DNA of 64,000 bases, taken from assembly GCF_036588685.1 (NCBI RefSeq), contig NC_086381.1, positions 24,304,001 to 24,368,000 of the forward strand. Reading direction: 5' to 3'. The position numbers were made by a program, and so were the translations under genes. The notes beneath the pieces are model-generated. The model made no database searches and was not told where the DNA came from. It saw only the letters and a program-made list of their open reading frames with translations. This document shows positions 1 through 64,000 of the stretch, piece after piece (within the stretch, counting starts at the first letter, position 1; each line of letters starts with the position of its first letter). This DNA is from Mytilus trossulus (lineage: Eukaryota).

Positions 1-1189
1 AATAAATGAATAAAAAGTATGTTCATACAGTCAAAAAAAGTATATTTTTATATCAGCCCATATCAGGGGAGAAAACTCTGTATTCAATATGAAATTTATA
101 CAATGTGGTTGACATGAATTAATGATAAATACTTGTAATGTGATATTGTTATTTGTACATATAATAGCATTTTGTGGTGTTATTAATATTTTAAATAGAC
201 AATCAAATTTCATTTAGAAATTGAACATATTTGTTTAGCTTTGATATGCATGTGTATATATGCTTGGTTGCCTTCTTGATTTATTCTTCTTTTTTATACC
301 ATTGTATGTATTTAACTCTTCTGAATAGAAAACAAATATGAAATGTAACAAATTTAAATTTTTGCAGCATGCCTTTACTTTTCTAGAAAATTTCATTATT
401 GGCCTCAAATATGAAAATGAGATAGCTTCAATAAATAATGCAAATTGAGATATAGATTAAAAATGTTTGCTTCATAATAAAATTTAAAAGGAAATAAACA
501 CTTACTTTTTTGCCCATACCACCTGAATGTGGCATATAAACATGATTAATAATTTCTACATTTTTGGGAAAATATGGATAACAGTTGAAATGAGCAGGAA
601 CATATATATTAGATATACTGTTCCCAGAAATGAGTTACAATGTATAAATCATTTAGGCCAAACAAACAAAATATGTGTGTTTACTGTTAACTGCTGAAAA
701 AAAGATTATTTTTTTAATTTCAATATATTTTTACATTGGTCCTTTGAAGCAGCATTTTTCTCATCATATTAGGGATCAGAAAAAAATAACTCTTTGGAGT
801 TAAATGATTGTTTCCTTAATTTGGAACTTAAAAAGGCTTCTTATTTACAATCACAGTTGAACAAAGAACTGTTCTGTCATTTCACCAACAGGTACAGTCG
901 TTCTGGACTTTGGGCAAAGTACTGTTTGATAAAATTGGTTTTGTCCAGTTAAGTGATATGCATATTACTCAATATTATACAGGATCAAATGACCAGTTAA
1001 ATTTCAAATTTTGTACAAATTATTTGTGTCAATGTCTTGTAATAAAAAGTCTGGTCTAGCATTGTCTAGTTAAGAATGGTTTACTGGTCAACTGACTGTC
1101 TGATTGATTTCTCAGAGTCAAGGGAACCACTGCTCAGGTATGGTTAGTTTTAAAATGGCAAACATTTGTTTTTTATAATAAATTAATAA

Positions 1190-1510
1190 TAAAATTGAGA
1201 AAGGAAATGGCGAATATGTCAAAGCGACAACCACCCGACCATAGAGCAACCAATGGGTCTTCAATGTAGCGAGAATTCCCGCACCCATAGGTGTCCTTCA
1301 GCTGGCCCCCAAAATATGCATAATAGCACAGTGATAATGGACGTCATACTAAACTCCGAATTATACACAAGAAACTAAAATTTAAAATCATACAAGACTA
1401 ACAAAGGCCAGAGGCTCCTGACTTGGGACAGGCGCAAAACTGCGGCGGGGTTAAACATGTTTATGAGATCTCAACCCTCCCCCTATACCTCTAGCCAATG
1501 TAGAAAAGTA
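1190..1510 (-). mobile_element. Dispersed short repeat (family A) with a twister ribozyme at its 5' end
   Basis: AAAATTGAGAAAGGAAATGG...CAAAGCGACAACCACCCGACC end recurs at 46821-47030, 51838-51870 and 53625-53702; twister fold at 1406-1496 on the minus strand. Confidence 0.7.
1406..1496 (-). ncRNA. Twister ribozyme, circularly permuted type P5
   Basis: Minus strand reads GGCUAGAGGU-AUA-GGGG-GAGGG-(21 nt)-UAA-CCCC-GC-CGCA guuu UGCG-CCUG-UCCCAAGU-CAGG-A-GCCUCUGGCC: P5 10 bp, P2 CCCC/GGGG, P3 4 bp, P4 CCUG/CAGG, L1 UAA/GAGGG and L4 UCCCAAGU match the known twister core; predicted U^A cleavage between 1453 and 1452. Confidence 0.75.
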
Positions 1511-3240
1511 AAAGAATAATAAAGTTACTTCCCCACGTTTCTGCATATTTTAAAATTCTTAAGCTGGAAATTAGGTTCATTCATAAAATTATTTGCAAGT
1601 TAAAAATTGAAACAAAATATTAAAAAGGCATGTAATTTAATAAAAATAAAATTCTGTATACATACAGAAATTTTATCATTTGGCATATACATTTGTATAT
1701 GCAATTTATGTACTTTACATTTATTCATTTTCAATCACAGTGGTAATAAGGGGGTATTCAGCTGGGGGAATTGTATTCTTCATTGATATTTTAAAAAGAT
1801 ACATAACTCTCTTTAGAGACAACAACAATTATTTATAATAATATAAGAAACTGAATAGAACTATGTCATAAATGGACCTGGCACTTTCTACATTCATTCA
1901 ATAATTCATTCTAGCTTCTAATTTGTTAAAGCATTATCCTACATTACCAATCTCAAGTAAAAAAAACACCATTATATAGCAACTGTCCTTAAGGAGGAAG
2001 GATAGAGTAAATGTGTTGTGATACTATATTTAAACTATGTCCAATTTGTTATCCTGCTCACCCTGGTCCCTGGTGCTATCGAAAAAATCCTGGGGATAAC
2101 ACTGAATTATTTATAATTATAATATGCTATTTTGTTATTTATGTGTAATAAGAATCTCTATGAATCAATTGATAACTGTTATGTTGGAGGGTTTTTTATA
2201 CACTCATTGAACATCAGAACCCCACCCCCCCTGATCTCTGGAATTAGTGACACTGGACATAGACTTTGAATACACATATTTGTATGGAAAATAAATTTTA
2301 CTATAAACATGATAAAGAACTAAAAAAGATAACTACTTAAAATTGAGTTTAGTAAATTAACAATCAGACTTTTTAGACTGATCACAATATCTTATCATTA
2401 TTATTTATAAAGGGAAGAAGTCCCCTATAACAGCAGAAAAATAAATAAAAAAAATAAATAAAAAAATCTGGAAAAATTTCCATTGTACTAATAACTCCAA
2501 ATAGTTAACTTATTTTTTTCACTTTTTTTAATTCCCGCATTTGTGCAGAAATCGACTTCCTTCTTCTGGTCTTGTTTGTCACTTTGAGTGAAATATATTT
2601 TTATCAGTTCAGTAAAACAGTAGGAAGAAACACAATACAAATTTCATTTTTAATTTTTCTTTAATATGAAAAAACATTACCTGATAATAGCGTTTCTTTG
2701 TTTACAATGAATATGACGTCATAACTAAAATCCCTCACATCAAAACCAAAATCTGAAATGTTACGGTATTCCGTTTCTTTTCTAACAGAATTTGAAGTTA
2801 AAATATCTTTTGAGTATGTGTAACATATTTGTTTTTTGTTCATTTTTTGTACATATATATATGGCCATTAGTTTTCTCATTTGAATTGTTTTACATATTT
2901 CGGGCCTTTTTATAGCTGACTATGTGGTATGGGCTTTGCTCATTGTTGAAGGCAGTAAGGTGACCAATAGTTGTTAATTTCTGTGACATTTTGGTCTCTT
3001 GTGCAGAGTTGTCGCATTGGCAGTCATACCATATCTTTTTTTATATTGATTTAAAAAAATAAAATTTATACAGAACTTCATCCCCTTTCACAAGTTATCC
3101 CCGCTCCTGGCGCTCCATATTAAACTCCAGACTCTATCAGACTGTACAGATTCTGTTTAGTAAGACCATCAGATACCTTATTTCCCTCTGATACCATATT
3201 TTGTTAGCTTAAAATCAAAACCTGTCTGATACCTTATTTC

Positions 3241-3728
3241 GGTAAACGGATAGAGAGTCACAGGACAAAAAGTCACAGGACATAAAGTCACAAATTTGGT
3301 AGGACAAAAAGTCACAGATAATCTGTTGACAATTGTTGGAATATATAAGCCAAATATCTTGAAATATTTGCTTTCAAAAACATATATTCATATTCAAGTT
3401 TAGTAAATGTGTCATTATACTGGAAAAATGATAATTTATTTAATTTTAATCATGCAAAAGAAAGATTTCTTAGCACCATAAAGCCATTTAAGTGTCGAGC
3501 CACTTTTACATTTTGTTTTTTAACAATTTATTTGATCATCCTTGATGTTTTTTTGATAAATCTTGTTAAAAATCTGAGTTCGAGAAAAATACTAAAATAT
3601 TTTTGTAGAAATTATCGCTTTTAATTTAACAAGTTTAAAGAAAATAATCAGAAAAAATTAATTGTGACTTTTTGTCCGTTACTTTTTGTCTGTGATTTTT
3701 TAGTCATGTGACTTTCTGTCTTACATTC
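3241..3728. mobile_element. Non-autonomous DNA transposon (MITE) with 15-bp subterminal repeats
   Basis: (GGACAAAAAGTCACA)n at the left end, inverted copies at 3663-3725; flanked by direct repeat CTTATTTC (3233-3240 and 3729-3736). Confidence 0.7.
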
Positions 3729-4096
3729 CTTATTTCAATAGCAAAACATTAAAGTGTCTGCACGTACCCGCAAATGGTTACAAATAGCCAAATTGCCATT
3801 CATAGGCTATGCATACCCACATCGGGTTTTACAATAAAATAAAATATCCAATCGGGAATGAAACGTGAAATATATATAGATGTTATCGATAATATTGGGA
3901 TTTCGTGTAGAACAAGTGAAGAGTATGAAAAATAATATTTTCAAATTGTATTTATTAGATAATAATACATATAATAAACATTGCAAATTAAATGCTCACT
4001 GACAAATGACTGATGGAAAATGTCCCTGTCAACGAAAAACTTTATAAAAGATCTTAAAAATTACTACTATCATAAAATATAATTGCAAATTTAAAG

Positions 4097-4492
4097 AATA
4101 GACCACTTTCGAGTTCATCCGTCACCGGCAAAAAATCGTCAATTATGCACGCCTTTATGACGTCATTTACCAGATAGAGGGGCTCGCCTGTATCCCTGCA
4201 CTATTTACGTTCATCAAGCGTCTAAGTGATCGTTTTTGTGCAGGATAAACTAGAAATAATGGTTGCTCTGTAGGTACTTACTGACAATTCCCTAATGACA
4301 GCAGTGTTGATTGTCTATTTTCAGAATTCAATTTGCCGAATAATTCGTACAATATAGAATTATAATTTTCCAACCACTCGCTCAACATTGTAAGGAAGTG
4401 ACGACGCCCCTAAACGCACAGATGACGGTGATAAAGGCGCGTATAATTGACGAGTTTTTTCCGGTGACGGATGAACTCGAAAGTGGTCTATT
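4097..4492. mobile_element. MITE, about 395 bp, long TIRs (copy 1)
   Basis: TIR AATAGACCACTTTCGAGTTCATCCGTCACCGG...; near-identical inverted copy at 18093-18488; AT dinucleotide flanks are compatible with ISL2EU/PIF-Harbinger-like elements (inference). Confidence 0.85.
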
Positions 4493-4883
4493 GAATTATA
4501 CTGAATTTGAAAAAAAGCCATATGAGATTTAAAAATAATCTTTTAGTAAAATGTAACAGGCCTTTTTCCTGTTGAATTTGTTTGGATTTTTTTGCCCCCG
4601 TAAATACAGGAAACATTTATTCTGTTAAATTTTAAATCCTCTTTAATTTTTGTGTTTCCAGTTCTTCTTTTCTCTGCAGCTACAAACAACTTCGAATTTC
4701 TTTTAAACAATTGTATAAAATAACTCGACTTATAGTTATTATTGAAGAACAAATTGTTTCAATGCATGATAACTTTGAAATGTCTTCCCCACATGAATAT
4801 CCCTCACTTCCATTTTTATTATATTTATTAACTGAGAACTTTTCACTTACCTATATATAAATATTCATAAAACTTCTGAGTAG

Positions 4884-5690
4884 CATACCTGTCAACCTCT
4901 GAAAATGAAAAGTCAGGTCATGACCTGCATTGAGAAAAAAAATCTCAGGTCATAACGCGTACGACATTTTGCGGGCTCAATTGAAGAACAAAAATATGTT
5001 TATATATAATTTATATAGTCAATAGGTATATAAAACAGTTAGAACATGTATACAAGTTTATTTCAGACTATTGTTATATTCCATAGTAGCAGACTTGGCA
5101 TTCTTTAAAAGAACTGCACTTGGTTTCAGTTCATAGCAATGCAAATGTGTATTCATTTTACAAGAAAGAAGAGCACACAGTGTATCCTTATTAAGATCAG
5201 CCCTAGTCTCTGTAGCTATTTTCTTTACTAAAAAAATGCCCTCGCACTGTCTGCATTGCTGTTTGGCAAAACCAGTAGGCAGTAATGTTTTAGCAAGTTT
5301 TGACAAAACAAAAAATCTTGGCTTGTTAAGAAAAATGTCATGCAACTTGGACATTTCTCCCCAAAATGTACCAATGTCAGTTTCAGGGGAAGTGCAAAGT
5401 GGAAGTTCATCTAATGGGGTCAACTGATAGTCACTGAACTCATCTTGTAGCTTGTTGAAAATATCGTTACGTAGCTCAGGTAAACAAGTCCTACATTTTG
5501 ACTTTTGGTTACATTGAAAAAGACCGATAAAACCGAAGGTCGTGTTACTTCTAAATACCGGAAACAATTCCGGTCAGAAATCCGGGTAATGTTAGAAATT
5601 CCCGGGACCCGCCGGGTAAAGAAAAACTCCCGGGTGAGAGGTGAAAATAACGGGTGTCACCCGCAAAAAACGGGTGAGTTGACAGGTATG
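4884..5690 (-). mobile_element. Internally deleted hAT transposon with 6-bp TSD (hAT6-like)
   Basis: TIRs CATACCTGTCAAC / GTTGACAGGTATG; GAGTAG duplicated at 4878-4883 and 5691-5696; frameshifted hAT C-terminal dimerisation-domain remnant (LSKLAKTLL..LVLPNSNADSARAF..TETRADLNKDTLCALL) at 5058-5410. Confidence 0.8.
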
Positions 5691-6939
5691 GAGTAGTTTT
5701 AATCAATCTACTCACTAATAAGCTACATTCCCGTAATTGACCCTGTAGTTAGAGATCCCTAATTTGGTTGTCTCCCTTATGACAGACATTATTTTTTATT
5801 TACAATGGACAGCTAGCAGACGGAGCAAATTTAGCTGTGCATAATGTGAGTAATCTATAAGGTTTTAAAATCTTTTAATTACATCAATTTGTTGTTTAGC
5901 TAAATACTTTTGACATCAGAAATTATTTACCATGAAAAATTAGTTAAATCGTCGATACATCACTTTCAATTCATCATGCTTTGCATTGGCAAAAGGGAAT
6001 CTTGTCCGATATGGAACCAGTCTAAGATTGACAAAGGGAAGTAATTTGTTTAAAAAGTGTGTAATAATAGAATCAAATCGGTAATTGGCAAATTGACTAT
6101 TGCGACAAATTCCAATATATATATTTTATGTTTTATTCCAGATGCAATGGCATTTCATTATAAAATCAGATGTGGGTACACATAGCTTACAAACATCATT
6201 TTGACTTATTCGTATCCGTATGCAGGTACGCACAGACACTGCAAACATTAAAATCACCAGACTATATATAAACACAACAATATAAATAAAATTAATTACC
6301 ATCCAACAAGTTCAAGTTCAAGTTCAATATTTTATTGTCAATTAAAGACGCCCATTACAAGCAGAATAATCAAGATAAATTTAAATGTACATTTGATTAC
6401 AATGATTACAATGATTATGTTAAACAAAAGAAAATCATAAAAAAAATATCCAAAAACATCAACATTATGATTATTCATGACCTGTTTTTGAGAGGATTTT
6501 TGTTATTGGAACCCGTCAAATATATATATGCATTCTGAGGTTGTAAACAAACGCTCAAAATAAAGAATATTTCTAACAATTTCGTCTGCAAAATTGTATG
6601 AAATATGCAGGCTAAAGTGCGAAAATCGGAGTTGTACCTGTGTTTTGGCTTTGTCGGACATCAATTTGATCCGCTCAATGGCAGGAACCAAATCAAAAGC
6701 TTTTATGCTCATCTTTTTGGTTTTGTTTTTATTCTAAAATGTCAAATGTTATCGTAAAATTGTATTTTCTGATAATCTGGAAAATTTTCATGGACAGCGC
6801 CATATTGGATAGCAGCACCACCAACAATTTCCGGAAAAAACACCCACTTTAAATCAAGGGTACATAACTTTTTTTCGCGCGTTTTTATTTCCTTAAAAAT
6901 ATTCAATTACCCTGAGACTATTTAAAGCTCGACTGAAAG

Positions 6940-7236
6940 CACTGGCGGAACTAGAAAATTTTAAAAATGGGGGCCCGCTGACTGCCTAAGAGGGGTCCGC
7001 TCTAGTCACGCTTTAGTGATTCCCTATGTAAGCAACCAATTTTTTTCCCAACTTGAAGGGGGGCGGACCCCCTGGCCCCCACTCAATCCGCCTCTGAAAA
7101 GACACATATTATGCGGATCCAGGGGAGCTTGGGGGACCGGTCCTCCTTTTGTGGAAAAAAATGGTTGATTATATAAGGAATCTTTGAAGCATGACTGCAG
7201 AGGGTCTCCCTTTGGAAAGTTCTGGATCCGCCACTG
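6940..7236. mobile_element. GC-rich MITE fragments (CAGTGGCGGATCCAG-type termini), nested
   Basis: CACTGGCGGAACTAG at the left, CTGGATCCGCCACTG at the right, internal partial termini. Confidence 0.55.
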
Positions 7237-7429
7237 CTGACCTATAATAACATTGAAGGATATAGTAATCTCAGCATTAACATTTCTTATTTTTTTAAAT
7301 ATAAACTGAGGCTCACTTGAACCGAAAAAAAAATGAAAAAATCTATCATTTTGCTTTTTGTTTGTATTTATATTTCTCAATCTATCCATACAGTATATTT
7401 CACAGTTTTTTTTACCAACACTAAATAAA

Positions 7430-8010
7430 GGAGTAGATCCGGTAAGGACTCATTTTGGCCTCAAATTTCAGTTTCATCTGACGAAAGATTTTGACCACTT
7501 TTTGAACACTTAAGTTCAAGTTTCACTTGATTCAATTAGTTTAAGTGAAAGATTTTAACTGATTTTGTAATTAAAAACTATCCGATTCAAGCTCAAATAT
7601 GGAAAATCTCTCAAATTTATATGCCAAAAAACGTCACTTAGATGGTTTTTGTCAAAAATGAAAGTGGCCGCATCCGTGTTCATCCACAACTTTTATATAT
7701 GTTTTGTATTATCATAAAATACAACTTACATTTCAATATTAAGGATGAACACGAATGCGGCCACTTTCGTTTTACACGGAAACCGTCTAAAATTTAACTA
7801 AAATGATATAATTTTGAAGATTTCAGTAATTTAGCATGACTTAATGGTGCTACAACCAGATATAGGTGCATTGTATTGTCAAAAACAGCCCGTATTTATG
7901 TAGCAGAATCATTCAACTGTCCAAAAAATAACTAAAAGTTTACATTTAAACAATTTTGTAAAACTGTTATATTTTGGGGTCAAAAAGAGGTCTTACCGGA
8001 CCTACTTTTC
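7430..8010. mobile_element. Non-autonomous DNA transposon with imperfect TIRs
   Basis: GAGTAGATCCGGTAAGGAC... vs ...GTCTTACCGGACCTACT; internal inverted repeat AAAGTGGCCGCATCCGTGTTCATCC (7661-7685) / 7743-7768. Confidence 0.6.
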
Positions 8011-8429
8011 CAGGCCTTTCCTTTCGTTTAAGGTAAAGCGAGTACCGTTTTGCGTAGAAATTTGCATACTAAGCATGAATTTAAATCATTTAACGGGTTA
8101 CATTCAACCACTCTACTCTTAGTGGAGTGACCAAGCCACCAATTTTTCAACCGTTTAATGGCCCACCCTACCTGCAGGCTAAATTATGACTTTTTGGAAA
8201 GAGAAATGTTTACTCTTTAATTTTTGTGAGGTTGTAGAATTGAAATATGGTGCTTTTTTTTTAATAAGGTCAAAGGTTAGTGATTGAGTTTTTTTACTAT
8301 TGTCAATTTATTTCACAAGAGGTTAAAAAAAGCCTCCAAATAATACTTGAAGTGTTTCTAAACAAGAAATTCATAATGAAATAAATTGCGACACTTAATT
8401 TTCAACTTGATTTGAAAATAATGAAACCA

Positions 8430-8835
8430 ACATATGCATATTGGTATCTGACAAAATTCAACCTAATATAGAAACAATTGACCAAAATAAACAAGCCTTA
8501 ACATCACAAAACATAAGCATTAAAGATCAACCAGATAAATCAATAAGCTGCAAACCAAAGTAACTGATCTGGGAAAAAGAGTTGAAGAGCAAGAACAGTA
8601 CTCAAGAAGAACAAGTCTTCGCGTTAACAACACCAAGATACCAACAAATGGCAATGGTAGAATGATTAAACCAGTTAATACTGACTATCTAGTTTTGCAG
8701 ATCTGCAATTAGCAATTAGGTCTTGATATAGATTTGAAGAATCTTGGTAGAACACATCCAGTAGGAAAGGCCAAGAATGGTAAAATGTCTGTTATAGCTC
8801 GTTTCCTGTCTTATAGAACACGTCAATTGGTTAAC
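8430..8835 (+). mobile_element. LINE ORF1-like fragment nested in the Academ element
   Basis: Translates to LGKRVEEQEQYSRRTSLRVNN...TDYLVLQIC..LGLDIDLKNLGRTHPVGK...VIARFLSYRTR, typical of coiled-coil/RRM ORF1 of CR1/L2-type LINEs; contains a stop. Confidence 0.6.
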
Positions 8836-9374
8836 TAATTTCATCAACCATCAGACCCTAAATTCACATGAAGAAATATTGGTATATGCGGACTTTTGTT
8901 GGTTGCGTACACAATTGTTATTTGCCAGCTGTTTTCCCTTGTCTGTATACGTACAAACAAGGTCTTGAAGGAAACCTACTGACAATGTACCTCAAAGAAA
9001 ATCGAGAGCAAACCATTTTTACCCTCTTACCAACCAGAGTCTTTGGAAAGTATGATCACTGGTTTAGCAATATGAGAATTCATCCAAACTTGTGTTTGAA
9101 CCATTACACCTGGGATGTGCTGTAAAAACGTGTTTTCACATAGAATAATTTTTACAAGACTGGCATCCTTTGTAGCGACAAACTCCACCCAAAAACTTGT
9201 TTAGATCATCATGAAGAAACCTAAACTTTTTCTTCGGATCATACAATGAGGCGATACATTTTAACGGCGATTCCTGATCTCCCGTTTGAAAACTTATCTG
9301 AAGAGAGTATCACTAGCCCAGTATTCATCACTTCGGCGTTGACCAAAATATCAATTATATTGTCACTTGTATAA

Positions 9375-9960
9375 TTTACCGTCGATGCCTTTGCTGGTGG
9401 ACTGTTAGTCCCCGAGGGTATCACCAGCCCAGTAGCCAGTACTTCGGTACTGGCATGAAAATACGGATGTTTTGTGTTATTAGAATTTGCTGTTACTAAA
9501 TGTTAGAAATTATTATAGATTAGGGATTTATCTCCCTCATGCAAAGCTTTGATTCCTTTCACGGATTTGGCTATACTTTTTGGACCTTTTGGATTATAGC
9601 TCTTCATCTTTTATATAAGCTTTGGATTTCAAATATTTTGGCCACGAGCATCACTGAAGAGACATGTGTTGTCGAAATGCGCATCTGGTGCAGGAAAATT
9701 GGTACCGTTAATGTTATTACCGTTTGTAAAAGTATTTGTTATTCGAAATACTAAGGATTTTCTTATCCCAGGCATAGACTACTTTAGCCGTATTTGGCAC
9801 AACTTTTTTGAATTTTTGTCCTCAATGCTCTTCAACCTTATACTTGTGTAGCTTTCTATATATTTTGATCTGAGCGTCACCGATGAGCAGCTGCCGATGA
9901 GTCTAATGTAGAAGGAACGCGCGTCTGGCGTATTAAATGATAACGCTGGTACCTTTGATA
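9375..9960 (+). mobile_element. Hammerhead-bearing repeat (retrozyme / Penelope-associated non-autonomous repeat)
   Basis: Same family recurs at 13880-14065, 16135-16440, 23035-23590, 26330-26487, 27730-28020, 32739-32792, 35938-36175; carries hammerheads at 9648-9691 and (degenerate) 9874-9931 plus a cUUCGg hairpin at 9435-9454. Confidence 0.75.
9648..9691 (+). ncRNA. Minimal type I hammerhead ribozyme (variant B, intact core)
   Basis: GCAUCA-CUGAAGA-GAC augug uu GUC-GAAA-UGCGCA-UC-UGGUGC: stem I 6 bp, stem II GAC/GUC, palindromic stem III AUGCGCAU, cleavage after AUC (9685). Confidence 0.8.
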
Positions 9961-11711
9961 AATATTGTCATAAATTGGAAGATTCAAAGCATCATTTCCA
10001 CATGATACCATCATCATGGAACAAAGCTGAAGGTATGGGACCAATAGTATATGCCAAGATCCTACGAACATTAGCAAGAACTATAAAGCACGACGAACTG
10101 ATTTTACAGGATATGATATGTGCAACTAAGTCACCTGATTTGCACTTGAGTTTTGGTGTCTTAATCGTATCATCAAAAGTATTGAGAGGGGACTACGACA
10201 TCGGACTTTAGAAGGGGTTACATCCACTCCATGTTTATGTCTGATTAAAAACTCACCTGACATAAAGACAGATTTTATCGTTTCAGACAGATTCAACATA
10301 TCCAATATGTAGGCCGGTGTCCACCTAGCATAGTTCGTCAAGGTAATGAAAAAGTATCGCAACATTGCAGCAATCATTTGCAAATGTATAAAAGCACCAA
10401 CCCAGTCCGTCCAATCTTAAGGTTCTGCAACAATATTTCAACTGCACGAAGAACTATATCCCAAAATGCGAAGGTTGGTAATAGATAGCTTACTAGAGTG
10501 TATTCTGAATTCTTCAAACAATACCTTCAGCGATTTGGGGTGTTTCAGCAAATGAACTGTGACAGTTAAAGAACGCCTTCAATACATTTGGTTGAGAATT
10601 AAACGATTTTTGTCTTTGAATGCTTTTAAATTAAACAAAATAGCCACGATAGTTTGCCTCATATACCAAAGTTAATCCTCGAACACATCTGGTATAAACT
10701 CCTTTACGTTTGAGCAACATCATAAAATCAATTGTCAAATGTTTTTTACAGCATGTTGTTGACCAGCACGTTTTGACATATCTAAACATTGTTTCATAGT
10801 TGAAAATATTATTGCCATGTTGCTGGGCATGGCATCTATAATCGGAGTATAGGCTACAGACGAAATTTCAGATGAAGCCTTTTGTAAGAACCGGTCCAAA
10901 ATGAAACAATTTGTTCAGTGCTTTCTGAAGAAAATGGAATCGAATCTAAGTTTTGCCTCCAAAAAAATACCAAAGACAGGACAGATATATTTCGGTTTTC
11001 CATGAAACAAGACACATTCTTCCCATAAACATTAGAATGAAGAGAAGTTCCATACCGTTCTGATGGCTTGTCGAAAGTTAAACATGCCATAAAATTGGTG
11101 TTCGAATCATTCAAGGTCAAAGAACTTTCTAGTCCCCGTTTGACATTTATGGAACTCATGTGGGCGTTTGATGATTCGTTTTGATACTGACATACAACTG
11201 TAGCCATTGAGTGAAATGCATTTTTACCATCGATTGTTTCAGCATTTAAGTCAATATTTTCTGCTCCCTCTTGTATATTATGACCACCTTTTCTAAATAG
11301 AGCTATCCCATAAGGTACTTAGAATATGTATTGGATTCTGTTTTTAACAAATTTGCTAAACATGTCCGATATCTACGTACTTCACAATAGGATGCACAAA
11401 AACCACGAGAGTTTAAATTTTCAATAAAAAAAAAATAGAGCCAAACTCATGGTGTAATTATAATGCCTAAGCAAGATGAAATGGGGTTAACAGGTTTATG
11501 TTTAAAACAAGTCTGCATTCTGTAATTGCCAGGACTTTTCGCAGTTTGTGTACAGGAAGTTTAGAAACATTTCTAATATTTTTCAATGAACATCAGAATA
11601 ACGAGGAGGTCCAGGTCATATTCATTGAACTATAATGCAAAGCTAAAAATCCTCATTAAAGCTAATTTTTAAGAAATACTGACTTGGAATGGCTTCGAAA
11701 CTTTAAAATTT

Positions 11712-11783
11712 GAAGTTTAAAACATTTTAATTCGGAAGTTTGAAACATTGTAATTCGGAAGTTTGAAACATTTTAATTCGGAA
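11712..11783. repeat. Short tandem repeat, about 23-bp unit x3
   Basis: GAAGTTTGAAACATTTTAATTCG repeated. Confidence 0.7.
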
Positions 11784-12849
11784 AATTATGAAATTATTAA
11801 TGTAATCTAATTTACAAATATTGTAACCACTTCGTAAAAATAATACAGAGTGTGTCTGCTAAACTGAGTGAAAATGGGCAAAATTTAGAAGAAGAAAATT
11901 AAGGAATTCTAGTTTTACATTATGAATAAACAATTAATCTCTGTATAAAATGCAAAATCATATGTGAACAGACCAAAAAAAGTCATAAATTAAATTTTTC
12001 CCCATCTTTTTTCTCTCCATTTTAAATAAAACTGCACCGCATGAGATGTCTACGATCGGGCAAAAAAGTTAGCTTAAGTTATTGGCTTTGCAAAAATATC
12101 ATTTTTAGCCTTCAGGTATGCCGGTCCATTAAAGTCGTAAAATAAGCACCTTTCTCTTGGTCTGTCACTCCACTATCTAGACGTTTATAATTTAATTGCT
12201 GACAAGGTCTGTTCTTTTTATTTTGTTTGAAAACAATTTTATTTTATAAATACTATCTTTCACACGTATACGACTGTTCTTATGGAATTGTACAATTCAA
12301 TAGATTCATATGTAGACTGCCGCTAATTTACAGTATTATTCAATTTCTTTTTTCATTCATTTAGTTGTAAATTGTTTTTAATATTTTGTAAATTGTATTT
12401 TGTAGATTTTGCAGGCTGTTGATCGTACTTTTAGTGAAGAGAATGTAACAACGATTGCTATTTTTTGCGTACAACCTCCCATTATTAATGTTTGTTCACA
12501 TGTGGTTATTATTGTTCGATTGTATTATTAAATGTCTGGGTGCCGCAAATCTATACATCGCATAGAATATTTGTGTTTTGTGTCATTAAGCCTTTTATAA
12601 AAAAAAAATACTTTGGTGAAATAGAACACAAGTGAGAAGGTAATTTTTAGAAATACTGTATAAAATTATTTTTTATGTCATTTGTAAGCGTCAATATAGG
12701 AAAACATCCATGTATTGGTAAGACCGTCTTACGTCAATGAAAAGGATATTTAAGATATTTAAGACTTAGATAACAAAGTTATACACACACATACAATGAT
12801 AGAGATATGCACCACGACTCTGAAAAACATCCAATGTTCTACTGCGTTA

Positions 12850-13720
12850 TCTTAGATAACAATCTCTGCAATTTTGCAGAAACATTAGGACTTTTGAATT
12901 GTCTACGTTTTACAATACTATTCTACATGCTGAATTGAAAGATCGACTTCACCAACAGAGCCTTTTCTATAAATATGGGAATCGTAGATACAAATTTCTT
13001 GTTTTAGGTCATAATAATTCTTATTTTGTGAAGAACCACACTGAAAATACCAGAATACATACTGAGGACGATATTATCAAAATGCTTGACATTTTGATCG
13101 ACAATATATTTGTTGAGTTTGGAGGATTGCTATTTAAGACAGTCGATATTCCAATTGGTACTAATTGTGGACCCCTGCTAGCCGATTTGTTTTTGTATTC
13201 GTATATGAAGCATAGTTCATTCAGAACTTTCAAAAAGGCAAAAAGAAAAAGAAGCTTGCGGAATTCCTTAATTTAACTTATATTGATGATGTCCTATCAC
13301 TGAATAACCCATATTTCAGCCAATACTTGCATCTCATATATCACAGTTCACTTGGAATTGGGGATACTACTGATACTAGAAGGACTGCTTAAACCTTGAT
13401 GGTTTCCTTAATATTAACACAGATGGACGACTGCACACTATAATCTATGACACACGAGACGATTTCAACTTCCTAATTATCTATTTCACATTCTCAGCAG
13501 AAGCATACCATCTGCCCCCTCGTATGGCATTTACATATCTCAGTTGATACGTAATGCTCGTGCATGTTCACACTATACGGGCTTCATATACAGGAGTGTA
13601 CTCCTTACAAAGTTATGAGGAGGAAATATTAAAGATGACACTCCGTTTATTTTATGAACACCATCACGAATTGGTTGATCCATACGATATGTCCTTGTCT
13701 AAACTACATAATGACATTTT
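12850..13720 (+). mobile_element. Degenerate Penelope-like element reverse transcriptase
   Basis: Frameshifted motifs TFELSTFYNTILH, LIDNIFVEFGG, IPIGTNCGPLLADLFLYSY, YIDDVLSLNN, YDTRDDFNF, YGIYISQLIR.ARACS typical of bivalve Penelope-like RTs; followed directly by a hammerhead-family repeat. Confidence 0.8.
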
Positions 13721-14199
13721 TCCGCGTCTTAGATTATGGTTTATTATTCACGCCATCTGGTACCGAACATGACCTATTCCCGAATATGACTATTTTGTTG
13801 TGTGTGAATTCGCCGCATTGTTATAAGCCGTGTCACAACGGTATTTGTTATCCAACATTCATGTATTTAAATACTAAGCATTTGCATATCCCAGGCATAG
13901 ATAACCTTAGCCGTAATTGACACAACTTTTTGGAATTTTTAGTCATCATTGCTGTTTAACTTTATACTTGTTTGGCTTTCTTAATATTTGATCTGAGTGT
14001 CATCGATGAGTCTTAAGTAGATGATTTGTGCGTCTGGCGTATCACATTTTACGCAAGGTATCTTTGAAAACAATTAGCATGTCGAAATGTATTTTTGTAT
14101 TGCTTATTTGTTAGTGTATTTCTCTGTACTGAATGTTCTTGCATTTATTTTCACTGAAGTCTGTCATGTAGTATTGTCATTTTAGTGTTATATTTAACA

Positions 14200-14294
14200 T
14201 TGCAATTAAAGCGCGAGGTTTGAATAGCCACAAAACCAGGTTCAACCCGCCATATTTTCTTAAAATATCCTGTACCAAGTCAGGAAAACGGCAG
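14200..14294 (+). ncRNA. Degenerate twister-like motif (variant with GAGGU/UACC pairing)
   Basis: GAGGT...CAACCCGCC-ATATTTTcttAAAATAT-CCTG-TACCAAGT-CAGG; P3 and P4 intact, P2 imperfect. Confidence 0.5.
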
Positions 14295-15084
14295 TTGTTA
14301 TCTAATAGTTAGTTTCTGTGTGTGATGCATTGTCATTTTTTTTTGGTTCCACTTCAGTGTTTCGTTGTTTTCCTCCCTCTTACAGTTGATGCGTTTCCCT
14401 TAGTTTTATTTGTAACCCAGATTTGTTTTCTCTCAATCGATTAATGACTTTCGAACATTGGTATACCACTGTTGCCTTTATCTAATGTAAATAAACTGAT
14501 CATAGATACAAGGATTAAATATTCATTGGTGAACAAAATCTTCATTCAAATCGTACACCTTCACATTCGTTAACTGCATTGCCATGAATTATATAGAATG
14601 TACCTCCAAAACGAACAATAACAATTTCACAGGTATCGTATCGTTATTTTAATATTTCCTTAAGTTCTTATTATTATATTAAAAATATCAAATGCGAAAT
14701 TGCTACATTATATGCGATGCAATCCTTAATGTGAAGCTATTATTTTGATCTATAAAATAAAAATATACATGATATAAAAAAAAAGATATGGTATGCTTGC
14801 CAATGAGACAACTGTCGGACCAAAATGACACAGACATTAACAACTATATGATGCATGTTTTACTACAAAAGGGGTAGAATTTTAACTTTATTGAAACTAT
14901 ACAAATAAAAGAAAATGGTGCATTTTTCTTCGTTTGTCGTTATAATCTGGTATTATATCATATTCAGCAATCTGTACTTAATTTGACTTTTACAATACAT
15001 TTCGCGTCTATATTTCCAACTTTGAATGTACATATAACCAAACTATAGCAGAAATATGATATGATTTCTGGTGTTCATTCATTT

Positions 15085-15834
15085 TTACCATTTGAAATTA
15101 TCCTCCTCAGCATCGAAAGATACGGATAGATTTTTCTTTAGGTTGAGCGGGCGAGGTCTTGCATTACTGAGTGAAGAGTAATCTGGTGGAGGAGAGTCCT
15201 TTTCTTGTGGTCTCCATTTTGGTTGAATTATTGGCAACATTGAAGACAGTTTACACCTTTTCAGAAATGACATATCAGTTTCCTCTTGTGAATCTTCCTT
15301 TTCCACATCTCCAAAATTGTTTATTTTTTTAAAAGGATGAAAATTATCTTCCCTGAGCAAATATGTTTTAATTTGGTACTCCTGTAACTTCTTGTCCATG
15401 TAACTATCATTTTTAGAACTGAAAGTATCATGTACAGGGCGATTTAAGTCATACGGTGACGATTTATATTCTTTATAATCATATTCACGAATAGAATTCT
15501 CTGGTCCACCAATTGGAATTAGTTCTACATTTGTGTTTCTTCTGGGTTGTTTAATGGATTTCATTTCTTCGTGTTGATCTCTAGTTATGTAATTTGGCTT
15601 ATATTCTTTATACTTATGTTCATGAAAATTGTCATAAGAACGATGTTTTTCGTATAATTCATGAACTTTTTCGTATTCATGAACTCTATTATATTCTTGT
15701 ATATTTTTATTCACACGCAAATGTCCATTAAATGTAAAAATTTCGTATTCTGATAACCTTCTAGCAACATTGTCAAATATTTGTTGTTCCGGACCAACCG
15801 GATATTGAGCTATTCTAGGTCCTTTTCTCTCCAT
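15085..15834 (-). CDS. Uncharacterised low-complexity protein, paralog 1 (about 249 aa from first ATG; may be a terminal exon)
   Basis: 759-bp open frame in AT-rich DNA; shares FxPFKK and DMxFLKxxKLSSMLPIIQPKW with the 21166-21633 ORF; TTATTTGCAG acceptor-like site just upstream of the ATG. Confidence 0.7.
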   Translation of the reverse strand: MERKGPRIAQYPVGPEQQIFDNVARRLSEYEIFTFNGHLRVNKNIQEYNRVHEYEKVHELYEKHRSYDNFHEHKYKEYKPNYITRDQHEEMKSIKQPRRNTNVELIPIGGPENSIREYDYKEYKSSPYDLNRPVHDTFSSKNDSYMDKKLQEYQIKTYLLREDNFHPFKKINNFGDVEKEDSQEETDMSFLKRCKLSSMLPIIQPKWRPQEKDSPPPDYSSLSNARPRPLNLKKNLSVSFDAEEDNFKW

Positions 15835-16153
15835 TTCCTGCAAATAATATTTTGAGATAAAGTAACATCTTCTTGTGGTAACATTTTACAGTAAGTAACA
15901 TTCATTTTTTTCTTTAAGGGTGTGGGTTATTGCGAAAACATGAAGAAGACTTATAGGAATTGGGACGACTGAGAAAACATGAAGAAGACTGATAAACAAC
16001 ATCTGATAGTTCAATCTACTTTTTTGATGTTCTGTTATTACATTATTAGTCCAAAATTTCCCCATAATCGATTATTTTTAAGCGATCTCTACGATCTCGT
16101 CTGAGGTTGCATCACGTTATAAGTCAAACAGCAAATAGTTATCAAAGATACCG

Positions 16154-16264
16154 GGAGTCGATTTCACAAAAAAAAACTTACGACTAACATTGATCGTAAG
16201 TATACTGATTTGTTCATGACTTAAGACCAATCTTAGTCGTAAGTGTTTTTGTGAAATCGACTCC
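16154..16264. mobile_element. About 110-bp palindromic MITE inserted into a hammerhead repeat
   Basis: GGAGTCGATTTCACAAAAA...TTTTTGTGAAATCGACTCC; interrupts the GATACC|GGATT sequence of the host repeat. Confidence 0.75.
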
Positions 16265-16280
16265 TGGATTATAATTTAAT

Positions 16281-16324
16281 ACGCCAGACGCGCGTTTCGT
16301 TTACATAAGACTCATCAGTGACGC
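16281..16324 (-). ncRNA. Minimal type I hammerhead ribozyme (variant A, intact core)
   Basis: Minus: GCGUCA-CUGAUGA-GUCUUAUGUAAAC-GAAA-CGCGCG-UC-UGGCGU; one mismatch in stem II. Confidence 0.75.
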
Positions 16325-18092
16325 TCGGAACAAAATAGTTATAAAGCCAAACAAGTACAAAGTTGAAGAGCATTGGGGTCCCATAATTCCAAAGCCAAAC
16401 AAGTACAAAGTTGAAGAGCATTGGGGTCCCAAAATTCCAAAATAAAAGTTTCATGTTCCATACTTATCGAATAGTATAAGCGAATAAATTGATATGTTAA
16501 TTATTATATTTAATTTATAATGACTGATAAGTGAAGATTGCAGTATTTATGTAAGGACACACATATACATAAGATCGCAACTGTATAAGCGTTATAGACT
16601 AACAACCATTAAATGTAGAAAGATCTAAGAGTTATTAAGATATTTTTATGTAAAAAAAAACAAATAAAAACTGAAAAGTGTACGTATATATTTTCCTTAC
16701 TAACAAAAACAGAATTTTAAGAAATAATATCTCTCTATGTAATACTTACAAGACAAATACTACAGTTAACTCCACTTACATAATGAAGTGACGCAAAACG
16801 AAACAGTAAATATTTCAATGAATTGATCAATGACTCAGTTGATTGAAACTTGTTTGTGATTTCCTTCAGCAAATTCTCAAATTACCAATTATTGGTTTCA
16901 TTGTTAAGCACATAATTTCTCAAATTACAAGCGTACGTAAAGCATGATTGAATCAAGTTATTAGACAATACATAACCGATATAAACAATACAAATAATAA
17001 TGTTTGTTTCGCTTTTAATAATTTAAATTACGTTTAATCTATATTTCAAATATAGAATTGACTCTAGTTGGAAGGAAAACAAAATGGTGAACTAGCTCGA
17101 AATACATGCAATGTCCAAAATGTAAAGTCTTATTTTGCAGATGAAATACTTCCTCGAAAAAGTTTTGATCTGCCTACTTAATATTTTTACTACATCTCTG
17201 TTTATCTAGTTTCCAAGACAAAACGCAAAAACGTTAAAATTGGTCAAAATTGTCATTTACGGCGATACCTGCTTTCAAAAGTTGTCTGATTTTTTCCAGA
17301 TATCTACAGCAACGAATTTGGCACCAACATTATTTTTTCTGTAAAACTACTATACTTTTCGTGATAAAGACACTATCATGTCTTTTTTTCACCCTTTGTT
17401 CTATTATTACTATCTTGGCAGTTATATATGTTTGCTTGATAGCAGTATCATCAAATTTGATTATAACAGTGGACTCCCTCTGAACAAGTGTTGGTCCCAA
17501 TTGACTGGTATTTTCAAAAGATTCGACATTTTATGAGCTAAGAAATGAATACAGACAAAAATTAGGAGCAATCAGAAGTGGCACTGGTCCATTTGGCAAT
17601 GTTATCTTGAAACAAAAATAAAAAAGCAAGGTCTTATTTAGAAGATTGGAAGAGTAAAAATTCTGAAAAGAAGAAAAATAAGAACCCTTTAAAATGTATT
17701 GGAAATCGATAAAATGTGCAATTGTCTCGTCAGCTTTACTAGTCACGATGAATTTTTCCATGTTGTAAGTCTACAATAATAAGGTATTAGTTCGTACATC
17801 ACATACAATTACTGTTATGGTAAATGAAAATCAAAAACAGGTTAGACAGTACAACTAACAAATCATGCTATATCGTTTTTTATATAGACTAGACCGTTGG
17901 TTTTCCCGTTTGAATTGTTTTACACTAGTAATTTTGGGGCCCTTTATAGCTTTTTGTTCGGTGTGAGCCAAGGCTCCGTGTTGAAAATCGTACATTGACC
18001 TATAATGTTTTACTTTTATAAATTATCATTTGGATGGAGAGTTGTCTCATTAGCACTCAAATCAAATCTTCCTATATCTATAGACCGAACAT

Positions 18093-18488
18093 AATAGACC
18101 ATTTTCGAGTTCATCCGTCACCGGAAAAAACTCGTCAATTATACGCGCCTTTATCACCGTCATTTGTGCGTTTAGGGGCGTCGTCACTTCCTTCCAATGT
18201 TAAGCGAGTGGTTGGAAAACTATAATTCTATATTGTACGAATTATTCGGCAAATTGAATTCTCAAAATTGACAATCAACACTGCTGTCATTAGGGAATTG
18301 TCAGTAAGTACCTACAGAGCAACCATTATTTCTAGTTTATCCTGCACAAAGACGATCACTAAGACGCTTGATGAACGTAAATAGTGCAGGGATACAGGCG
18401 AGCCCCTCTATCTGGTAAATGACGTCATAAAGGCGTGCATAATTGACGAGTTTTTGCCGGTGACGGATGAACTCGAAAGTGGTCTATT
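18093..18488. mobile_element. MITE, about 395 bp (copy 2, inverted relative to 4097-4492)
   Basis: Same TIRs and internal sequence as copy 1 in reverse orientation. Confidence 0.85.
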
Positions 18489-19722
18489 GATCTACTATAG
18501 TTATAGTGTCTAAAGTAGGAACCTGATAATGAAAATGAGTCCAAGGTCAGTAAAAAAATCTGGGAAACAGACCTTTTAAGGAAAAAACCCCTAGCGTTGA
18601 CACATGACGATTATGATAAGGTCAAGTCAAATTATACTTGTCAGATCGAAATCTCTTAACAAATCGACGTTATCACTACCAGAATTCTTCTTCCCTTTCT
18701 TGAGTATGTAGCGTTATGCAAAATGTTTAAAACGTCAAATTAGTAACAACAATAAGAAAAAGACTACCAAACCATACATAAAGGAAGAACCGACAACAAT
18801 ATTACAGAAAAGAAAGGAAAAAGTAAAGTCCATAAAATATTCAAAGGTTGATCAACACAGAATTAAGACCTAGGATCATCTAACGCTGATGCTCCGGGAT
18901 GATTTCTGCTCCAACAACTGATGTGCGAACAAGAAAAGAAATGACTATGCATATCACATGACGTCAAAATAGATGCTACTTATAGCAGAGTTTAAAAAAA
19001 GTTCAGTAAGACGAAGTTTACCTTATTTGATGTATTTTTTTATTTTTCATTTTTTGTTTAAAATATTGAAATTTATAAAAACATATGTCGTAGAACTGCA
19101 TCTGAATATCGATTATCCAAGGAAGTTAAAATCGAAAGAAACATCCATAATGACTGAAAAATAAATGACCTTGGTATCTTTCATTCAAAGTGCAGGTATG
19201 TCAATTGAATAAAACATCTAAATGTTTGTCATGTCGCTTTTTCAGTTATGTAAGGTCACCATTCAACATTCTGTGTTGCAGTTGCCTTTTAGGTGAGGTT
19301 AAGGGAATTGTTTCAAACTAGAACATTAAACTAATAATTGTTTTTTTCATCAAGAACAACGAAATATCTAAATAAAAATTACTTCAGAATACAGATAATG
19401 GAACTGGATCAAATTGATAATATCTAAAAACGTGCCAGAAATCTATGTAAATACCAAGAACTTCAAACACTATGCCATAGGGTCTTATTTAAGAGAATTA
19501 GAACAGTTTTAGCGAGACAATATGTTATGAGTACTGTAGTATCCATTGCATATGGTTTCCGTGGAGGATAAAATAGACAAACGAAACCTTTTTTTTTTAT
19601 TTTCCATTAAGATTCTGATGGAAAATACTCAAATAGGAATAACATTTATTGAGATTGATCCTACCTTTGTCTTGCAAATACAAGAGTAGTCAAATATTAT
19701 TTTGTAATGTTTATTCACAAAA

Positions 19723-20508
19723 TTAAAATGTTGATCTTTTCAATGAATAAATATAGCTACTAATAAGAAGATCTATAGAATGAAAAGGATCTTCCAAAAT
19801 AGATTGCCTTTGTGAGTTTGCTCTCGTCACTTTATGATTATATTCCTTAGACGGACGATTACGTGGTGAAAATGATGATGTCTTTGGTTTCAGATCAAAT
19901 CTTGTCTGCTTTACAACCGGTAAAATTAAACGCGGTTTTGTTATCCTACTTATAAACACATCACTAGAATTCAAACTTGCTCGACGTTTCTGAGATCGCT
20001 TCGTAGGAGGTAACGGGTCCTTGGATTTAGTATGCATCACAACTGGTAGAACTACGGGAAGCGCGGGCTCGAGCACTGGCATTGTTTTATCAGTCGTTCT
20101 AATTGAAACTTTATCATCTGTCTTTCTAACCGAAACTTTATCATCGGTCTTTCTAATCGAATCTTTATCGGCCGTCTTTCTAATCGAATCTTTATCGTCT
20201 GTCTTTTTAACAGAAACTTTATCATCTGTTTGCTTTTGGGGGGATTTAGGCTTCTCCTGATTCTTGATTGAGGGCGTTTTAGTTGTTTTTTTCTTAGTTT
20301 CGCTGTCATTTTGTTTATTATTGCCGAATAAGTCATTATTTCCCTCAAACAGGTCGTTTTTTTTAAATGGATCGAAATTTTGCTTGTTTAGTTTATAAGA
20401 TTTCGGTCTTTCATATTCACGTGTCTTCTGTTGTATTGGATCTTCTAATTGAACGTCTAATGCATTGCGGTAAGAACTTAGATTATAAGGTTTAGGTTTA
20501 TATTCCAT
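19723..20508 (-). CDS. Uncharacterised Lys-rich low-complexity protein, paralog 2 (261 aa)
   Basis: Intronless 786-bp ORF; N-terminus aligns with the 21166-21633 ORF (NLSS...EDP...K.REY.RPK.Y...FDPFKK.DLFE); internal 9-aa repeat KTDDKVSIR. Confidence 0.7.
   Translation of the reverse strand: MEYKPKPYNLSSYRNALDVQLEDPIQQKTREYERPKSYKLNKQNFDPFKKNDLFEGNNDLFGNNKQNDSETKKKTTKTPSIKNQEKPKSPQKQTDDKVSVKKTDDKDSIRKTADKDSIRKTDDKVSVRKTDDKVSIRTTDKTMPVLEPALPVVLPVVMHTKSKDPLPPTKRSQKRRASLNSSDVFISRITKPRLILPVVKQTRFDLKPKTSSFSPRNRPSKEYNHKVTRANSQRQSILEDPFHSIDLLISSYIYSLKRSTF
20090..20230 (-). repeat. Coding 27-bp tandem repeat (KTDDKxSxR x5)
   Basis: In-frame repeat inside paralog 2. Confidence 0.8.
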
Positions 20509-21165
20509 GACGAACTTTATATGTCCATAATAAATAAAAGCAAACTTATTATTCCATCTTAATCTTTCTTTATCAAACAGTCATAATAAGTCTTGTTGAA
20601 ACAAATAGTATAATATTTCCTGAATTATTATCCAAAAATTCGCAAACTTTTCTACGATTTGCTACAAACTGTATCTAAATAAGTTCTTAACGTAATATGT
20701 TAGTTGATACTAAATCGCCTTGCATTAATATTCGATAAATATTTTTTTACAAAAAATGCATACGTGCGTTTCAAGTCTTGCAATCAGTTTAAAAATCGTA
20801 AACGCTCGCTAAATGTATGACGTTTAAAAGCATGTCATATCGATTAGGGAACTAATTATAGTCGTTCTTTCTGTGTTATTGTATTGTTATTGAGTTACTT
20901 GATTCGTCTTTTGAAAGGTGATCCCCACAATCTGAGTTTGTTTACGTTAGGTACGGTCAGGAACTGTAGGTGGCATGTTATTCCTGACCATACAAAACAA
21001 AATTAAAAAGTGATCTTCAAATTTGACTTTGTTTACGTTAGGTACGGTCAGGAACTGTGGTATGATCAGAAACTGCAGATGGTATGCTATTCCTGACAAA
21101 ACAAGTAAAAGAATTCGCGATAAGCTCACATAGCATTACAATTCAGTTTCAATTTACTGTTCACA

Positions 21166-21633
21166 TTAGGGATGTTGTATCCATTTTGGTTGAATAATTG
21201 GCAACATGGATGATAGTTTGTAGTTTTTCAGAAATTCCATGTCATCATCTTCATCATCTTCATCATTTTCTATGTCATTTGGCTTTTCATATTGTTCTTG
21301 CATTTCTAGGGGTGTCTGTTGCTTCTCTGGCATCTTCGGAGGATGTTTTGGTTCTTCTTGTTCTTGTATGGGCGAGTTTGTTGATTTGTGTTCCCTTTGT
21401 TTCTGTATAGTCATGGTTGTTTTATCTTCACGTTCATTCTCTGAACTGCTTTCATATTTTGGTTGCGTTTCCTCAAACAAATCTACCTTTTTAAAGGGAT
21501 CAAAAGCTTGGCTGGTGCTTGCATAAGGTTTTGGTCTTTTGTATTCCCGAGGTTTGTGTTCAAAAGGATCTTCTACTTTTCTATTAAATGTTTCTTCAAC
21601 AGAACTCAGATTTAATTCAGGTTTATCCTCCAT
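21166..21633 (-). CDS. Uncharacterised acidic low-complexity protein, paralog 3 (155 aa)
   Basis: Intronless ORF with both family motifs: EDPFEHKPREYKRPKPY...FDPFKKVDLFEE and DDMEFLKNYKLSSMLPIIQPKW. Confidence 0.7.
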   Translation of the reverse strand: MEDKPELNLSSVEETFNRKVEDPFEHKPREYKRPKPYASTSQAFDPFKKVDLFEETQPKYESSSENEREDKTTMTIQKQREHKSTNSPIQEQEEPKHPPKMPEKQQTPLEMQEQYEKPNDIENDEDDEDDDMEFLKNYKLSSMLPIIQPKWIQHP

Positions 21634-23034
21634 AATGTCTGTGGAGACTCGGTTACAAGATATTTAGTGGTAGTTTCTTTTTACTTTAAACGGATTGTCA
21701 ATATAATTGATATAATAGTAACTTCATGTGATAATCCTAATATCATTTCATTTCTCGAATAAAACTCATGAATACGTTGCTTGAAATTTCAAACGTTATT
21801 TGGAATGGTCGCACAGTCTCTGTTCCTAATAGTTCGAATAATTCTTTTTTTTCTGATTCCAAATCCAAAATGTTAGTTTGTTTTCATGTTGTTAGTAGAC
21901 AATTAATGATTTTTTTATAAACTATCCCGCACTTTATTCGTTAAATATTTATTTTCAGACTTCAACGGATTCACCTGATAAGTATCATATTTTCAAGTGC
22001 ATACTAAGCGGTAATCTATAAAATCTTCCTTTGTTTTATTGTGATATTAATAGTCCCTCTAAGGTCAAGTAACAATATATGGGTCATGTCACAGGATTTT
22101 CTACACAACTGTGGATTGGTAAATTTGACATAAAGATTAAGAAATAATAAAATACCATAGTTTTTTTTTTTTATTATTTTCTAAAATATTATTGAATGTA
22201 TTATTTTTGAAATAGATAAATAAGTATATGAAACATTATTAAAAGACGGTGTCAAAAATATTTTTTTGTTTCATGATAATGCATATTGTATATGGGTTGT
22301 GTTGAAAAAATAGGGGAAAATGACACAGAGGTCAGTGATATATTATGTAGAGTAATATATCACTGACAGCTGTGGATAGTTAACGTTGAATTGATAGTAA
22401 ATAGCAAATACAAGTTATTTGTAGTATACTAATGTTCTTATGATACAGAAAAACGTGATAATAATTAAAACTGAGAGAAGACAAAAAAAAAAAGATTTTG
22501 GAAAAAATGCGAAGGCAGCACAAATCTGTCCTGTCCCCTAGTACCTTTGTTTCATAATAATAAACATTATAAAAGTGAATGCCTTTTATATGAATTTGGT
22601 TAAAAAGAGGGGGGAATGCAACAGTTGAAAAATTCACCCATCTGTAGGTTTAAAATTATTTTGTTATCTTAAAAATATTTCTTATTCAAATATTTTTTTC
22701 CCAGTATTAAAACATTTCTTCCTTCTTTTTAAGGGTGTGCGTGGGGGAGATTATGAGAAACAAATCCCATGTAGACAAAATTGTATTTACTATTTCTGCC
22801 TATACATACATTCTTGCAAGCGATGATAATAGAATGTGTCTACGCAAAAAAAAAATAACTGAATTCTTCTTCGATAAAAATGCGATGAACGCAGCATATT
22901 TTATATGAAGCGCTTTCAACACTAATAACATACAAAACAACTCTTAAAGTTACATTTGTATGCTGCGGCCATGAGATTGAAAGTTATTTATAGTTTGGTT
23001 TGGTTTCTTATTCCTCGTTGTGTTAATTTATAAA

Positions 23035-23590
23035 AGGTACCAGTCTTAATACGCCAGATGCACGTTTCGTCTACATAAACTCACCAGTGACGCTCATATC
23101 AAAATAGTTAGAAAGCCAAGCAATTACATAGTTGAAGAGCATTGAGGACCAAACATTTCTAAAAAGTTGTGCGAAATACGGTAAATAAACTCATTATAGA
23201 TACCAAGTTTTGCCAAATACAGCTAAGGTAAGCTATGCCTTAGGTAGAAAAGCCTTAGTATTTCAAAAAATTCTAAAATTTGTAAACAGTTAATATATAA
23301 ATATAACCATATCAATGATAGTTCATGTCAGCACCAAAAGCGCTGACTACTGGGCTTGTGATATCATCGGGGAAATAAATCTCCACCAGCAGTGGCATCG
23401 ATCCAGTGGTTGTAACTCATCATATATATCATGACTAAATTTTGTAATACGCCAGACGCGCGACGTATGCCTAGTATTAGAAAATCCTTTGTATTTCGAA
23501 TAGTTCATATACTTTTTCAAACAGTTGAATTATAAATTGATCATATTATTGATATTCATGTCAACACCGAAGTGCTGACTACTGGGTTTG
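23035..23590 (-). mobile_element. Tandem hammerhead-bearing repeat (about 1.4 units)
   Basis: Mutated hammerhead at 23051-23093 (CUGGUGA), hammerhead 3' remnant at 23449-23462, two copies of the hairpin motif (23325-23348, 23558-23580). Confidence 0.7.
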
Positions 23591-26409
23591 GGTCATAATA
23601 ATTTTATTGGAAAATAAAATCTAATGTTGTGTCTCGCGATTGTTAATTTTGATTTTGGTATATAGAGTGGAGCGTCTTGTTTTGTGAGGATGTTTGGTCA
23701 ATCATCTTTTGAAAATTATCATATTCAGAGTGTATTTGGAATGCTCGACGAAGTTTTACTATTGTACACTGAGTTTATTATTAATGAACATCTGTTATGT
23801 TCCGAATTTTCATAAATATAACTAACTAACAGTAACTGGCCGATTTATAATATTTTAATTCATTTTATTCTATGCAGTTTGCTGCTGAAAAGAGATTATA
23901 CAAGTTGAAATTGTATGGCTAATTTTACTAACTGCTGTAACAAATTGCACAAAATTTACTCAAACTATATTTAGTTATTTTGTTTTTAATACATTGTTAA
24001 ATCTAATATACTGTATTTGTCTTTTTGTTTTCTATAGAATATTTTTTTCTAAATATTGATATTTAAGGGGAGATAATAGCGTGTATTTAAACAGCACTAA
24101 AGTAAAATTCTTTAAGAAATCAAACTAAACTAAACGTTTCTCATCATAATAAAATAATTAAGAAACCCATTTAAGTGTATATATATGTTGTGACATCATT
24201 TTATCCAAAATATGATTTGTACAAAAAAAATCGTACACGTTATATTTTGTTTCATACAAATTGTAATATGTACAAAATTCACTTATAATTAGTACAGAAA
24301 ATTATCGTATGGATTTTATCATACAAAAAGCATTGCAACTATAGAATTTTTATTCAATGACCACTTAATAAACATTATCGCTATTTTGTGCATTTTTCCT
24401 TTGATCTTTTTTTGTGATAATTTTCATATCATGCTTCTGGCTTGAGATGGAAAAATTATCGCTAGAAACTAAGGAGGCCACGTGGCGTTGCTAACGAAAT
24501 TGACTTTGAAATTGACAACGTCGTCATAGGTAAAATAGCGATAAGCAGATTATCATTGGTCATCTCAACTCGATTGCTTTTCTCACTTTCGCTGTACCAG
24601 CTGAAGCGAGAAAATCAATGTCGTTGAGATAATCAACGATAATCTATAATTATTTACAAAACACAAAAAATATATACATGATACATGCATTCATGCCAGT
24701 ATATATTCCGAGAGTGATAGTACAACAGAAATTGGCCCCATGCAGTGATAATTCTGATGTTATAATGTAAAATGACCTGGATAACAATTCTGATAGTATA
24801 AAAGACTTAATTGGCCCCAGTGATTATTCTAATATTATAATAGAAATCGAACCAAGTGACAATTAGAATTACACTGACGTTGAAACGCCAATCATACGTG
24901 CCAGGAACCGTGCGCTGTCTTGCCAACTGATCTTAGCCGAATATCTAACGAAGGAAACGATAATGTCATTATACCAATTCCTAAGTATGATATTGCCCCA
25001 ATTGATCAACGAAATATTTTATGTGTAACTATTAGAATGTGGGTACCGCGTTGGAATATAGCTGTAGGAATTTTTAACAGGATATTTTATAGAATGTAGC
25101 TGTTAAAGATTCATTTTCATTCGCAGCTTCGGTTTCTGAGGTTCAACTTTCTCTACGTGAAGCAGATAAAAAGTTTTTAAACATTGGTGATCAACGATTT
25201 ATTTCATGTAAATGACAAGAGGAAGCATTGAGTACAATTCTCGATGCCATATGTAATTCAACAAGTGAACATACTCAAACAAATGATGCAGCACTATTCG
25301 TGTATTTTGTAAATAATGGTTATTGGGTGATAATTAAATACAAATTATACAGTTTGTATCAATGTTGTTTTACAACAAAATCCATATTGTAAACTATCGT
25401 ATAAGTTATAAGTGAATTTTTAAAAAAATTGTACTAATTCTTATTTTCTCACTAGGAAGATATATAATGAAATTAATCTAAAAAGAAGTCTATGAGATTG
25501 TGTGCCCAGTTAGTAAACTCACGAGAGTATGGATTGGAAGTGTTTACGTGAATGCATCTCGTTCGCTGATTCTTTCGAGACTACTGAACTGAACTGAACT
25601 TATATTAAATTGACCGTTCCAGCTCAGAAAATTGTGAATTACATTGTTTTTTCTTCTATATTGAACTACCGTTAAACGGACATCATGACGTTTAGAATAT
25701 CAAAGATTCATTACATATAATCCACGCGAGGAACATGTTCAAAAAAGTTCCTTCAAAGAATAAAGGCACATTCAATAATCCGACAAGAGAGCCAGGAAAA
25801 GCAACAATAAGTAAACATAGAATCAAACAGAAAGACGACATTCCAGCAAAAGTACCTCCAAGAAGAATATCTCCTTTAAAAATGTTGAGAGATTGAGGAT
25901 GAATTTAAGAAGAACGTATTGACAAGTCCAATATACCCTTAACGTCAGCCTTTGTGTTTGTGCAAAATAAAGATCATTTGTGGCGGCTATGTGTTGATAA
26001 CAGGACATTTTAATGATAAGACGATCAAAGATGTGTATTCGATACCTAGACTAGAGTACACACTGAGTGGATCTTAGTGAATTTTAGTTTTGATCCTGAG
26101 TATGGCTAATCACGAGATGCCTATGAATCTAGCAGCGTCCGAAAAGATTGCGATTTCTACAGCCAGATGTGGTTTATAGATAAAGGAAGATGTGGTGTGA
26201 GCGCCAATGAGACAATTCTCCATCCAAATAACAATTTATTAAAGTAAACCATTATAGGGCAATGTACGGCCTTCAACACGGAGCTCACAACAAACAACAA
26301 GCTATAAAGGGTCCTAAAATTACTATTGTAACACAACTTTTTTGGAATTTTGGATCCTCAATGCTCTTCAACTTTGTACTTATTTGGCTTTATAACTATT
26401 TTGATATGA

Positions 26410-26453
26410 GCGTCACTGATAAGTCTTATGTAGACGAAACGCGCGTCTGGCGT
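26410..26453 (+). ncRNA. Minimal hammerhead (variant A) with core mutation G8A
   Basis: GCGUCA-CUGAUAA-GUCuuauguaGAC-GAAA-CGCGCG-UC-UGGCGU; perfect stems but CUGAUAA instead of CUGAUGA. Confidence 0.65.
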
Positions 26454-26590
26454 ACTAAATTATAATCCTGGTACCTTTGATAACTAAAGTTAAACATTTC
26501 AAACGGCAAAACCAACGGTCTAATCTATATAAAAAAGAGAAACGAGAAACACGTATAAATTACATAAACAAACGAAAACCACTGTTTATC

Positions 26591-26657
26591 AGATTCCTGA
26601 CTTAGGACAGGTGCAAACATTTGCAGCGGGATTAAACGTTTTAATGGTACCAAACCT
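26591..26657 (-). ncRNA. Twister ribozyme remnant (5'-truncated, UCCUAAGU loop)
   Basis: Minus: ...UGGUACCA-UUAAAACGUU-UAA-UCCC-GC-UGCAAAugUUUGCA-CCUG-UCCUAAGU-CAGG. Confidence 0.6.
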
Positions 26658-26659
26658 AC

Positions 26660-27480
26660 CAATATGTTACAATTTCATTTTGGATTATGTAACGGAGGAG
26701 CTTGGCATGTTCTATGTTTTATTACCTAGATGGCATATAGTGTTTAGTAAAACAGTGGATAAAGATATGGTTAATTTGAAAAAACTCTCTCAGGGGTTAA
26801 TAGATGCTTGATTAAAACTTATTGCAACAAAGAGTTGTTTTTCAAAACATGAAGTAGCTTATCCCGGACTTATTGTGTCAACAGAAGGATTTAGATGGGT
26901 CCTTCAAGGAAGTGGTAAATAGTCAGGATGGATCCACTATCAAATGTTTCCGAGTCGTTCATTGGACTGGTGTTTTTAAAGAAGAATAATGAAGAATTTT
27001 TCATAAATCATCAAGTTCTTTATGACTTATTCTAGTTAAAACTCATGGGAATTGACAAATGATTATAGTAAAAGCTTTCCGTTTACTAAAGAAATGCTTT
27101 TATCCTTCTGTACTTGCACGTTTAAAAATTATTGGAAAAAAGTTTACATTGAATAAAGATGAGAGTCATTTGGGATCGGATCAGTCTTGTCTCAAGTTCA
27201 AAAAAGACAAATAAGGTTATTGATAATAATACTCAGGCAGAACTGTAAGCAAAGTTCAACAGAATATTGTGTAATCTGTAGTTTATTTCATTACATATTT
27301 TAGAAATAATTTTAATTGGTCGTCGTTTTGAAATGTGAGTGGATTACAGTTCACTTAATTGACTTTAAAAATTTAAAGACCCTGACGGCTACAACAACTT
27401 TGCAGTCTTGATTTTAAGATTGTGTACAGACCAATCGCGAAGCATGGAAATGCAAATTCACTTTCTAGAAATGTTTTCGA
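26660..27480 (+). mobile_element. Highly degenerate Gypsy/Ty3 pol remnant (RT-RNase H)
   Basis: Broken motifs EVAY.GLIVSTEG, GIGSVLSQV, RTVSKVQQ.YCV, DYSSL..L.KFKDPDG, YRPIAKHGNANSLSR. Confidence 0.6.
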
Positions 27481-27943
27481 TCATTTAAAATCTTCTACCG
27501 TAGGATTATGTGTATAACAATTCAAAAGATATAAGTGATTTGAATAAACACCGTTCTGACACAAGCGATCGCATCTATTGTATTGATCAACCGTGCAAAT
27601 GTCGAAGTTTACAAATTGATAGTTAATAACGAAAACGCACACGTGGAATTGAATTCTGGAGATTTTTTTGGAAAAGTAATGGACTGAACAGGTAACATGA
27701 TGTGGAAAAGGTATAATCGAAAGCAAACTTTGCCTGAGGGAGTTAAAACTATAGTTTCATAATTATTTCAAAATTTATTAACGGACAATCTTAGTAAAGT
27801 TTGTTAAATTGTGTCAGTACCGAAGCACTGACTACTGAGCTGATGATACATTAGGGGGCTGATAGTCCACCAGCAGAGGTATATACCCAGTGATGTAAAA
27901 AAAAAAAAAAAATAGGAAAACAACACGTTTTTGATAATTTATT

Positions 27944-27985
27944 GCGTCCGAAGCGCTTTTCTGGATTTACCTTCATCTGGAACGC
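27944..27985 (-). ncRNA. Minimal hammerhead (variant C) with core mutation
   Basis: Minus: GCGUUC-CAGAUGA-AGGuaaauCCA-GAAA-AGCGCU-UC-GGACGC; half copy with intact CUGAUGA at 28506-28526. Confidence 0.6.
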
Positions 27986-30900
27986 TCAAAGCCAAAATTA
28001 TGAAATCCGAAGTACCGAAAAGAATAATTCACATGAGATAATATCATAGAATATATATAATCATATAAAATATCACAACATAAAACAATTTGTTATTGTT
28101 ATTGTTATTATTTATTAGTTGGTTTAATTCTTTTAAAGTTGCATATCTTATATAAGAAAATTAAGAAGAGGAAAAGAGAATAGCTGGACTACACGTCCAT
28201 TGTGAATATTATTGAGAGTAACGTTACACAACATAGTACGTATTAGCAGTACGGAAGCATAGACGACAATTTGATTTTGACTAGTAATAGGGAAAAAATA
28301 AAATCACAAAAATACTGAAAAATTCAAAAAAGGAAAGTCCCAAATCTAATTGTAAAATAAATCAACAGCATAAACACATCAAACGAAATGATAACATCTA
28401 TCATCCTCTTGACTTGGTACAGACATTTTCTTAGGAAATGGAAGTAAATTTTAGAGTAAATTTAACACAGATCTATCTGATTTGTGTAAGTGACAAAACA
28501 TAATTTTACCTTCATCAGGTACGCTCGAGACCATTGATTACTCGGAAAAAATCAGTGATGAGACACATTTAATGAATTAATGTTGAGGTATTATAGTTGT
28601 CAATAACCTTTGAATATTTCCTTTTCGAATAAAGTTCAATAATTATTATTAAAAATATATATATCATATTGCATTTTAACTTGATTAATTGTTGGGTTAG
28701 GAACAACAATTTTCCTCATACAGAAAAAAATCTTTTTTTCTTAATTGAGTCAATATCAGGGGAGAAAACTCTGTCACATTATGTATTTCGATATATAACC
28801 ATATATACATATCATCTGGGATTATTCATCAATATATTATGTCTCAGATATCATATGTATATAGTGTTACATTGAGAGATGTATAATGTCTACAAACATG
28901 TTATTCATAATTTAATAACGAGAGGCCTATCAAGATCTATCAAGTCTCACGCATTTTCATGATTATTTGACTGTATTTTGCTTTGATCTATTGTTTTATT
29001 TTCTCTTTGATCCTTACAATTTTGTCAAATCTCACACATTTGAAAAGCTCTGTAAGTGGCGGTACCGAAGAAGTGACACATTAATTACTTTTAATTAATA
29101 ATAGATTACTTTGATAAACAAACAAATCAATCCAGCTGGAGCTAAACTTATAATTCCTATAATGTTTTCAATATTTTCCGTGTGACAAATATTATGAATA
29201 TTGATTTTTATACTTCCATGGTTTATTTTCCTTCACGTTTTCTTTGTTCTAACATTATTTCGCCTAGAAGCACGATTCGAAGAATTTACTAGAAAAGTAC
29301 TGCCATTAGTAAGAATTTTGTTTATAAAGTTTTGCAAAAATGTGTTTGTTTTTATATTGGGAGAGTTTTTTTGTGTTCACAATAACATTTTATTTATTTT
29401 ATCATAACACTAAGTCAGTCACCTTAGCAAAGATTCTTCATGTTTACATGATAGCACGGGTTTTTTTCTGCAGATCTTGAAAGAACATTATATAAATATT
29501 AGTTATGAAAGAGTTTTATTTTCTTGTTGTTGTTGTATACTAGTATATGATTAAAAGACAATGTATGCTGCAGAGGCTTTGATGTGTTTTCAAAGGGATT
29601 TATGAAATTTTGTATTTTGTTAGACTAAATAACACTTTGGTGCACTATTCTTGGCGAGCATAATGTAGGTTATAGTTCTTGTTCACACTTTATTAAGAAA
29701 AGGGTCAAAATTGATAGATTAATTTTACTGATATATCGTCTGAGAAAGAAGAAGAACTTATTTGATAATAAGCGATATTACAGAATATTTACTAAAAAAT
29801 AATTAAACACACACTTTTTTATTTTAGAAAAAAAACCATGAATATTCTAAAAGCACCTATGGATGAATCGTGTTTAAAAATGATTAAAGACTGTTTCTTT
29901 ACAAAAATAATCTAAGACTTTAAGATTACAAGGGTCTAACAAGATTATCATAACGTAATAGCAAATATGGCCGTGTACGACTTATTAAAAGTTATATGTA
30001 TCAAATAGTTCGTTTGTATGTTTGTTGGTATTCTTTTTTGTCGCACTACAGTGTTCCTCGCCTGTTGTTCCTTTGTTTGCCTCTTAAAGTTCTCCTACTT
30101 TTATTTTGTTTTCTCTCAATTGATTTATGAATTTTGAACACCGGTATACTAATGTTGCCTATCTTAATTTGTATAGAGATTAAGCTGAATCATAACCAAA
30201 CTGGTTACTTATAAAGCCGACATTTACTGAGTTGAATGGAATGTTAGAAGTTATAGCAGTTATACGTTGTGTTAGGTTGGGGATGCTGGGAATCGTCTCT
30301 CATAAGTATTTAATTAAAAAAGATGTCGTCAGATGTCTACAAGCTTTTATGGTATGATGAAGGTGGCTATGAAGTGTGGATAATAATTTGTTTTTGAACG
30401 ATACAAAATGTAACAATTTCCTTATTTGGCCATTAATGTCAGGATAGAGATCCCTGAATGGTTGAATATATCTTAAACACATTCACATATAAATGCTGAC
30501 CTAACTCGACATTGTTTGCCTATATAAAAGCTGTACTAAGCTTGGAATGATACGTCTCACCATGTCGACAAAGATTCAATTGGACAAGTGCTTGACAAAA
30601 GCTTCTTTATAAACAAAATTATATGCCCTAGTAAAAATGTTGGTCCAATGTATCATGTTTAACTTTGAATGTCTTCCCATAGTACCATAGAAAATTGTAA
30701 AAGAAAAAATCTACCTGAATTGAATTGAGATAAATCTCGGTATTTGCATTTTAAGGAGTCAAGAGATATCAGTATAGAAATTCCATTGTAACAGTGCAGA
30801 AAATCCTATAGAAGAAGATTCCAATGAAAAACATCGTTCAAATTAAACATTTGAAAAAAGAAATACAAGTGTTAAATTTAATGGATCTTGTAAAAGCCAA

Positions 30901-31780
30901 TTTTTTGGCCGATGAAACATAGCTCAAACGAAAAAGAGCTGATCTATTACTAGTATAGCGGTTGGGTTGTTTTTCCTGCTAAGAATTCAACATGGATGTC
31001 ATGGGAAAAATAATGATAAAAAGGTTGAATTAAAAATGTCAGGATCGCACATTTGTCGTTTCACAAAAAGATACAAAATGTTTGTAAATTATAGGATTCA
31101 CTATAATTAAATGCCGAACTTTTACTTATTGTCGTAATTTTGCTTCTACTCTCAAATTCTAATATAGTTTAATAAAATTATAAACAACAATAACGATTAG
31201 CAATCCAAAATATATAAACATGACAATTAAACTATGTTGTGTCTTCTGTACTGTTGTTGTGTTGTGTCTTCTGTACTATTGGTTTTTTTTTGTTTTTTTT
31301 TAATTTTTAGCCATTGTGTTGTCAGTTTATTTTCAATCTATGACTTTTTACACCAAAACCCCAAAATGACTTCTTCTGTGGGTAATTACTTAGCATTTCG
31401 CATTTATCTTGAGAACTGATGTTCGGTCCGTTTCTGTGTGTGTTACATTTTAGTGTTATGTTTTTCTTCTCCTCTAATATTTAATACGTTTCCCTTGGTT
31501 TTAGTTTGTTACCCCGATTTTGGTTTTTGTCCATGGATTTATGAGTTTTGAACAGCGGTATACTACTTTTATTTAATAGATGTTCAAACAATGTAACAAA
31601 AGAGAAATCACCTAATGGTCTACTGACAAAAGAGATGTTATCATTTAAACCCTCAAGTGACACCTTGTAAGTATTATAGTTATATTTCCTATCTTGCAAA
31701 TTGGAAATATCAAAATATATATCTAAAACATTATTACCGTTAATTGACGATTTTGAAACATTTCTATATTCTTTCTAATA

Positions 31781-32628
31781 AACCAGGTGCTCCGCAGGGC
31801 GCAGCTTTATACGACCGCGGATGTTATACCCTGAACAATTTTGGAAGGTAGGAAAACAACACTAAAGCTTGATACAGCTCTGAATTTGGATTGTGATCAA
31901 ATTTTTGACATAATATGAGTTGCTTACACAACAGAAATGTCAAGATCTTACAAATATATTGCGCAATATTGTGCAATTAAATATTTCTTCTTCAAACTTT
32001 AAAAAATTTAGGGAAAAACATTTGAAAACTGCTACCACACCCCCCCCCCAACCCCCCAACCCCCCCCCCCCCCAAAAAAAACCGTCTTTTATTGCATTAG
32101 TCCAAAACCTGAAATTCCTTTTTACATAATTTACAAGAAGTGTAAAGAAGGTATATCTGAACATACCCAACATTGTATGTTAAATGTTTTTGGATTACCT
32201 CCCTAACACTGCTTTTAAATTGTCTTAATTGTTCATTGACCAGGGGAAAAAACAGTTTTTCCCCTTTTGTGCCCCTAATTCCAAAACATTTTGAGCCATA
32301 AACCACCAAAGTCAATACTAACCATCCCTTCATGGTATGGAAACTTGTTGAACAATTTCAGAGACTCATACACTTAAGCATAAGGTATTGATTGAAAACT
32401 GCGAAAATAATAATGTTGGTTCCCCTTTTTGGCCCCTTATTTCTTAACCATTGGGATCATAACCCCTAAAATCAATCCAAACCTTCTTTTAGTGGAATTG
32501 AAACTTCTGGTAAACATTTATAGAGATCCATTCACTAAAACTAAAGTGGTTGTCCGGAAACTGAATGCGTCTTCGGACGACGACGACGACGACATGATAG
32601 CATTATATATGTTTGCGGTCGTATAAAA
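31781..32628. mobile_element. Helentron/HINE-like non-autonomous element
   Basis: Start AACCAGGTGCTCCGCAGGGCGCAGCTTTATACGACCGC, end (GAC)n...TGCGGTCGTATAAAAA; same termini as 44333-46300. Confidence 0.7.
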
Positions 32629-32980
32629 ATACCATGAACAAGTAAAAAGTGAAACTCATCCTCTTATAGTTGATGCGTTTCCCCCAGTTTTGGTTTGTGG
32701 CTAAGAATTTTTGATTTATGACTTATGAACACCGATATAACGCGCGTCTGGCGTATAAACAAAATTTGTCCTGGTATCTATGATGAGTTTATATACTACT
32801 GTTGCCTTTACATAACCATGGCAAAACCGATAGTTACAGATATCAGCTATTGAGTTCCATATTTGTGGTAATTCCAATGTAAAAGTTTTCTACGGTTTTG
32901 TCAAGATGATGCCAATGTAAAACTTGTATTCAAATCATAGGACATGTGTATAAAGAAACACAAGTGTGTAATGTTATGTA

Positions 32981-33308
32981 TCACGTGGATCACGTAGACG
33001 CACTAATGTTGGTCGGTTATACGTAGATCATACCGATAGAGCTTCCACAAACTTGAACTGGAAACGTGGGCAAGAATATTTTTAAAGAATTTACAGATTG
33101 AATAAAACATAAATAAGAAAAAACAAATCAGAAAATTTTGAGCTACATGTTATTATAAATTCACTATAAATAGGAAAGTGAAGAAAATCAAGGGTTTTGA
33201 TTAATTTTAAACAAATGTCCCGTATCAACTTGTGACACGTGTTTAACACATTGTTATCATATGATAACTTATGCTATCACATGTTGTCGTATAAAGATAT
33301 ATAAATAT
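32981..33308 (+). promoter_or_regulatory. Putative promoter of the cathepsin-like gene: E-box/CLEAR-like sites and TATA boxes
   Basis: TCACGTGG (32981), TCACGTAG (32990), CACGTG (33236), TCACATG (33277), TATAAA (33290, 33300) within 370 bp of the ATG. Confidence 0.4.
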
Positions 33309-33348
33309 TGAATATTAAATTGTCACATTTTTAAATAATTTGTTTATA

Positions 33349-36300
33349 ATGAAATTGATTTTATTTTTCACGGCAACATTTGTGTCGGCTTCTCTGGCTG
33401 TAGTTGATCTAAATGGTCAATGGAATCGGTGGAAAACTGACTTTGACAAATATTACAGTACTTCAGAAGATGAAGCTAACAAGCGTGCCGTGTGGGAGAT
33501 GAACCTGGAATATGTTAATGCACACAACAATGATGTACAATCAGAATTCAGATTGGCAATGAACGAATTTGCTGACCAGGTGGGTTTTTATGTTATTGTA
33601 TTTAAAATGTGAACCGTACATAGACGTAACCATAACCCCAAAACGACTTCCTCTGATAGTAATATTCATAAATTGTCTTCGTTGGGGGACAACATAGCAT
33701 TTTTAATTGTCATCTTTAGAACTAAAGAACTAAACTCCGGACACTATTAACAAAAAAATATCAGCAAATATTGATCTTCAAATGAGATTACTAGTATATA
33801 TAATTAAAACGCATATTGGCATTGATATAGTGATGATTAACTTGTTGGTGACATTTGAATTTAGATGTGTCGGGAGGGGGGCTTTGAAACTCCAAAAATT
33901 ATACTGAATCTATTGGTAAGCTACATAAATTTTAAAATTTTAATTGAGAAAAAAAAATCAAATTGTAAGTGAATGATCGAGTCTCTATTTCAAAAGTCAA
34001 AAAGAAGATGTACTTAGTATTTCATATTCTTCGCTTATTAGTTCAATTTCTTCAAGATTGGAACCTGTTAATTTTCAATTATGACGATTGCACATTATTG
34101 TGTATAAAAACGCGTTCCGGCGTTCTTTTGTTACTATCTTGGGTCAGTTGTTGGCGGTGGTTGCTGTCTGTCATGATGTTCAAGTTTTCGTTTGTTATTT
34201 TGGCATAGGTCGCACTGATGTTTTTTCTTCTTTTCTTCTTTTCACATTGGGTCTACTCGTATGTGGGTCCTTTATAGCTCACTATACGGTATGTGTTTTG
34301 TTGAATGTTGATTAGCGTGCCGTGTAATGCATACAAATCAGGAGACGCTTATCCCGTTCCCGGTCTTCTTTCCATGTAGAGTTCATGTGATTCCTTTAGT
34401 TTTAGTTTGTGTTTTTTTTTTTACCTTCTTCTTTTCTCTTCGACAGATTTCCGAAAACCTATCACTCATCGTGAGAAAAGAAATATGCTTTAATTTGATC
34501 TCCATTAAACAACTGTCCACTAATTTTATAAACAAAGCCAGTCGGATCATTTGGTGTCAGCATGACGAGTCTAATTATCTCATTGGGAATCACATCACAT
34601 ATTCTTTTTTATATGTCATAAATACTTGATTTATCATTACAGGAATCACCAAAACGTCCACATATTAAAACTGATTCTGAAAGAGAGTATGAAGAGATTG
34701 AACACAATTGGACTTATTTACCGTCTACTTTTGATTGGAGAACAAAAGGTGCAATAGGTCCTGTGCAAAATCAAGGACAGCTGGGACAAGTACTTTCAGT
34801 TGCAGCTATAGGTGATATTCTTGAAAAATTCACGCTACTATCTATATTCTATATCAATATCACTGTGTGCTTCTTAAAATCTAGTGCATTTTAAATTTGA
34901 TTTGTTATGATTTGATTTGACATTTTTAAAAACAAGTGAAAAGTGTTAAGTGCAATTGAATAGGGGTCAATATAGATGGAATGCATCTTTAAAACATTTT
35001 AAAATCTAAATCTACAACTTGATTTGAAGAAAAATCCCAAAACAACTCTACGCTTAACATTTTTATTCTATATCCATATCAATGTGTGCTACTTAACATC
35101 TAGTTCACTTTAAAAAAAAGTTTGGTTTCTCTTAAGTGTGAGTTGTTTTGGGGATTTTTCTTCAAATCAAGTTGCGTGATTTTGCGTTTAATAGATGTGT
35201 TATGTAAGATGTCTTTAAACAAGAAGTATTTTTTTCTCATCCTACTTTTTTTTATTTATTTCAAAAAGCTCAGACAAAGTATTTATATTCAGGGGAGCTG
35301 AAGATTTAGATTTTAAAATGTTTAAAAGATGCATTCCATCTATATATTAACCCCTATTCAATTGTACTTAACACTTTTTCACTTGTTTTTAAAAATGTCA
35401 AATCAAATCAAATCAAATTTAAAATGCACTAGATTTTAAGTAGCACACAGTGATATGAATATAGAATAAAAATGTCAGTATGAAACCTGAAAAAAAAGTA
35501 TTCACTAATGTAACAATAGCCTGTGTGCAATTGATACGATATAATTCACCAAATGTTATAGAACTGAACATGACGAAGAATTAAACTGTTTTTTTTTTCT
35601 TTTTTAACACAGAAATTATGGAAAGCTATGAATTTATAAAAAGTAGACGTTCGATTCCATTAAGCTTGCAAGAAGTGGTGGACTGCTGTACTCATGGGTC
35701 TGAGTTGGTGACACCAGTGTTTAACTGTATACATAATATAGGTGGTCTGTGTTCAATGGCAGATTATCCAACGCATGGTCCAGCTGGACAGTGCAGAAAC
35801 ACAAGCTGTACGTCCGTTGTACGGGTATGTTATTCCCTATCATGTATACTAGTTTTCAATAGTTCAAACAATTCATAAGTTTTGCATTTTTTTTTTAAAT
35901 AGTATAAATAAGAGACAAGAATTTCTTTCATTGCTTATAAACTCGTCATAGATACCAGGACTAAATTTTGTATATACGACAGACGCGCGTTTCGTCTACA
36001 AAAAACTCATCAGTGACGCTCGAATCCAAAAAAGTTAAAAGAGGCCAAATAAAGTACGAAGTTGAAGAGCATTGAGGACCAAAGTTCCTAAAAGTTTTGC
36101 CAAATCCAGCTTAGGTAATATATGCCTGAGGAAGAAAATCCTTAGTATTTCAAAAAATCAAAATTTTGTAAACAGTTGTGCAAGCCACGTTTTACTACAA
36201 TGTTAAGATATCAATAAACATCATAGATGTTTGCTAATTCTAAAATAAAAACTTTATAAATTTACTTAGTTAAAAAATATAAAGTTTGTCTTGGAACTTC

Positions 36301-37153
36301 TTTACATAACTGTTTTTTTTTTCGATTTCAGAATATGGGCACAATGGCGGTTGCAGAAGGAAACGAAGACCAATTACAGATAGCCGTGTTACACTTTCCA
36401 GTAATGGCAGTTATTGATGCTAGTCTTCAGTCATTTCAGTTGTATCGATCTGGGGTCTACGATGAACCAAAGTGCAGTTCAACAAAACTTGATCATGCGG
36501 TTCAGATCGTCGGATATGGTTCTGAAGGTGGAAAAGATTATTGGATCGTCAAAAATAGCTGGGGTATGTTTTTTGTAGGCCTGGATAAGGCTTACAGATT
36601 ACAGAATGTTGGGTCATGAACACAAAATTAAATGGGATAAGAAACAAATAGAGAAAAGAAGGTCTGCAAATAGATAACAGAGAACTACGGAATACAAGAA
36701 ATTATAAAGAAAATGCATGAATGGTCATTTATAAAATAAATGTAGGATCCCTTTCTAGAGGCTCATATTTATAATAATTATCAAAGGCACCAGGATTATA
36801 ATTTAGTAAGCAAGTGCATCAAACGGATGTCGATATTTGTATATTCTGACTATTTACATAAAGAATCTTATAAAATTATTTCATGTAACTGATGTCTCAC
36901 GCTATTCCGGTAAAATTTACAATATCATATCAACACTGATTTTTTTTTAAGAAAAGACCCTGAATTTTATTTCAATTGTCATTCTCTTTTAAAAAATCGA
37001 AACACAGCAGTGATGTAAAGCAGCAAAATAGTGAAACAGAGAATAATTTTGTATGTTTTAGGTGTAAACTGGGGAATGCAAGGTTACATACTAATGAGAA
37101 GAAATAAGAATAACCAATGTGGTATTGCCTCTGATGCCACCTATCCTGTATAA
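33349..37153 (+). CDS. Cathepsin L-like papain-family (C1A) protein, catalytic Cys replaced by Val (probable pseudoprotease), 311 aa
   Basis: Exons 33349-33579, 34643-34811, 35613-35824, 36332-36563, 37062-37153; all GT-AG, phases 0,1,0,1 consistent. Signal peptide, I29 propeptide (ERFNIN-like E-R-W-N-V-N, AMNEFAD), [32 protein letters not shown]. Confidence 0.92.
34843..35468. repeat. Long nested inverted repeat (foldback) in intron 2 of the cathepsin-like gene
   Basis: 34843-35012 is the reverse complement of about 35302-35468; inner arms 35015-35057 / 35131-35173. Confidence 0.8.
35976..36019 (-). ncRNA. Minimal type I hammerhead (variant A, intact core), antisense in cathepsin intron 3
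   Basis: Minus: GCGUCA-CUGAUGA-GUUUUUUGUAGAC-GAAA-CGCGCG-UC-UGUCGU. Confidence 0.7.
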
Positions 37154-37394
37154 CCGATTTGGTATTGCCTCTGACGCCACCTATTCTGTATAACCGATGT
37201 GGTATTGCCTCTGATGCCACCCATTCTGTATAACCAATGTGGTATTGCCTCTGACACCATCTATCCTGTATAACCGATGTGGTATTGCCTCTGACGCCAC
37301 CTACCCTGTATAAACACTGAAGAATTACCTCTGACGCCACCTATCCTGTATAAACGCTGAAGCATTACCTCTGACGCCACCTATCCTGTTTAAC
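37111..37394 (+). repeat. 40-bp tandem repeat x7 spanning the cathepsin-like stop codon
   Basis: Unit TAACCAATGTGGTATTGCCTCTGATGCCACCTATCCTGTA starts at 37111, 37151, 37191, 37231, 37271, 37311, 37351. Confidence 0.9.
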
Positions 37395-39381
37395 AAATAC
37401 TATTATGTGTGAAAGCCTTTGGTTTCAGCTATCCTGGTTGTTGGTTAACACATACTGGTAGCTTTTCCTAATATGTTATCCTCATTCAAATAAAACTGAT
37501 AGTAGCCAATGTTTTTTTATTAATAAAAAAAAATAGGGAATGTGTCCATGGGACACAGATGGTGCCTCCACTTGTATATCATATAAAGTTATAAAGGGGA
37601 CAACATTGTAAAGGGATATATCTCTTGAACGGTTGAAGTGACACCACCAAACACCACCATTGATCTGTAGTTTGTGGCAATAAGCATTGTGTATAAGTTT
37701 TGATAACATTTGGTCGAGACAAAACAAGAGTTATAGAAGAGAAACAAAAAAATCAGCAATTTTTCATATGTAAAGTGGCATAACTCTAGAATGTTAAAAG
37801 GGATGCTACCACAATTCAACCATGATCTGTGGTTTGTTGTAATAAGCATTTTGTATGAGTTTCATAACATTTGGCTGAAGCAATTAAAATAAGGGGAACA
37901 GAACGGAAACCAACTTTGGGACGTACCTACATACAGACAAGGTTAAAACTTAATGCTCCGCCCGTTCCGTGGGGGCAAATAAATCAAAAAGTGCACAAGA
38001 GGCTAGCAAATAGCTTTACTTGCCTAAATATGTACCACCTACGACATTGCAAAGTTTAATAACATCACTAATGTCAATACCTACTACAAACTAATCTAGA
38101 GAGAGGTCCGGTGGTAAATACAATGGAACAGACACCAAGAACTACATACAGGAGATAACATTAATAAGATGAAAGCAACTGTCAAGAATATTTGGGTTTT
38201 GATCCTTAATCTAAGAAAGTCCAAAGTAAGTAAGTACAGCCAGTACCAGTATGGATACTGTTCCAGTATCAAATAATTTTCTAGCCATGATACTACATGG
38301 TACCATTAATCAAATTCTGCAATTGACAAATACAGAATTCATTAGAGGGCTTTCAGAGACGCAACCTTGACTTGATTTTACAGATGTATATGCTGAATAA
38401 CAAGAACTGTTGGGACTTTGTTTCTGATTTCATATGAAACTCAATGAGAAGGTTGATAGCACCTGGCACACTGGATAAACAGTAATCCAGAATGCTCCAG
38501 AATGCTCCGAAACCAGTTGGGAAGAAAATACAAAAGTATACACACAAACTTATACCACCAAAATGAGGCTTAAAAGGAGTCAATAAGTGTTGTTTTTGGT
38601 GGATGTTTTTAGTAAGTTATTGTTGGCTTTGAACTAGATTTCAGAAACTGTGAGTCAACTCAGATCATTGTGTGTCTTCAGTCTTTTGATTGTTTTTGAT
38701 TTTTTATTTAGCTTTGTGTCGATCTAATGAGTGTAGTTAATTTAAACTGATTTTTACAGTTTGATCTTATGTTGAACTGTAACAACACTGTCCTATATTT
38801 GGGGTAAAAAAACATGTTGAACCCAGCAACATTTTGTATATATTATGCCTGTTCCAAATCAGGAGCCACTTATTCAGTTATCATTTGTTTTTATTGTATC
38901 TCATATATGTTTTTTTACATCAATCAGGCCATTGCCTTTCTAGGCTGAACTGTTTAAATTTGTCACTTTTGGCCTTTTGCATTTCTATGCAGTCTTTTCC
39001 TCATTGTTCAATAGATATAGGAAGATGTGGTGTGAGTGCCAATGAGACAACTCTCCATTCAAATAACAATTTAAAAAGTAAACCATTAAAGGTTAAAGTA
39101 CGGCCTTCAACACGGAGCCTTGGCTCACACCAAACAACAAGCAAAGGGCCCCAAAATTACTACTGTAAAACCATTCAAACGGGAAAACCAACGGTCTAAT
39201 CTATATAAACAAAACGAGAAACACGTATATATTACATAAACAAATGACAACTACTGTACATCAGATTCCTGACTTAGGACAGGTGCAAGGCTGCATAACA
39301 ACCTATTGTTTCTATCATGGTCATATGGTCCCTTGTGGATAGTTGCCTGAATTGGAATCAATTCATGGTTTTATTTGTTTA

Positions 39382-39825
39382 CAACTGAAAAAAAAATTAT
39401 TGAAACACTTCTATTGAAAACAATGTGAAATGACATGATTGTAGAATGTGTATAATTTGTTTTTTACCAAATACTTTTGATCTGTTTATGGTCTAAAATT
39501 GAATTTGTGTTATTACTTGACATTCAAAAAGTTCTGAATGAGTTTAATGCATAAAAGTCTGTATTGATTGCAGACCCAATGTTTGGGAAAAAATTAGTCC
39601 TGCAATTTTTTTACTTTTTGTGAAAAGCGTGAAAAACTATTTCAGTGCAGCTGTTTTGTCAAAACCATGAGCATTAATATAGGGTGAAAAGTAATTCTAT
39701 ACCATGAATTCAATTTTAAAACATAAACAGATCAAAAGTATTTGGTAGAACCCAAATCATAAACATTCTACAATCATGTCATTTTACATTGTTTTCAATG
39801 GAAGTGTTTTACTTTTTTCCAGGTG
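39382..39825. mobile_element. Foldback MITE with long TIRs and TA flanks
   Basis: 39402-39490 is the reverse complement of about 39722-39809; TA on both sides. Confidence 0.7.
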
Positions 39826-41876
39826 TATATATTGTATGATTAGAAATTCCCTCTTTTGAACTTTTCCAGGCATAATTTACTTTGAGGAAAATTGAATTTC
39901 TTAATCCATTTTCAAATGTTCAATAGTACAATACCATTATGACAACTGTAAAACTTGTCTACGCTCTGCTGATGCAACTTTTGTATATATAAATAACATA
40001 TGTACTGCATTTATGCATTGGTCTAAACTCTGATAAGAGAAAGAGATGCTTCTGCATATTTATCAATACTACAAACAAATCGAAGACTTTTATTGAAAAA
40101 TATATATAACAAAGCACTTTTTAAATGATAATAAGCACTTACATGATGTAACAATCTTTAACGCTCAAAAACTTCATAAAACACAGAGCAATAATTTTAA
40201 CAGATCTTTCAAACATATCGTCTTTTTTCAATTCTTTTACCCTTCACTCATTTCAATTTCACACCATTCATTATCTACTAAATGATAAACATCTCACAAA
40301 TCTTGACTCTGTGTAATACATGCAGCTGGGATTCTATGTACATAATGTATTGCATTAGTCTGTTGGCTTTATCATTGATATTACATACTCAATTAAAAAA
40401 AAAGTATGATTTTTAATTAAGAATATGTTATAACTTGGGATGTTAGGAAATTTGCAGAAGGTCATTGAAAATACATTTTTGGTTCTAAAATAAATTTGAT
40501 CAATAGGATGTTGTTTTCTAAATTATTGTATTCCTTTCCAGAGAAAGACTTACAAATACTTCAGATGTATTGCCACTGAAAGAAATGGCATTTTTCTTAT
40601 ATTTACATCTTTTTAGCATAGATCTGTGTACCTTGAAAAAAGTTTTTATTTAGAAAATTGTGAATAGCATCTTTCTTTACACATCTTTTTAAACAGAAAT
40701 CTGTACTGGTATACCTTGAAATTTTAATTTAGATATTCTCAATGGGCTTGAATCAATTGTCACGAAATGAGTTGATAAGCCTTACAGGAATTATGATACT
40801 TCTGATGCATAACATTAAAATACTATTGAGGTATGCTTTGTATGAAAAAGAAAAAATGCACATTTCATGTTTGGCTATCAATTAAAATTAGGAGTTTGTT
40901 ATGCAAAAATCATGCATGATGAATACACAAAGTAAATTACATCCTTGTTTTTAGAAAATGAAGTAAATGTACACAATACGTTTTACATGGCCTACCAAGT
41001 TTAAAGATTTGACAGCATTACTGTATGAATGATTTCAGCACTGTTACTACATCATGAAATATAAATGAAATAAAACTATGCAGTTATTATGTGATTTTGA
41101 AACAAGGCTAGAACAGAATATGTCTCTAAATTAAAATTTATTTATGTGCATTTTTTTTTTTAGATTTAGTTATATTTATTCAGTAAAACTTTCAAGTAAC
41201 ATAACAGTTACTTTTCAATGGTTCCTAAAGTAAATTCATAGTTGTATGGGAAAAAATAATCGAATAAGTTAATATAAAACACTGGATATCTTGGAATTCA
41301 TAAATTGTATCATAAAATTCAGCCCATTTAGTCTTTATCACTATAAAACATGTTTTTGATTAAAAAAAACAGATTTAAGTTTGCCCTTTAAGTATCATAG
41401 AAATAAGATGCTATATGGCTTGACTGTCAGATGCTGTCTGAAATGATTTGATATGGATGTCATGTTATAATTCAACAACAAAAAAATGCAATTCTAAAAT
41501 AACCTGTAATTTGCAATTTGAGGGGAGAATACTGGCCTTTCTATACAATATAAGTATTTTGTCCATTTTCATGTTTTACAAATATAAATCCAAATATAGC
41601 CAATTCATACACAAACTGATACTCAGTACTTATAATCAAAAAACATTTTAAAATTTCTAAATAAAGATGAGAGAGACACATATTTATACAACCTGAAAAC
41701 ACTTTCTTTCACATGCAGTGAAAATCTTGTTTATTGTCCTAGTTTATGAACTATAAGATGAAAACAAACACCCTTGTTAATGACAATGAAATAATGTAAT
41801 CATATTAAAAATGGCTACAACTGAACATTACACATTGGCAGAAAAACTTGTTTACTGTCTTAGTTTATGAACTTAA

Positions 41877-42149
41877 GGTGGTACCTAACACTACAGGGAG
41901 ATAACTCTTTAAAATCAGCTAAACATTTTAATTACATTGTGTTGTTAAGGGAATATGACGCTTCTCAATGATCAAAATCAGTCTTTTTCAAACTGCTATA
42001 TAACCAGTGTAATTTTTCTGATAAAACGGTTGGTTCAAAATTTTTGAAATTTTTATATTTTTGTCAAAGGATCAAAGTAAATACTTTGACAAAATTTAAT
42101 GAAAATTAACCGAGCCAAATTAATTTTAGCTACAGTGTTGGGTACCACC
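41877..42149. mobile_element. Kolobok-like non-autonomous element (TTAA TSD), just downstream of the NUP50 stop
   Basis: TTAA|GGTGGTACCTAACACT...GTGTTGGGTACCACC|TTAA. Confidence 0.75.
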
Positions 42150-42275
42150 TTAAGGATGAATACATATACCCTTATTGATTGCAATGAAATTACAAAATCA
42201 TACGTAAAATTGCTACAACTGTACATTACATATTGGCAGAAAAATATTCAAATTAAACTAAGTACAATTTCTTCA

Positions 42276-45200
42276 TCAATCTTTCTTTCTCAATTCTTCC
42301 ATTTTTTCTAGTAGTTGATCTGCGTCCTCCAAAGTTTTTACTCGTATCATCATAGGAACAGGTTTGGAAGGATCAGCTTTCTTGTCCACAGGAGGATTGG
42401 GTACACATATCATGCTCACATTGTTTTTGCCTTGTCTTTTTAGGGGTATAGATGGAGACAGTATAATGTTCAAGATTATGTTGCCTGGAAAATAAATGTG
42501 ATAGTAATATGATTATTTTTTCTTTAACACATTCCATGAATTTTGAAGATCTTAGTATTTTGCCTTTATTTAGAAACTACAGATACTCTCTCAGATAAAG
42601 TTGACCTTAGGCTTGGATAAATTTGGTTATTTTTGTTTGGTCCTGATGAGTTATATAGCTCCAAACATTTCTATATATCTTAACATCCCTGGCTTTCATA
42701 TGTACAACTCATAATAACATTTCACCATAATAAAGTTCCAGACTAAAATAAGAACAGTTGAGGAATATGTAAAAAAAAATTGCAGTTTCGGCAGGTATAA
42801 AATATCTAAAAATATTGTCAAAACAGGAAATGAATTAAAGTTGTGTTTCTATCTTGAAAAGACAACTTAACGACCTAAATATAGATGACTTCTTTGCAAT
42901 GTATTATCTGAGAATTTTTGTTCTCAATCTCAAAACTTCCGGATTATAGGCAAACTATCTGTGCATGTTACTGACACCATCTTACAAAATATCCATTATC
43001 AACAAACAATGCTACAGAAGAATAAATGTTCTTACCTAGGGTAGTATCAGCTCGTACTACAAGTTGTAACTTTTCATCAATTATCTTCAGATGTAAAAAT
43101 CCTACACCTCTCTCTGTCCAAGCTCCATCTTTCTGATAAAACAGCTTACATCTATAAATAGGTTTTTTTATTGAGACAATACAATGAAATCAGTTTGATA
43201 TTTGAAATCAGTCTGTAATTTTGGTATCATGGCTTTGAGAAGAGAGCAGGCATTATCAGCAACGTCACAATGTCTGAGAAGAAGTTATCAGTGATGTCAC
43301 AATGTGTGAGATGTTATCTAGGTTTCTTTCGTCAAGCGTAAATCTATCTTAAGGAGTGGAAAATTACTAGTGATAGAACTATAAACAGATAATCGGGTTT
43401 TCTTCGTATAGATATCGTAAAATATCATCCACTCCACACAATGTTAAGCTTTTTAGCAGCTATCTTATTTTACAATATCAATGTGTAGAAAAGCAAATAA
43501 TGTATACCTTCATTCAATCTTCCTAAGACATACAATAAGTGTAATTGAAATCTTGTAAACATGTGGTCTTCAAATATGTGAGCAAATGAAAGGGAGACAA
43601 TTCATTTGTTTATAAAACTTATTAAGTCTATCAAAGTATCCAGCTATTTCAATACATTCTAACTAGTTAATTGCTGTGTTTTGATCTATGTTTTTTCCAT
43701 TAAAAATGTGCACTTCTAATAAATTCTATAATATATTTCGTAAATAGAAGAACTCTCACAGCTCTATTTAAAATTTTGAACATACAACTCCCTGTATAGA
43801 TTAAAAGGGATTTAAAGAAACTAGATGTGTCAAAGTGACACAAATGGCCCCGTCCAAAAAAGTTAAAAAAATCTGCAATTTCAATAACACATGTGGACAC
43901 AAACATGATGGTAGTCTAACATTGATATGTTCATAATCATAAATTAACTGTTAACAAAACTCAGCTCAAAATGTGGAGGCCTATAGAAAAATAATTCTGT
44001 ATAACTGTTAACAAAACTCAGCTCAAAATGTGGAGGCCTATAGAAAAAAGTCTGTATAACAGTGATTTTTCAACAATTTTCAAAGTTGTAAACACTTAAT
44101 TTTGGCAAAAATTTATGGAGAGGAACAAAACTTATACTTGATCTGTAACTCATCATGAGTAACTTACATACCAAAAATCAGCCCAATATCTAACAGAGTT
44201 TAGAAAAAAAATCTCAATAACTGTTATTTTCAACAATTTTGAAAGTTGTAAACCCTTAATTTTGGCAAAAAATAATGGAGAGAAACAAAACTTAAACTTG
44301 ATCTGTTACTCATCATGGTTAACACACATACCAACCAGATGCTCCGCAGGGCGTAGCTTTATACGACCGCAGAGGTTGAACCCTGAACGGTTGGGGCAAG
44401 TATGGACATAACATTCAAGCTGGATTCAGCTCTAAATTTGGATTGTGATTAAATAGTTGACACAGCATAGGTTTCTGACACAGAATGAATGTGTTCTAAT
44501 GAAATTAAAATTTTTGTTTTCTCTTAGAGCAATTCTCTATGCTGTTGAATATTATTCCTCTCAAAAAAATGTTTGAAGAAATTTTCTTTTTATTTATGAA
44601 ATTTCAAATGAGAAAATTGAACCCAATTTTTTTAATCACATCCCCCTTTCCCTTATTTCAAAACTAATCTCAATTAAAATTTCTAATGGAGTTTGCAACA
44701 ATTACTACTCATTTAAATACATCATAAAATATTAAGATGTAAAAAAAACTGCTTGTTATCACTGAATGGTAAAGATTATTTTAATTTATCAGTTGGTAAT
44801 AAAAAGTGAATATACATTGTATATTGTATATATAACAAAGATTTAAGTTGATTCTGGACAAAGAAAGATAACTCCAAATAAAAAAAATTCTTACAATTAG
44901 ATATTTCTTGCTTACTATTCTGGACAAAGAAAGATAACTAAATAATTAAAAACAAAATTGCTATTTCACAATATTTTGCAATAAGATATTTCTTGCCATT
45001 GCGCAATACTGTGCAATTGAAAAGACTTGCTATTGCACAAAACTTAATATAATAATTTTAGATCCTGATTTGGACCAACTTGAAAACTGGGCCCATAATC
45101 AAAAATCTAAGTACATGTTTGGATTCAGCATATCAAAGAACCCTAAGATTTCAATTTTTGTTAAAATCAAACTAAGTTTAATTTCGGACCCTTTGGACTT

Positions 45201-48200
45201 TAATGTAGACCAATTTGAAAACAAGACAAAAAATGAGGAATCTACATACACAGTTAGATTTGGCATATCAAAGAACCCCATTTATTCAATTTTTGATGAA
45301 ATCAAACAAAGTTTAATTTTGGACCCCGATTTGGACCAACTTGAAAACTGGGCTGATAATCAAGAATCTAAGTACATTTTTAGATTCAGCATATCAAAGA
45401 ACCCAACCGATTAATTTTTTGTCAAAATCAAACGAAGTTTAATTTTGGACCCTTTGGACCTTAATGTAGACCAATTTGAAAACGGGACCAAAAGTTAAAA
45501 ATCTACATACACAGTTAGATTCTGCATATCAAAGAACCCCAATTATTCAATTTTGATGAAATCAAACAAAGTTTAATTTTGGACCCTTTGGGCCCCCCCC
45601 CCCTTATTCCTAAACTGTTGGGACCAAAACTCCCAAAATCATTACCAACCTTCCTTTTATGGTCATAAACCTTGTGTTTAAATTTCATAGATTTCTATTC
45701 ACTTATACTAAAGTTATGGTGCGAAAACCAAGAAAAATGCTTATTTGGGTCCCTTTTTGGCCCCTAATTCCTAAACTATTGGGACCTAAATCCCCCAAAA
45801 TCAATACCAACCTACCTTTTGTGGTCATAAACATTGTGTTTAAATTTCATTATTTTCTATTTACTTAAACTAAAGTTATTGTGTGAAAACCAAGAATAAT
45901 GCTTATTTGGGCCCTTTTTTGGCCCCTAATTCCTACACTGTTGAAACCAAAACTCCCAAAATCAATCCCAACCTTTCTTTTGTGGTCATAAACCTTGTGT
46001 CAAAATTTCATAGATTTCTATTAACTTAAACTAAAGTTATAGTGCGAAAACCAAGAAAATGCTTATTTGGGCCCTTTTTGGCCCCTAATTCCTAAAATGT
46101 TGGGACCAAAACTCCCAAAATCAATACCAACCTTCCTTTTGTGGTCATAAACCTTGTTATAAAATTTTATAGATTTATATTCACTTTTACTAAAGTTAGA
46201 GTGCGAAAACTAAAAGTATTCGGACGACGAAGACGACGCAGACGACGACGCCAACGTGATAGCAATATACGACGATTCAAAATTTGCGGTCGTATAAAAA
46301 TCAGCCCAATATCTGAAAGCGTTTAGAAAAAAACTCCGTATAACTATGATTTTCAACAATTTATCAAAATCCAAAGTCCGTAATTACAGCAAAAATTAGC
46401 AGAGCGGAAGGAAACTTAAACTTGATCTGTAACTCATCATGGTTAACTTACAAACCAAAAATATACCAAGAAAATAACTCTGTAAGATGGTTTATTGCAG
46501 AATGATGGAATGAGGGAATGAGGGATTTTCGTACAAGGGTGAAACTATATGCGGGGCCATAATTCGTTGCGTGGCCATAAAAATTTGATTTCTGTTCATG
46601 GGTTATAGAATATACATGTCAATCCTTAATTAAATTCCTATATAAATAAAACTTATTAGATTGTACTGATCAGTTCTCTGATTGTATAAACTTATAGGGA
46701 ATACTTCATTGGTGTTAATAAACATACTACTTACTTGATGGAGTATACTGATCCCTCCTCTGGAACCCTTTTAGATTCTGCTTGAGGGGTGAATATAAAC
46801 CTACTACTTGTATTATTTTAATTTTAGGTTCTTGTGTACAATTTGGAAATTAGTATGGCATTCATTATCACTGAACTAGTATATATTTGTTTAGGGGCCA
46901 GCTGAAGGATGCCTCTAGGTGCTGGAATTTCTCGCTACATTAAAGACCTATTGGTGAAATTCTGCTGTTGTTTTTTCTATGTTCGGGTTGTTGTCTCTTT
47001 GACACATTCCACATTTCCATTCTCAATTTTATTTTACTTACTTGATGGAGTGAACTGATCCCTCTTCAGGAACCTCTTTAGATTCTGCTTTAGGGGGCAC
47101 ATATTCATCATCTTCTTCTACAAAGTAAAGAAAAAGAATAATAAACTTAGTGCTTTATATGTACCGAGATACATTTTTATTATGGTAAACCATAGTCATT
47201 TTACAGTGTTGGAACCAACTTAGAACTGTTATAATCATAAATAAAGAAAAAACATGTGTTGCTCAATCATTCCATTTTCAACATGAGGAAATGCCTTCAC
47301 AAGTCATGAATATGAGAGTTGTTTTCCATTGCTTTGATGGATTCGAGCTTTTGATTTTGATCAGGAATTTTCTTTTTGAATTTTCCTTAGAGTTTGGTAT
47401 TTTGTTATTTTACATTTTCCAGTGAACCTTGAACTGCAACTCACCAATTGCTGGTGGCTACTTTACAGTAACAGAGTAATGACTTAAAAATTTGTTGTCT
47501 GTCCCTCTCATCTATTATAGTTTTCAAAATAATACTAGTAGGCAAACAACTTGTAAAAAAAAACATCATTTGAGGCCAATGCTCCATCATGTATAAGTGT
47601 ATAAGGAGTTGTCTGACCATTGTGTCCATGTTTGTAGATCTTGTCTTGGTGATCATTTCCTTTTATATTTTCTTTTTATCAATTTGTTGTCAGATCTCAA
47701 CATTCTGAACATTTCTGCACCTAGACAAAATTTGTTATTCTTATGTGCTACAACCAGGAATTTAGGTCATGCTAAAAATCAATTTCAATTATTTTAAACA
47801 TTGACTTAGTACATGTGCATCAAGTTTTTGATTATCTTAATTATTGAAAACATAATAAATTGTAACCATATATACAGGTTCTGCATTTCAATCTGATTCT
47901 AATTAAAACACTTCTGTTGTTTGTTGATGTTCAAAGTAATTTTAAACCATGCACCAGGGCAAAGTATATATGCTCTGTATGCCCCTTGTGGGCCCTTAAT
48001 TGGAAATAAAATATGTTCTGTTTTGTTCTATCAAATTATACCTTGACTAGCACCACTCTCTCCAGCTGGCTTGTTTACAGCAAACGAGAAACCTGATGTA
48101 GGTTTACTCTCTGTGGAAGACTTGAAACCAAACCCGGAGAAACCAGTAGCTGTTGAGCCAAATCCAGTTGTTGTAGTTGAGCTGGCACCAAAAGCCGCAG

Positions 48201-51200
48201 TTGTTGTAGGAATAGAACCAAACCCAGTTGGTTTAGTTAAACTGGCACCAAACTGGAAACCAGTTCCCAATGGTTTGGTCTCTGTAGTTGTTGCTGTTTT
48301 AGAATTAGGAGAATTACCAAATGCAAAACTTGCAACAGATGGCTTGTTTTCTGTTGTTAAAGATGTTGGTGACATAAGAGAATTTCCAAGGGGAAATGTT
48401 GGAGCTGTTTCTGTAAAAAAAAATAAAATACTATTTTACGAAAAACTGGTCGGACATCAAACAAATAAATTTGACATCTATTATGGGTTGAGAACAGTTA
48501 ATTTCAAATAGAGGTGTGCCAATGTGTATACATCGCTAAGGTTTCATTCGATTTTGAAGACAAAATTAAAACCAGATGTTTTGCCCGAGTAATTGATCCC
48601 AGACTCATTTAGGGGATTAGTTTTGATTATCAAATTGACAGGAAATCCTCAGCTTTTTATTTTTTCACCTTTGGCAGTGTTTGAATATTAATGATAATGC
48701 TTGCAAGTTGTTTTTTTATAGCATGAAATCATTGTCCATTTTACGATTAAGTGGTCTAATCTGCGAAAGAGAATTTCCGCCATATTACATAGTAAACAAA
48801 ATTGTTTGTGTGTCAAGTAAAAATTACTTTTTCCACGTAAATTAGTTTTAATTTGATTTTAAATCAAAATTGACAATTGTATTAGCTGAAAAGTAATTAA
48901 TTAATGAAGACCATGGAATTTTAATTTCTTTATAATATTAGTTCTGAGCTTGTGATCATTTCTCAGGTGTAAATTAAAAACACAGGTAAAGAGATTGGCA
49001 ATCTTTAGCCAATATTTCCCTGAGGCATTTTAAAATATAGTTTTAAGGTGGGCGCTCAGGATTTAACAGTATACTGGAGTGGCAGTTTTATTACAGGAAT
49101 GGGATAACAAGACAAAAACAAGTGCAAAATGGCGATCAATGGCAATGAAGAAACCCAATTTTAACGAAATGACCAAATTATTTCTGTAAACAAACAAAAT
49201 TTTTCCCAAATCCCAATCTGTTGTTTAGCACAAGTAGATTTCAGAATCAGTCATGTTCGCAAATATAACCGTTTCTGGACCCTTGCTCATCTCCTAATTC
49301 AATTTTTACCCTCAGAATCGATGTCAGTTAATATCCCACAAATTATAAAAAACACACCAGATTTAAAGATTATTGAATTTACAGTGGTTTTACAGGACTT
49401 ACTTGTGTCTGTTTCTCCTTTTGATTTCTCTCCAGTTTCTGTTTTCTCTCCATCTTTATTTTTCATTATTTCTTCTAAATGTTTCTCGTAGTCTTTAAAT
49501 ACAGGAGTCAATATACAAAATGGATTCTTATCAACATGACTTTTTATCCATGATAATACACTTTCATTCAAATTTTTCAAACTTGACAAATAAGAGCCTT
49601 TCTTTTTCTCAGCACCATTTGATGCTGGAAGTGTCTTTGCTTGTCCATTTTCAGATTCTTTTGTTTTCTCTGTTTGTTTTTCATCTTTTTCCGACCCACC
49701 ATTAGTGACTGATCTAACATTAAAAGAGAATGGCGTACTAGCTGCTGTAGGTTTGAAACTAAAACCAGAAAACCCACTGAATTCTTTGTTCTAAAAAGAA
49801 AGAAAGGCTTTTAATATCAAATCTATGACTGAAATTTATTAATATTAGTTGCTTAAGGGGACAAACTATAAAGAAATAAAAACTTAAGGATGAACTCATA
49901 TCACTCTATTTTGTATCAATGACGTACAAATGTATATATTTCTTTTACAAAGTATTTAAAAGATTACAGGTAATGTACATGTACAATTTAATTTCACAAG
50001 AAGACTTTTCACCTTTCCATTACACATTAATCCGTGAAAAAGATAGTTATTCTCTTATTACAACTTTCCACAACTGCAAGTACATGTAACTAGCACAATA
50101 CCTGAACTGGACCTGCACCTCTCCTTTTTCCTTTTAGAATTTGTCTTCCTTTTAATGATTCTTCAGTGGCAAGCTGGATTTCCCCTGCCTGAAATTTAAA
50201 AATTTGTAAAGTTAAAAATACAGTGTTATAGACTATCATAGTATCTAATTTATTATTACAAAATGTATGCACTTATCTACATGTTTTCAGGTGTACACAA
50301 CATGTTTAATAAATATGGTATGTGGATAAGCAACTCCTTATTTGTGATTATATATATATAACAGGTCAACTATTTTATGTCAGATTGAACTACTTTTGCA
50401 TACATGTTGTAAATGTCTATGGTGGTATCCATAATCTATAAATAGAATAAATTACTCAGTAATCAGTGTAGATCTTTATACATAACGTGACGGTACCCAA
50501 ATTGCACCTATTTTGACAGTTTTTTCACCTACATTTTTTTATGATCAGGAAAAAAATGTCCATACTGTGTTTATTTTGTAGCCCTATCCTTCTTTGTCAT
50601 ATAGGTACACCCATTTAATTTTTGGTCCATATTGAGTCATTAAAAAATGGGTTTGAATCAACCTCCAAACTATCCATGATTCTGTAATGAGGAGTACCCA
50701 AATATGCATCCATGCTTAAATTTACATCATCAAAAGTCTAATAACCGAGCTTTTGTTTAATTTCTTCAAATATTTTGAACAATTGGATATTTGTCCATGC
50801 TTACTATTCATATTTTACGAAATGGATACTTATAATATATTGTATTTGCCAATTTTAAAAAGATGACGTTTTGATGACGTCGCATGGTGACGTTTTCGTA
50901 CATTTTGTTTTTTTCAGTAAACAGTCCATCTGTTGATAAATACTGTGACATTTGTGTATAACTAAATATGATTACCTATGTTGAAAGAAGGGCATAGTAT
51001 CAAATCATAAAAATACAACTTGTTTAGTCTCTAGGAAATCTTGTAAGATTTTTATTGCTATTTTTTTCTAAATAGGTGCAATTTGGGTACTCGGTGCAAT
51101 TTGGGTACCCTTACGTTATACATGCAAATTTTGAGACAGGAATATAAATCATTAGTTGTGACTTTTCATTCATTGTCATTGAAATGAAGAACATTCTTTT

Positions 51201-51356
51201 ACCTTATTTTGCAAACCTGGTGCTTAAAAAATTCCATGAAACAAATATTACCAACATATGAATTAGTAAGTAAAATCCCTAACTAACCTCTTCTGGTTCA
51301 TCTTCATCGTCCCAATTTCTGTCAGTTAATTCTTTATCTGCTCGTCTCTTTGCCAT
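42276..51356 (-). CDS. NUP50: Nuclear pore complex protein Nup50, 437 aa
   Basis: Exons 51356-51288, 50188-50102, 49790-49403, 48410-48042, 47117-47042, 43151-43036, 42484-42276 (GT-AG, phases consistent). N-terminus [52 protein letters not shown] repeats, C-terminal Ran-binding domain ([18 protein letters not shown]...[13 protein letters not shown]). Confidence 0.95.
43819..46582. mobile_element. Nested Helentron/HINE-like elements with internal satellite arrays
   Basis: Host element with about 160-bp repeats interrupted at 44333-46300 by a second element containing about 130-bp (45060-45590) and about 161-bp (45600-46210) tandem arrays, a (GAC)n tract and a terminal TATACGAC..GTCGTATA palindrome. 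Confidence 0.75.
50483..51118. mobile_element. Non-autonomous DNA transposon with 4-bp TSD in a NUP50 intron
   Basis: TIR TAACGTGACGGTACCCAAATTGCACC / GGTGCAATTTGGGTACCCTTACGTTA; TACA duplicated at 50479-50482 and 51119-51122. Confidence 0.8.
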
Positions 51357-51506
51357 ATTTTAGTTAAAGATAATTATCTAAAAGAAAGATAAAATTGAAA
51401 TTGATTATTCAAATAAAATTTCATCTGATGTTAGGCAGATTAAACATGTTAGCAGGATCCTGACCCTCCCCCTAATCTGGGACATCAAGTTCATTACTAG
51501 TCTGCA

Positions 51507-51685
51507 AGCTTTCTCAACATTCAGAACTATTTGAATGAGCTTTTTCAACGTTAAGCACTTTTTTATGAGCTTTCTCAATGTTCATGACTATTTTAGAGAG
51601 CTTTCTCAAAGTTCAGCACTATTCTATTAGCTTTCTCAACATTTCAGCACTAGTTTGTGACTTTCTTAACGTTCAGCACGATTTT
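51507..51685. repeat. Minisatellite, about 31-bp unit x6
   Basis: AGCTTTCTCAACGTTCAGCACTATT-type unit repeated. Confidence 0.75.
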
Positions 51686-53047
51686 CATTCAACAAACTTA
51701 TTCACTGAGTACAAAAATATGAGAAATGCTTCAGTATTAACCATCTGATCGAAAGAAGTACTTTCAAAGCTCAACCATTTATATAGAACACTATAGTGTA
51801 ATCCAAATTGGCCGACCAGACCCTGAAGAGTAAATAAAATTGAGAATGGAAATGGGGGAATGTGTAAAGAGCCCTTTAATAATAATTAAAGCTTTTGCAA
51901 TACACCTTATCGCTATTTGTCTGCCATTGATTACCATGATTTCTGGATATCACACAGGTTCCCATAAAATTTTAACGTCATAAAACAAAATATCTGACGC
52001 CACAATTGAAATGTAATTATTGTATGACATCAAAAATTCAAGCGGTAGGGTCAGCAGTGATAAATTTAGCGATATGAAAGTGCTTTATACTAAGTTCAAA
52101 AGAAATAAAATACATGAAGAGAGGAAAACTTGTATTCAATTAACCTTAATTTATCCAATCTTATTCTATCTATCTACAATGTGCCATGATTTAAAACTCT
52201 TACAGTTGCACGTGGTTTATCTTACTCAAAATAGTATTTTTTTATGTTTAAATACGGCCATATTTGCCAGTCAATAGGATACCTCTTGTGGAAATTTGAC
52301 GTCGAGAAAAGCAGTACACACCTCTTCGTACTTTCAAATGATTATATATGATGTAATTGACTACTGCTATCCTTGAAATTAACACAATTTGGTTTCTTCA
52401 AAGGTCTATCGAGTCAAATTTTAATATTTCTACAGTTCAATTTTTTGCAGAATGATCCCCATGGAGGCTGACATGTTGGAAATCATTACGCCTATAAGTA
52501 AAAGGGAAACTGTTAAGAATTTTTTAGGTCTATGTCTTAAGTTTATCAAACTGATATACACATTTTTTCGTATTGTTGTTGTTAATTGTATTTTGTTAAG
52601 TTTCGATCATTTAATGTTTGATATATATGGAAATTAAATTTATTTAAAAAAATATTTTTAAAAAGTAGTCCAAGAAAACGTTTCGGTCAACAAAAATTGA
52701 GGTGCTCCACAAAAGACAGGATGAATATAACAGAAAGTACGCATAAAAAACTTTGCATTCGACCTTTTTATATGCTAGAGAACTCTATTTTGAATAAAGC
52801 CTTACAGACCTCTAAAGATTTAGATAATAAAAATCACAACAGTTGGTATAACAGTGTCAGACACATATGTAAAATTAATAATCTGTATCGGGTCAGAAAA
52901 TGTTTACTTAGTTGTTTTTGAAATAGCCTATATAAAATCTGGGGCGCGGAAAGAGGGGGTGCCCCCAGCCCCCCGCCCCCCCCCCCCCCCCCGAACCCGC
53001 TTATGAACAACCCCATCATTGAAGGAAGGAATAAAAACAACATAAAT

Positions 53048-53343
53048 CTTTTTTATGCCCCACCTACGATAGTAGAGGGGCATTATGTTTTCTGGTCTGT
53101 GCCTCCGTTCGTCCGTCTGCGCGTCCGTGCGTCCGTTCGCTTCAGGTTAAAGTTTTTGGTCAAAGTAGTTTTTAAAGAAGTTGAAGTCCAATCAACTTGA
53201 AACTTAGTACACATGTTTCCTATGATATGATCTTTCTAATTTTATTTCAAAATTAAAGTTTTGACCCCAATTTCACGGTCTACAGAACATAGAAAATGAT
53301 AGTGCGAGTAGGGCATCCGTGTACTATGGACACATTCTTGTTT
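53048..53343. mobile_element. Short HINE-like element (copy 1; copy 2 at 60810-61087)
   Basis: TTTTTATGCCCCACCTACGATAGTAGAGGGGCA palindrome, (CCGT)n tract, end ACACATTCTTGTTT; highly similar copy in a PHF21 intron. Confidence 0.75.
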
Positions 53344-53439
53344 GTACATGCGTTAAATCAATAAAGCAGGATAACATTAAGGTTGTATCACTAAAGAAAC
53401 AATGACAGCTCATAAACGCAAATAAGGAGAAGACCCAAC

Positions 53440-54900
53440 TTGGTTCTTCTGAAGCCATTTGCGTCTGTCTAATAAAGGAAACAACACAAACATAACCCAA
53501 AACACACATCAGGGTAAAAGACTCGATATATCAAATTACCATCAGAACAGAAAGAGTGAAAAACTGCTGCAAACCATCAACCCATCCAAAGCTTCTGGCC
53601 CACTCAATATACCAAATAGAGTACTGGTGACCTTCTGCTGTTGTTTTTTCTATGGTCGGGTTGTTGTCTCTTTGATACATTCCCCATTTCCATTCTCAAT
53701 TTTACTGAAACAATGCGCCGAACATCTGGCACACCGATACTAACATCAATATTGCAGCTATACCTAGACAGTGGTACTCTACTAGAGGACTTGAGAAATG
53801 CTAACATCTCTAGGATCTTTAAGAAAGGAGGCAGACATGCGGCTGAAAACTATAGGCCAGTCTCGTTAACATCAGTACAATGTAAGCTACTTGAGCACCT
53901 TATATGCGGACATATGCTTGCTTAAACACCATGAAATGCATAATGTATTGACTTCTTTAAAACATGGCTTTAGATCTGGATATTCTAGGGGATACCTAAT
54001 TTACATCCCAATCATACGACAAGGGAAACCGAGTAGACCGTCAATGCGATCCTGGATTTATCGAAGACTTCGACACTGTACCTCATGATGGACTCCTGCA
54101 CAAAATAAATCAACATGAAATATCCACAAATGGCTAACTTAATTCCTAACTGAAAGAAAAATGCGAGTCCAACTAGAAAATGTAGAAGGAGAACACTCAA
54201 CTAATGCCTCAGTTGAATCCGGAGTCCCCAAGGAACAGATCCAGGATCCATCCTTTTTTTGTCACATAAATGATCTTCCAGATGCATTAAACTCGTCAGA
54301 CCGAGTATTTGCAGGCGACTGCTTGTGGTACAGGGACATAAAAAAAACAAAAAACCAAAATGAACATAACAAACTACAAGAAGATCTCAAATCACTAGAA
54401 AAATAGACCAACGACTGGGGTATGCGCTTTAACGCTAAAAATGCTTTATATATGCTAAAAAAAGGGGGAGGCTCTGCTAAGCCTATAAGCAAATTAAATA
54501 ACCACGTGCTAGAACAAGTGCCATTCAACAAACAAAGCCAGTTCCATGAACGCTAGGCTTCCTGATAAACAGACAACACTGCCCTAAGGAATGCCGTAAA
54601 ACAGCATATATAGCACTAATAAGATCCGTTATACAGTATGGATCAATTATCTAAGACCAATTTACGCAAAATAGACATAGATAAATTAGAATACATACAA
54701 AAGGGAGGGGTTCGATTCATCGCTAAAGACTACAAATCAAGAGAGAAAGGATGTATGACAAAAATTGCAACAACAATGATTGAATTTATTTTCAACGTGT
54801 TTAATGGGAAGATACCAGTGCTCCCTCTCATGGACGACCTTATTAAATTTCACAGACTCATTGGAAACGACACTAAGGGCTACAACCTTTAACAACTTTA
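53440..54900 (+). mobile_element. Degenerate CR1/L2-group LINE reverse transcriptase
   Basis: KASGPLNIPNRVL, IFKKGGRHAAENYRPVSLTSVQCKLLEH, HGFRSG, LDLSKT.DTVPH, SGVPK, HINDLP, FAGDCL, WGMRFNA; many frameshifts; interrupted by a family A repeat at 53625-53702. Confidence 0.85.
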
Positions 54901-55301
54901 TCACCAAGAACATGCGCACTGTAGTAGAGTGGTCTAGATGAGTCGATAGTGTGCGTCCCTATAACTGACGGGAGCCTTTAAACTGCACTCCTCAGGAAGC
55001 GCAACTAACTTGTGCGCAGACCAACCGTCACACAATCATGCCGAAAGGAATCTGTGACATATCCATCCACACACAGAATTTCATTTTGGGAATACAAATA
55101 CAGATACTTTGACAAGATGTAATTTTTGCTTTTAAAGAAGACAGCAATTATTTAATACAGTGGTTTTCTTCAAATAAAATACAGGCCAATCTTTAGTGTT
55201 TTAGTTCTTCTAGCCACGGCTGTTTGCTGTTGCTAATTTTACGTAGCTGTGTGTCCATCCAAGGGTGGCTGTATCTCTCTTTGGTCTCTTTAGTTGGTAC
55301 G

Positions 55302-55557
55302 NNNNNNNNNNNNNNNNNNNNNNNNNNNNNNNNNNNNNNNNNNNNNNNNNNNNNNNNNNNNNNNNNNNNNNNNNNNNNNNNNNNNNNNNNNNNNNNNNNN
55401 NNNNNNNNNNNNNNNNNNNNNNNNNNNNNNNNNNNNNNNNNNNNNNNNNNNNNNNNNNNNNNNNNNNNNNNNNNNNNNNNNNNNNNNNNNNNNNNNNNNN
55501 NNNNNNNNNNNNNNNNNNNNNNNNNNNNNNNNNNNNNNNNNNNNNNNNNNNNNNNNN
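55302..55557. other. Assembly gap (N run)
   Basis: Run of n characters. Confidence 0.99.
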
Positions 55558-55619
55558 TAACTCAATTAGAAATAGTCTAATTTTCATTGAGGCCCTCAAA
55601 CAAAATACCTGCATACAGT

Positions 55620-56445
55620 TAACATTGATACATTAAATTACAATATATATTACTAGTATATACAACAATACAATCATTGAAATATACAAAGGGTAATAAA
55701 TGACAATATTTGATTTAGTTTTGTTAAAGAAAAACAAATTATTTGACTTGCATATAATTTTCAAGAAAATTATTATAACTATGTTTCTTGAATAATTCCA
55801 CATTAGGACATTTTTTTTATTTCGAGTGGTAAATTATTCCATACTTTGGTTGCAGAGTAATGAAAAGATTTTTTATATAAATTTGTATTTGGTCTTGGAA
55901 CGAAAAGATCATTATTAGAGACAGATCGTAAGTTGTGGCGTTGCACATCATCAATATTTAGAATTGCTAAGTAATCAGGTGTAAGCCCATTTGCAATTTT
56001 ATACATTAAAATTGATTGTTGGTATTTTATTTTTTTGGTAAAAGATAGCCATTTTAAAGAAGAAAACATGAAATTAGATGGAATAGAAATATCGCATTCA
56101 AGTATAATTCTTGCTACTCTTTTTTGAAGTTTTATGATTTTATCTGAATCTTTTTGTAATAAATTTCCCCAAACTGAACTACAATAGTCTATATATGGTA
56201 GAATATATGCATTATAAAATAGTTGCCTTGTGTGTATTGGCAAATATACTTTAATTTTATATAAAAGTGATACTTTAGATGAGATTATTTTACATACACG
56301 ATCAACATGATCTTCCCAGCTTAAATTTTCATCAATGTCAATTCCAAGTAATTTAAAAGCCGAATGGACATCTCAATACATGTTTCGTTGACGGTAATGC
56401 ATAATTCTGATAGTTGTTTAAGTTTTGGTTTTGAACCCAACATTC
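55620..56445 (-). mobile_element. 3' end of a CR1/L2-group LINE (RT C-terminus)
   Basis: FKLLGIDIDENLSWEDHVDRVCKIISS...FYNAYILPYIDYCSSVWG...LQKRVARII...SFHYSATKVWNNLP. Confidence 0.85.
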
Positions 56446-56449
56446 ATGA

Positions 56450-56686
56450 TGATGTTCTTGAAATAATTCCACATTGTGTTGATATCACTTAAGTTAGTGA
56501 TTTAAAATTCAGTGAAATTATCAGTAAGGCTTTTCTTGATTCCCTCTCCATATTGGCTTTTTTCCCAGAGGTTGATGGTTCTAAACTGGTTGTTTTTTTT
56601 GGTCTTGTTACTTTAGCTGCTAGCGTGGCCCAATAGTACGATGATGTCGTGGTCACTGTTTCCGGATTGGAGGAAGTTAATCAACG
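56450..56686 (-). mobile_element. LINE endonuclease C-terminal fragment
   Basis: Minus strand GNSDHDIIVL...TINLWEKANM...INTMWNYFKNI; likely continues at 55205-55301 (VPTKETKERYSHPWMDTQLRK). Confidence 0.55.
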
Positions 56687-57254
56687 GTGAGTTTTTTTTA
56701 TCTTTAAAATTTCATATTTTGGTCTTTTGTGGATAGTTGTCTCATTGGCAATCATACCACATCTTCTTTTTATATAAGGAACATGTATTTGTAGTTGTAA
56801 ATCATTAATAATTTCTGAGACTAGTATTACACAGTACAGTGTTTAGTGTCAAGTGGTCTCATATATTAAATTTCAACGGATTTAAGAATATTAACGACCA
56901 TTCTCCAGATTGTATTCGCTAACACGTTTACACGTAGTGGAGCACAGTGGTTCGACTGTCGATGCATCCGCGTATAAAAATAATTCTGTGCAAAAAATGT
57001 TTCAGTTCAATAATAAGGTAAATTACTATACTTTTTCTGATTTTTTATATACAAATGGTTCATAATATGACATCTTTTTTAACTATATATGCCATATTTA
57101 AATTTAAAAAAAACTTTAGCACATTCTCCGCAAAACGGAAGAGGTCAGTGATCGTTATGTGCCCGTGATGTGTTGCTCTGTGTAATTTTCTTGTTTTTAA
57201 GGAAAAAAATAATTAAAACAGAGTAAAATATTTCTGTTGATTCCGATATATTCT

Positions 57255-60200
57255 ATGATGACAACTCCAGAGCTAGAATTAATTCAAGTGCAGCTGAAGT
57301 CGGCTATTCAAAATCATCAGGTAAAAACAACCAATGGTTTTCAAATGCAACTTTCTTATTTTCATATCGCAAAACAAAGTTGTGTATTAAATTTTGCATC
57401 GAGTAAACATTTATTGCTGTTAATTTTATTGTATATTATTTGAATATCTTTGAATATGAATTTATTTATTAATTGTTTCGTTGGTTTTATTTGTGTATTT
57501 TCCCAAAAATAACCAATATTTCTGTGTCGTTTCGTATGAGTGGTTATGAATGCGCACGTCACATTACACTATCATGGATAGTAAAAACAGATTTACAATA
57601 AAATTAATAATTAAAATATGATTTACTAGTATTTTGTACTTTTTATAATTTCAGATCCTGGTTTCTAAAATAAAGGCTGATCTACAGGTGAGGAAATTAA
57701 CGTATTTTTACTGAATCATTGTTGTACATTTTATATGCTTGGGTATTTATTGATTTTTGTTGGACAAAGTTTCATTTTCCAGTTACACTTATACAAGTGA
57801 TAATTTATGTATTTCTTTACAGAATGTGGAGCTAAAAACACAACTTCGTGATTTACAGAAACAGATTACAGTTTTAAGTGAAAAACAGGTAATTTAATTT
57901 GAATTTTAAAAAAAAGTAAATTTTAATTATATTTTTGTATCAGAAAAAGATATTTATTTTTGAAAATCTATGCAAAGTCACATTGTAGAGTGTTACCCTA
58001 ACTAAATATAATTTGCAGTTTATTTATTAACATCTTTTTTAACATAACTACGATAATCAGTCAGTTGCTGATCCTTAGCTCTTATTTTCTTATGACTTTT
58101 TTGACAATATGTGCACTAAAAAATTATAAGATCCTTAGAGCTTAAGGTCGGCAAATTGCCTAAAAATATGTTAAGGACCTAAGAGCTGTGGTCCCACAGC
58201 AAGATTAATCAGTTTTATGTTTATAAAGAGGCGTAAGAAATCAAAGGAATAGTTAAAACTATATATAGAAGGGTAAAAGTACCTGGTACTGCCCTCTAAA
58301 AAATGGACTGTTTATTATGAAAAGTTAATTTCTCCATATTAGGAGTGTGAAAAAGCCAAGAAGTTGAAATAATATTTGCCTAATGAGGCTTATGACATAT
58401 GAACTCTTACATCAAATCCACTTTAAAAGAAAGTAAAGGCATACAAAAATACTGTAAAATTGAAATGTTGCATCAATAAAAAAAAAAGAAGCATAATTTT
58501 TTATAGAAATTAATTATTTAAATTTCTTTGCAGAGGATTATAGTTCAGAGTTTGCGTAAAGATATTATAACAAAGAAATCACCAGTGTCAACCCAAATGA
58601 ATATTCAGGTAAATATCAGTTAAATTTTACCCTTGTCATGTAATCATTTATATATTATTATTTCCATTTGCATTAAATTTATTCATTTATACATTGGTTA
58701 CAATGAATTTCATTGATTTCCAAGTGAAATAAAAACCGATAATTTCACATGTGAAATAAACATGATTATTTCACTCCTCTGACGTCATACAACAATAGAA
58801 ATTGGTATAGTTTGAATAGCTTCAGTGAGCTTCACCTTTGATGGGGTCCAGTCGAAGGATATCTTTTTCTACATCTGATGTTTTAACAACTACTCAGGTT
58901 AAAATTTGAATTTAAACTATTCCAAGAAATGATAAAAAGAGATTTTTAGTTATAACAATTTTGAAATAATTTACTCTACATTTGTGCAATGTAATTTGCA
59001 ATATAACTAAATTCCTAGTGTGTGTTAAGAATAGCTCATCAATTTACTGAAAAGATTTTCCTATGTGAAGCATTAGGCATAAGAATAATATGTTTACCTC
59101 TTTTCCGCTACTTTTTCAAATCTGCTAGATATATGACAAATTTGGCAATGAAGGGATCAGACATGCTTTGAAGATTAAACCGATTTTAATTTTGACTCAA
59201 TAACTAAATCACTGTTGATATCAAATGTATATATTTTCTTGCAGCCTACTTGCCTACCACTTGGAGCCACAAGTATTGCCATTACAACAGTGCCACCAGC
59301 GGCACACGCTATGACTCAACCTGCTCATTTATTACTCCAGCCTGTTGTCAATCAACTCATTCCAACTGTATTTGCTGCTCAGTCTATTGGTCAACCAATC
59401 TCACCTCAAATATGTGCTATGCCCCAGTTTGTCCAATCTATTGGTCAGTTGGTGACATCATTACCACAACCAGCTCATATAAATCAACAAATCTTGCCAC
59501 AGCCAACGAACATACAAACAACTCCTGTTATTCCTATCCAGCCAGCCAGGATATTACCAGCACCTCTCCCTGTCTCTCTGATTCAAACAGCTGTTACTAA
59601 TGTGGTTAGCTCAGTTATAAAGACAGATAAATCTCAGCCATCTTCACCTTTACGAGTACCTCAGTATCCTAAGTCAAGGTCAACTTCACAGGTAAAATAT
59701 CTTGTATTATTATAAAATTTGCATATACTGGTATTTATAAATAGTCATCTGTATTAACATATATATGCATAAAAATATCTTACAATTTAAAAATTAAAGG
59801 TATATGAAATTATGGAGATGTGGTCGCATTGCCAATGAGCGACCATCTACTAGAAATAAAAAGAGAAAGTTTTAAACCTCCACAGGTGTCCATACAGTCT
59901 TCAAGTTCAACAATGAGAAAAACCCATACTTTAAATTTAAAATAATGAATACTTGTAGAAATTTCTATATAGAACATGTAGAATAAGATGTACATGTAAA
60001 GTGACAACTTGTATGCAACATTTCCATAAATCCATGTAAATTGATATTGTTTCAGGGTAGTTCTAAGTCATCCTACTCTACATCAATACAAAGGCAACCT
60101 TCATCTGATGATCTTGGTGATAGAACTGTTGATAAAAAACCAACTCCAGAAGAAAAAGAGGTATGTTTGTCAAGATATTCGTTTACATTGTAGTATAACC

Positions 60201-62892
60201 ACGAATCAAGACTACTGTAGATATGGAGGTTTAATTCTTAGAACAGGAATAACTTGCATGTACATGTAGCAAGAATTAAAAACTTTGAAGTTTTTAGTGT
60301 AGCTAGTAGTAAATTGACTTTTTTGCAAGCATTTATTGTTAGATCTGTTGACAAATAAACAATAAATCTTGGGGTGTCAGAATTAAATATATTTTTTTTT
60401 GGCAATTCAGGATTTACACTTATCAGGACACAGGAATTAATGATTATATTTTTTAGATCCTGGATTTAGTGTTTTATCAGGAATTAGGGATGACAACCCT
60501 TCTTTCACCTAACAATTGTATCATATATGACATGTATGGCATTGTTTAATACCTTTTTGTGGCTTACAAATAAGATGACTTAAGTCAAATCTTACTGATT
60601 AGATTAATACTTTTTATATCTTGTCATTTATTTTGGTGACATAGAGGAATAAAAAAAATCTAAATTGACAGTTATTAATTTTCTTTTGTTTTGAATTGCA
60701 AGAGTATTGCACATTATTAGGAGCAATGCATATATCTTTGCTTGGCAATAGAGTAAACATAAAAAGTCCTGCAAATGCAAAATTAGATGTACCCAACATT
60801 TTGAATATGTTTTTATGCCCCACCTACGATAGTAGAGGGGCATTATGTTTTCTGGTCTGTGCGTCCGTCCATCCGTCTGTCCCGCTTCAGGTTAAAGTTT
60901 TTGGTCAAGGTAGTTTTTGATGAAGTTGAAGTCCAACGACTTCAAACTTAGTACACATGTTCCCTATGATATGATCTTTCTAATTTTAATGCCAAATTAG
61001 AGTTTTTACCCTAATGTCACGGTCCACTGCACATAGAAAATAATATTGCGAGTGGGGCATTCGTGTACTGGGGACACATTCTTGTTTTTATAAAGATTTA
61101 AAAATAATATATACTCATATTTGCTTTTCACAATATATTTTCAGAAACTGAATTTTATGAGTGCTCTAGAACTTATTACAAGGGAAGCATTAAATGGCAA
61201 GTATAATTTAACTACATGTTATAGCTTATTCTGATGCTGTAAATCAATATTTTTATGGAAAACTGCAAAATTATTGTGAAGGAAATTCACAATAAATAAT
61301 GCAAGTTTTCATTGTTGCTTATCTAATACTGTCACATTTGTTGCTGTGTGGTTTAAGAAGTTACTAGCCAGTCAACACTAAGGTTGTGAGTTCGAACCCC
61401 GCTTGTGTGGGTGCATTCGACTACAATCTTGATTGACTAGGATTGTCAGTTTTCCTATCAAAGGTTCTCTTGGCACTCCGGCTTCCTCCACCCATAAAAA
61501 CTGGTCACCATGAAATAGCTTAAATGCCGTGCTAAAAAGTGTGCTTTTTAAAACACCAAAAAACAAATCAAATCACATCACTTTTTTTGCAGTGAAAACA
61601 TCGCAATAATTTCTGAATTTACAGTATTTTTTAAAAATTTACATCACCTGAGATTTTTTCAAAAATTAATTAACTACAGGTCTGATTTATATTAAATAAA
61701 AACCATATGATGTAGAAATGTTTAGATTTTTTAATGTTTATTTAATGCCTTAATTAATAGATAATTTTTTGAGTGGTAACTAACTTTTGTTCGATAAGTG
61801 TATGTCAGATACAGTATTTTAATTTCCAATGCAATTCTAATATATAACATCTATAAAACTATCATGAAAGTAAAATATCATCCTGACAAACTGTTGTCTT
61901 TTATTTGAAATTTCGGATTTTGTTTGGAAAGCAAAAGAGTTGTTTTGTTTTATTTTTATAACTTTGAGATGTGAGAAAAGGTTGTAATTTATTGATTTAC
62001 ACTATTTTTTAGAATTGAAGAATAAAAGATATGATAGAAGAAGAAGGACTACTGCTAACCCACTGTATAATTTTGAACCAGATATAGTAAGTAACCAAGG
62101 GGATAAAAATCACAAGCCTATTTGGGAGGATGCATAATATAAAAAAAACCTTGATAAAACCAAACTGGATTAAAACAACCCTTAACATCTTTATCGTTTT
62201 TTTAAGGAATGTCCTTAACCACCCATTTCTAAATAACAATAAACATTTAGTGGCAGACAACATTGTTTTAATGATTGTATTTTTTTCCATCTTTCTTTTG
62301 TATAGATTATACCAATTAACAAAAAAAAAATGTGACATAAAAAAATAAATAGATAAGAGTTATTTCCCTTTGTCCATTACCACCAAAAAATTCAAATCTA
62401 AGCAGTGTGGTAACTTTTAATCAGAGACCTTCAATTGTCTAGTTATTTTTTTTTACAGAATTTAGATGTTTATTGTTACATAAATAAATTATTGTAAAAT
62501 TTCATTTTCTGTGATCAAAATCATTGCAAATCTGTTTGACTTTTTTTTTTAAGTTTAATTGGGTTTGCATTTTGTTTAGGAATGCTTTATTTCTTACAGA
62601 AATTTAATGATTGGTTGATTTCATATTTGTTGCTTTTCAAACTCTATGGTTTTTGATATGTGTTTGTGTTATCTTGACATAATATTGGACTAAATGTATA
62701 CCAACTTAAAACCAGTTTTAAAAATTAACATTGAAATTGTTGCATTATTTCTTACTGCCTTTGTGTTTAGAAATAAGTGTGTATAAAGCCTGTATTAGAA
62801 ACTCATGCAATAATTGACATGTTTTATTTTACAGAGAAAGAGACCAAATAGTTTAACATTAAATTCACTTCCTGGTGGTAAAAGGTCCAGAG
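57255..62892 (+). CDS. PHF21A: PHD finger protein 21 (PHF21A/BHC80-like), 5' part; continues beyond the window
   Basis: Exons 57255-57320, 57655-57687, 57823-57888, 58534-58608, 59245-59691, 60056-60160, 61145-61196, 62013-62086, 62835-62892. LKSAIQNHQILVSKIKADLQNVELKTQLRDLQKQITVLSEKQRIIVQSLRK, PLRVPQY, KLNFMSALELIT, KRYDRRRRTTANPLY match vertebrate PHF21A; PHD finger not in window; invertebrate gene is probably co-orthologous to PHF21A and PHF21B. Confidence 0.88.
60810..61087. mobile_element. Short HINE-like element (copy 2)
   Basis: Highly similar to 53048-53343. Confidence 0.75.
61340..61575 (+). mobile_element. tRNA-derived SINE with Meta-type core
   Basis: B-box GAGTTCGAACCC (61388), core GGCACTCCGGCTTCCTCCACCCATAAAAACTGG, (CAAAT)n tail. 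Confidence 0.7.
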
Positions 62893-63101
62893 GTATGTAT
62901 CAGTTTATATATTGTACAATACCGTGTTTAATTATAGGATATAAATTTACTGTGATGAACCATTATTTATCTTATTTTGTTTTTCACTAATTTTGTGGAT
63001 ATCAGAAATCCGAAAGATTGGAATTGTACACTCCCTTTTTGGATAAATGCTTTAGTCTCTTATAACTTTTTATATCTAGATGTATTTCATTTATGAAAAT
63101 A

Positions 63102-64000
63102 CAGACCTGCCAACTTTTGAAAATCTCCATGGGGGATTTAGCGCGCGACAAGAACTTTAAGAGTTACAATTTTAGCGACTTTTCTGTGAGCATTGTTTTT
63201 TACTCCTAAAATAGTCTAAGTTCTCTCCTTTTTTCTTTTAGTATACTAATGATGAGCTTGTAGGCCTTGGTTTCTTTTATTTGCATGATTTTTGTACTAT
63301 TAAATTATAAAATTGACAAAATAAATGAGAAAATGGCATTAAAAATAAAGGATTCTAAGTAGAGACCCCACCCCCACCCCCACCCCCCATTTCCCCCCTC
63401 CAAAGACCTTCTCATCTATGAACCTTGACTCAAAACACCTAAAACTACATGTCCTAAAGTATGAAGGATGAAGACAGATTTTTATTTAGTCAGGCTTACT
63501 CATGGTATTATCAGTATCAATGAGAAAATGGATAAAATTTGAGTTATCTTTCTTTGTATTCAGAGGTGCTCTTACCAACGGAGGCTTATACAGTAACACA
63601 GTAGAAGTGTATACAAAATGGCGTCTATTTTAACCTTTTCTCTGCCATAGGGCCTATCCGGCCTATTCAAAAACACTACCGTTGAGTGCCACGCTGAGGC
63701 CCAAAGGCCAACGGAATTTTGACGTTACGTAATAATAAGCATTACGTCATAGTGCCAGAGTGCTTGATTTGGAAAATGGGCGGCGTGAACGCCGTGGATT
63801 CGGGTTTTGCCTGTCAGAAGAAGATGAAGAACCAGAGTTTAACGTTACCCAACGGGGAACAATTAGAAAGCCAGATAAAACTGGATTTTTACAAATGTTA
63901 ATTATGTTCATCATCAAAACTACTTTATCCGTACTAAAAGAAATAATCTAACTAAAAAAGAAGATTTTTCTTCTTTGAAGTCATAAAAAAGAATTCTAAA
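63102..64000 (+). mobile_element. Probable left end of a hAT-like transposon in a PHF21 intron
   Basis: Begins CAGACCTGCCAAC, resembling the CATACCTGTCAAC TIR at 4884; contains a GC-richer promoter-like tract at 63600-63810; other end not in window. Confidence 0.4.

Follow-up and report, generated by a model that had tools for sequence, protein, structure and literature searches.

Three variants of the hammerhead ribozyme, designated A, B and C, recur across the 64-kb stretch of Mytilus trossulus DNA analysed here (the window), each with a palindrome in stem III. Which element carries and moves these ribozymes, and what does the palindrome do? In the accessible parts of the published work, the mobilising partner of animal retrozymes and the way in which it recognises them are addressed only by pointing to Penelope-like elements (PLEs) as candidates. 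A sequence-only reading of the window had proposed a neighbouring reverse transcriptase (RT) as that partner and had assigned the palindromes to dimer formation.

Results

Hammerhead motifs in the window

The palindromic stems III described for variants A, B and C are all present. Variant B (9648-9691, plus strand), reported as intact, has the full core, a perfect 6-bp stem I, a perfect 4-bp stem II and the 8-nt palindrome, with a stem III of 2 bp closed by a palindromic tetraloop, and it is the sole copy in the window in which the core and all stems are perfect. Its cleavage is predicted to occur after the C at 9685 (C17). Two A copies had likewise been called intact, at 16281-16324 (minus strand) and 35976-36019, and this holds for their cores but not for their stems, as the former has a C.A mismatch in stem II and the latter a U.U mismatch in stem I. 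The four A copies reported as mutated do show defects: the copy at 26410 carries the core change G8A, that at 23051 carries A6G and a broken palindrome, that at 9874 combines U4C, a 14-nt insertion and A13G, and that at 13997 is a decayed hammerhead. Variant C (27944-27985) has its palindrome, but the core carries U4A and stem II comprises only 2 bp stacked on an A.A mismatch. Self-cleavage by variant C appears doubtful because of this atypical stem II, and the C core is intact in metagenome loci L001 and L002 only.

A structure descriptor was run on the window and on 30 dinucleotide shuffles of it. Perfect-core matches numbered three in the window against a shuffle mean of 0.03 (maximum 1), and matches with a palindrome of at least 8 nt numbered four against 0.03 per shuffle; a loose setting returned 10 matches against 2.7 in shuffles, about six of the 10 looking like chance. 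A covariance model recovered eight whole hammerheads with E <= 4e-6, four of which came from its own training set. Together with 3'-half fragments at 23445 and 32739 and two tail-only fragments located by BLAST, these agree with the earlier estimate of about ten whole or partial copies. An Rfam search of the window gave no match at the gathering score: Hammerhead_1 scored three A copies at 25.9-30.6 bits with a cut-off of 34 and missed B and C. The consensus stem III of Rfam RF00163 is that of variant A.

Four of the 12 A/B pairs differ on both sides, and these fall in all three stems, but the count is not above a shuffle control (351/500, not significant), and its weight is limited because all four pairs stem from the single A/B split. 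Minimum free energy folds of the isolated hammerheads lack the three-way junction (z near 0), and in folds of the full circle the leader hairpin described below persists while the hammerhead does not form; such absence is usual for hammerheads and was counted for neither side.

The earlier designation of these motifs as minimal type I hammerheads is right as to the type. Core CUGANGA/GAAA/UH and three helices with helix I open are present, and A and B have helix I of 6 bp, helix II of 4 bp and helix III of 1-2 bp with a palindromic loop. The palindrome is conserved, as had been stated for Mytilus-type retrozyme hammerheads, and finding such a stem III in mussel hammerheads is nothing new in kind. 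The term minimal does not apply. Min-HHRs, as far as described in the portion of the source available (Cervera and de la Pena 2014, PMC4209133), share with A and B the type I topology, the palindromic 15/16 region and a proposed dimer form. However, they are without helix III, their helix I is short and their helix II long, A9 is followed by an extra base, and they lie in the pLTRs of ORF-bearing PLEs, whereas A and B have helices of 6/4/2 bp without the extra base and sit in ORF-free tandems.

Three subfamilies of a non-coding repeat

A, B and C are the hammerheads of three subfamilies of a non-coding repeat of ~350 bp. A metagenome search with a pattern that left six stem-III positions free returned 10 matches in nine loci, eight of them perfect palindromes (four A, two B and two C), one an A/B intermediate with a G-U wobble (L009) and one a broken palindrome. 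One locus is a B dimer of period 350 (L007) and another a partial A trimer of period 355 (L004); spacing is ~390 in the window tandem at 23026-23586 and 402 in L015. The tandem units thus fall within the 150-450 bp of retrozymes with one type I hammerhead each, and they have a GC content of 0.38 and a longest ATG-initiated ORF of 72 codons, consistent with low-GC non-coding elements. Over the whole unit, A and B share 70% identity. Further retrozyme families with the same hairpin and 6-nt or 4-nt stem-III palindromes were seen in other hosts' DNA in bacterial metagenome-assembled genomes (MAGs) (L013:983-1030, L010:4842-4889, L012 and L015); locus L011 duplicates L010, and L014, which lies in GC-rich bacterial DNA, was rejected as matching by chance. 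A generic core pattern run over G001-G005 matched mostly bacterial noise and was set aside. Patterns for the hammerhead, hairpin and loop variant had no match in viral contigs, and phage sequences gave none.

Size, GC content, lack of an ORF, expression and hammerhead families all liken this repeat to the known Mytilus non-LTR retrozyme, and it likely is that element. The M. galloprovincialis retrozyme, in the accessible part of its description (Cervera and de la Pena 2020, PMC7229834), forms expressed, ORF-free tandems of 350-390 bp with type I hammerheads and GC under 45%, as here, and comprises two similar hammerhead families, plausibly A and B; three subfamilies and a likely fourth hammerhead variant are found here. 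A motif search of the PMC4918200 supplements matched only a figure label.

The copy with the best-preserved hammerhead is a solo B monomer (9383-9716, plus strand) that covers 339 of 350 unit bases and shares 95.6% identity with the tandem unit of L007. It is inserted in an older A copy on the same strand, whose 5' part lies at 9303-9377 and whose 3' part, at 9719-9966, contains the dead hammerhead 9874-9931 and stops 6 nt short of the leader-stem position. A 7-bp TSD (9376-9382 left, 9717-9723 right; the one copy checked for this feature) exceeds the 4 bp above which retrozyme duplications lie and shows that B inserted independently. The B unit carries the leader hairpin (9381-9439, plus strand), with the 5' strand of its outer stem truncated, followed by a UUCG-capped hairpin (9435-9454, plus strand) whose stem sequence varies among A, B and C with pairing kept. 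Since it has a single hammerhead and a dead neighbour, the solo B would be unable to release unit-length RNA.

Window copies are mostly dead. A 5'-truncated A copy (26332-26486, plus strand) holds the G8A hammerhead at 26410-26453, and a degraded partial A tandem with ~390-bp spacing (23026-23586, minus strand) holds a 3'-half hammerhead (23445-23462), a hairpin (23343-23415) and the mutated hammerhead 23051-23093. The C-family copy (27721-28012, minus strand) has its hammerhead followed by a leader hairpin at 27828-27899. A 3' fragment of the A family, with hammerhead 3' half and tail, lies at 32739-32793 (plus strand), and tail-only fragments lie at 14491-14523 and 36771-36814 (both minus strand). 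The A copy with the 16281-16324 hammerhead spans ~16140-16442, its tail split by a MITE-like element of 110 bp (16154-16264) that is bounded by terminal inverted repeats, has a possible 3-bp target duplication and may be PIF/Harbinger-like. The A copy with the 35976-36019 hammerhead (35936-36177, minus strand, 5'-truncated) is flanked by two exons, to which it is antisense, of a cathepsin L-like cysteine protease of the papain family with an I29 propeptide (33319-36619, plus strand).

Elsewhere in the window there are two 396-bp elements, 97% identical and with 65-nt terminal inverted repeats, that represent a young MITE (4097-4492 and 18093-18488), and a hairpin-forming inverted repeat with 73-nt arms, probably also a MITE (7638-7790). 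Three long low-complexity ORFs on the minus strand (15085-15885, 19723-20580 and 21166-21663) are partly similar and have a common C-terminal motif. Tandem repeat arrays of 135, 160 and 261 bp occupy 44044-46460, and FG-repeat-rich exons at 48031-48435 and 49299-49790 (minus strand) presumably resemble a nucleoporin such as Nup50.

A leader hairpin shared with Naiad elements

All three unit types carry a predicted hairpin of ~70 nt that lies 39-47 nt after the cleavage site, and at ~90% identity between A and B it is better conserved than any other part of the unit. One long bulged hairpin is predicted in five of six units tested, the sixth (L016) being weak (z -0.5). In the hairpin alignment 91.5% of cells are paired and four of 22 pairs are changed on both sides, a covariation of limited weight as a single division, with mussel-type units on one side and those of the L012/L015/L016 type on the other, accounts for most of the changes. 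The invariance of the central 10-nt motif in L010-L016 is built in, because this motif was the search key for them. The hairpin had no Rfam match at E <= 10, and an HDV-like or twister fold was rejected by eye, no P1.1 or core that matches their consensus being seen.

What else carries this hairpin? The central motif occurs 12 times in the searched part of the Naiad supplement of PMC8557442, and 11 of these occurrences, bivalves and hemichordates included, lie at or near the Naiad consensus start, the twelfth lying inside an ORF; published starts were compared by short motifs and by eye only. The A, B and hairpin-adjacent motifs of the window are absent from that supplement as searched, and its single match to a C motif is unrelated. 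A model built from retrozyme hairpins only (R2) was run on six Naiad-bearing loci. It matches the Naiad leader of locus L018 (G002:C49), just before the ATG, with 44.7 bits and E 1.1e-9; the other five, none shown with a complete 5' end, gave no match. L018 has an uninterrupted Naiad frame of 1019 codons and an 84-bp exact terminal repeat. It lies in a bacterial MAG as host contamination and is another host's DNA, not part of this genome; the same assembly also has the retrozyme monomer L013. By eye, the hairpins of L012, L015 and L016 resemble oyster-type Naiad starts. Viral contigs held one uninformative 14-residue Naiad match.

The hairpin also marks where copies end. Copy 3' ends fall within -8 to +2 nt of its outer stem in seven of nine window copies and six of seven copies outside the window, with a mode of -6. 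Among the exceptions, the 16281 copy ends there once the MITE is removed, L009 is cut by a contig end, and the C copy runs through the hairpin and ends mid-unit. DNA contigs of run X1 break off at the common end point. The terminal repeat of the L018 Naiad ends at -6 relative to its own hairpin, so that retrozymes and Naiad have both a terminal cis element and an end position in common. In L015 the hammerhead lies about twice as far upstream and the copy nevertheless ends at -5, which indicates that the end follows the hairpin and not the hammerhead; an offset computed for L012 stemmed from a spurious block and was left out. Moreover, copies run 33-44 nt past C17, implying that the template was a circle or an uncleaved multimer rather than a cleaved linear monomer.

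One could argue that the hairpin has some other job, as a promoter, leader or undescribed ribozyme, or that it is a relic, and that a different PLE or a LINE copies the retrozymes. The lack of an Rfam match would be consistent with this, hammerhead-bearing PLEs do co-occur in mussels according to the consulted part of PMC7229834, and the hairpin can occur in a tandem array of its own: at L010:4900-6740 (G001:C10), right behind one hammerhead, ~23 copies follow one another at a 74-bp period, as either a hairpin-only satellite or a long-read assembly artefact. However, the identical end offset in retrozyme and Naiad copies, the tracking of the hairpin by the L015 end and the fact that no part of the unit is better conserved make this explanation unlikely.

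The neighbouring reverse transcriptase

The RT placed by the sequence-only reading at 12850-13720 was recovered as a 5'-truncated, frameshifted remnant at 12824-13721 (plus strand). It covers only the C-terminal third of the RT, shares 60% identity with protein P0044 over 119 aa and stops where P0044, P0036 and P0075 stop. These three proteins have a GIY-YIG domain before the RT (Pfam matches below cut-off) and the DKA and CxC motifs, by which the available text of PMC8557442 recognises Naiads; further Naiad traits are an insertion in the fingers and the lack of any domain C-terminal to the RT. Judged by this likeness, the remnant is probably a dead Naiad, and its 5' end is missing. Fragments resembling LINE RTs of CR1/L2 type were also seen by eye, with no Pfam match, at 53620-53925 (plus strand) and 55803-56372 (minus strand).

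Is the remnant then the partner of the hammerhead beside it? A 5'-truncated A copy with the decayed hammerhead 13997-14040 occupies 13869-14075 on the same strand and starts ~150 bp past the RT stop. This arrangement could be taken to mean that an autonomous PLE has the hammerheads as its terminal motifs and that RT and hammerhead are one element, all the more as hammerheads are known from PLE pLTRs (PMC4209133) and Xenopus retrozymes resemble pLTRs, in the parts of those reports available. Yet in three of three contig runs the depth of contigs drops away from the RT to the A block, 494 RNA reads at 13869 run on into A-unit sequence rather than Naiad UTR, and no piece joining RT and block is among the 24 listed of >75,000. 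Similarity to the Naiad UTR returns beyond the block: 14204-14284 is 75.6% identical to the 3' UTR of L018, in the orientation of the RT, and contig ends pile up at 14481, so that 14076-14481 (plus strand) is likely the rest and 3' end of the interrupted UTR. The A unit forms tandems without an ORF, and no hammerhead was found in the intact L018 Naiad. A single element is thus very improbable, and a nested insertion best accounts for the adjacency. Because the A copy appears to interrupt the 3' UTR of a probably dead Naiad, adjacency proves no partnership; the earlier proposal of a Penelope-class RT as mobiliser is likely correct, but the neighbourhood from which it was argued is not evidence for it.

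RNA reads

In RNA run X21, 2816 of 8.7 million reads map to the B dimer with a ~3-5-fold strand bias towards what is, under the usual library convention, the ribozyme-sense strand. The A tail-to-hairpin junction is carried by 536 X21 reads, and C-type junction reads are also present. Retrozyme transcription is thus seen at the level of the family, as the RNA runs may come from related species. Tail-to-head junction reads are as compatible with uncleaved tandem transcripts as with circles. Read ends do not pile up at C17 in the two raw-read runs, a result of little weight, as the libraries were fragmented.

Palindromic stem III and the case for dimers

That such hammerheads work as dimers had been treated as established. 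For mussel it is not, since in the accessible part of PMC7229834 a cloned monomer self-cleaved at ~0.1/min. Energies nonetheless favour pairing between copies: isolated stems III are predicted at +2.4 to +4.7 kcal/mol as hairpins and at -10.1 to -13.3 kcal/mol as homoduplexes, and heteroduplexes at -7.8 to -8.9 kcal/mol. Pairing of each variant with its own type only, raised in the earlier reading, is not predicted for A and B, whose heteroduplex reaches -8.9 kcal/mol against homoduplexes of -13.3 and -10.5 kcal/mol. The switch of the loop-closing pair among C-G, U-A and A-U is real, and it suits a hairpin no less than a dimer.

Reads reveal a further state of the loop. In B, the outer loop bases change G->C and C->G at equal per-strand counts (240/595 and 240/602 in X21, 21/202 and 21/217 in X24), and the changes appear in 30 and 38 DNA contigs of X1; their coupling is read from equal counts rather than phasing, among the 40 of 185 differences listed. 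The resulting CCGG loop stays palindromic (read differences at L007:819,822,825). On either side of it there is a set of 222 loose ends, and the two sets match, which suggests a separate element with its own flanks. The variant accounts for ~40% of B-like hammerhead reads in X21 and ~0.5% of X1 DNA contig depth, and C17 is often A in X21. It is likely a fourth, palindromic hammerhead variant, which favours dimer pairing, the alternative being that the change creates a pair closing a 2-nt loop.

How, then, is the palindrome to be explained? We consider it probable that dimers fold within tandem transcripts, the monomer fold being weak and the fold between neighbouring units of one transcript being stronger. 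Were the ribozymes to act as monomers only, the palindrome would be a by-product of a 2-bp stem and a favoured tetraloop. In C(UU)G loops the outer loop bases pair across a 2-nt loop, and the outer bases here could do likewise, which would also account for the paired loop change; the 15.2-16.2 covariation is equally compatible with a hairpin, and the sources, as far as available, report cleavage of monomers for the mussel retrozyme and for most others of invertebrates. What makes monomer action alone rather unlikely is that the two central loop bases can pair with themselves in all of A, B and C, in the loop variant and in the shorter form in L013, where stem III is a single pair at +6.0 kcal/mol as a monomer. 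At the other extreme, obligate dimers could use the palindromes as a selected code of self and non-self among A, B, C and the CCGG variant. Homoduplexes exceed heteroduplexes in stability by 2-5 kcal/mol, the monomer stem is unfavourable, and by inspection the loop variant would mismatch B twice. However, a cloned mussel monomer cleaves, six pairs are kept in the A/B heteroduplex, the L009 stem is intermediate between A and B, and a palindromic loop III is general in repeat hammerheads in the accessible part of their description (Perreault et al. 2011, PMC3088659). Moreover, arrays are homogeneous, so that position alone gives homotypic pairing and no code is needed. For these reasons there is no support for dimers that are obligate or for a family code under selection, and such a code is decidedly unlikely. 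The repeat hammerheads of PMC3088659, for which a dimer fold is proposed, resemble those here in their palindromic stem or loop III; what differs here is that several palindromes coexist among close relatives, with a likely compensatory change at the level of the loop.

Discussion

The evidence combines into a model to which we assign a probability of roughly three in four, in which hammerhead subfamilies of a retrozyme act in tandems that self-cleave and circularise, and a Naiad RT starts cDNA synthesis ~6 nt upstream of the hairpin. Self-cleavage of tandem transcripts is predicted at the hammerheads, and the released units would be circularised by ligation, presumably by tRNA ligase; cleavage, tRNA-ligase circularisation and abundant circles have been reported for mussel retrozymes (PMC7229834, as far as available). 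A Naiad protein would then bind the Naiad-like hairpin of the unit, and its endonuclease would nick the target, where a target-primed, internal start ~6 nt upstream of the hairpin may set the end of the copy. From there the RT would read back through the hammerhead and across the cleavage site, and the outcome would be 5'-truncated copies with a common 3' end.

An internal start has precedent in another clade. In the Poseidon element PAc of Anolis, within the consulted part of the report (Frangieh et al. 2024, PMC11167929), RT initiates internally at a stem-loop downstream of the hammerhead, the start site sets the genomic ends, and insertion does not need hammerhead cleavage. Poseidon differs from Naiad in clade, in its C-terminal endonuclease and in a signal that lies within the ORF, and in that text no non-autonomous partner was tested. 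Naiads (Craig et al. 2021, PMC8557442) have the leader hairpin and the -6 end in common with the retrozymes here; unlike these they are autonomous, and they are reported without canonical hammerheads in the accessible text, where stem-loop and hairpin have 0 mentions and no non-autonomous partner is described. The available account of the M. galloprovincialis retrozyme (PMC7229834) contains no Naiad-like hairpin, fixed 3' end or named partner clade and only suggests PLEs. A link in end sequence between retrozymes and PLEs is drawn by a study of Xenopus retrozymes as derivatives of PLE pLTRs (Li et al., bioRxiv 10.64898/2026.07.22.740005). In the part of that preprint available, no molluscs are sampled, Naiad appears only in coral, the link is to Repbase Xenopus PLE pLTRs, and no common RNA structure or start site is defined. 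A Naiad-retrozyme link was not found in the literature searched, subscription papers and some supplements (of PMC7229834 and the 2026 preprint) aside.

We lean somewhat towards a broader reading, in which bivalve retrozymes parasitise hammerhead-less Naiads by means of the 70-nt structure together with palindromic-dimer hammerheads whose loops fall into partly orthogonal types. The structure, common to Naiads from mussels to hemichordates, would load the RT and fix its start 6 nt upstream. A 70-nt structure with a fixed start offset, held in common with an intact single-ORF Naiad, makes an assay of the Poseidon type applicable, with L018 as the candidate ORF for biochemistry, and the palindrome series provides natural alleles for tests of monomer against dimer hammerheads. 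For Naiads, a dominant and mechanistically unstudied retroelement clade of bivalves, the hairpin would be the first cis signal.

Follow-up and report, generated by a model that had tools for sequence, protein, structure and literature searches.

The window analysed here, a 64-kb stretch of Mytilus trossulus DNA, contains exactly four matches to a covariance model that was built from nine families and describes a motif predicted to be a nested, bulged RNA hairpin of about 60 nt followed by a small hairpin, P4. They coincide with the four copies listed in the original prediction, and the sequences quoted there are present. The copy at 9381..9457 (+; model match 9370-9464; 69 bits) belongs to repeat family A and consists of P1 (9384-9389/9417-9422), the bulged core with the P3 hairpin (9390-9416), an orphan 3' arm of the closing helix P0 (9427-9433), P4 (9435-9454) and an AUG (9455-9457). 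A 5' truncation has removed its first 6 nt and with them the ACUGG arm; the enclosing ACUGG helix that had been proposed is borne out for the motif but is missing from this copy. A somewhat decayed family B motif (23322..23410, -; model 23317-23415; 77 bits) lies within a retrozyme insertion at about 23026-23462. A partial copy, reduced to the 3' arm of P0 and P4 (23550..23590, -; model 23550-23601; 19.9 bits), lies where truncation has cut off the 5' part of a family C fragment (23466-23586), and a decayed family D copy (27811..27893, -; model 27803-27899; 68.7 bits) lies 3' of a family D hammerhead in the insertion 27717-28012. BLAST revealed in addition a decayed family C fragment (9303..9380, +; 79%) with the 3' half of the motif and P4, which the covariance model missed at E ≤ 1.

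The first copy opens a one-unit family A retrozyme insertion (9381..9720, +), which matches the L030 monomer at 94% and stops 3-5 nt before the expected start of the next motif. Its type I hammerhead (9648..9691, +; CUGAAGA...GAAA core; predicted cut after 9685) was read from the sequence and aligns with the hammerheads of families B and C, the latter of which scores as RF00163 with 33.3 bits at a gathering threshold of 34; an Rfam search of the window returned three weak type I hammerheads. As had been noticed, every motif copy is on the strand of the neighbouring hammerheads, since both are parts of one repeat unit of ~350 bp. Seven of the 14 fragments in the window end 1-7 nt before the motif position. 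Family C 3' fragments with such ends are found at 9746..9966 (+; degenerate hammerhead; end 5 nt short), at 26339..26486 (+; hammerhead-bearing, without the motif; 7 nt) and, as a tail only, at 36773..36814 (-; 5 nt). Family B contributes a 3' tail at 32739..32792 (+; 7 nt) and a hammerhead-bearing 3' fragment at 35931..36176 (-; 1 nt). A broken, 5'-truncated copy of an autonomous Naiad element of family N1 (12816..14484, +; reverse transcriptase (RT) region and 3' UTR; 77-81% to L131) ends 5 nt 5' of where the motif sits in tandem copies.

The window has further features of its own. Exon-like frames with FG-rich repeats lie at 48031-48435 and 49299-49790 (-); their Nup50-like look presumably indicates a nucleoporin gene. 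The frame at 36260-36619 (+), with LDHAV... and YWIVKNSWG, resembles the C-terminal part of a papain-family cysteine protease and is likely a cathepsin exon. Two copies of a 396-bp MITE-like element with ~70-bp terminal inverted repeats (4097-4492 and 18093-18488) are 97% identical and oppositely oriented. Three related low-complexity frames (15085-15885, 19723-20580 and 21166-21663, -), sharing the words 'SSMLPIIQPKW' or 'FDPFKK', are possibly repeated exons of one gene, and two adjoining satellite arrays with periods of ~135/261 bp and 162 bp occupy 45053-46213.

The predicted core fold consists of P0 (7 bp, 5 in the B2 copy), a 1x4 loop, P1 (6 bp) and a variable apical hairpin P3, with P4 standing separately; between P1 and P3, bulges of 1, 2 and 1 nt on the 5' strand lie within CU/AG, UGG/CCG and GGA/UCC pairs. 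Single-sequence folding gave the same core for representatives of families A-E, N1 and N2, and near variants for N3, N4 and N9. Folding z-scores were -3.0 to -5.0 for intact copies and only -1.8 for the decayed window copies at 23320 and 27808. Pairs were counted on an alignment of ten families (five retrozyme and five Naiad families, one copy each); the Naiad L251 and the class II hairpins described below were folded singly and left out of the counts because MAFFT misaligned them. On this alignment RNAalifold returned the nested structure unprompted, 98.7% of 230 cells were paired, and 9 of 23 pairs showed double changes. Slid pairings gave 36-50% paired cells, and 0 of 500 shuffles reached the observed level, a control that overstates significance since the ten families are related. 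Compensatory pairs occur in three helices. The pair counts and the controls indicate that the structure is under selection. The compensation originally described for the 8-bp hairpin, our P4, is evident in five repeat families (40/40 cells paired, double changes in 2/8 pairs), the GAUGCC/GGUAUC helix (P1) has double changes in 4/6 pairs, and the alignment supports both P0 and the inner GGAC/GUCC helix (P3). Core letters are invariant in 10/10 families; the eight inner pairs (CU/AG, UGG/CCG, GGA/UCC) never vary across them, and it is therefore folding energy, not covariation, that supports these pairs.

Other parts of the original prediction did not survive the comparison. The UUCG loop of P4 varies: in family B it is replaced by a run of U, and in Naiads by other loops on stems of 2-5 bp. 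The GCUGGU/ACCAGC helix, proposed to cross P1 as a pseudoknot, has double changes in 0/6 pairs and leaves 10/60 cells unpaired, and folding gives the nested hairpin instead. The suggested likeness to the P1/P2/P3 topology of HDV-like ribozymes fails with it, as the crossing helix lacks the covariation that the prediction itself had named as its test. HDV-like ribozymes have P1.1, P4 and J4/2 with the catalytic C between the 3' strands of P1 and P2; in our alignment there are 0 nt between these strands, that is, none of the three elements is present there, and no HDV-like Rfam family has a match at the motif. The statement that the motif belongs to no known class stands: no Rfam family matched it in the window (E ≤ 1) or at six other loci (E ≤ 5). 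HDV-like, twister, pistol and SECIS readings were rejected on account of topology, the known features of these classes and the absence of an Rfam match. Nor was GGUCGAUGCC accepted as a Pol III B box, as the word differs in N1, N4 and N9 and the units are full of T runs. Exoribonuclease-resistant RNAs form a pseudoknotted ring around their 5' strand; the present fold is nested and has no Rfam match. Telomerase RNA has a template-pseudoknot core and a short reiterated template; the motif has no supported pseudoknot, and an ordinary copy extends over kilobases or spans entire units.

The repeat units that carry the motif are 351-362 bp long and arranged head to tail, and in each of them a single type I hammerhead lies ~40-50 nt upstream of the motif. 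The motif's core pattern has 11,754 exact matches in the 1.3-Gb genome, and the reversed control has 0. The units fit the published non-LTR retrozymes of mussels, described as tandem repeats of 350-390 bp that contain a type I hammerhead, are strongly transcribed and occur abundantly as circles, with most of their RNA in full-length circles; Penelope-like elements (PLEs) were proposed as their mobiliser on the basis of shared hammerheads (PMC7229834). The units found here are tandem, fall within 170-400 bp, carry a type I hammerhead and are transcribed on the hammerhead strand. Public reads show heavy transcription of the retrozymes, with the motif strand outnumbering the opposite strand ~4-6:1 in two stranded runs of an organism (organism A) that may not be the species of the window. 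In a check for circles, head-to-tail unit joints were found in RNA and DNA alike. Four retrozyme families (A-D) occur in this genome, and a fifth (E, L191) comes from metagenome contigs. Families A-D share 76-87% identity in the first 90 columns, which hold the motif, and 52-57% in the remainder in five of six pairs (80% for B-C). The AUG after the motif is retained in families A-E and opens an ORF of only 2-17 codons.

Retrozyme copy ends were mapped at 130 loci using matches of ≥84% identity, with ends at locus edges and duplicate flanks dropped. Of 95 distinct 3' ends, 76 fell in the 13-nt window before the motif, all of them within 7 nt (A 23/26, B 25/39, C 7/8, D 21/22), after UAUU or a U run; the 5' ends were scattered, 7/94 lying in the same window. 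The remaining 19 3' ends were scattered and mostly from the older family B, and several of them we read as interruptions or deletions. Naiad 3' ends were found within 12 nt of P0 in 19/25 (N1), 20/26 (N2), 24/26 (N5), 19/27 (N6) and 19/27 (N7) cases, the N6 and N7 counts overlapping through shared matches, with modes at -5 to -7 relative to P0. Public contigs and reads have loose ends 4-6 nt (family C) and 4-7 nt (N2) before the motif. Across A-D the copy end lies at a constant 4-7 nt from the helix and at ~33-46 nt from the predicted hammerhead cut, a spread that rules out the hammerhead as the ruler. Judged from these distances, the motif would set the position of copy ends, although closeness by itself does not establish causation.

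Should the motif mark the point at which copying of an autonomous partner begins, it would be expected directly behind the 3' end of that partner in tandem copies, and this is what was found. Intact relatives of the 12816-14484 element are Naiads with an N-terminal GIY-YIG domain and CxC and DKA motifs, and their DCSC/DCTC, ADKA and CX9CxxC words agree with those in the available text of PMC8557442, where the Naiad zinc finger is described as lengthened in mussels. The GIY-YIG domain of N1 is detected by Pfam at residues 58-146; Pfam returned no RT match, and the RT was assigned by motifs such as YIDD. In these elements the motif fills the 5' UTR, between the end of the upstream unit and the start codon. 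At the N1 tandem junction the unit end is followed by the motif, whose P0 and P1 helices contain compensatory changes; the ORF begins in frame at the AUG behind P4. The N2 junction is built likewise, with a 995-aa ORF starting at the AUG after the motif (L169:1406-4393). The in-frame AUG stands directly or a few nucleotides after P4 in N1, N2, N4 and L251. Partial Naiad tandems with a pseudo-LTR were also found; N1 has only a degenerate hammerhead core (CUGGUGA..GACAAG). The motif is absent from the N1 3' UTR. A decayed, partly duplicated retrozyme-like segment does occur there (window 13866-14075, +; L131:5968-6515), with the degenerate hammerhead core ~520 nt before the element end, and is likely a captured passenger. 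The N2 3' UTR (L169:1095-1180) has a GC-rich, hairpin-rich stretch, GGGUGCC...GCACCU and then a second hairpin, ~150-230 nt before the element end.

Further class I families are N3 (L200) and N4 (L214) from metagenome contigs and N9 (L284) from this genome, for which the list of Naiad families is incomplete. L251, a Naiad found by protein search alone (53% identical), has the motif, which scores 42 bits with a model built without this sequence; its contig is filed under a bacterial genome record and is likely host DNA in the assembly. The distant Naiads N5-N7 carry in the same place a related class II hairpin (UGCYGUGUGGA..UCCCCG), and a pattern joining the 3'-end word to the class II core gave 49 matches (control 0). 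The class I covariance model did not detect class II hairpins; their position, core words and fold, with modest z-scores of -1.6 to -2.7, suggest that the two classes are related. In N5 and N6 the ORF begins hundreds of nucleotides downstream, and the motif is still at the copy end. Both are young families with in-frame stops at zinc-finger cysteine positions and after DKA (N5, L227:5145-8519; N6, L239, L245, L246 and L250), which are TGA in N5 where read. By their sequences they appear to be selenoprotein-type Naiads, as reported from clams and spiders (PMC8557442). Viral contigs gave 0 matches by pattern and 0 by protein. Of 32 metagenome pattern matches, 10 were GC-rich and look like chance, and none of the 8 of these that were scored fit the model. 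The homologues may all come from mussels; the searches reached no other animal group.

The motif is also kept in hammerhead-less mini-repeats, which stop at the same site as other copies: a class II tandem of 254 bp (L235-L237) and a 148-bp N1 tandem (L278:1300-1800), each made up of the motif, a little downstream sequence and a Naiad 3' tail. In two independent families, 11 head-to-tail motif-only copies (78 and 77 bp) precede a Naiad ORF (L282:1550-2450, -, and L283:1540-2420), and the unit borders are the copy-end site and P4/AUG, joined by short microhomology. These arrays look like the result of jumping between two flanks brought together by the hairpin; variants shared among the L282 copies imply that part of the expansion took place at the DNA level. 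A seemingly fixed boundary 645 nt upstream proved to be an artefact of a truncated reference and vanished on re-mapping.

From these results, a hypothesis regarding the function of the motif may be put forward. The sequences themselves show the fold, its position after the 3' end of the upstream unit and before the start codon of the Naiad ORF, and the accumulation of insertion 3' ends at a U-rich (UAUU/UUUU) site directly 5' of it; the hairpin probably tells the Naiad RT where to start copying, and retrozymes would borrow this signal. The Naiad protein would bind the invariant bulged core, its GIY-YIG domain would nick AT-rich DNA, and the nick would prime copying at the U-rich site, 4-7 nt upstream of the hairpin and in the direction away from it. 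Since copying would move away from the hairpin, the proposal accounts for its being missing at the 3' end of every ordinary insertion. For the hairpin itself to be copied, the enzyme would have to make a second pass over a template that is circular or tandem, or jump to the RNA 3' end, and pseudo-LTRs and retrozyme arrays could arise in this way. Retrozymes would then be parasites that pair the start signal with a hammerhead to make circles. The template would have to be continuous at the start site, for which circles, tandems or an end-to-end jump would all suffice; motif-bearing rows continue past the site by 8 to >1,400 nt in 34/38 (N2) and 12/12 (N1) cases, some of them duplicates, and 1 of the 50 starts there. 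Among the three functions guessed originally, an RT-recognition element is the best-supported reading, and a new ribozyme and a nuclease-blocking fold fare poorly. It is also conceivable, though we would put it forward only tentatively, that the hairpin is a portable template-positioning module similar to telomerase RNA, which alone would make the TERT-related Naiad enzyme copy anything 5' of it on circular or tandem RNA; an enzyme cycling around the hairpin would explain the two loci with 11 motif-only copies.

Other functions were weighed against a copying start signal. The hairpin might mainly be a cap-independent translation-start element of the Naiad ORF, inherited by retrozymes, with ends set by the upstream tail and the nick. 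Its filling of the 5' UTR, with the AUG in frame at or just past P4 in N1, N2, N4 and L251, the in-frame or decayed AUG after it in most class I families and the persistence of this AUG in retrozyme families A-E would suit such a role. Retrozymes, however, have a mere 2-17 codons after the AUG and yet keep the motif better than the hammerhead region, and the ORF of N5 and N6 is hundreds of nucleotides away from a motif that still lies at the copy end, so that translation is unlikely to be the main function; a dual role in translation and copy start may exist. An internal promoter, acting as DNA or nascent RNA at the boundary of pseudo-LTR and body, with the closeness to copy ends a matter of element layout, has precedent in Penelope and Chlamys-3, whose internal promoter lies in the 5' UTR at this boundary (PMC8557442). 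Heavy retrozyme transcription and the invariance of the core agree with a promoter, but compensatory pairs in three helices require a single strand, and the fixed 4-7-nt spacing to ends in nine families would be left unexplained. A further point against it is that in four runs N2 junction RNA reads were ~100-fold fewer downstream of the motif than upstream, with loose ends at -7 to -4; these reads stem mostly from genomic fragments within host transcripts and are silent on the Naiad start site. We consider a promoter improbable.

The sharpness of copy ends could also be produced by a new ribozyme cleaving its own RNA 4-7 nt upstream of the motif, which would leave an RNA 3' end where copying begins and replace the hammerhead that Naiads lack. 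Canonical hammerheads are described as absent from Naiads in the available text of PMC8557442, and the borders of the motif-only units in L282 and L283 are at the copy-end site, as if derived from an RNA end. On the other hand, the site is in a variable linker and not in the conserved core, the fold has no supported pseudoknot, nearly all N1 and N2 rows run through the site, and full-length circles are the form in which most mussel retrozyme RNA is reported (PMC7229834). The RNA ends listed for family C showed no pile-up, a weak test as none was seen at the hammerhead either. Taken together, these observations make such a ribozyme highly unlikely. Finally, the pseudoknot might form as a working or alternative conformer, such as a nuclease-blocking knot or a switch. 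Full complementarity is kept in families A, C and N1 and 50/60 cells are able to pair, and since the 5' strand of the crossing helix is invariant, even a genuine helix would show no covariation. Against it are the lack of any double change, mismatches in B, E, N2, N3, N4 and N9 and the absence of a counterpart in class II, and we give this conformer hardly any chance of being right.

With the start-signal reading, the motif points to Naiads, a clade without hammerheads, as the likely mobiliser of retrozymes in this genome. Which enzyme mobilises animal retrozyme circles, and how an endless template is recognised and primed (PMC7229834), would become testable questions, as would the RNA feature behind the internal start of a Penelope-like RT (PMC11167929). 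A 60-nt fold with an invariant core is a target for mutation and could explain pseudo-LTRs. Telomerase RT is closely related to the PLE enzymes (PMC8557442), and a docking fold 3' of the template therefore bears on the origin of telomerase-style RNA use. If the hairpin were a portable module, the clade would gain its first defined RNA partner fold, and the hairpin could serve as a tag for writing circular RNAs into genomes.

Among known RNAs, telomerase copies a template 5' of a folded RNA core and hepadnaviral epsilon is a bulged hairpin; both dock the RT and fix its start. They are analogies only: the motif has neither the pseudoknot nor the short repeated template of telomerase RNA, and copying starts outside its stem, presumably from a DNA primer, whereas epsilon is protein-primed. 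With HDV-like ribozymes, whose L3 loop resembles the UCCCCG word, the motif shares this word and a helix starting at G, but it has no supported crossing helix and no J4/2 catalytic C, and the copies end ~15 nt upstream of that G.

Among transposable elements, the closest parallel is the Poseidon element PAc of Anolis carolinensis, also a Penelope-like element, whose RT starts inside the RNA at +111-118 and requires RNA to +172, that is, ~55-60 nt 3' of the start, and whose endonuclease prefers ATT; hammerhead cleavage is not required, and genomic ends lie at the start sites (PMC11167929). The geometry here is similar: genomic 3' ends likewise lie at an internal site of the RNA, the element lying 3' of it. 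In contrast, the PAc region is inside the ORF, with no conserved fold defined and the start in an AC-rich stem-loop (PMC11167929), whereas the present element is a hairpin with covariation that lies in the 5' UTR of Naiads, a different clade, has a U-rich start and is shared with non-coding parasites; inspected by eye, the PAc template as printed has neither core word. The retrozymes of PMC7229834 are of our carrier type; its main text, as available, names no second motif and no mobilising family and does not use the word 'pseudoknot', although the folds predicted in its Fig. 3D and Supplementary Figs S4-S6 may depict these hairpins. That work points to PLEs sharing hammerheads, while the link found here is to Naiads, without hammerheads. 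The Naiads of PMC8557442 agree with ours in the N-terminal GIY-YIG, CxC and DKA, the C-terminal RT, partial tandems, 5' truncation and selenocysteine variants; in the available text 'hairpin' occurs 0 times, the sole 'pseudoknot' refers to a frameshift, and neither a 5'-UTR structure nor a retrozyme partner is given. The accessible part of the preprint 10.64898/2026.07.22.740005 contains 'Mytilus', 'stem-loop' and 'initiation' 0 times. Searches of a literature set that covered few subscription papers turned up neither the hairpin fold nor the Naiad-retrozyme link. Compared with these systems, the carriers and the principle of an internal start were already known, and the structured RNA fold and the link between Naiads and retrozymes appear to be new.

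Follow-up and report, generated by a model that had tools for sequence, protein, structure and literature searches.

A type-P5 twister fold with two palindromes in place of P1 near the 3′ end of Naiad Penelope-like elements

A 64,000-nucleotide stretch of Mytilus trossulus DNA (contig NC_086381.1, positions 24,304,001 to 24,368,000; hereafter the window) contains seven short sequences that resemble the core of a twister ribozyme. What is this fold, what are the repeats that carry it, and what might it do for them? An earlier note, centred on the copy at 26591-26657 on the minus strand, had described the carriers as otherwise unrelated families and proposed a radiation of twister-bearing retroelements in this genome. 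The surrounding animal DNA is AT-rich, contains many repeats and has exons scattered through it. Its exons include one of a papain-family protease at 36260-36619(+) (PF00112) and, labelled by eye, FG-rich nucleoporin-like exons at 48031-49790(-). Three related long open reading frames (ORFs) occupy 15085-21663(-); the two that were tested gave no Pfam match. A 396-nt element with 65-nt terminal inverted repeats is present in two copies, 97% alike (4097-4492 and 18093-18488), and arrays of 135-162-nt repeats lie at 44044-46460.

All seven sequences were found in the window. They were scored with a covariance model, R1, which we built from 12 sequences including the copy at 1.4 kb. Six of the seven sites were significant (E 5e-26 to 2e-5): 1415-1486(-) with 95.6 bits, the best score by construction as this is a training sequence, 26594-26665(-) with 47.9 bits, 14208-14286(+) with 32.5 bits, 38797-38865(+) with 31.0 bits, 51430-51475(-) with 27.6 bits and 39266-39312(-) with 25.0 bits. 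The site at 28.4 kb was not significant alone with R1 (9.9 bits, E 0.47); its 159-nt tail aligns to a related locus, L075, at 69% (E 9e-5). The P4-L4-P4 core occurs five times in the window, compared with none in each of 100 first-order Markov resamples. No twister was detected at E ≤ 1 when the whole window was scanned with Rfam. In a scan of a 201-nt stretch, the 1.4-kb copy matched the Twister-P5 family RF02684 with 23.3 bits, below the gathering score of 37.6; this was the best RF02684 score in the Rfam scans of the window and related loci, and the gathering score was reached nowhere in them.

The only complete type-P5 twister in the window lies at 1404-1496(-), as identified by reading of the fold, R1 and Rfam, and belongs to the family designated A. 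Along the minus strand it consists of P5′ (1496-1488), P2′ (1483-1480), the catalytic G (1479), T1′ (1477-1474), a first palindrome (1473-1464) and a second palindrome (1462-1453). The predicted cut falls between 1453 and 1452, and P2, T2, P3, P4/L4 and P5 follow in order. The general arrangement, P5′, P2′, G-A, T1′, linker, Y|A-A, P2, T2, P3, P4/L4, P5, is the type-P5 permutation, with P2, P4, L4 and the two pseudoknots T1 and T2 all present. The general-base G and general-acid A (N|A cut) are found in the family consensuses and in the 1.4-kb and 14.2-kb copies, and wherever a family consensus or representative has an intact 5′ half, it retains both the catalytic G and the cut-site A. A P1 stem closing the cleavage loop is absent from the Naiad fold. 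T1 has just 2 bp in several families, P2 has 3 bp and a bulge in B-type families, and predicted monomer folds, by a method that ignores pseudoknots, sequester the T1′ strand in alternative helices. The motif is thus a twister-type variant, which has the core features and lacks both P1 and an Rfam score above threshold. We regard it as almost certain that Naiad elements carry at their 3′ end a circularly permuted twister fold of type P5, and the conserved residues suggest that this fold is probably active in vivo. An HDV-like reading was rejected on inspection, as there is neither a P1.1 GG nor a P4 after the closing stem.

A pattern scan of metagenome contigs yielded at least 123 loci. Among the matches listed, 118 of which are distinct, 96 fall into nine families (A-I), four form a type-P1 group and 18 are likely chance. 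The type-P1 twisters (L020, L039, L084 and L089) lie at the 5′ edge of another repeat and share the P4/L4 sequence of the Naiad fold; two of them score 38.1 and 28.7 bits with RF03160, no reverse transcriptase (RT) was seen downstream of the one in L039, and they are possible relatives of the P5 form. Viral contigs gave no pattern match, and no RT relative was found among 219 viral candidates. Three loci among the matches listed have long intact upstream DNA, and each carries a Penelope-type RT ORF on the same strand, ending 359 nt (L025), 712 nt (L040) or about 130 nt (L052) upstream of the fold. L025 belongs to the family of the 1.4-kb copy and L040 to that of the 26.6- and 39.3-kb copies. 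An autonomous partner, for which the earlier note had advised a search, therefore exists and is Penelope-like. Among the matches listed, an RT ends at a similar distance in four family B loci (L011, L045, L058 and L114); other family B copies have RT matches elsewhere or on the opposite strand, and no upstream RT was found in any copy of families D and E.

The RTs have the features of Naiads. The DKA motif is present in L025, L040 and a locus described below, L126, and CxC in L025 and L126. The Pfam RVT_1 match is weak (15-20 bits), and the elements have no C-terminal endonuclease domain. N-terminal GIY-YIG-like motifs were seen by eye in L126 and L052, where Pfam and PDB searches gave no match; the contigs of families A and C end before the N-terminal region. 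L025 and L040 have an in-frame UGA after DKA, in the position described for clam selenoprotein Naiads (PMC8557442), with SECIS-like matches that score 30.9 and 28.4 bits, short of the 35-bit threshold (L025:1018-1082(-) and L040:1927-1984(+)); another such match lies at L090:563-627(-). Copies vary in their 5′ reach and are fixed in their 3′ reach, which is the 5′ truncation expected of Naiads, and the fold lies about 120-280 nt from the element 3′ end, downstream of the ORF. The RT ORFs of these Naiads are 46-68% identical to each other, and the tails of two families are 68% identical. The families are therefore not unrelated, as had been claimed: their shared parts are homologous Naiad 3′ ends. 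The RT-bearing relatives, together with the homologous tails, indicate that the window repeats are 3′ remnants of related Naiad Penelope-like families, about five at the seven sites.

The state of the window copies fits such remnants. The complete twister is part of a 5′-truncated family A 3′ end at 1185-1522(-), which shares 93% identity with the L025 3′ UTR over 355 nt. At 14200-14294(+), a near-complete mutated twister, with a P2 mismatch and a broken first palindrome, lies in the 3′ UTR of its own decayed Naiad-type RT, a remnant with frameshifts and stops at 12878-13721 on the same strand. The 26.6- and 39.3-kb copies belong to one family, C (87%). The focal copy at 26591-26657(-), which the earlier note had taken as a core, is recognised by R1 (47.9 bits, as above) but is 5′-truncated: it starts abruptly at 26657, inside the ribozyme, at T1′, and lacks P5′, P2′ and the catalytic G, although it retains palindromes at 26652-26645 and 26641-26634. 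Full copies of the family C twister, in L040 and L092, carry the missing P5′, P2′ and catalytic G-A, and the focal copy is evidently a dead fragment. The whole family C remnant, 86-90% identical to L040, extends over 26169-26657(-); it is split at about 26334-26480 by an opposite-strand repeat that carries a hammerhead. A further family C remnant, 39011-39288(-), begins inside P3 and is 94% identical to L040. The copies at 38.8 and 51.4 kb both match L122, L063 and L034 (family F): the former, 38797-39008(+), is decayed, with most of the 5′ half lost, T2 broken and the second palindrome retained; the latter, 51434-51484(-), is a 5′ half with both palindromes perfect (10 and 8 nt), which stops about 11 nt past the predicted cut. 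A strongly decayed P3-P4-L4 with tail at 28289-28441(-) represents another family. Tail-only pieces were found at 46807-47035(+) (family A, without ribozyme), 53625-53704(+), 17873-18085(+) (family C) and 2806-3049(+) (family F).

The hammerheads of the window belong to a separate inserted repeat and not to Naiads; no hammerhead match was obtained in L025, L040, L052 or 11 loci fetched by RT and scanned. This repeat carries a minimal type I hammerhead with a loopless palindromic stem III, which scores 26-31 bits with RF00163, below threshold. Rfam placed copies at 16281-16324(-), 26410-26453(+) and 35976-36019(-), decayed copies lie near 9890(+), 14000(+) and at 23064-23087(-), and two copies are inserted inside Naiad 3′ ends.

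The association was also approached from the RT. An RT alignment containing no ribozyme information fetched 22 loci (L124-L145), which lie in prokaryotic assemblies, most likely as contaminating animal DNA. Five short loci were excluded, and the other 17, on 15 contigs, were searched with R1. Eight loci on six of the 15 contigs gave matches (E<1e-4), which lie 145-414 nt past the RT match and on its strand; the match in L124 belongs to the upstream unit. The nine contigs without an R1 match comprise three with little or no true 3′ flank, two distant outgroups, three with another 3′ motif (by eye) and one with neither. L124-L127 contain tandem head-to-tail units (pLTR), which were not observed in the families represented in the window. 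The fold is found once per tandem unit in L125-L127, at spacings of 3838, 3759, 3838 and 3541 nt, and each unit has before the fold a SECIS of 42 bits, above the Rfam gathering score. A long ORF in the L126 unit contains in-frame UGAs and the N-terminal GIY-YIG-like stretch. In an RT tree of 18 rows, twisters occur both in the UGA-type group (support 100/99) and in the group of L052 and L130 (98/97). Two variants were noted: at L128:1751-1814 a second partial twister, with different T2 pairs, follows the first by 125 nt, and the twister at L133:6124-6189 lacks P3 and has an L4 of 9 nt and a palindrome of 12 nt.

The comparison of pairing covered 73 copies aligned to the model, which came from 72 sources: 71 of the at least 123 loci, plus the window. 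In families whose palindromes are shorter, plain MAFFT moves the 5′ half over by one column, so pairs were counted on a model-fitted alignment, A5; it still offsets family C by one column and contains four type-P1 and two likely chance loci. In A5, 83.8% of cells were paired, compared with 76.1% in shuffled and 33-39% in slid alignments. The covariation score was 0.251 against 0.143 for shuffles, none of 500 of which scored as high, and double changes occurred in 13 of the 17 pairs. The rows are related and partly decayed, so that shuffle counts are not probabilities, and P4, the AAGY of L4 and part of P2 were preset by the search pattern and are not independent evidence. For these reasons the comparison between families is the better evidence. 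T1 is GGG/CCC, AGG/CCU, GGU/ACC or GAG/CUC according to family; T2 is GC/GC, GC/GU, AC/GU or CC/GG; P2 is GGGG/CCCC, GGGA/UCCC, GUGG/CCAC or GUGC/GCAC; P4 is CCUG/CAGG, ACCG/CGGU, GCCG/CGGC or CCCG/CGGG. P5 is wholly different in sequence between families. Its pairing exceeded all 500 shuffles in six of 13 rows, including families A, B, D, G and H, was reached by three of 500 shuffles in L040, and was indistinguishable from shuffles in families E and F, the short L092 and the 14.2-kb and 26.6-kb copies.

P2, T1, T2, P3, P4 and P5 therefore change in a compensating manner between families. The earlier note had pointed to a pseudoknot partner that changes together, as is the case for T1 (GGG/CCC at 1.4 kb, GGU/ACC at 14.2 kb). 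It had also held that P3 stays paired with different sequence; P3 does covary, but a 6-bp P3 at 26.6 kb would leave a 2-nt loop, so that 4-5 bp are formed there. Its invariant P4, CCUG/CAGG, is fixed in mussel-type families only, with the paired changes listed above elsewhere. To judge from these comparisons of sequence, the fold is a real, structurally selected feature. That the resemblance is due to chance, or to plain repeat homology with no selected structure, is scarcely credible: the Rfam scores under threshold and the 18 likely chance matches among the 118 listed speak for it, and it would have to account for compensating changes in six helices and for the out-of-sample recovery of the fold by way of the RT.

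The absence of P1 and the two conserved palindromes had been overlooked in the earlier note. The linker from T1′ to the cut is about 21 nt long and holds two self-complementary stretches of 8-10 nt. As a monomer it forms little or no hairpin (0 to -2.1 kcal/mol), and its halves pair with each other weakly or not at all (+0.4 to -3.8 kcal/mol), while each pairs strongly with itself. The palindromes are family-specific in sequence, and even three copies within family C have different centres (GGGCCC, GGAUCC and GGUACC), each self-complementary. The self-duplex energy of the linker was reached by at most four of 1000 shuffles in 11 of 14 rows of the first set; the signal was weak in family B (37 of 1000), family H (L052; 63 of 1000) and the 14.2-kb copy (169 of 1000). 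For five families obtained by way of the RT, an out-of-sample set except for L130 (family B, already in the first set), the numbers were 3, 14, 4, 0 and 10 of 1000; the linkers of L126 and L125 are identical. Perfect palindromes of at least 8 nt occur in 3-5% of background windows. Over all decayed copies the first palindrome was 77-81% paired and the second 60%, and for the latter 448 of 500 shuffles had as many double-change pairs. In the families examined, the second palindrome runs precisely up to the scissile pyrimidine, a place normally taken by the P1 strand. On the evidence of the linker sequences, two family-specific palindromes replace P1, and they define a twister variant that is missed by Rfam.

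How might such a ribozyme work? We consider it fairly likely, and the best explanation of the data, that a type-P5 twister in Naiad 3′ UTRs cleaves itself to give unit-length RNAs, with the palindromes pairing copies. Given the conserved G and A and both pseudoknots, cleavage would take place at the Y|A step, and tandem or read-through Naiad transcripts would be cut once per unit, a role like that proposed for hammerheads in canonical Penelope-like elements (PLEs) (PMC6765202). In these hammerheads stem III is palindromic and cleavage probably occurs in dimers (PMC6765202). By analogy, two Naiad twisters may form a strand-swapped dimer with the second palindrome as a shared P1 helix; whether a dimer is needed for cleavage, or regulates it, we judge at a little under even chances. 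Cleavage of monomers would also be possible, as P1 is dispensable in the natural twisters tested and imperfections in it do not lower cleavage (PMC11662667). The palindromes might then pair RNAs for a dimeric RT-endonuclease, or be bound at the DNA level, while the twister cleaves as a plain monomer. We think this unlikely. It agrees with the tolerance of P1 imperfections just mentioned, with the predicted dimeric state of a PLE protein (PMC11167929) and with a variable 10-nt palindrome, seen by eye, in the non-twister 3′ motif of other Naiads, but it leaves unexplained why the second palindrome stops exactly at the scissile pyrimidine, and self-complementarity that is independent of sequence would suit RNA pairing better than recognition by protein.

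Both halves of the ribozyme are present in genomic copies; the template that was copied had therefore either escaped cleavage at its 3′ ribozyme or been ligated again, as in a circle. In one RNA-seq run (7073 records on L025) read starts and ends did not accumulate at the predicted cut; coverage was on both strands and followed the DNA gradient, and fragmented libraries would hide such ends. No RNA data set was among the matching sequencing runs listed. An anole PLE of canonical type inserted in vitro without any need for hammerhead cleavage, and RNA ends at the hammerhead site were not found (PMC11167929). These findings, the lack of effect of hammerhead mutants included, together with the abundance of published Naiads that lack the fold, would suit a fold kept as a signal for protein binding or template recognition, with cleavage negligible or irrelevant to retrotransposition. 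We consider this improbable, however, since the catalytic G and cut-site A are kept in all families with an intact 5′ half while the stems turn over completely. Self-cleavage in Naiad 3′ UTRs remains our preferred reading. At least two RT lineages, and both clams and mussels, have kept at the same position a fold of self-cleaving type that is structurally unrelated to the hammerhead, which speaks for selection on cleavage in Naiads.

A last alternative is that the twisters are small selfish elements resembling retrozymes, which hitchhike on Naiads or constitute separate non-autonomous families. That ribozymes may parasitise PLEs is an idea put forward by Craig et al. (PMC8557442), families D and E have no upstream RT among the matches listed, and the separate repeat with type-P1 twisters has an identical P4/L4 sequence. 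Against this, the fold occupies a fixed place behind the ORF and SECIS and occurs once in each tandem unit, and the variable 5′ and fixed 3′ reach of copies is that of truncated retrotransposon ends; short non-coding monomers were not found, and Tandem Repeats Finder detected no array at the seven window sites. We regard hitchhiking as very unlikely. If the ribozyme is instead an integral part of the Naiad, as we favour, a more speculative and rather doubtful extension is that the twister is an obligate dimer: cleavage would be triggered only by the encounter of two ends from one family, for example in a tandem transcript, and the unit RNA would be circularised and copied by rolling reverse transcription to yield the partial tandems typical of PLEs. 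Were this true, two unrelated ribozyme classes would have converged on one copy-counting dimer switch in PLEs. The palindromes in any case predict a dimer mechanism that we did not find described for the twister class, and RNA processing by PLEs becomes testable with an RNA of 90 nt.

The fold is not confined to mussels. By eye, it ends five of 11 published bivalve Naiad consensuses in the supplement of PMC8557442 (Mgal, Bpla, Mphi, Scon and Mmer), all five with the twin palindromes. Two of the window tails resemble the Mgal consensus by eye, which points to a mussel as the likely host and agrees with the abundance of type I hammerhead repeats in the window (PMC7229834). Five others, two of them identified by file order, end in a different 3′ motif, and one has neither; the fold is thus not present in all Naiads. 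The proposed radiation of twister-bearing retroelements stands in so far as the source is a radiation of retroelements, but it is not specific to this genome, as the same fold ends Naiads of clams and other animals. The different motif occurs in the published consensuses of oysters, ark shell and pearl oyster and includes a variable palindrome of 10 nt. Inspection by eye placed a decayed copy at about 34312-34380(+) in the window, and the motif also in L139, L141 and L142. It may be an unrecognised ribozyme, and is an obvious place to look for a further one.

In the literature covered by title, abstract and passages, with most subscription papers outside it, no link was made between twisters and Naiads or other PLEs and no twister dimerising through palindromes was described; such sequences may stand unlabelled in published twister lists. 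The word twister does not appear in the parts seen of a 2026 preprint on retrozymes and PLEs, or in the main text of Craig et al. 2021 (PMC8557442), according to which Naiads lack canonical hammerheads, suggesting that ribozymes may be dispensable or parasitic in PLEs. The Naiad fold has in common with RF02684 (clan CL00120) the order of its elements, the G-A that follows P2′, a Y-A-A at the cut, P2, P4, L4 (NNNNAAGY), both pseudoknots and P5 as an open stem. It differs in having two self-complementary stretches of 8-10 nt and no P1 hairpin, in a T2 that is often AC/GU or CC/GG, in a score below gathering, and in that cleavage is predicted only. The elements share with the Naiads of Craig et al. 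(PMC8557442) the DKA and CxC motifs, the lack of a C-terminal endonuclease, 5′ truncation and tandem units, and L025, L040 and L126 share with the clam selenoprotein Naiads the UGA after DKA and a SECIS. The Naiads of that paper are described without a twister, and in its text selenoprotein Naiads come only from clams and spiders; they appear to occur in a mussel-like genome as well.

RTE elements are known to carry twisters at their 5′ end (PMC7761336); an example is Perere-3 of Schistosoma mansoni, where twister variants occupy that end (PMC8501958). Perere-3 and the Naiads have in common a twister tied to a retrotransposon and an unusual P1. In Perere-3, the target-site duplication supplies a P1 strand (PMC8501958); the Naiad fold, in contrast, is of type P5 and lies not at a 5′ edge upstream of an APE-RT ORF but downstream of the ORF, near the 3′ terminus of a Penelope-like element with a putative GIY-YIG endonuclease, with both halves copied. 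Metazoan non-LTR retrozymes (PMC7229834) are also ribozyme-bearing repeats in mussel DNA, but they are described as non-coding hammerhead tandem units of 150-400 nt, whereas Naiad folds are the ends of coding elements of 3.5-4 kb. A further parallel is offered by the minimal hammerheads of type I that lie in pLTRs of canonical PLEs (PMC6765202; PMC8557442): in both, a ribozyme lies at the repeated end of the element, one per tandem unit, and a palindrome takes the place of a stable closing hairpin (PMC6765202). The ribozyme class is another, however, and the Naiads are a different clade of PLEs.

Follow-up and report, generated by a model that had tools for sequence, protein, structure and literature searches.

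The window analysed here, i.e., the whole 64-kb stretch of Mytilus trossulus DNA, carries on its plus strand a gene (33349–37153) for a cathepsin-L-like protein in which valine occupies the position of the catalytic cysteine (Table 1). With the exon boundaries corrected, the gene is composed of five exons separated by four introns, all GT-AG, and contains an unbroken 311-aa open reading frame. The predicted protein is letter-for-letter identical to RefSeq XP_063399116.1 (P0001 in our alignments), annotated as M. trossulus 'procathepsin L-like'. Its hydrophobic N-terminus fits a predicted signal peptide; the intact splice sites and the signal peptide described in an earlier, sequence-only reading of this DNA are thus borne out, the latter as a prediction. 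A Pfam scan of the whole protein returned Peptidase_C1 (PF00112, E 1.8e-58) and I29 (PF08246, E 1.5e-11, above the cut-off and covering profile positions 1–54 of 59). The PF00112 domain and the papain fold place the protein in papain family C1A, and the I29 propeptide, the ERFNIN-like motif and a GNFD-type motif reading NEFAD place it in the cathepsin-L-like group. The copies of the 40-bp repeat at the 3' end decay with distance from the gene and leave the protein unaltered.

Table 1. The cathepsin-L-like gene and its 3' flank, in window positions.
Feature	Position	Strand	Content
Exon 1	33349..33579	+	Predicted signal peptide (~residues 1–17) and I29 propeptide with ERFNIN-like (residue 42) and NxFxD motifs; PF08246 E 2.1e-12
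Exon 2	34643..34811	+	Short propeptide linker without the cleft-blocking helix motif; mature-domain start LPSTFDWR (34718); remodelled active-site helix
Active-site stretch, 13 residues	34772..34810	+	Gln19 at 34772; Leu at the Cys22 position, 34781; Val at the Cys25 position, GTA 34790–34792; Leu at the Trp26 position, 34793
Exon 3	35613..35824	+	L-domain: C158, C159, shortened loop without GCxGG, C172, C180, C194, sequon N196-T-S, C199
Exon 4	36332..36563	+	R-domain: Met229 (S2 floor, 36404), DASxxSFQLY loop, C252 (36473), His259 (36494), Asn279 (36554), Trp281; PF00112 E 6.7e-24
Exon 5, coding part	37062..37153	+	C-terminus with C301; stop TAA
40-bp tandem repeat, 7.1 copies	37110..37394	+	Unit equals the last 12 codons plus stop; copy 1 coding, the others in the 3' UTR
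Two AATAAA hexamers	37489, 37522 (37489..37527)	+	Candidate poly(A) signals (inferred function)

Several other open frames were recorded in the window. Phe-Gly, Ser/Thr-rich frames on the minus strand (48031–48435 and 49299–49790) gave no Pfam match and by their motif resemble exons of the nucleoporin Nup50. Three long charged frames, also on the minus strand (15085–15885, 19723–20580 and 21166–21663), have short motifs in common pairwise and are perhaps repeated exons of one gene; Pfam returned no match for the two of them that were scanned, and a 27-bp repeat (20089–20229) lies inside one. A 178-aa Pro/Gln/Thr-rich frame on the plus strand (59179–59715) was likewise without a Pfam match, and the frames at 53620–56372, around a 256-base N gap (55302–55557), are ones we take to resemble fragments of a reverse-transcriptase retroelement.

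Active-site changes and gene integrity

Alignment to procathepsins K and L places Val127, encoded by GTA as read earlier, at the position of papain Cys25, with Leu124 at that of Cys22 and Leu128 at that of Trp26. The oxyanion glutamine and the catalytic histidine and asparagine, also called intact in that reading, are present as Gln121 (papain 19), His259 (papain 159, in LDHAV) and Asn279 (papain 175, in KNSWG). Set against an active cathepsin L, the protein therefore retains Gln19, His159 and Asn175 and lacks both Cys25 within CGSCW and the Cys22–Cys63 pair with its GCxGG loop. Both partners of that disulfide are gone, as had been stated, but the GCxGG loop is replaced rather than wholly deleted, by a Cys-free loop approximately four residues shorter. 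In addition to the retained canonical pairs C158/C194 and C252/C301, four extra cysteines are present (C159, C172, C180 and C199); the number agrees with the earlier count, although the DCC motif cited for it combines one canonical (C158) and one new (C159) cysteine. Papain-family catalysis depends on the Cys25 thiolate, for which Val, Ala or Pro is no substitute, and the Mytilus protein is therefore, on established chemistry, almost certainly not a cysteine protease.

A pseudogene, an assembly error or a true CGSCW-bearing exon 2 located elsewhere would offer a different account of the missing cysteine, and the repeat expansion at the 3' end would suit such an account. Against it stand the open 311-aa frame, the GT-AG introns and the presence of valine at position 25 in four Mytilus species. 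The 90% cluster containing the protein comprises M. edulis, M. galloprovincialis, M. californianus and a Logan-only protein (9, 8, 36 and 38 differences), and the last of these, 313 aa long, also has the valine. Its longest contig, at 1,444 bases, could not hold the 3.8-kb Mytilus gene with its introns and is therefore likely to be a spliced transcript, although a retrocopy would look alike. Neither a CGSCW nor a WAF motif was found in a six-frame scan of the 64-kb window, and tblastn found no second gene copy within it, which leaves the window without the alternative exon 2 that would have overturned the earlier reading. Loss of the cysteine is, moreover, common to 49 relatives. The artefact explanation is largely refuted and exceedingly improbable, and the earlier verdict that the gene is not decaying stands.

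Evidence of selection comes from relatives. Two tandem, intronless, propeptide-less paralogues on animal-like contigs (L001–L004) gave dN/dS of 0.31–0.33 at dS 0.47–0.53 by the Nei-Gojobori method, the four loci being near-copies and therefore amounting to one comparison. The dN/dS check proposed in the sequence-only reading was thus informative between two clade relatives (about 0.32), but not for the Mytilus gene itself, which against the L002 paralogues is saturated at silent sites (pS 0.83–0.88; pN 0.34–0.36). With the nucleophile lost, the gene intact and selection seen on relatives rather than on the Mytilus gene, the protein conforms to a C1A non-peptidase homologue, and the sequence data support a maintained pseudoprotease over a decaying gene. 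At L002, the two paralogues (3285–3974 and 4981–5667) are situated between opposite-strand exons of another gene, which we take to be P450-like; they are likely retrocopies under purifying selection.

Homologues and their phylogeny

A profile as well as the whole protein and exon 3 served as queries for collecting homologues; only sequences that share words with the query can be found in this way, and many of the matches are nameless. Among the matches listed, the named bivalve relatives are scallops, ark shell, venerids, Mactra, Mya, Dreissena, unionids, Pinctada, Saccostrea and Solemya, and the other named relatives are abalones (several paralogues), Babylonia, Batillaria, the chiton Liolophura, Lingula, Acanthaster and Branchiostoma. 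Vertebrates and arthropods are not represented by any named protein among the matches listed, many of which are nameless. This host range points, by inference, to an origin of the clade in or before the last common ancestor of protostomes and deuterostomes.

Of 178 proteins aligned from the matches listed, 53 have Cys at 172, 180 and 199. We dropped P0128, P0133, P0147 and P0149, partial gene calls that continue into non-homologous sequence, which left a clade set of 49; the Cys that P0133 showed in column 25 stemmed from an unalignable N-terminus. In an unrooted FastTree phylogeny of 170 rows, from which eight chimeric or partial rows were excluded, the 49 form one split (0.987) without any outsider. 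An unrooted IQ-TREE analysis of 69 rows under LG+C20+F+G4 placed 31 clade rows, five of them from metagenome loci, on one side of a branch with UFBoot 100 and SH-aLRT 98, the bootstrap being not quite settled. The split survives removal of the trait columns (0.995) and use of the R-domain alone (0.849). Outside it lie the canonical cathepsins L of oyster and clam as well as the Ser-type proteins of corals. Whether the substitution defines a clade, a question raised by the earlier reading, is answered in part: loss of Cys25 is clade-wide, but valine is one of six residues found at this position, and we rejected it as a clade marker.

Some other sequences with related changes were noted. A second Cys-less cathepsin-L-like group, also without Cys22 and GCxGG (P0035, P0040, P0050, P0054, P0073 and P0105, from Acropora, Montipora, Tubulanus and others), lies outside the clade in the IQ-TREE analysis (87/92) and probably represents an independent loss. 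Abalone clade paralogues are numerous (Haliotis P0136, P0156, P0168–P0173, P0175 and P0187), and some of them also lack Gln19. Metagenome, viral and bacterial papain-like genes (L014, L019, L058, L086, L088 and L091–L094) have altered motifs around Cys22/Cys25; some keep the catalytic Cys and lose Cys22, and some have Asp or Pro near position 25. A viral or bacterial origin of the propeptide-less members was rejected for L001–L005, L030 and L057, whose flanking ORFs are eukaryotic-looking and intron-split. In a motif scan (91 segments from 95 loci), the 10 viral and five prokaryotic loci all lacked the combined DCC and GLC signature. The ESM Atlas yielded generic papain clusters only.

Cleft, disulfides and propeptide across the clade

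AlphaFold2 modeling with a 39-row clade alignment gave a mean pLDDT of 89.4 and a pTM of 0.86, with lower confidence in the propeptide linker (67–72) and the replaced loop (68). The best structural match of the model is procathepsin K (Foldseek E 1.4e-29, TM 0.84), and a VIA comparison of the two gave Z 34.1 and rmsd 2.5 over 287 residues. In addition to the fold, the protein shares with cathepsins L, K and S (MEROPS C1A; PF00112 and I29 PF08246) the domain order, the ERFNIN-like propeptide, Gln19, His159, Asn175 and the equivalents of Cys56–Cys95 and Cys153–Cys200. It differs from them in lacking Cys25, Trp26, Cys22 and GCxGG, and in its bulky S2 floor, four extra cysteines and short propeptide linker. 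Identity to oyster cathepsin L1 is only 22% over the L-domain, compared with 64% over the R-domain.

Conservation of the cleft is one-sided. Position 25 holds Ser (18), Val (15), Ala (11), Pro (3), Thr (1) or Asn (1) in the 49 members and never Cys; no sequence among the 53 has Trp26, and none of the 49 has GCxGG. The S2 floor is Met (19), Leu (13), Phe (6) or Val (4) in 42 of the 49, versus Ser in 102 of the 108 canonical comparison sequences, which were picked by the motif CG[SA]CW. On the primed side, His159 and Phe143 occur in 49/49, Asn175 and Trp177 in 48/49 (one gap each) and Gln19 in 44/49. Entropy over residues 121–131 reaches 1.70 bits in the clade versus 0.28 in the 108 canonical enzymes; over residues 271–310 the difference is small (1.16 versus 0.84). 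The remodelling is not uniform, as the starfish (Acanthaster) member has retained Cys22, the propeptide helix motif and a Cys in the loop. Conservation of the primed side need not mean binding, since these residues have a structural role too and canonical enzymes share them; the His is also found in 12 of 14 unrelated Cys-less proteins.

The same residues could point to a repurposed catalyst, in which His159–Asn175 and Gln19 would activate water, or a polar residue at position 24 would be used, for ester or other hydrolysis without Cys25. The near-invariance of His, Asn and Gln19 agrees with this, as do Asp, Ser, Gln or Asn at position 24 in 42 of the 49, and the His is dispensable for the fold, since the scabies mite SMIPP-Cs lose it according to PMC5956821. 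However, there is no invariant nucleophile: position 24 varies (Asp 18, Ser 15, Gln 5, Asn 4, seven others), position 25 is Val, Ala or Pro in 29 members, and Gln19 is lost in four abalone or unionid members. Retention of His appears to be the default in other Cys-less proteins; among 14 such sequences, those placed in the trees falling outside the clade, His is kept in 12 and Trp26 in 13. We therefore set aside the invariance of His as proof of catalysis, for which it is weak, and consider a new catalytic role quite unlikely.

The extra cysteines are likely to pair as C159–C172 and C180–C199, to judge from their co-occurrence and from members that hold one pair only. Across 174 sequences, C159 and C172 occur together in 51, are both missing from 121 and are discordant in two, and the corresponding numbers for C180 and C199 are 50, 123 and one; the crossed pairings co-occur well too (4–7 discordant of 174). 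C159 and C172 alone are found in P0040, P0159, P0192, L006 and L057, and C180 and C199 alone in P0162, while P0073 (C159 only) and P0026 (C172 without C158/C159) are at odds with the proposed pairing. Falcipain-2 has cysteines at the equivalents of both C180 and C199, which presumably form a disulfide there, but the match is weak (E 0.002) and limited to this one pair, and falcipain-2 itself is proteolytically active and only distantly related. In 41/49 members a sequon lies between C194 and C199, compared with 4/108 canonical sequences. The alignment columns of P0001 residues 135 and 277 hold a further possible Cys pair (both in 24 of the 49, neither in 13, one in 12), absent in Mytilus.

In procathepsin structures, a propeptide helix leads into and blocks the cleft. 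The Mytilus propeptide, described earlier as intact, is so for the ERFNIN-like and NxFxD motifs, but the next motif, that of the cleft-blocking helix, is missing, and the AlphaFold2 model has no helix at residues 77–100. Across the clade this motif occurs in 1/38 sequences versus 79/96 in the comparison set. In four of the 49 members the propeptide is absent altogether, a hydrophobic leader being fused directly to the mature domain, and no I29 match was found in the three of these that were scanned (3/3); the same layout occurs in genomic DNA (L002 and L030). These findings bear on the proposal that the I29 propeptide carries the function, acting in trans as an inhibitor of active cathepsin L once released or presented. 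The I29 match above the Pfam cut-off and the two retained motifs are compatible with an inhibitor of this kind, whereas loss of the helix motif and of whole propeptides counts against it, as does the faster change of the Mytilus pro-region relative to the mature domain (17/102 versus 19/209 residues, against M. californianus). We regard such an inhibitor-carrying role as very unlikely.

Known Cys-less relatives and a proposed binding role

Papain-fold proteins without the nucleophile are already known; they include testin, soybean P34/SPE31, TINAG, Plasmodium SERA1–5 and Dictyostelium CfaD, to which binding or adhesion roles are ascribed and whose origins are probably separate from this clade. 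Of these, SPE31 alone appeared among the PDB matches, as 2b1m. The likeness lies in a papain fold lacking the nucleophile, and 13 of the 14 other Cys-less sequences compared here differ in their retention of Trp26. Sponge silicateins, invoked in the sequence-only reading as a precedent, are cathepsin-L-derived proteins that have lost Cys25 and kept His and Asn, but they carry Ser25 (both points from PMC6233156), whereas the Mytilus protein has Val and only 18/49 relatives have Ser. The comparison is thus a loose fit, holding for the loss of Cys25 and failing for a conserved Ser, a feature by which the protein does not qualify as a silicatein. As a match, silicatein alpha (6zq3, E 1.4e-42) ranks behind mature cathepsin K and both procathepsins, K and L, and the trees contained no silicatein. 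The scabies mite SMIPP-Cs are predicted inactive papain-like paralogues with altered disulfides and glycosylation and no propeptide, according to PMC5956821. They resemble the clade in these changed patterns and, for some members, in the missing propeptide; they differ in having Ser25 and His replaced by Gln or Leu (PMC5956821), in deriving from Der p 1-like enzymes and in being confined to one parasite, whereas the clade keeps His and spans several phyla, and the Mytilus protein has both His259 and a propeptide.

Amphioxus, which has no mineral skeleton, has a clade member. This counts against a structural or matrix protein that self-assembles or templates mineral or mucus by its surface, the cleft being irrelevant, as proposed for silicateins. 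Their silica-forming activity survives mutation of the catalytic triad and is independent of it, with surface templating proposed instead, in PMC6233156. Extra disulfides and a glycan site would suit extracellular stability, and the hosts named among the matches listed are mostly shelled or skeleton-bearing. On the other hand, Ser25 is not conserved, and searches of main texts in the literature turned up no record of the protein in a shell or byssus proteome. On balance, we consider a matrix role unlikely.

Because conservation of the cleft is one-sided, a binding role on the primed face is the best reading. We propose, with a probability of roughly 0.6, that this is an intact Cys-less papain-fold protein, probably destined for secretion or the lysosome, predicted to be non-proteolytic and likely to bind a protein or peptide, its putative partner, on the preserved half of the cleft. 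The signal peptide would direct the protein to the secretory route, where the glycan at the conserved Asn196 would be added. The new disulfides C159–C172 and C180–C199 would stabilise the L-domain, taking over from the lost Cys22–Cys63 bond, and the unprimed side (S1–S3) would be closed or reshaped through loss of Trp26 and of the Gly-Gly loop and through the bulky S2 floor. The primed side (Gln19, His159, Asn175, Trp177, Trp181 and Phe143) would remain as a docking surface. With no activity left to inhibit, the propeptide may have been free to shed the blocking helix and, in some members, to disappear. Candidate partners are host or microbial proteins and protease inhibitors; a decoy for the latter is less likely, because a closed S2 pocket would weaken binding in the mode of cystatin-type inhibitors.

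A bolder version of the proposed binding role is unlikely to hold as a whole. It posits an unrecognised subfamily predating the protostome–deuterostome split, in which the cleft has become a half-site, with the unprimed side sealed and re-stapled by the new disulfides and the His-Asn-Gln face serving as a Cys-independent catalytic or receptor site. Its function would be conserved across molluscs, brachiopods, echinoderms and amphioxus, and the subfamily would apparently be missing in vertebrates and arthropods.

Searches of open-licence main texts found this branch nowhere described; a Mytilus galloprovincialis cathepsin survey, reportedly in Dev Comp Immunol, may list this gene. Passages of PMC6351634 and PMC10280926 have no bearing on it. 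What sets the branch apart is its age and how far it has been remodelled. Databases name its proteins 'procathepsin L-like', 'cathepsin L1' or 'digestive cysteine proteinase', and expression studies in mussel, scallop, clam and abalone would therefore score as a protease what is predicted not to be an enzyme. It is unusual for a pseudoprotease to be retained over several phyla, the described cases compared here being narrow (demosponges and one mite). From the starfish member, with its Cys22 and propeptide helix motif, to the propeptide-less members, the clade would offer a natural series showing the papain fold without its nucleophile.

Follow-up and report, generated by a model that had tools for sequence, protein, structure and literature searches.

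Two tandem palindromes in the place of stem P1 in a twister-like motif of Naiad retrotransposons

Naiad retrotransposons of Mytilus trossulus carry, on their sense strand and about 280 nt before the fixed 3′ end of variably 5′-truncated elements, a motif with the anatomy of a type-P5 twister ribozyme in which two short tandem palindromes occupy the place of stem P1. We regard this motif as a variant of a known ribozyme class, conserved across two phyla, in a host clade from which no such ribozyme is known. We give about even odds (roughly 0.5) to the reading that the palindromes would pair two RNA copies of the element and thereby switch on a predicted self-cleavage. In the parts of the literature available to our search, no twister is reported in Naiads or other Penelope-like elements and no palindromes are reported in place of P1; the word "twister" has 0 occurrences in the main text and supplement text of PMC8557442. 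Single members may already be listed as P5 twisters in the original twister alignments, their palindromes unnoticed.

The first-pass annotation of the window (the whole 64,000-nt stretch of DNA analysed) had described six palindromes, two at each of three loci, and had claimed that no normal P1 forms beside them. All six (6/6) are indeed present, all on the minus strand, and the junction forms 0 bp of P1 in 12 of 12 representative copies, so that the P1 stem expected of a type-P5 member is absent; Rfam leaves this segment unaligned. Folded as a monomer, the junction segment reaches a predicted 0 to -1.1 kcal/mol. Both palindromes of the locus that served as our starting point, hereafter the anchor, arise in 0 of 5000 shuffles, and in nine copies with a palindrome 2 of even length both arise in 0-7 of 5000.

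Each of the three loci is a piece of a different repeat family, namely A (1406-1496), B (the anchor) and C (26585-26657), and a search of the 1.3-Gb genome gave at least 40 scored copies of each family. Among the three, the whole motif is found at 1406-1496 only, and three further copies are 100% identical to it over 101 nt. On the minus strand, this intact family-A motif comprises P5 (1488-1496 with 1406-1415), P2 (1480-1483 with 1447-1450), the G-A-T1′ strand (1475-1479), P3 (1434-1443), P4 (1429-1432 with 1417-1420) and L4 (1421-1428), with a predicted cut between 1453 and 1452. Its palindrome 1 (10 nt, 1464-1473) has a predicted self-duplex energy of -14.0 kcal/mol and a hairpin energy of 0, and its palindrome 2 (10 nt, 1453-1462), which includes the base before the cut, has -8.2 kcal/mol and 0, respectively. 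The motif lies in the 3′ end of a 5′-truncated family-A Naiad on the same strand (1170-1520, ends approximate).

The anchor (51434-51490, minus strand, 29 bits) is a family-B fragment that holds P5a, P2b (51469-51472), the general-base G, A and T1′ strand (51464-51468; both in the register of the Rfam P5 alignment), palindrome 1 (10 nt, 51453-51462), palindrome 2 (8 nt, 51443-51450, ending at position -2) and a predicted cut between 51442 and 51441, together with a damaged P2a and the 5′ strand of T2. Its homology to family B extends over about 50 nt, only from -12 to +39 around P2b, and stops right after the T2 5′ strand. Because P3, P4, L4 and P5b are missing, the anchor copy cannot fold as a twister and, judged from its sequence, is a dead fossil fragment. 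None of the first 100 of the 2,270 exact matches to family B has its perfect 10-nt palindrome 1, the usual family form being an 8-nt palindrome closed by a U-G wobble; we therefore treated the anchor 10-mer as a private variant and rejected it as covariation. The family-C copy (26585-26657, minus strand; palindromes at 26645-26652 and 26634-26641) is 5′-truncated inside the catalytic strand, lacks P2b, P5a and the family-C G-A, and has its 3′ tail interrupted by the end of a hammerhead-bearing element. The first-pass annotation had also proposed that the palindromes covary. With two copies truncated and the anchor 10-mer private, the window copies alone are weak evidence for this, but the proposal holds between families and subfamilies, where the strong covariation evidence lies.

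Scanning with a model of the motif yields 7 remnants across the window and 47 across 580 kb sampled at fixed steps (about 80 per Mb). Further window copies are a decayed D-type motif (14193-14301, plus strand, 62.6 bits), another decayed copy (38782-38880, plus strand, 36.4 bits), the 3′ half of a family-C motif with P4, L4 and P5b (39251-39324, minus strand, 30.1 bits) and a weak remnant (28391-28466, minus strand, 21.6 bits, E 0.002). The window also contains three type-I hammerheads with a palindromic stem III, all below the Rfam threshold (16281-16324, minus; 26410-26453, plus; 35976-36019, minus), which lie at the ends of another Penelope-like family; the copy at 26410 is the one inserted in the tail of the family-C copy. 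Long inverted repeats at 7639-7789 and 16136-16277 gave chance microRNA-type Rfam matches and are probably the ends of small DNA elements.

Family A and family C belong to the Naiad (Penelope-like) retrotransposons, as probably does family B. In family A, 282 nt separate the predicted cut from the element 3′ end. Longer family-A copies run into an open reading frame with an N-terminal GIY-YIG-like endonuclease motif, read in translation, CxC and DKA motifs, both present in the translations, and a reverse transcriptase (RT), and the frame stops after the RT thumb without a C-terminal endonuclease; these features are Naiad diagnostics according to PMC8557442. The partial tandem repeats, 5′ truncation and fixed 3′ end of Naiads were likewise found. 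Pfam searches with the RT and endonuclease pieces gave no significant match. An RT lies upstream on the same strand at 23 of 35 family-A loci, 11 of 51 family-C loci and 3 of 15 D1/D2 loci, the D1/D2 RT being about 40% identical to that of family A. The 29 family-B loci yielded one interrupted RT match (31 aa, 77% identity, E 7e-11), and no RT of their own was found for the E-type copies. The 3′ end of family D2 matches that of the published Naiad_Mgal.

An upstream repeat of the 3′ end is present at 25 of the 40 loci that hold the N-terminus, and 17 of the 25 upstream repeats of full-length family-A copies include a whole second motif. Two loci (L383, L384) are head-to-tail Naiad arrays with a 4.0-kb period; the L383 segments compared match the reference copy with 100% identity, suggestive of recent activity. 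At L141:2650-3500, a near-full-length copy is preceded by an inverted 5′-truncated family-A copy, a typical arrangement for Penelope-like insertions. Naiads are reported to dominate bivalve genomes and to have no canonical hammerhead (PMC8557442).

The first-pass annotation had recognized a twister-like core of type P5, and the strand order, the covarying pseudoknots and the conserved A and G bear this out. A family-A copy identical to that of the window (L004) aligned over the whole Rfam Twister-P5 model, with the 21 nt that run from the catalytic strand to the cut site left out of the alignment; its 23.3 bits are our best score and fall short of the gathering threshold of 37.6. Searching the whole window with Rfam gave no twister at the gathering threshold or at E up to 10, and searching short stretches gave twisters below threshold only (5 weak matches in 20 copies). 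A hammerhead catalytic core is absent from the motif, on which Rfam returned no hammerhead match. Across 10 family representatives, the 13 pairs of P2, T1, T2 and P4 are 90.8% paired as compared to 27-52% in slid controls, such counts being inflated by relatedness, and the D-type rows are misregistered at P2. Stems P2 and P4 are both present with an L4 loop: P4 is 95% paired and P2 77.5%, on the alignment that misregisters the 3-bp P2 plus bulge of the D-type rows. Both pseudoknots are present, with T1 96.7% and T2 100% paired. Two T1 pairs show two-sided changes among the 10 representatives, as does P2, and two clam families have T2 altered in both strands; additional changes of this kind in P2, T1, T2, P3, P4 and P5 were seen by eye in clam and cnidarian Naiads of the PMC8557442 supplement. 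A P5 helix closes the folds of intact copies, placing the termini in P5, and its sequence differs between families.

The A after the cut, the A that follows it and the catalytic-strand G are invariant in the 10 representatives and in 7 published families. From twister anatomy, we take the A after the cut to be the general acid and this G to be the general base. The base at -1 varies among families (U, C, G), and active twisters are reported to tolerate such variation (PMC11662667). We conclude that the motif is a twister by anatomy with a predicted self-cleavage; we do not assign it to RF02684 because P1 is absent, the score is below threshold and cleavage is only predicted. We consider it very improbable that the fold persists for structural reasons (protein binding, 3′-end protection or a dimer scaffold) and no longer cuts. 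The low Rfam score, the reduction of P2 to 3 bp with a bulge in the mussel D-type families, a T1 pair that is mismatched in four families (D1 and three published ones) and element 5′ ends that do not clearly pile up at the cut would all fit a fold of this kind. However, the two As and the G are kept in all intact families, the -1 base varies just as in active twisters and both pseudoknots covary.

Where the motif has its two palindromes, a P1 hairpin of 8 bp stands in the Rfam P5 consensus, which indicates that the palindromes are not a standard feature of known P5 twisters. The same is true of viral sequences: a loose P5 pattern retrieved 58 loci on viral contigs, among which 16 matches had a fully paired P2, and 15 of these 16 fold a hairpin at this place with -10 to -19 kcal/mol, the sixteenth being misparsed. 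Two viral contigs contain runs of several canonical P5 twisters a few hundred bases apart (L244, L245, L272, L282-L285). P1 need not be essential for catalysis. Twisters without P1 are reported to cleave at an almost wild-type rate (PMC5408937), and in a large screen of type-P1 twisters, which mentions new bivalve candidates, P1 defects did not lower cleavage (PMC11662667).

The palindromes change in sequence while they remain self-complementary. For family C, we searched with the two central bases left free and counted centres by eye in the first 100 of 2,776 exact matches: GC was found 57 times, AU 36, UA 5 and GU 2, which makes 98 self-complementary centres and two that are compatible with a GU wobble. 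In an alignment of 54 copies with 432 columns, 4 columns separate the AU from the GC subfamily, 2 of them being the centre, and 8 columns separate the AU from the UA subfamily; the centre pair differs here by construction and the other columns are linked diagnostics. As a rough estimate from column counts, given one central change, the chance that its neighbor has also changed and is complementary is about 0.2-0.5% each time. Across families, palindrome 1 presents all four self-complementary centre dinucleotides and 8 different tetramers, and the centres of palindrome 2 include AU, UA and CG. The D-type families (6,220 matches) and the older E-type copies (35 matches) provide further palindromes. 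One E-type variant was dropped from this tally since it can be derived from another by CpG decay on both strands, and family F was dropped for the imperfect palindromes of its copies seen.

Conservation of the palindromes in family consensuses, which the first-pass annotation had made a test of its idea, is observed both in the genome-wide family majorities and in the Naiad consensuses of seven species. In the unselected 580-kb sample, whose copies are related and were found with a model built on palindrome-bearing copies, 38 of the 47 rows have a full junction (the other 9 were dropped); palindrome 1 is kept in 25 of these 38 against 6.6 expected, and both palindromes of at least 6 nt are kept in 17 against 1.8 expected. 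Palindrome 1 has predicted self-duplex energies of -11 to -18 kcal/mol and the weaker palindrome 2 of -5 to -8 kcal/mol, and in a matrix of 9 families every palindrome 1 pairs best with itself. A duplex of identical RNAs needs self-complementary centres and a hairpin loop does not, and it is on this ground likely that the palindromes pair between RNA copies, an assessment that covers jointly the two leading readings discussed below.

Pairing within a single RNA was considered as well. Each palindrome could be an intramolecular mini-hairpin, the two together forming a junction that replaces P1, an arrangement that we find very improbable. Hairpins of 3 bp with loops of 3-4 nt can be drawn for most palindromes, and the palindrome 2 of D-type families, which is of odd length with an unpaired centre, fits a triloop. 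Yet the predicted energies of the palindromes as hairpins are 0 to -0.7 kcal/mol, and the bases of a loop need no self-complementarity but keep it nonetheless.

In the mechanism that we favor, the 20-23-nt loop of a lone RNA would be unstructured or folded back, with the first half of palindrome 2 on the T1′ strand; such a fold-back would hide the pseudoknot strand and expose palindrome 1. Palindrome 1 would then find a partner of the same family, either in the upstream tandem repeat of the same transcript or in another transcript, after which palindrome 2 would pair with the partner, free T1′ and give a helix at the usual position of the P1 5′ strand. Both copies would be cut, releasing unit-length RNA from tandem or read-through transcripts, and a lone or re-joined RNA would stay uncut and could be reverse-transcribed across the site. 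In most inserted copies the sequence continues intact through the predicted cut site, which implies that their templates had either escaped cutting or been re-joined. On geometric reasoning, two helices joining one pair of closed loops would interlink them, so that the two helices may be unable to exist together; they may instead arise one after the other or with different partners. The helix between T1′ and palindrome 2 measures 3-7 bp; no longer helix was found in 7 of 10 representatives, and in 3 of 10 it is not the best. Shuffled loops match its length in 6-75% of trials, and we therefore rejected its length alone as evidence of significance. By eye, its letters change together in the two cnidarian families of the published set.

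Dimer-dependent cleavage has a precedent in related elements. The hammerheads of other Penelope-like elements, which have palindromic loops, are reported to show weak cleavage as dimers and none as monomers (PMC4209133), and dimer-only cleavage is also described in PMC6765202. The suggestion of the first-pass annotation that the motif pairs in trans or between tandem copies gains from the covariation of the centres and from the second motif in 17 of 25 upstream repeats; cleavage, and its dependence on a partner, are predictions of the model.

Since P1 is dispensable in twisters, the monomer may simply be active. This leads to the main rival reading, which we hold to be unlikely, though deserving of serious attention, and in which the motif is a monomer-active twister without P1 and the palindromes are an RNA dimerization signal for packaging or template switching that acts independently of cutting. 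It would account equally well for all of the covariation evidence and is consistent with the dispensability of P1 (PMC5408937, PMC11662667), with the dimerization of Ty1 RNA through palindromes (PMC6844567) and with eight other Naiads in which a 10-nt palindrome occupies the same 3′ UTR place on a different fold. The latter observation suggests that pairing may matter apart from this catalyst. Against independence from cutting, the end of palindrome 2 falls at -1 or -2 in all families read, and T1′ is complementary to the first half of palindrome 2; in addition, if the site 282 nt before the 3′ end were cut constitutively, one would not readily expect most copies to span it.

The starts of the upstream repeats do not cluster clearly at the cut: of 25 such 5′ ends, 1 is located there, 7 lie further downstream and 17 further upstream. 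In a single full-length family-A copy (L340:750-1040), the upstream repeat starts 2 nt before the predicted cut, and this start fits a template made by self-cleavage. We further examined 30 of the 73 matches that lack the letters of palindrome 2. Eight of these are intact with small indels, 15 have no 5′ half within 1.5 kb, and at 7 family-A copies (L345, L350, L357, L362, L364, L368, L372) other sequences, mostly element 3′ ends, are inserted a few bases from the predicted cut, a count made at the cut site alone rather than as an enrichment over matched neighboring sites. These insertions may mark a hot spot or just an A+T-rich target.

A palindrome is just as palindromic in DNA, where one arm can be copied onto the other by template switching. 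The palindromes could thus act at the DNA level or persist by template-switch repair, without selection on RNA pairing, and the insertions around the cut in 7 of 30 loci would agree with this. We consider such an origin hardly probable: the palindrome sequences are too different for a protein site, their position relative to the RNA fold is fixed from mussels to cnidarians, and several palindromes are closed by U-G pairs that are valid in the sense RNA only, although some flanks are plain mismatches. Pairing between RNAs, with the predicted cleavage dependent on it, remains our preferred reading.

The motif extends to Naiads of other species. We read by eye the 3′ ends of 22 of the 54 published consensuses (PMC8557442 supplement; three names were inferred from list order), and 7 of the 22 have the core and the two palindromes without a P1 hairpin: Naiad_Mgal, Bpla and Mphi of mussels, Scon and Mmer of clams, Naiad-1_Movir of a box jellyfish and Naiad-4_Chem of a hydrozoan. 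In the six families other than Mgal, the palindromes are 6-12 nt long and mostly new in sequence, and the helices are re-lettered. The motif was not seen in the other 15 of the 22 3′ ends. Eight of these 15 (Naiad_CGi, Sglo, Olur, Tgra, Pmar, Skow-2, Pfla-1 and Pfla-2) present at the same 3′ UTR place a different, non-twister conserved fold with a 10-nt palindrome, which is also found in this genome (L157:6495-6640, L122:1762-1931, L119:1684-1853, L337:371-540). This second fold combines a G-rich strand with a 10-nt palindrome that varies in sequence, followed by nested helices and possible pseudoknots; it is loosely HDV-like, has no Rfam match and is a candidate for a new ribozyme or dimerization module. 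In the 3′ UTRs of Naiad_Amil, Aacu, Anas and Plae, we observed by eye the halves of a hammerhead core in reversed order with flanking helices, which suggests permuted hammerheads missed by the published descriptors.

The reported lack of hammerheads in Naiads had left the processing of their tandem transcripts, and the importance of such ribozymes in general, unexplained (PMC8557442). That a twister-like fold occurs at the corresponding position in elements from jellyfish to mussels is an argument that what these elements need is a self-cutting RNA and not a hammerhead as such. At about 80 remnants per Mb, the motif would rank among the most abundant ribozyme-like motifs of these genomes. Its palindromes, self-complementary and yet changing, allow a direct test of whether element RNAs dimerize, and RNA dimerization could explain the tandem and inverted insertions of Naiads. 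A fuller proposal, which we advance tentatively and rate somewhat below an even chance, is that the lone RNA hides its pseudoknot strand and that pairing within a family releases the strand and fires both ribozymes. The motif would then be a natural dimerization-switched twister, an ancient design shared by cnidarians and bivalves, the missing ribozyme of part of the Naiad clade and a self-recognition code that separates co-resident families. If true, a concentration-gated and sequence-addressable twister would also be a useful RNA switch.

Compared to known systems, the host elements resemble the published Naiads (PMC8557442) in their N-terminal endonuclease, CxC and DKA motifs, ORF end after the RT thumb and partial tandem repeats; in the published consensuses, the motif is present but unannotated in the seven 3′ ends named above. 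With the type-P5 twister (RF02684; PMC5408937), the motif shares strand order, P2, P4, L4, both pseudoknots, the catalytic A and G, the open end at P5 and about 20 nt from the catalytic strand to the cut site. It differs in that the Rfam consensus and phage P5 twisters have a P1 hairpin of 6-11 bp where the motif has 0 bp and two palindromes; unlike them, it also carries P3 and scores below the gathering threshold. The twister T-variants of Schistosoma Perere-3 (PMC8501958) are likewise borne by a retrotransposon, in this case non-LTR, and have a defective P1, but they are open at P1, lie at the element 5′ end and have one P1 strand supplied by the target duplication. The motif is instead of type P5, located inside the 3′ UTR and the repeat, and its P1 is replaced by palindromes that the element itself encodes. 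Retroviral dimer-initiation palindromes pair two RNA copies and sit in the 5′ region, outside any ribozyme. PAL1 and PAL2 of Ty1 are, like the palindromes of the motif, short self-complementary sequences, and they pair two retroelement RNAs (PMC6844567); they lie in the 5′ region of an LTR element with Gag and are not part of a ribozyme. Finally, the hammerheads of Penelope-like elements (PMC4209133) are similar to the motif in host class, in terminal-repeat position, in the weak or missing stem beside the cut and in the palindromic loop. For these hammerheads, dimer-dependent cleavage has been proposed and partly shown (PMC4209133), and for the motif it is predicted. They use one short palindrome and a strand-swapped helix, whereas the motif belongs to another ribozyme class and has two tandem palindromes that would need loop-loop pairing.
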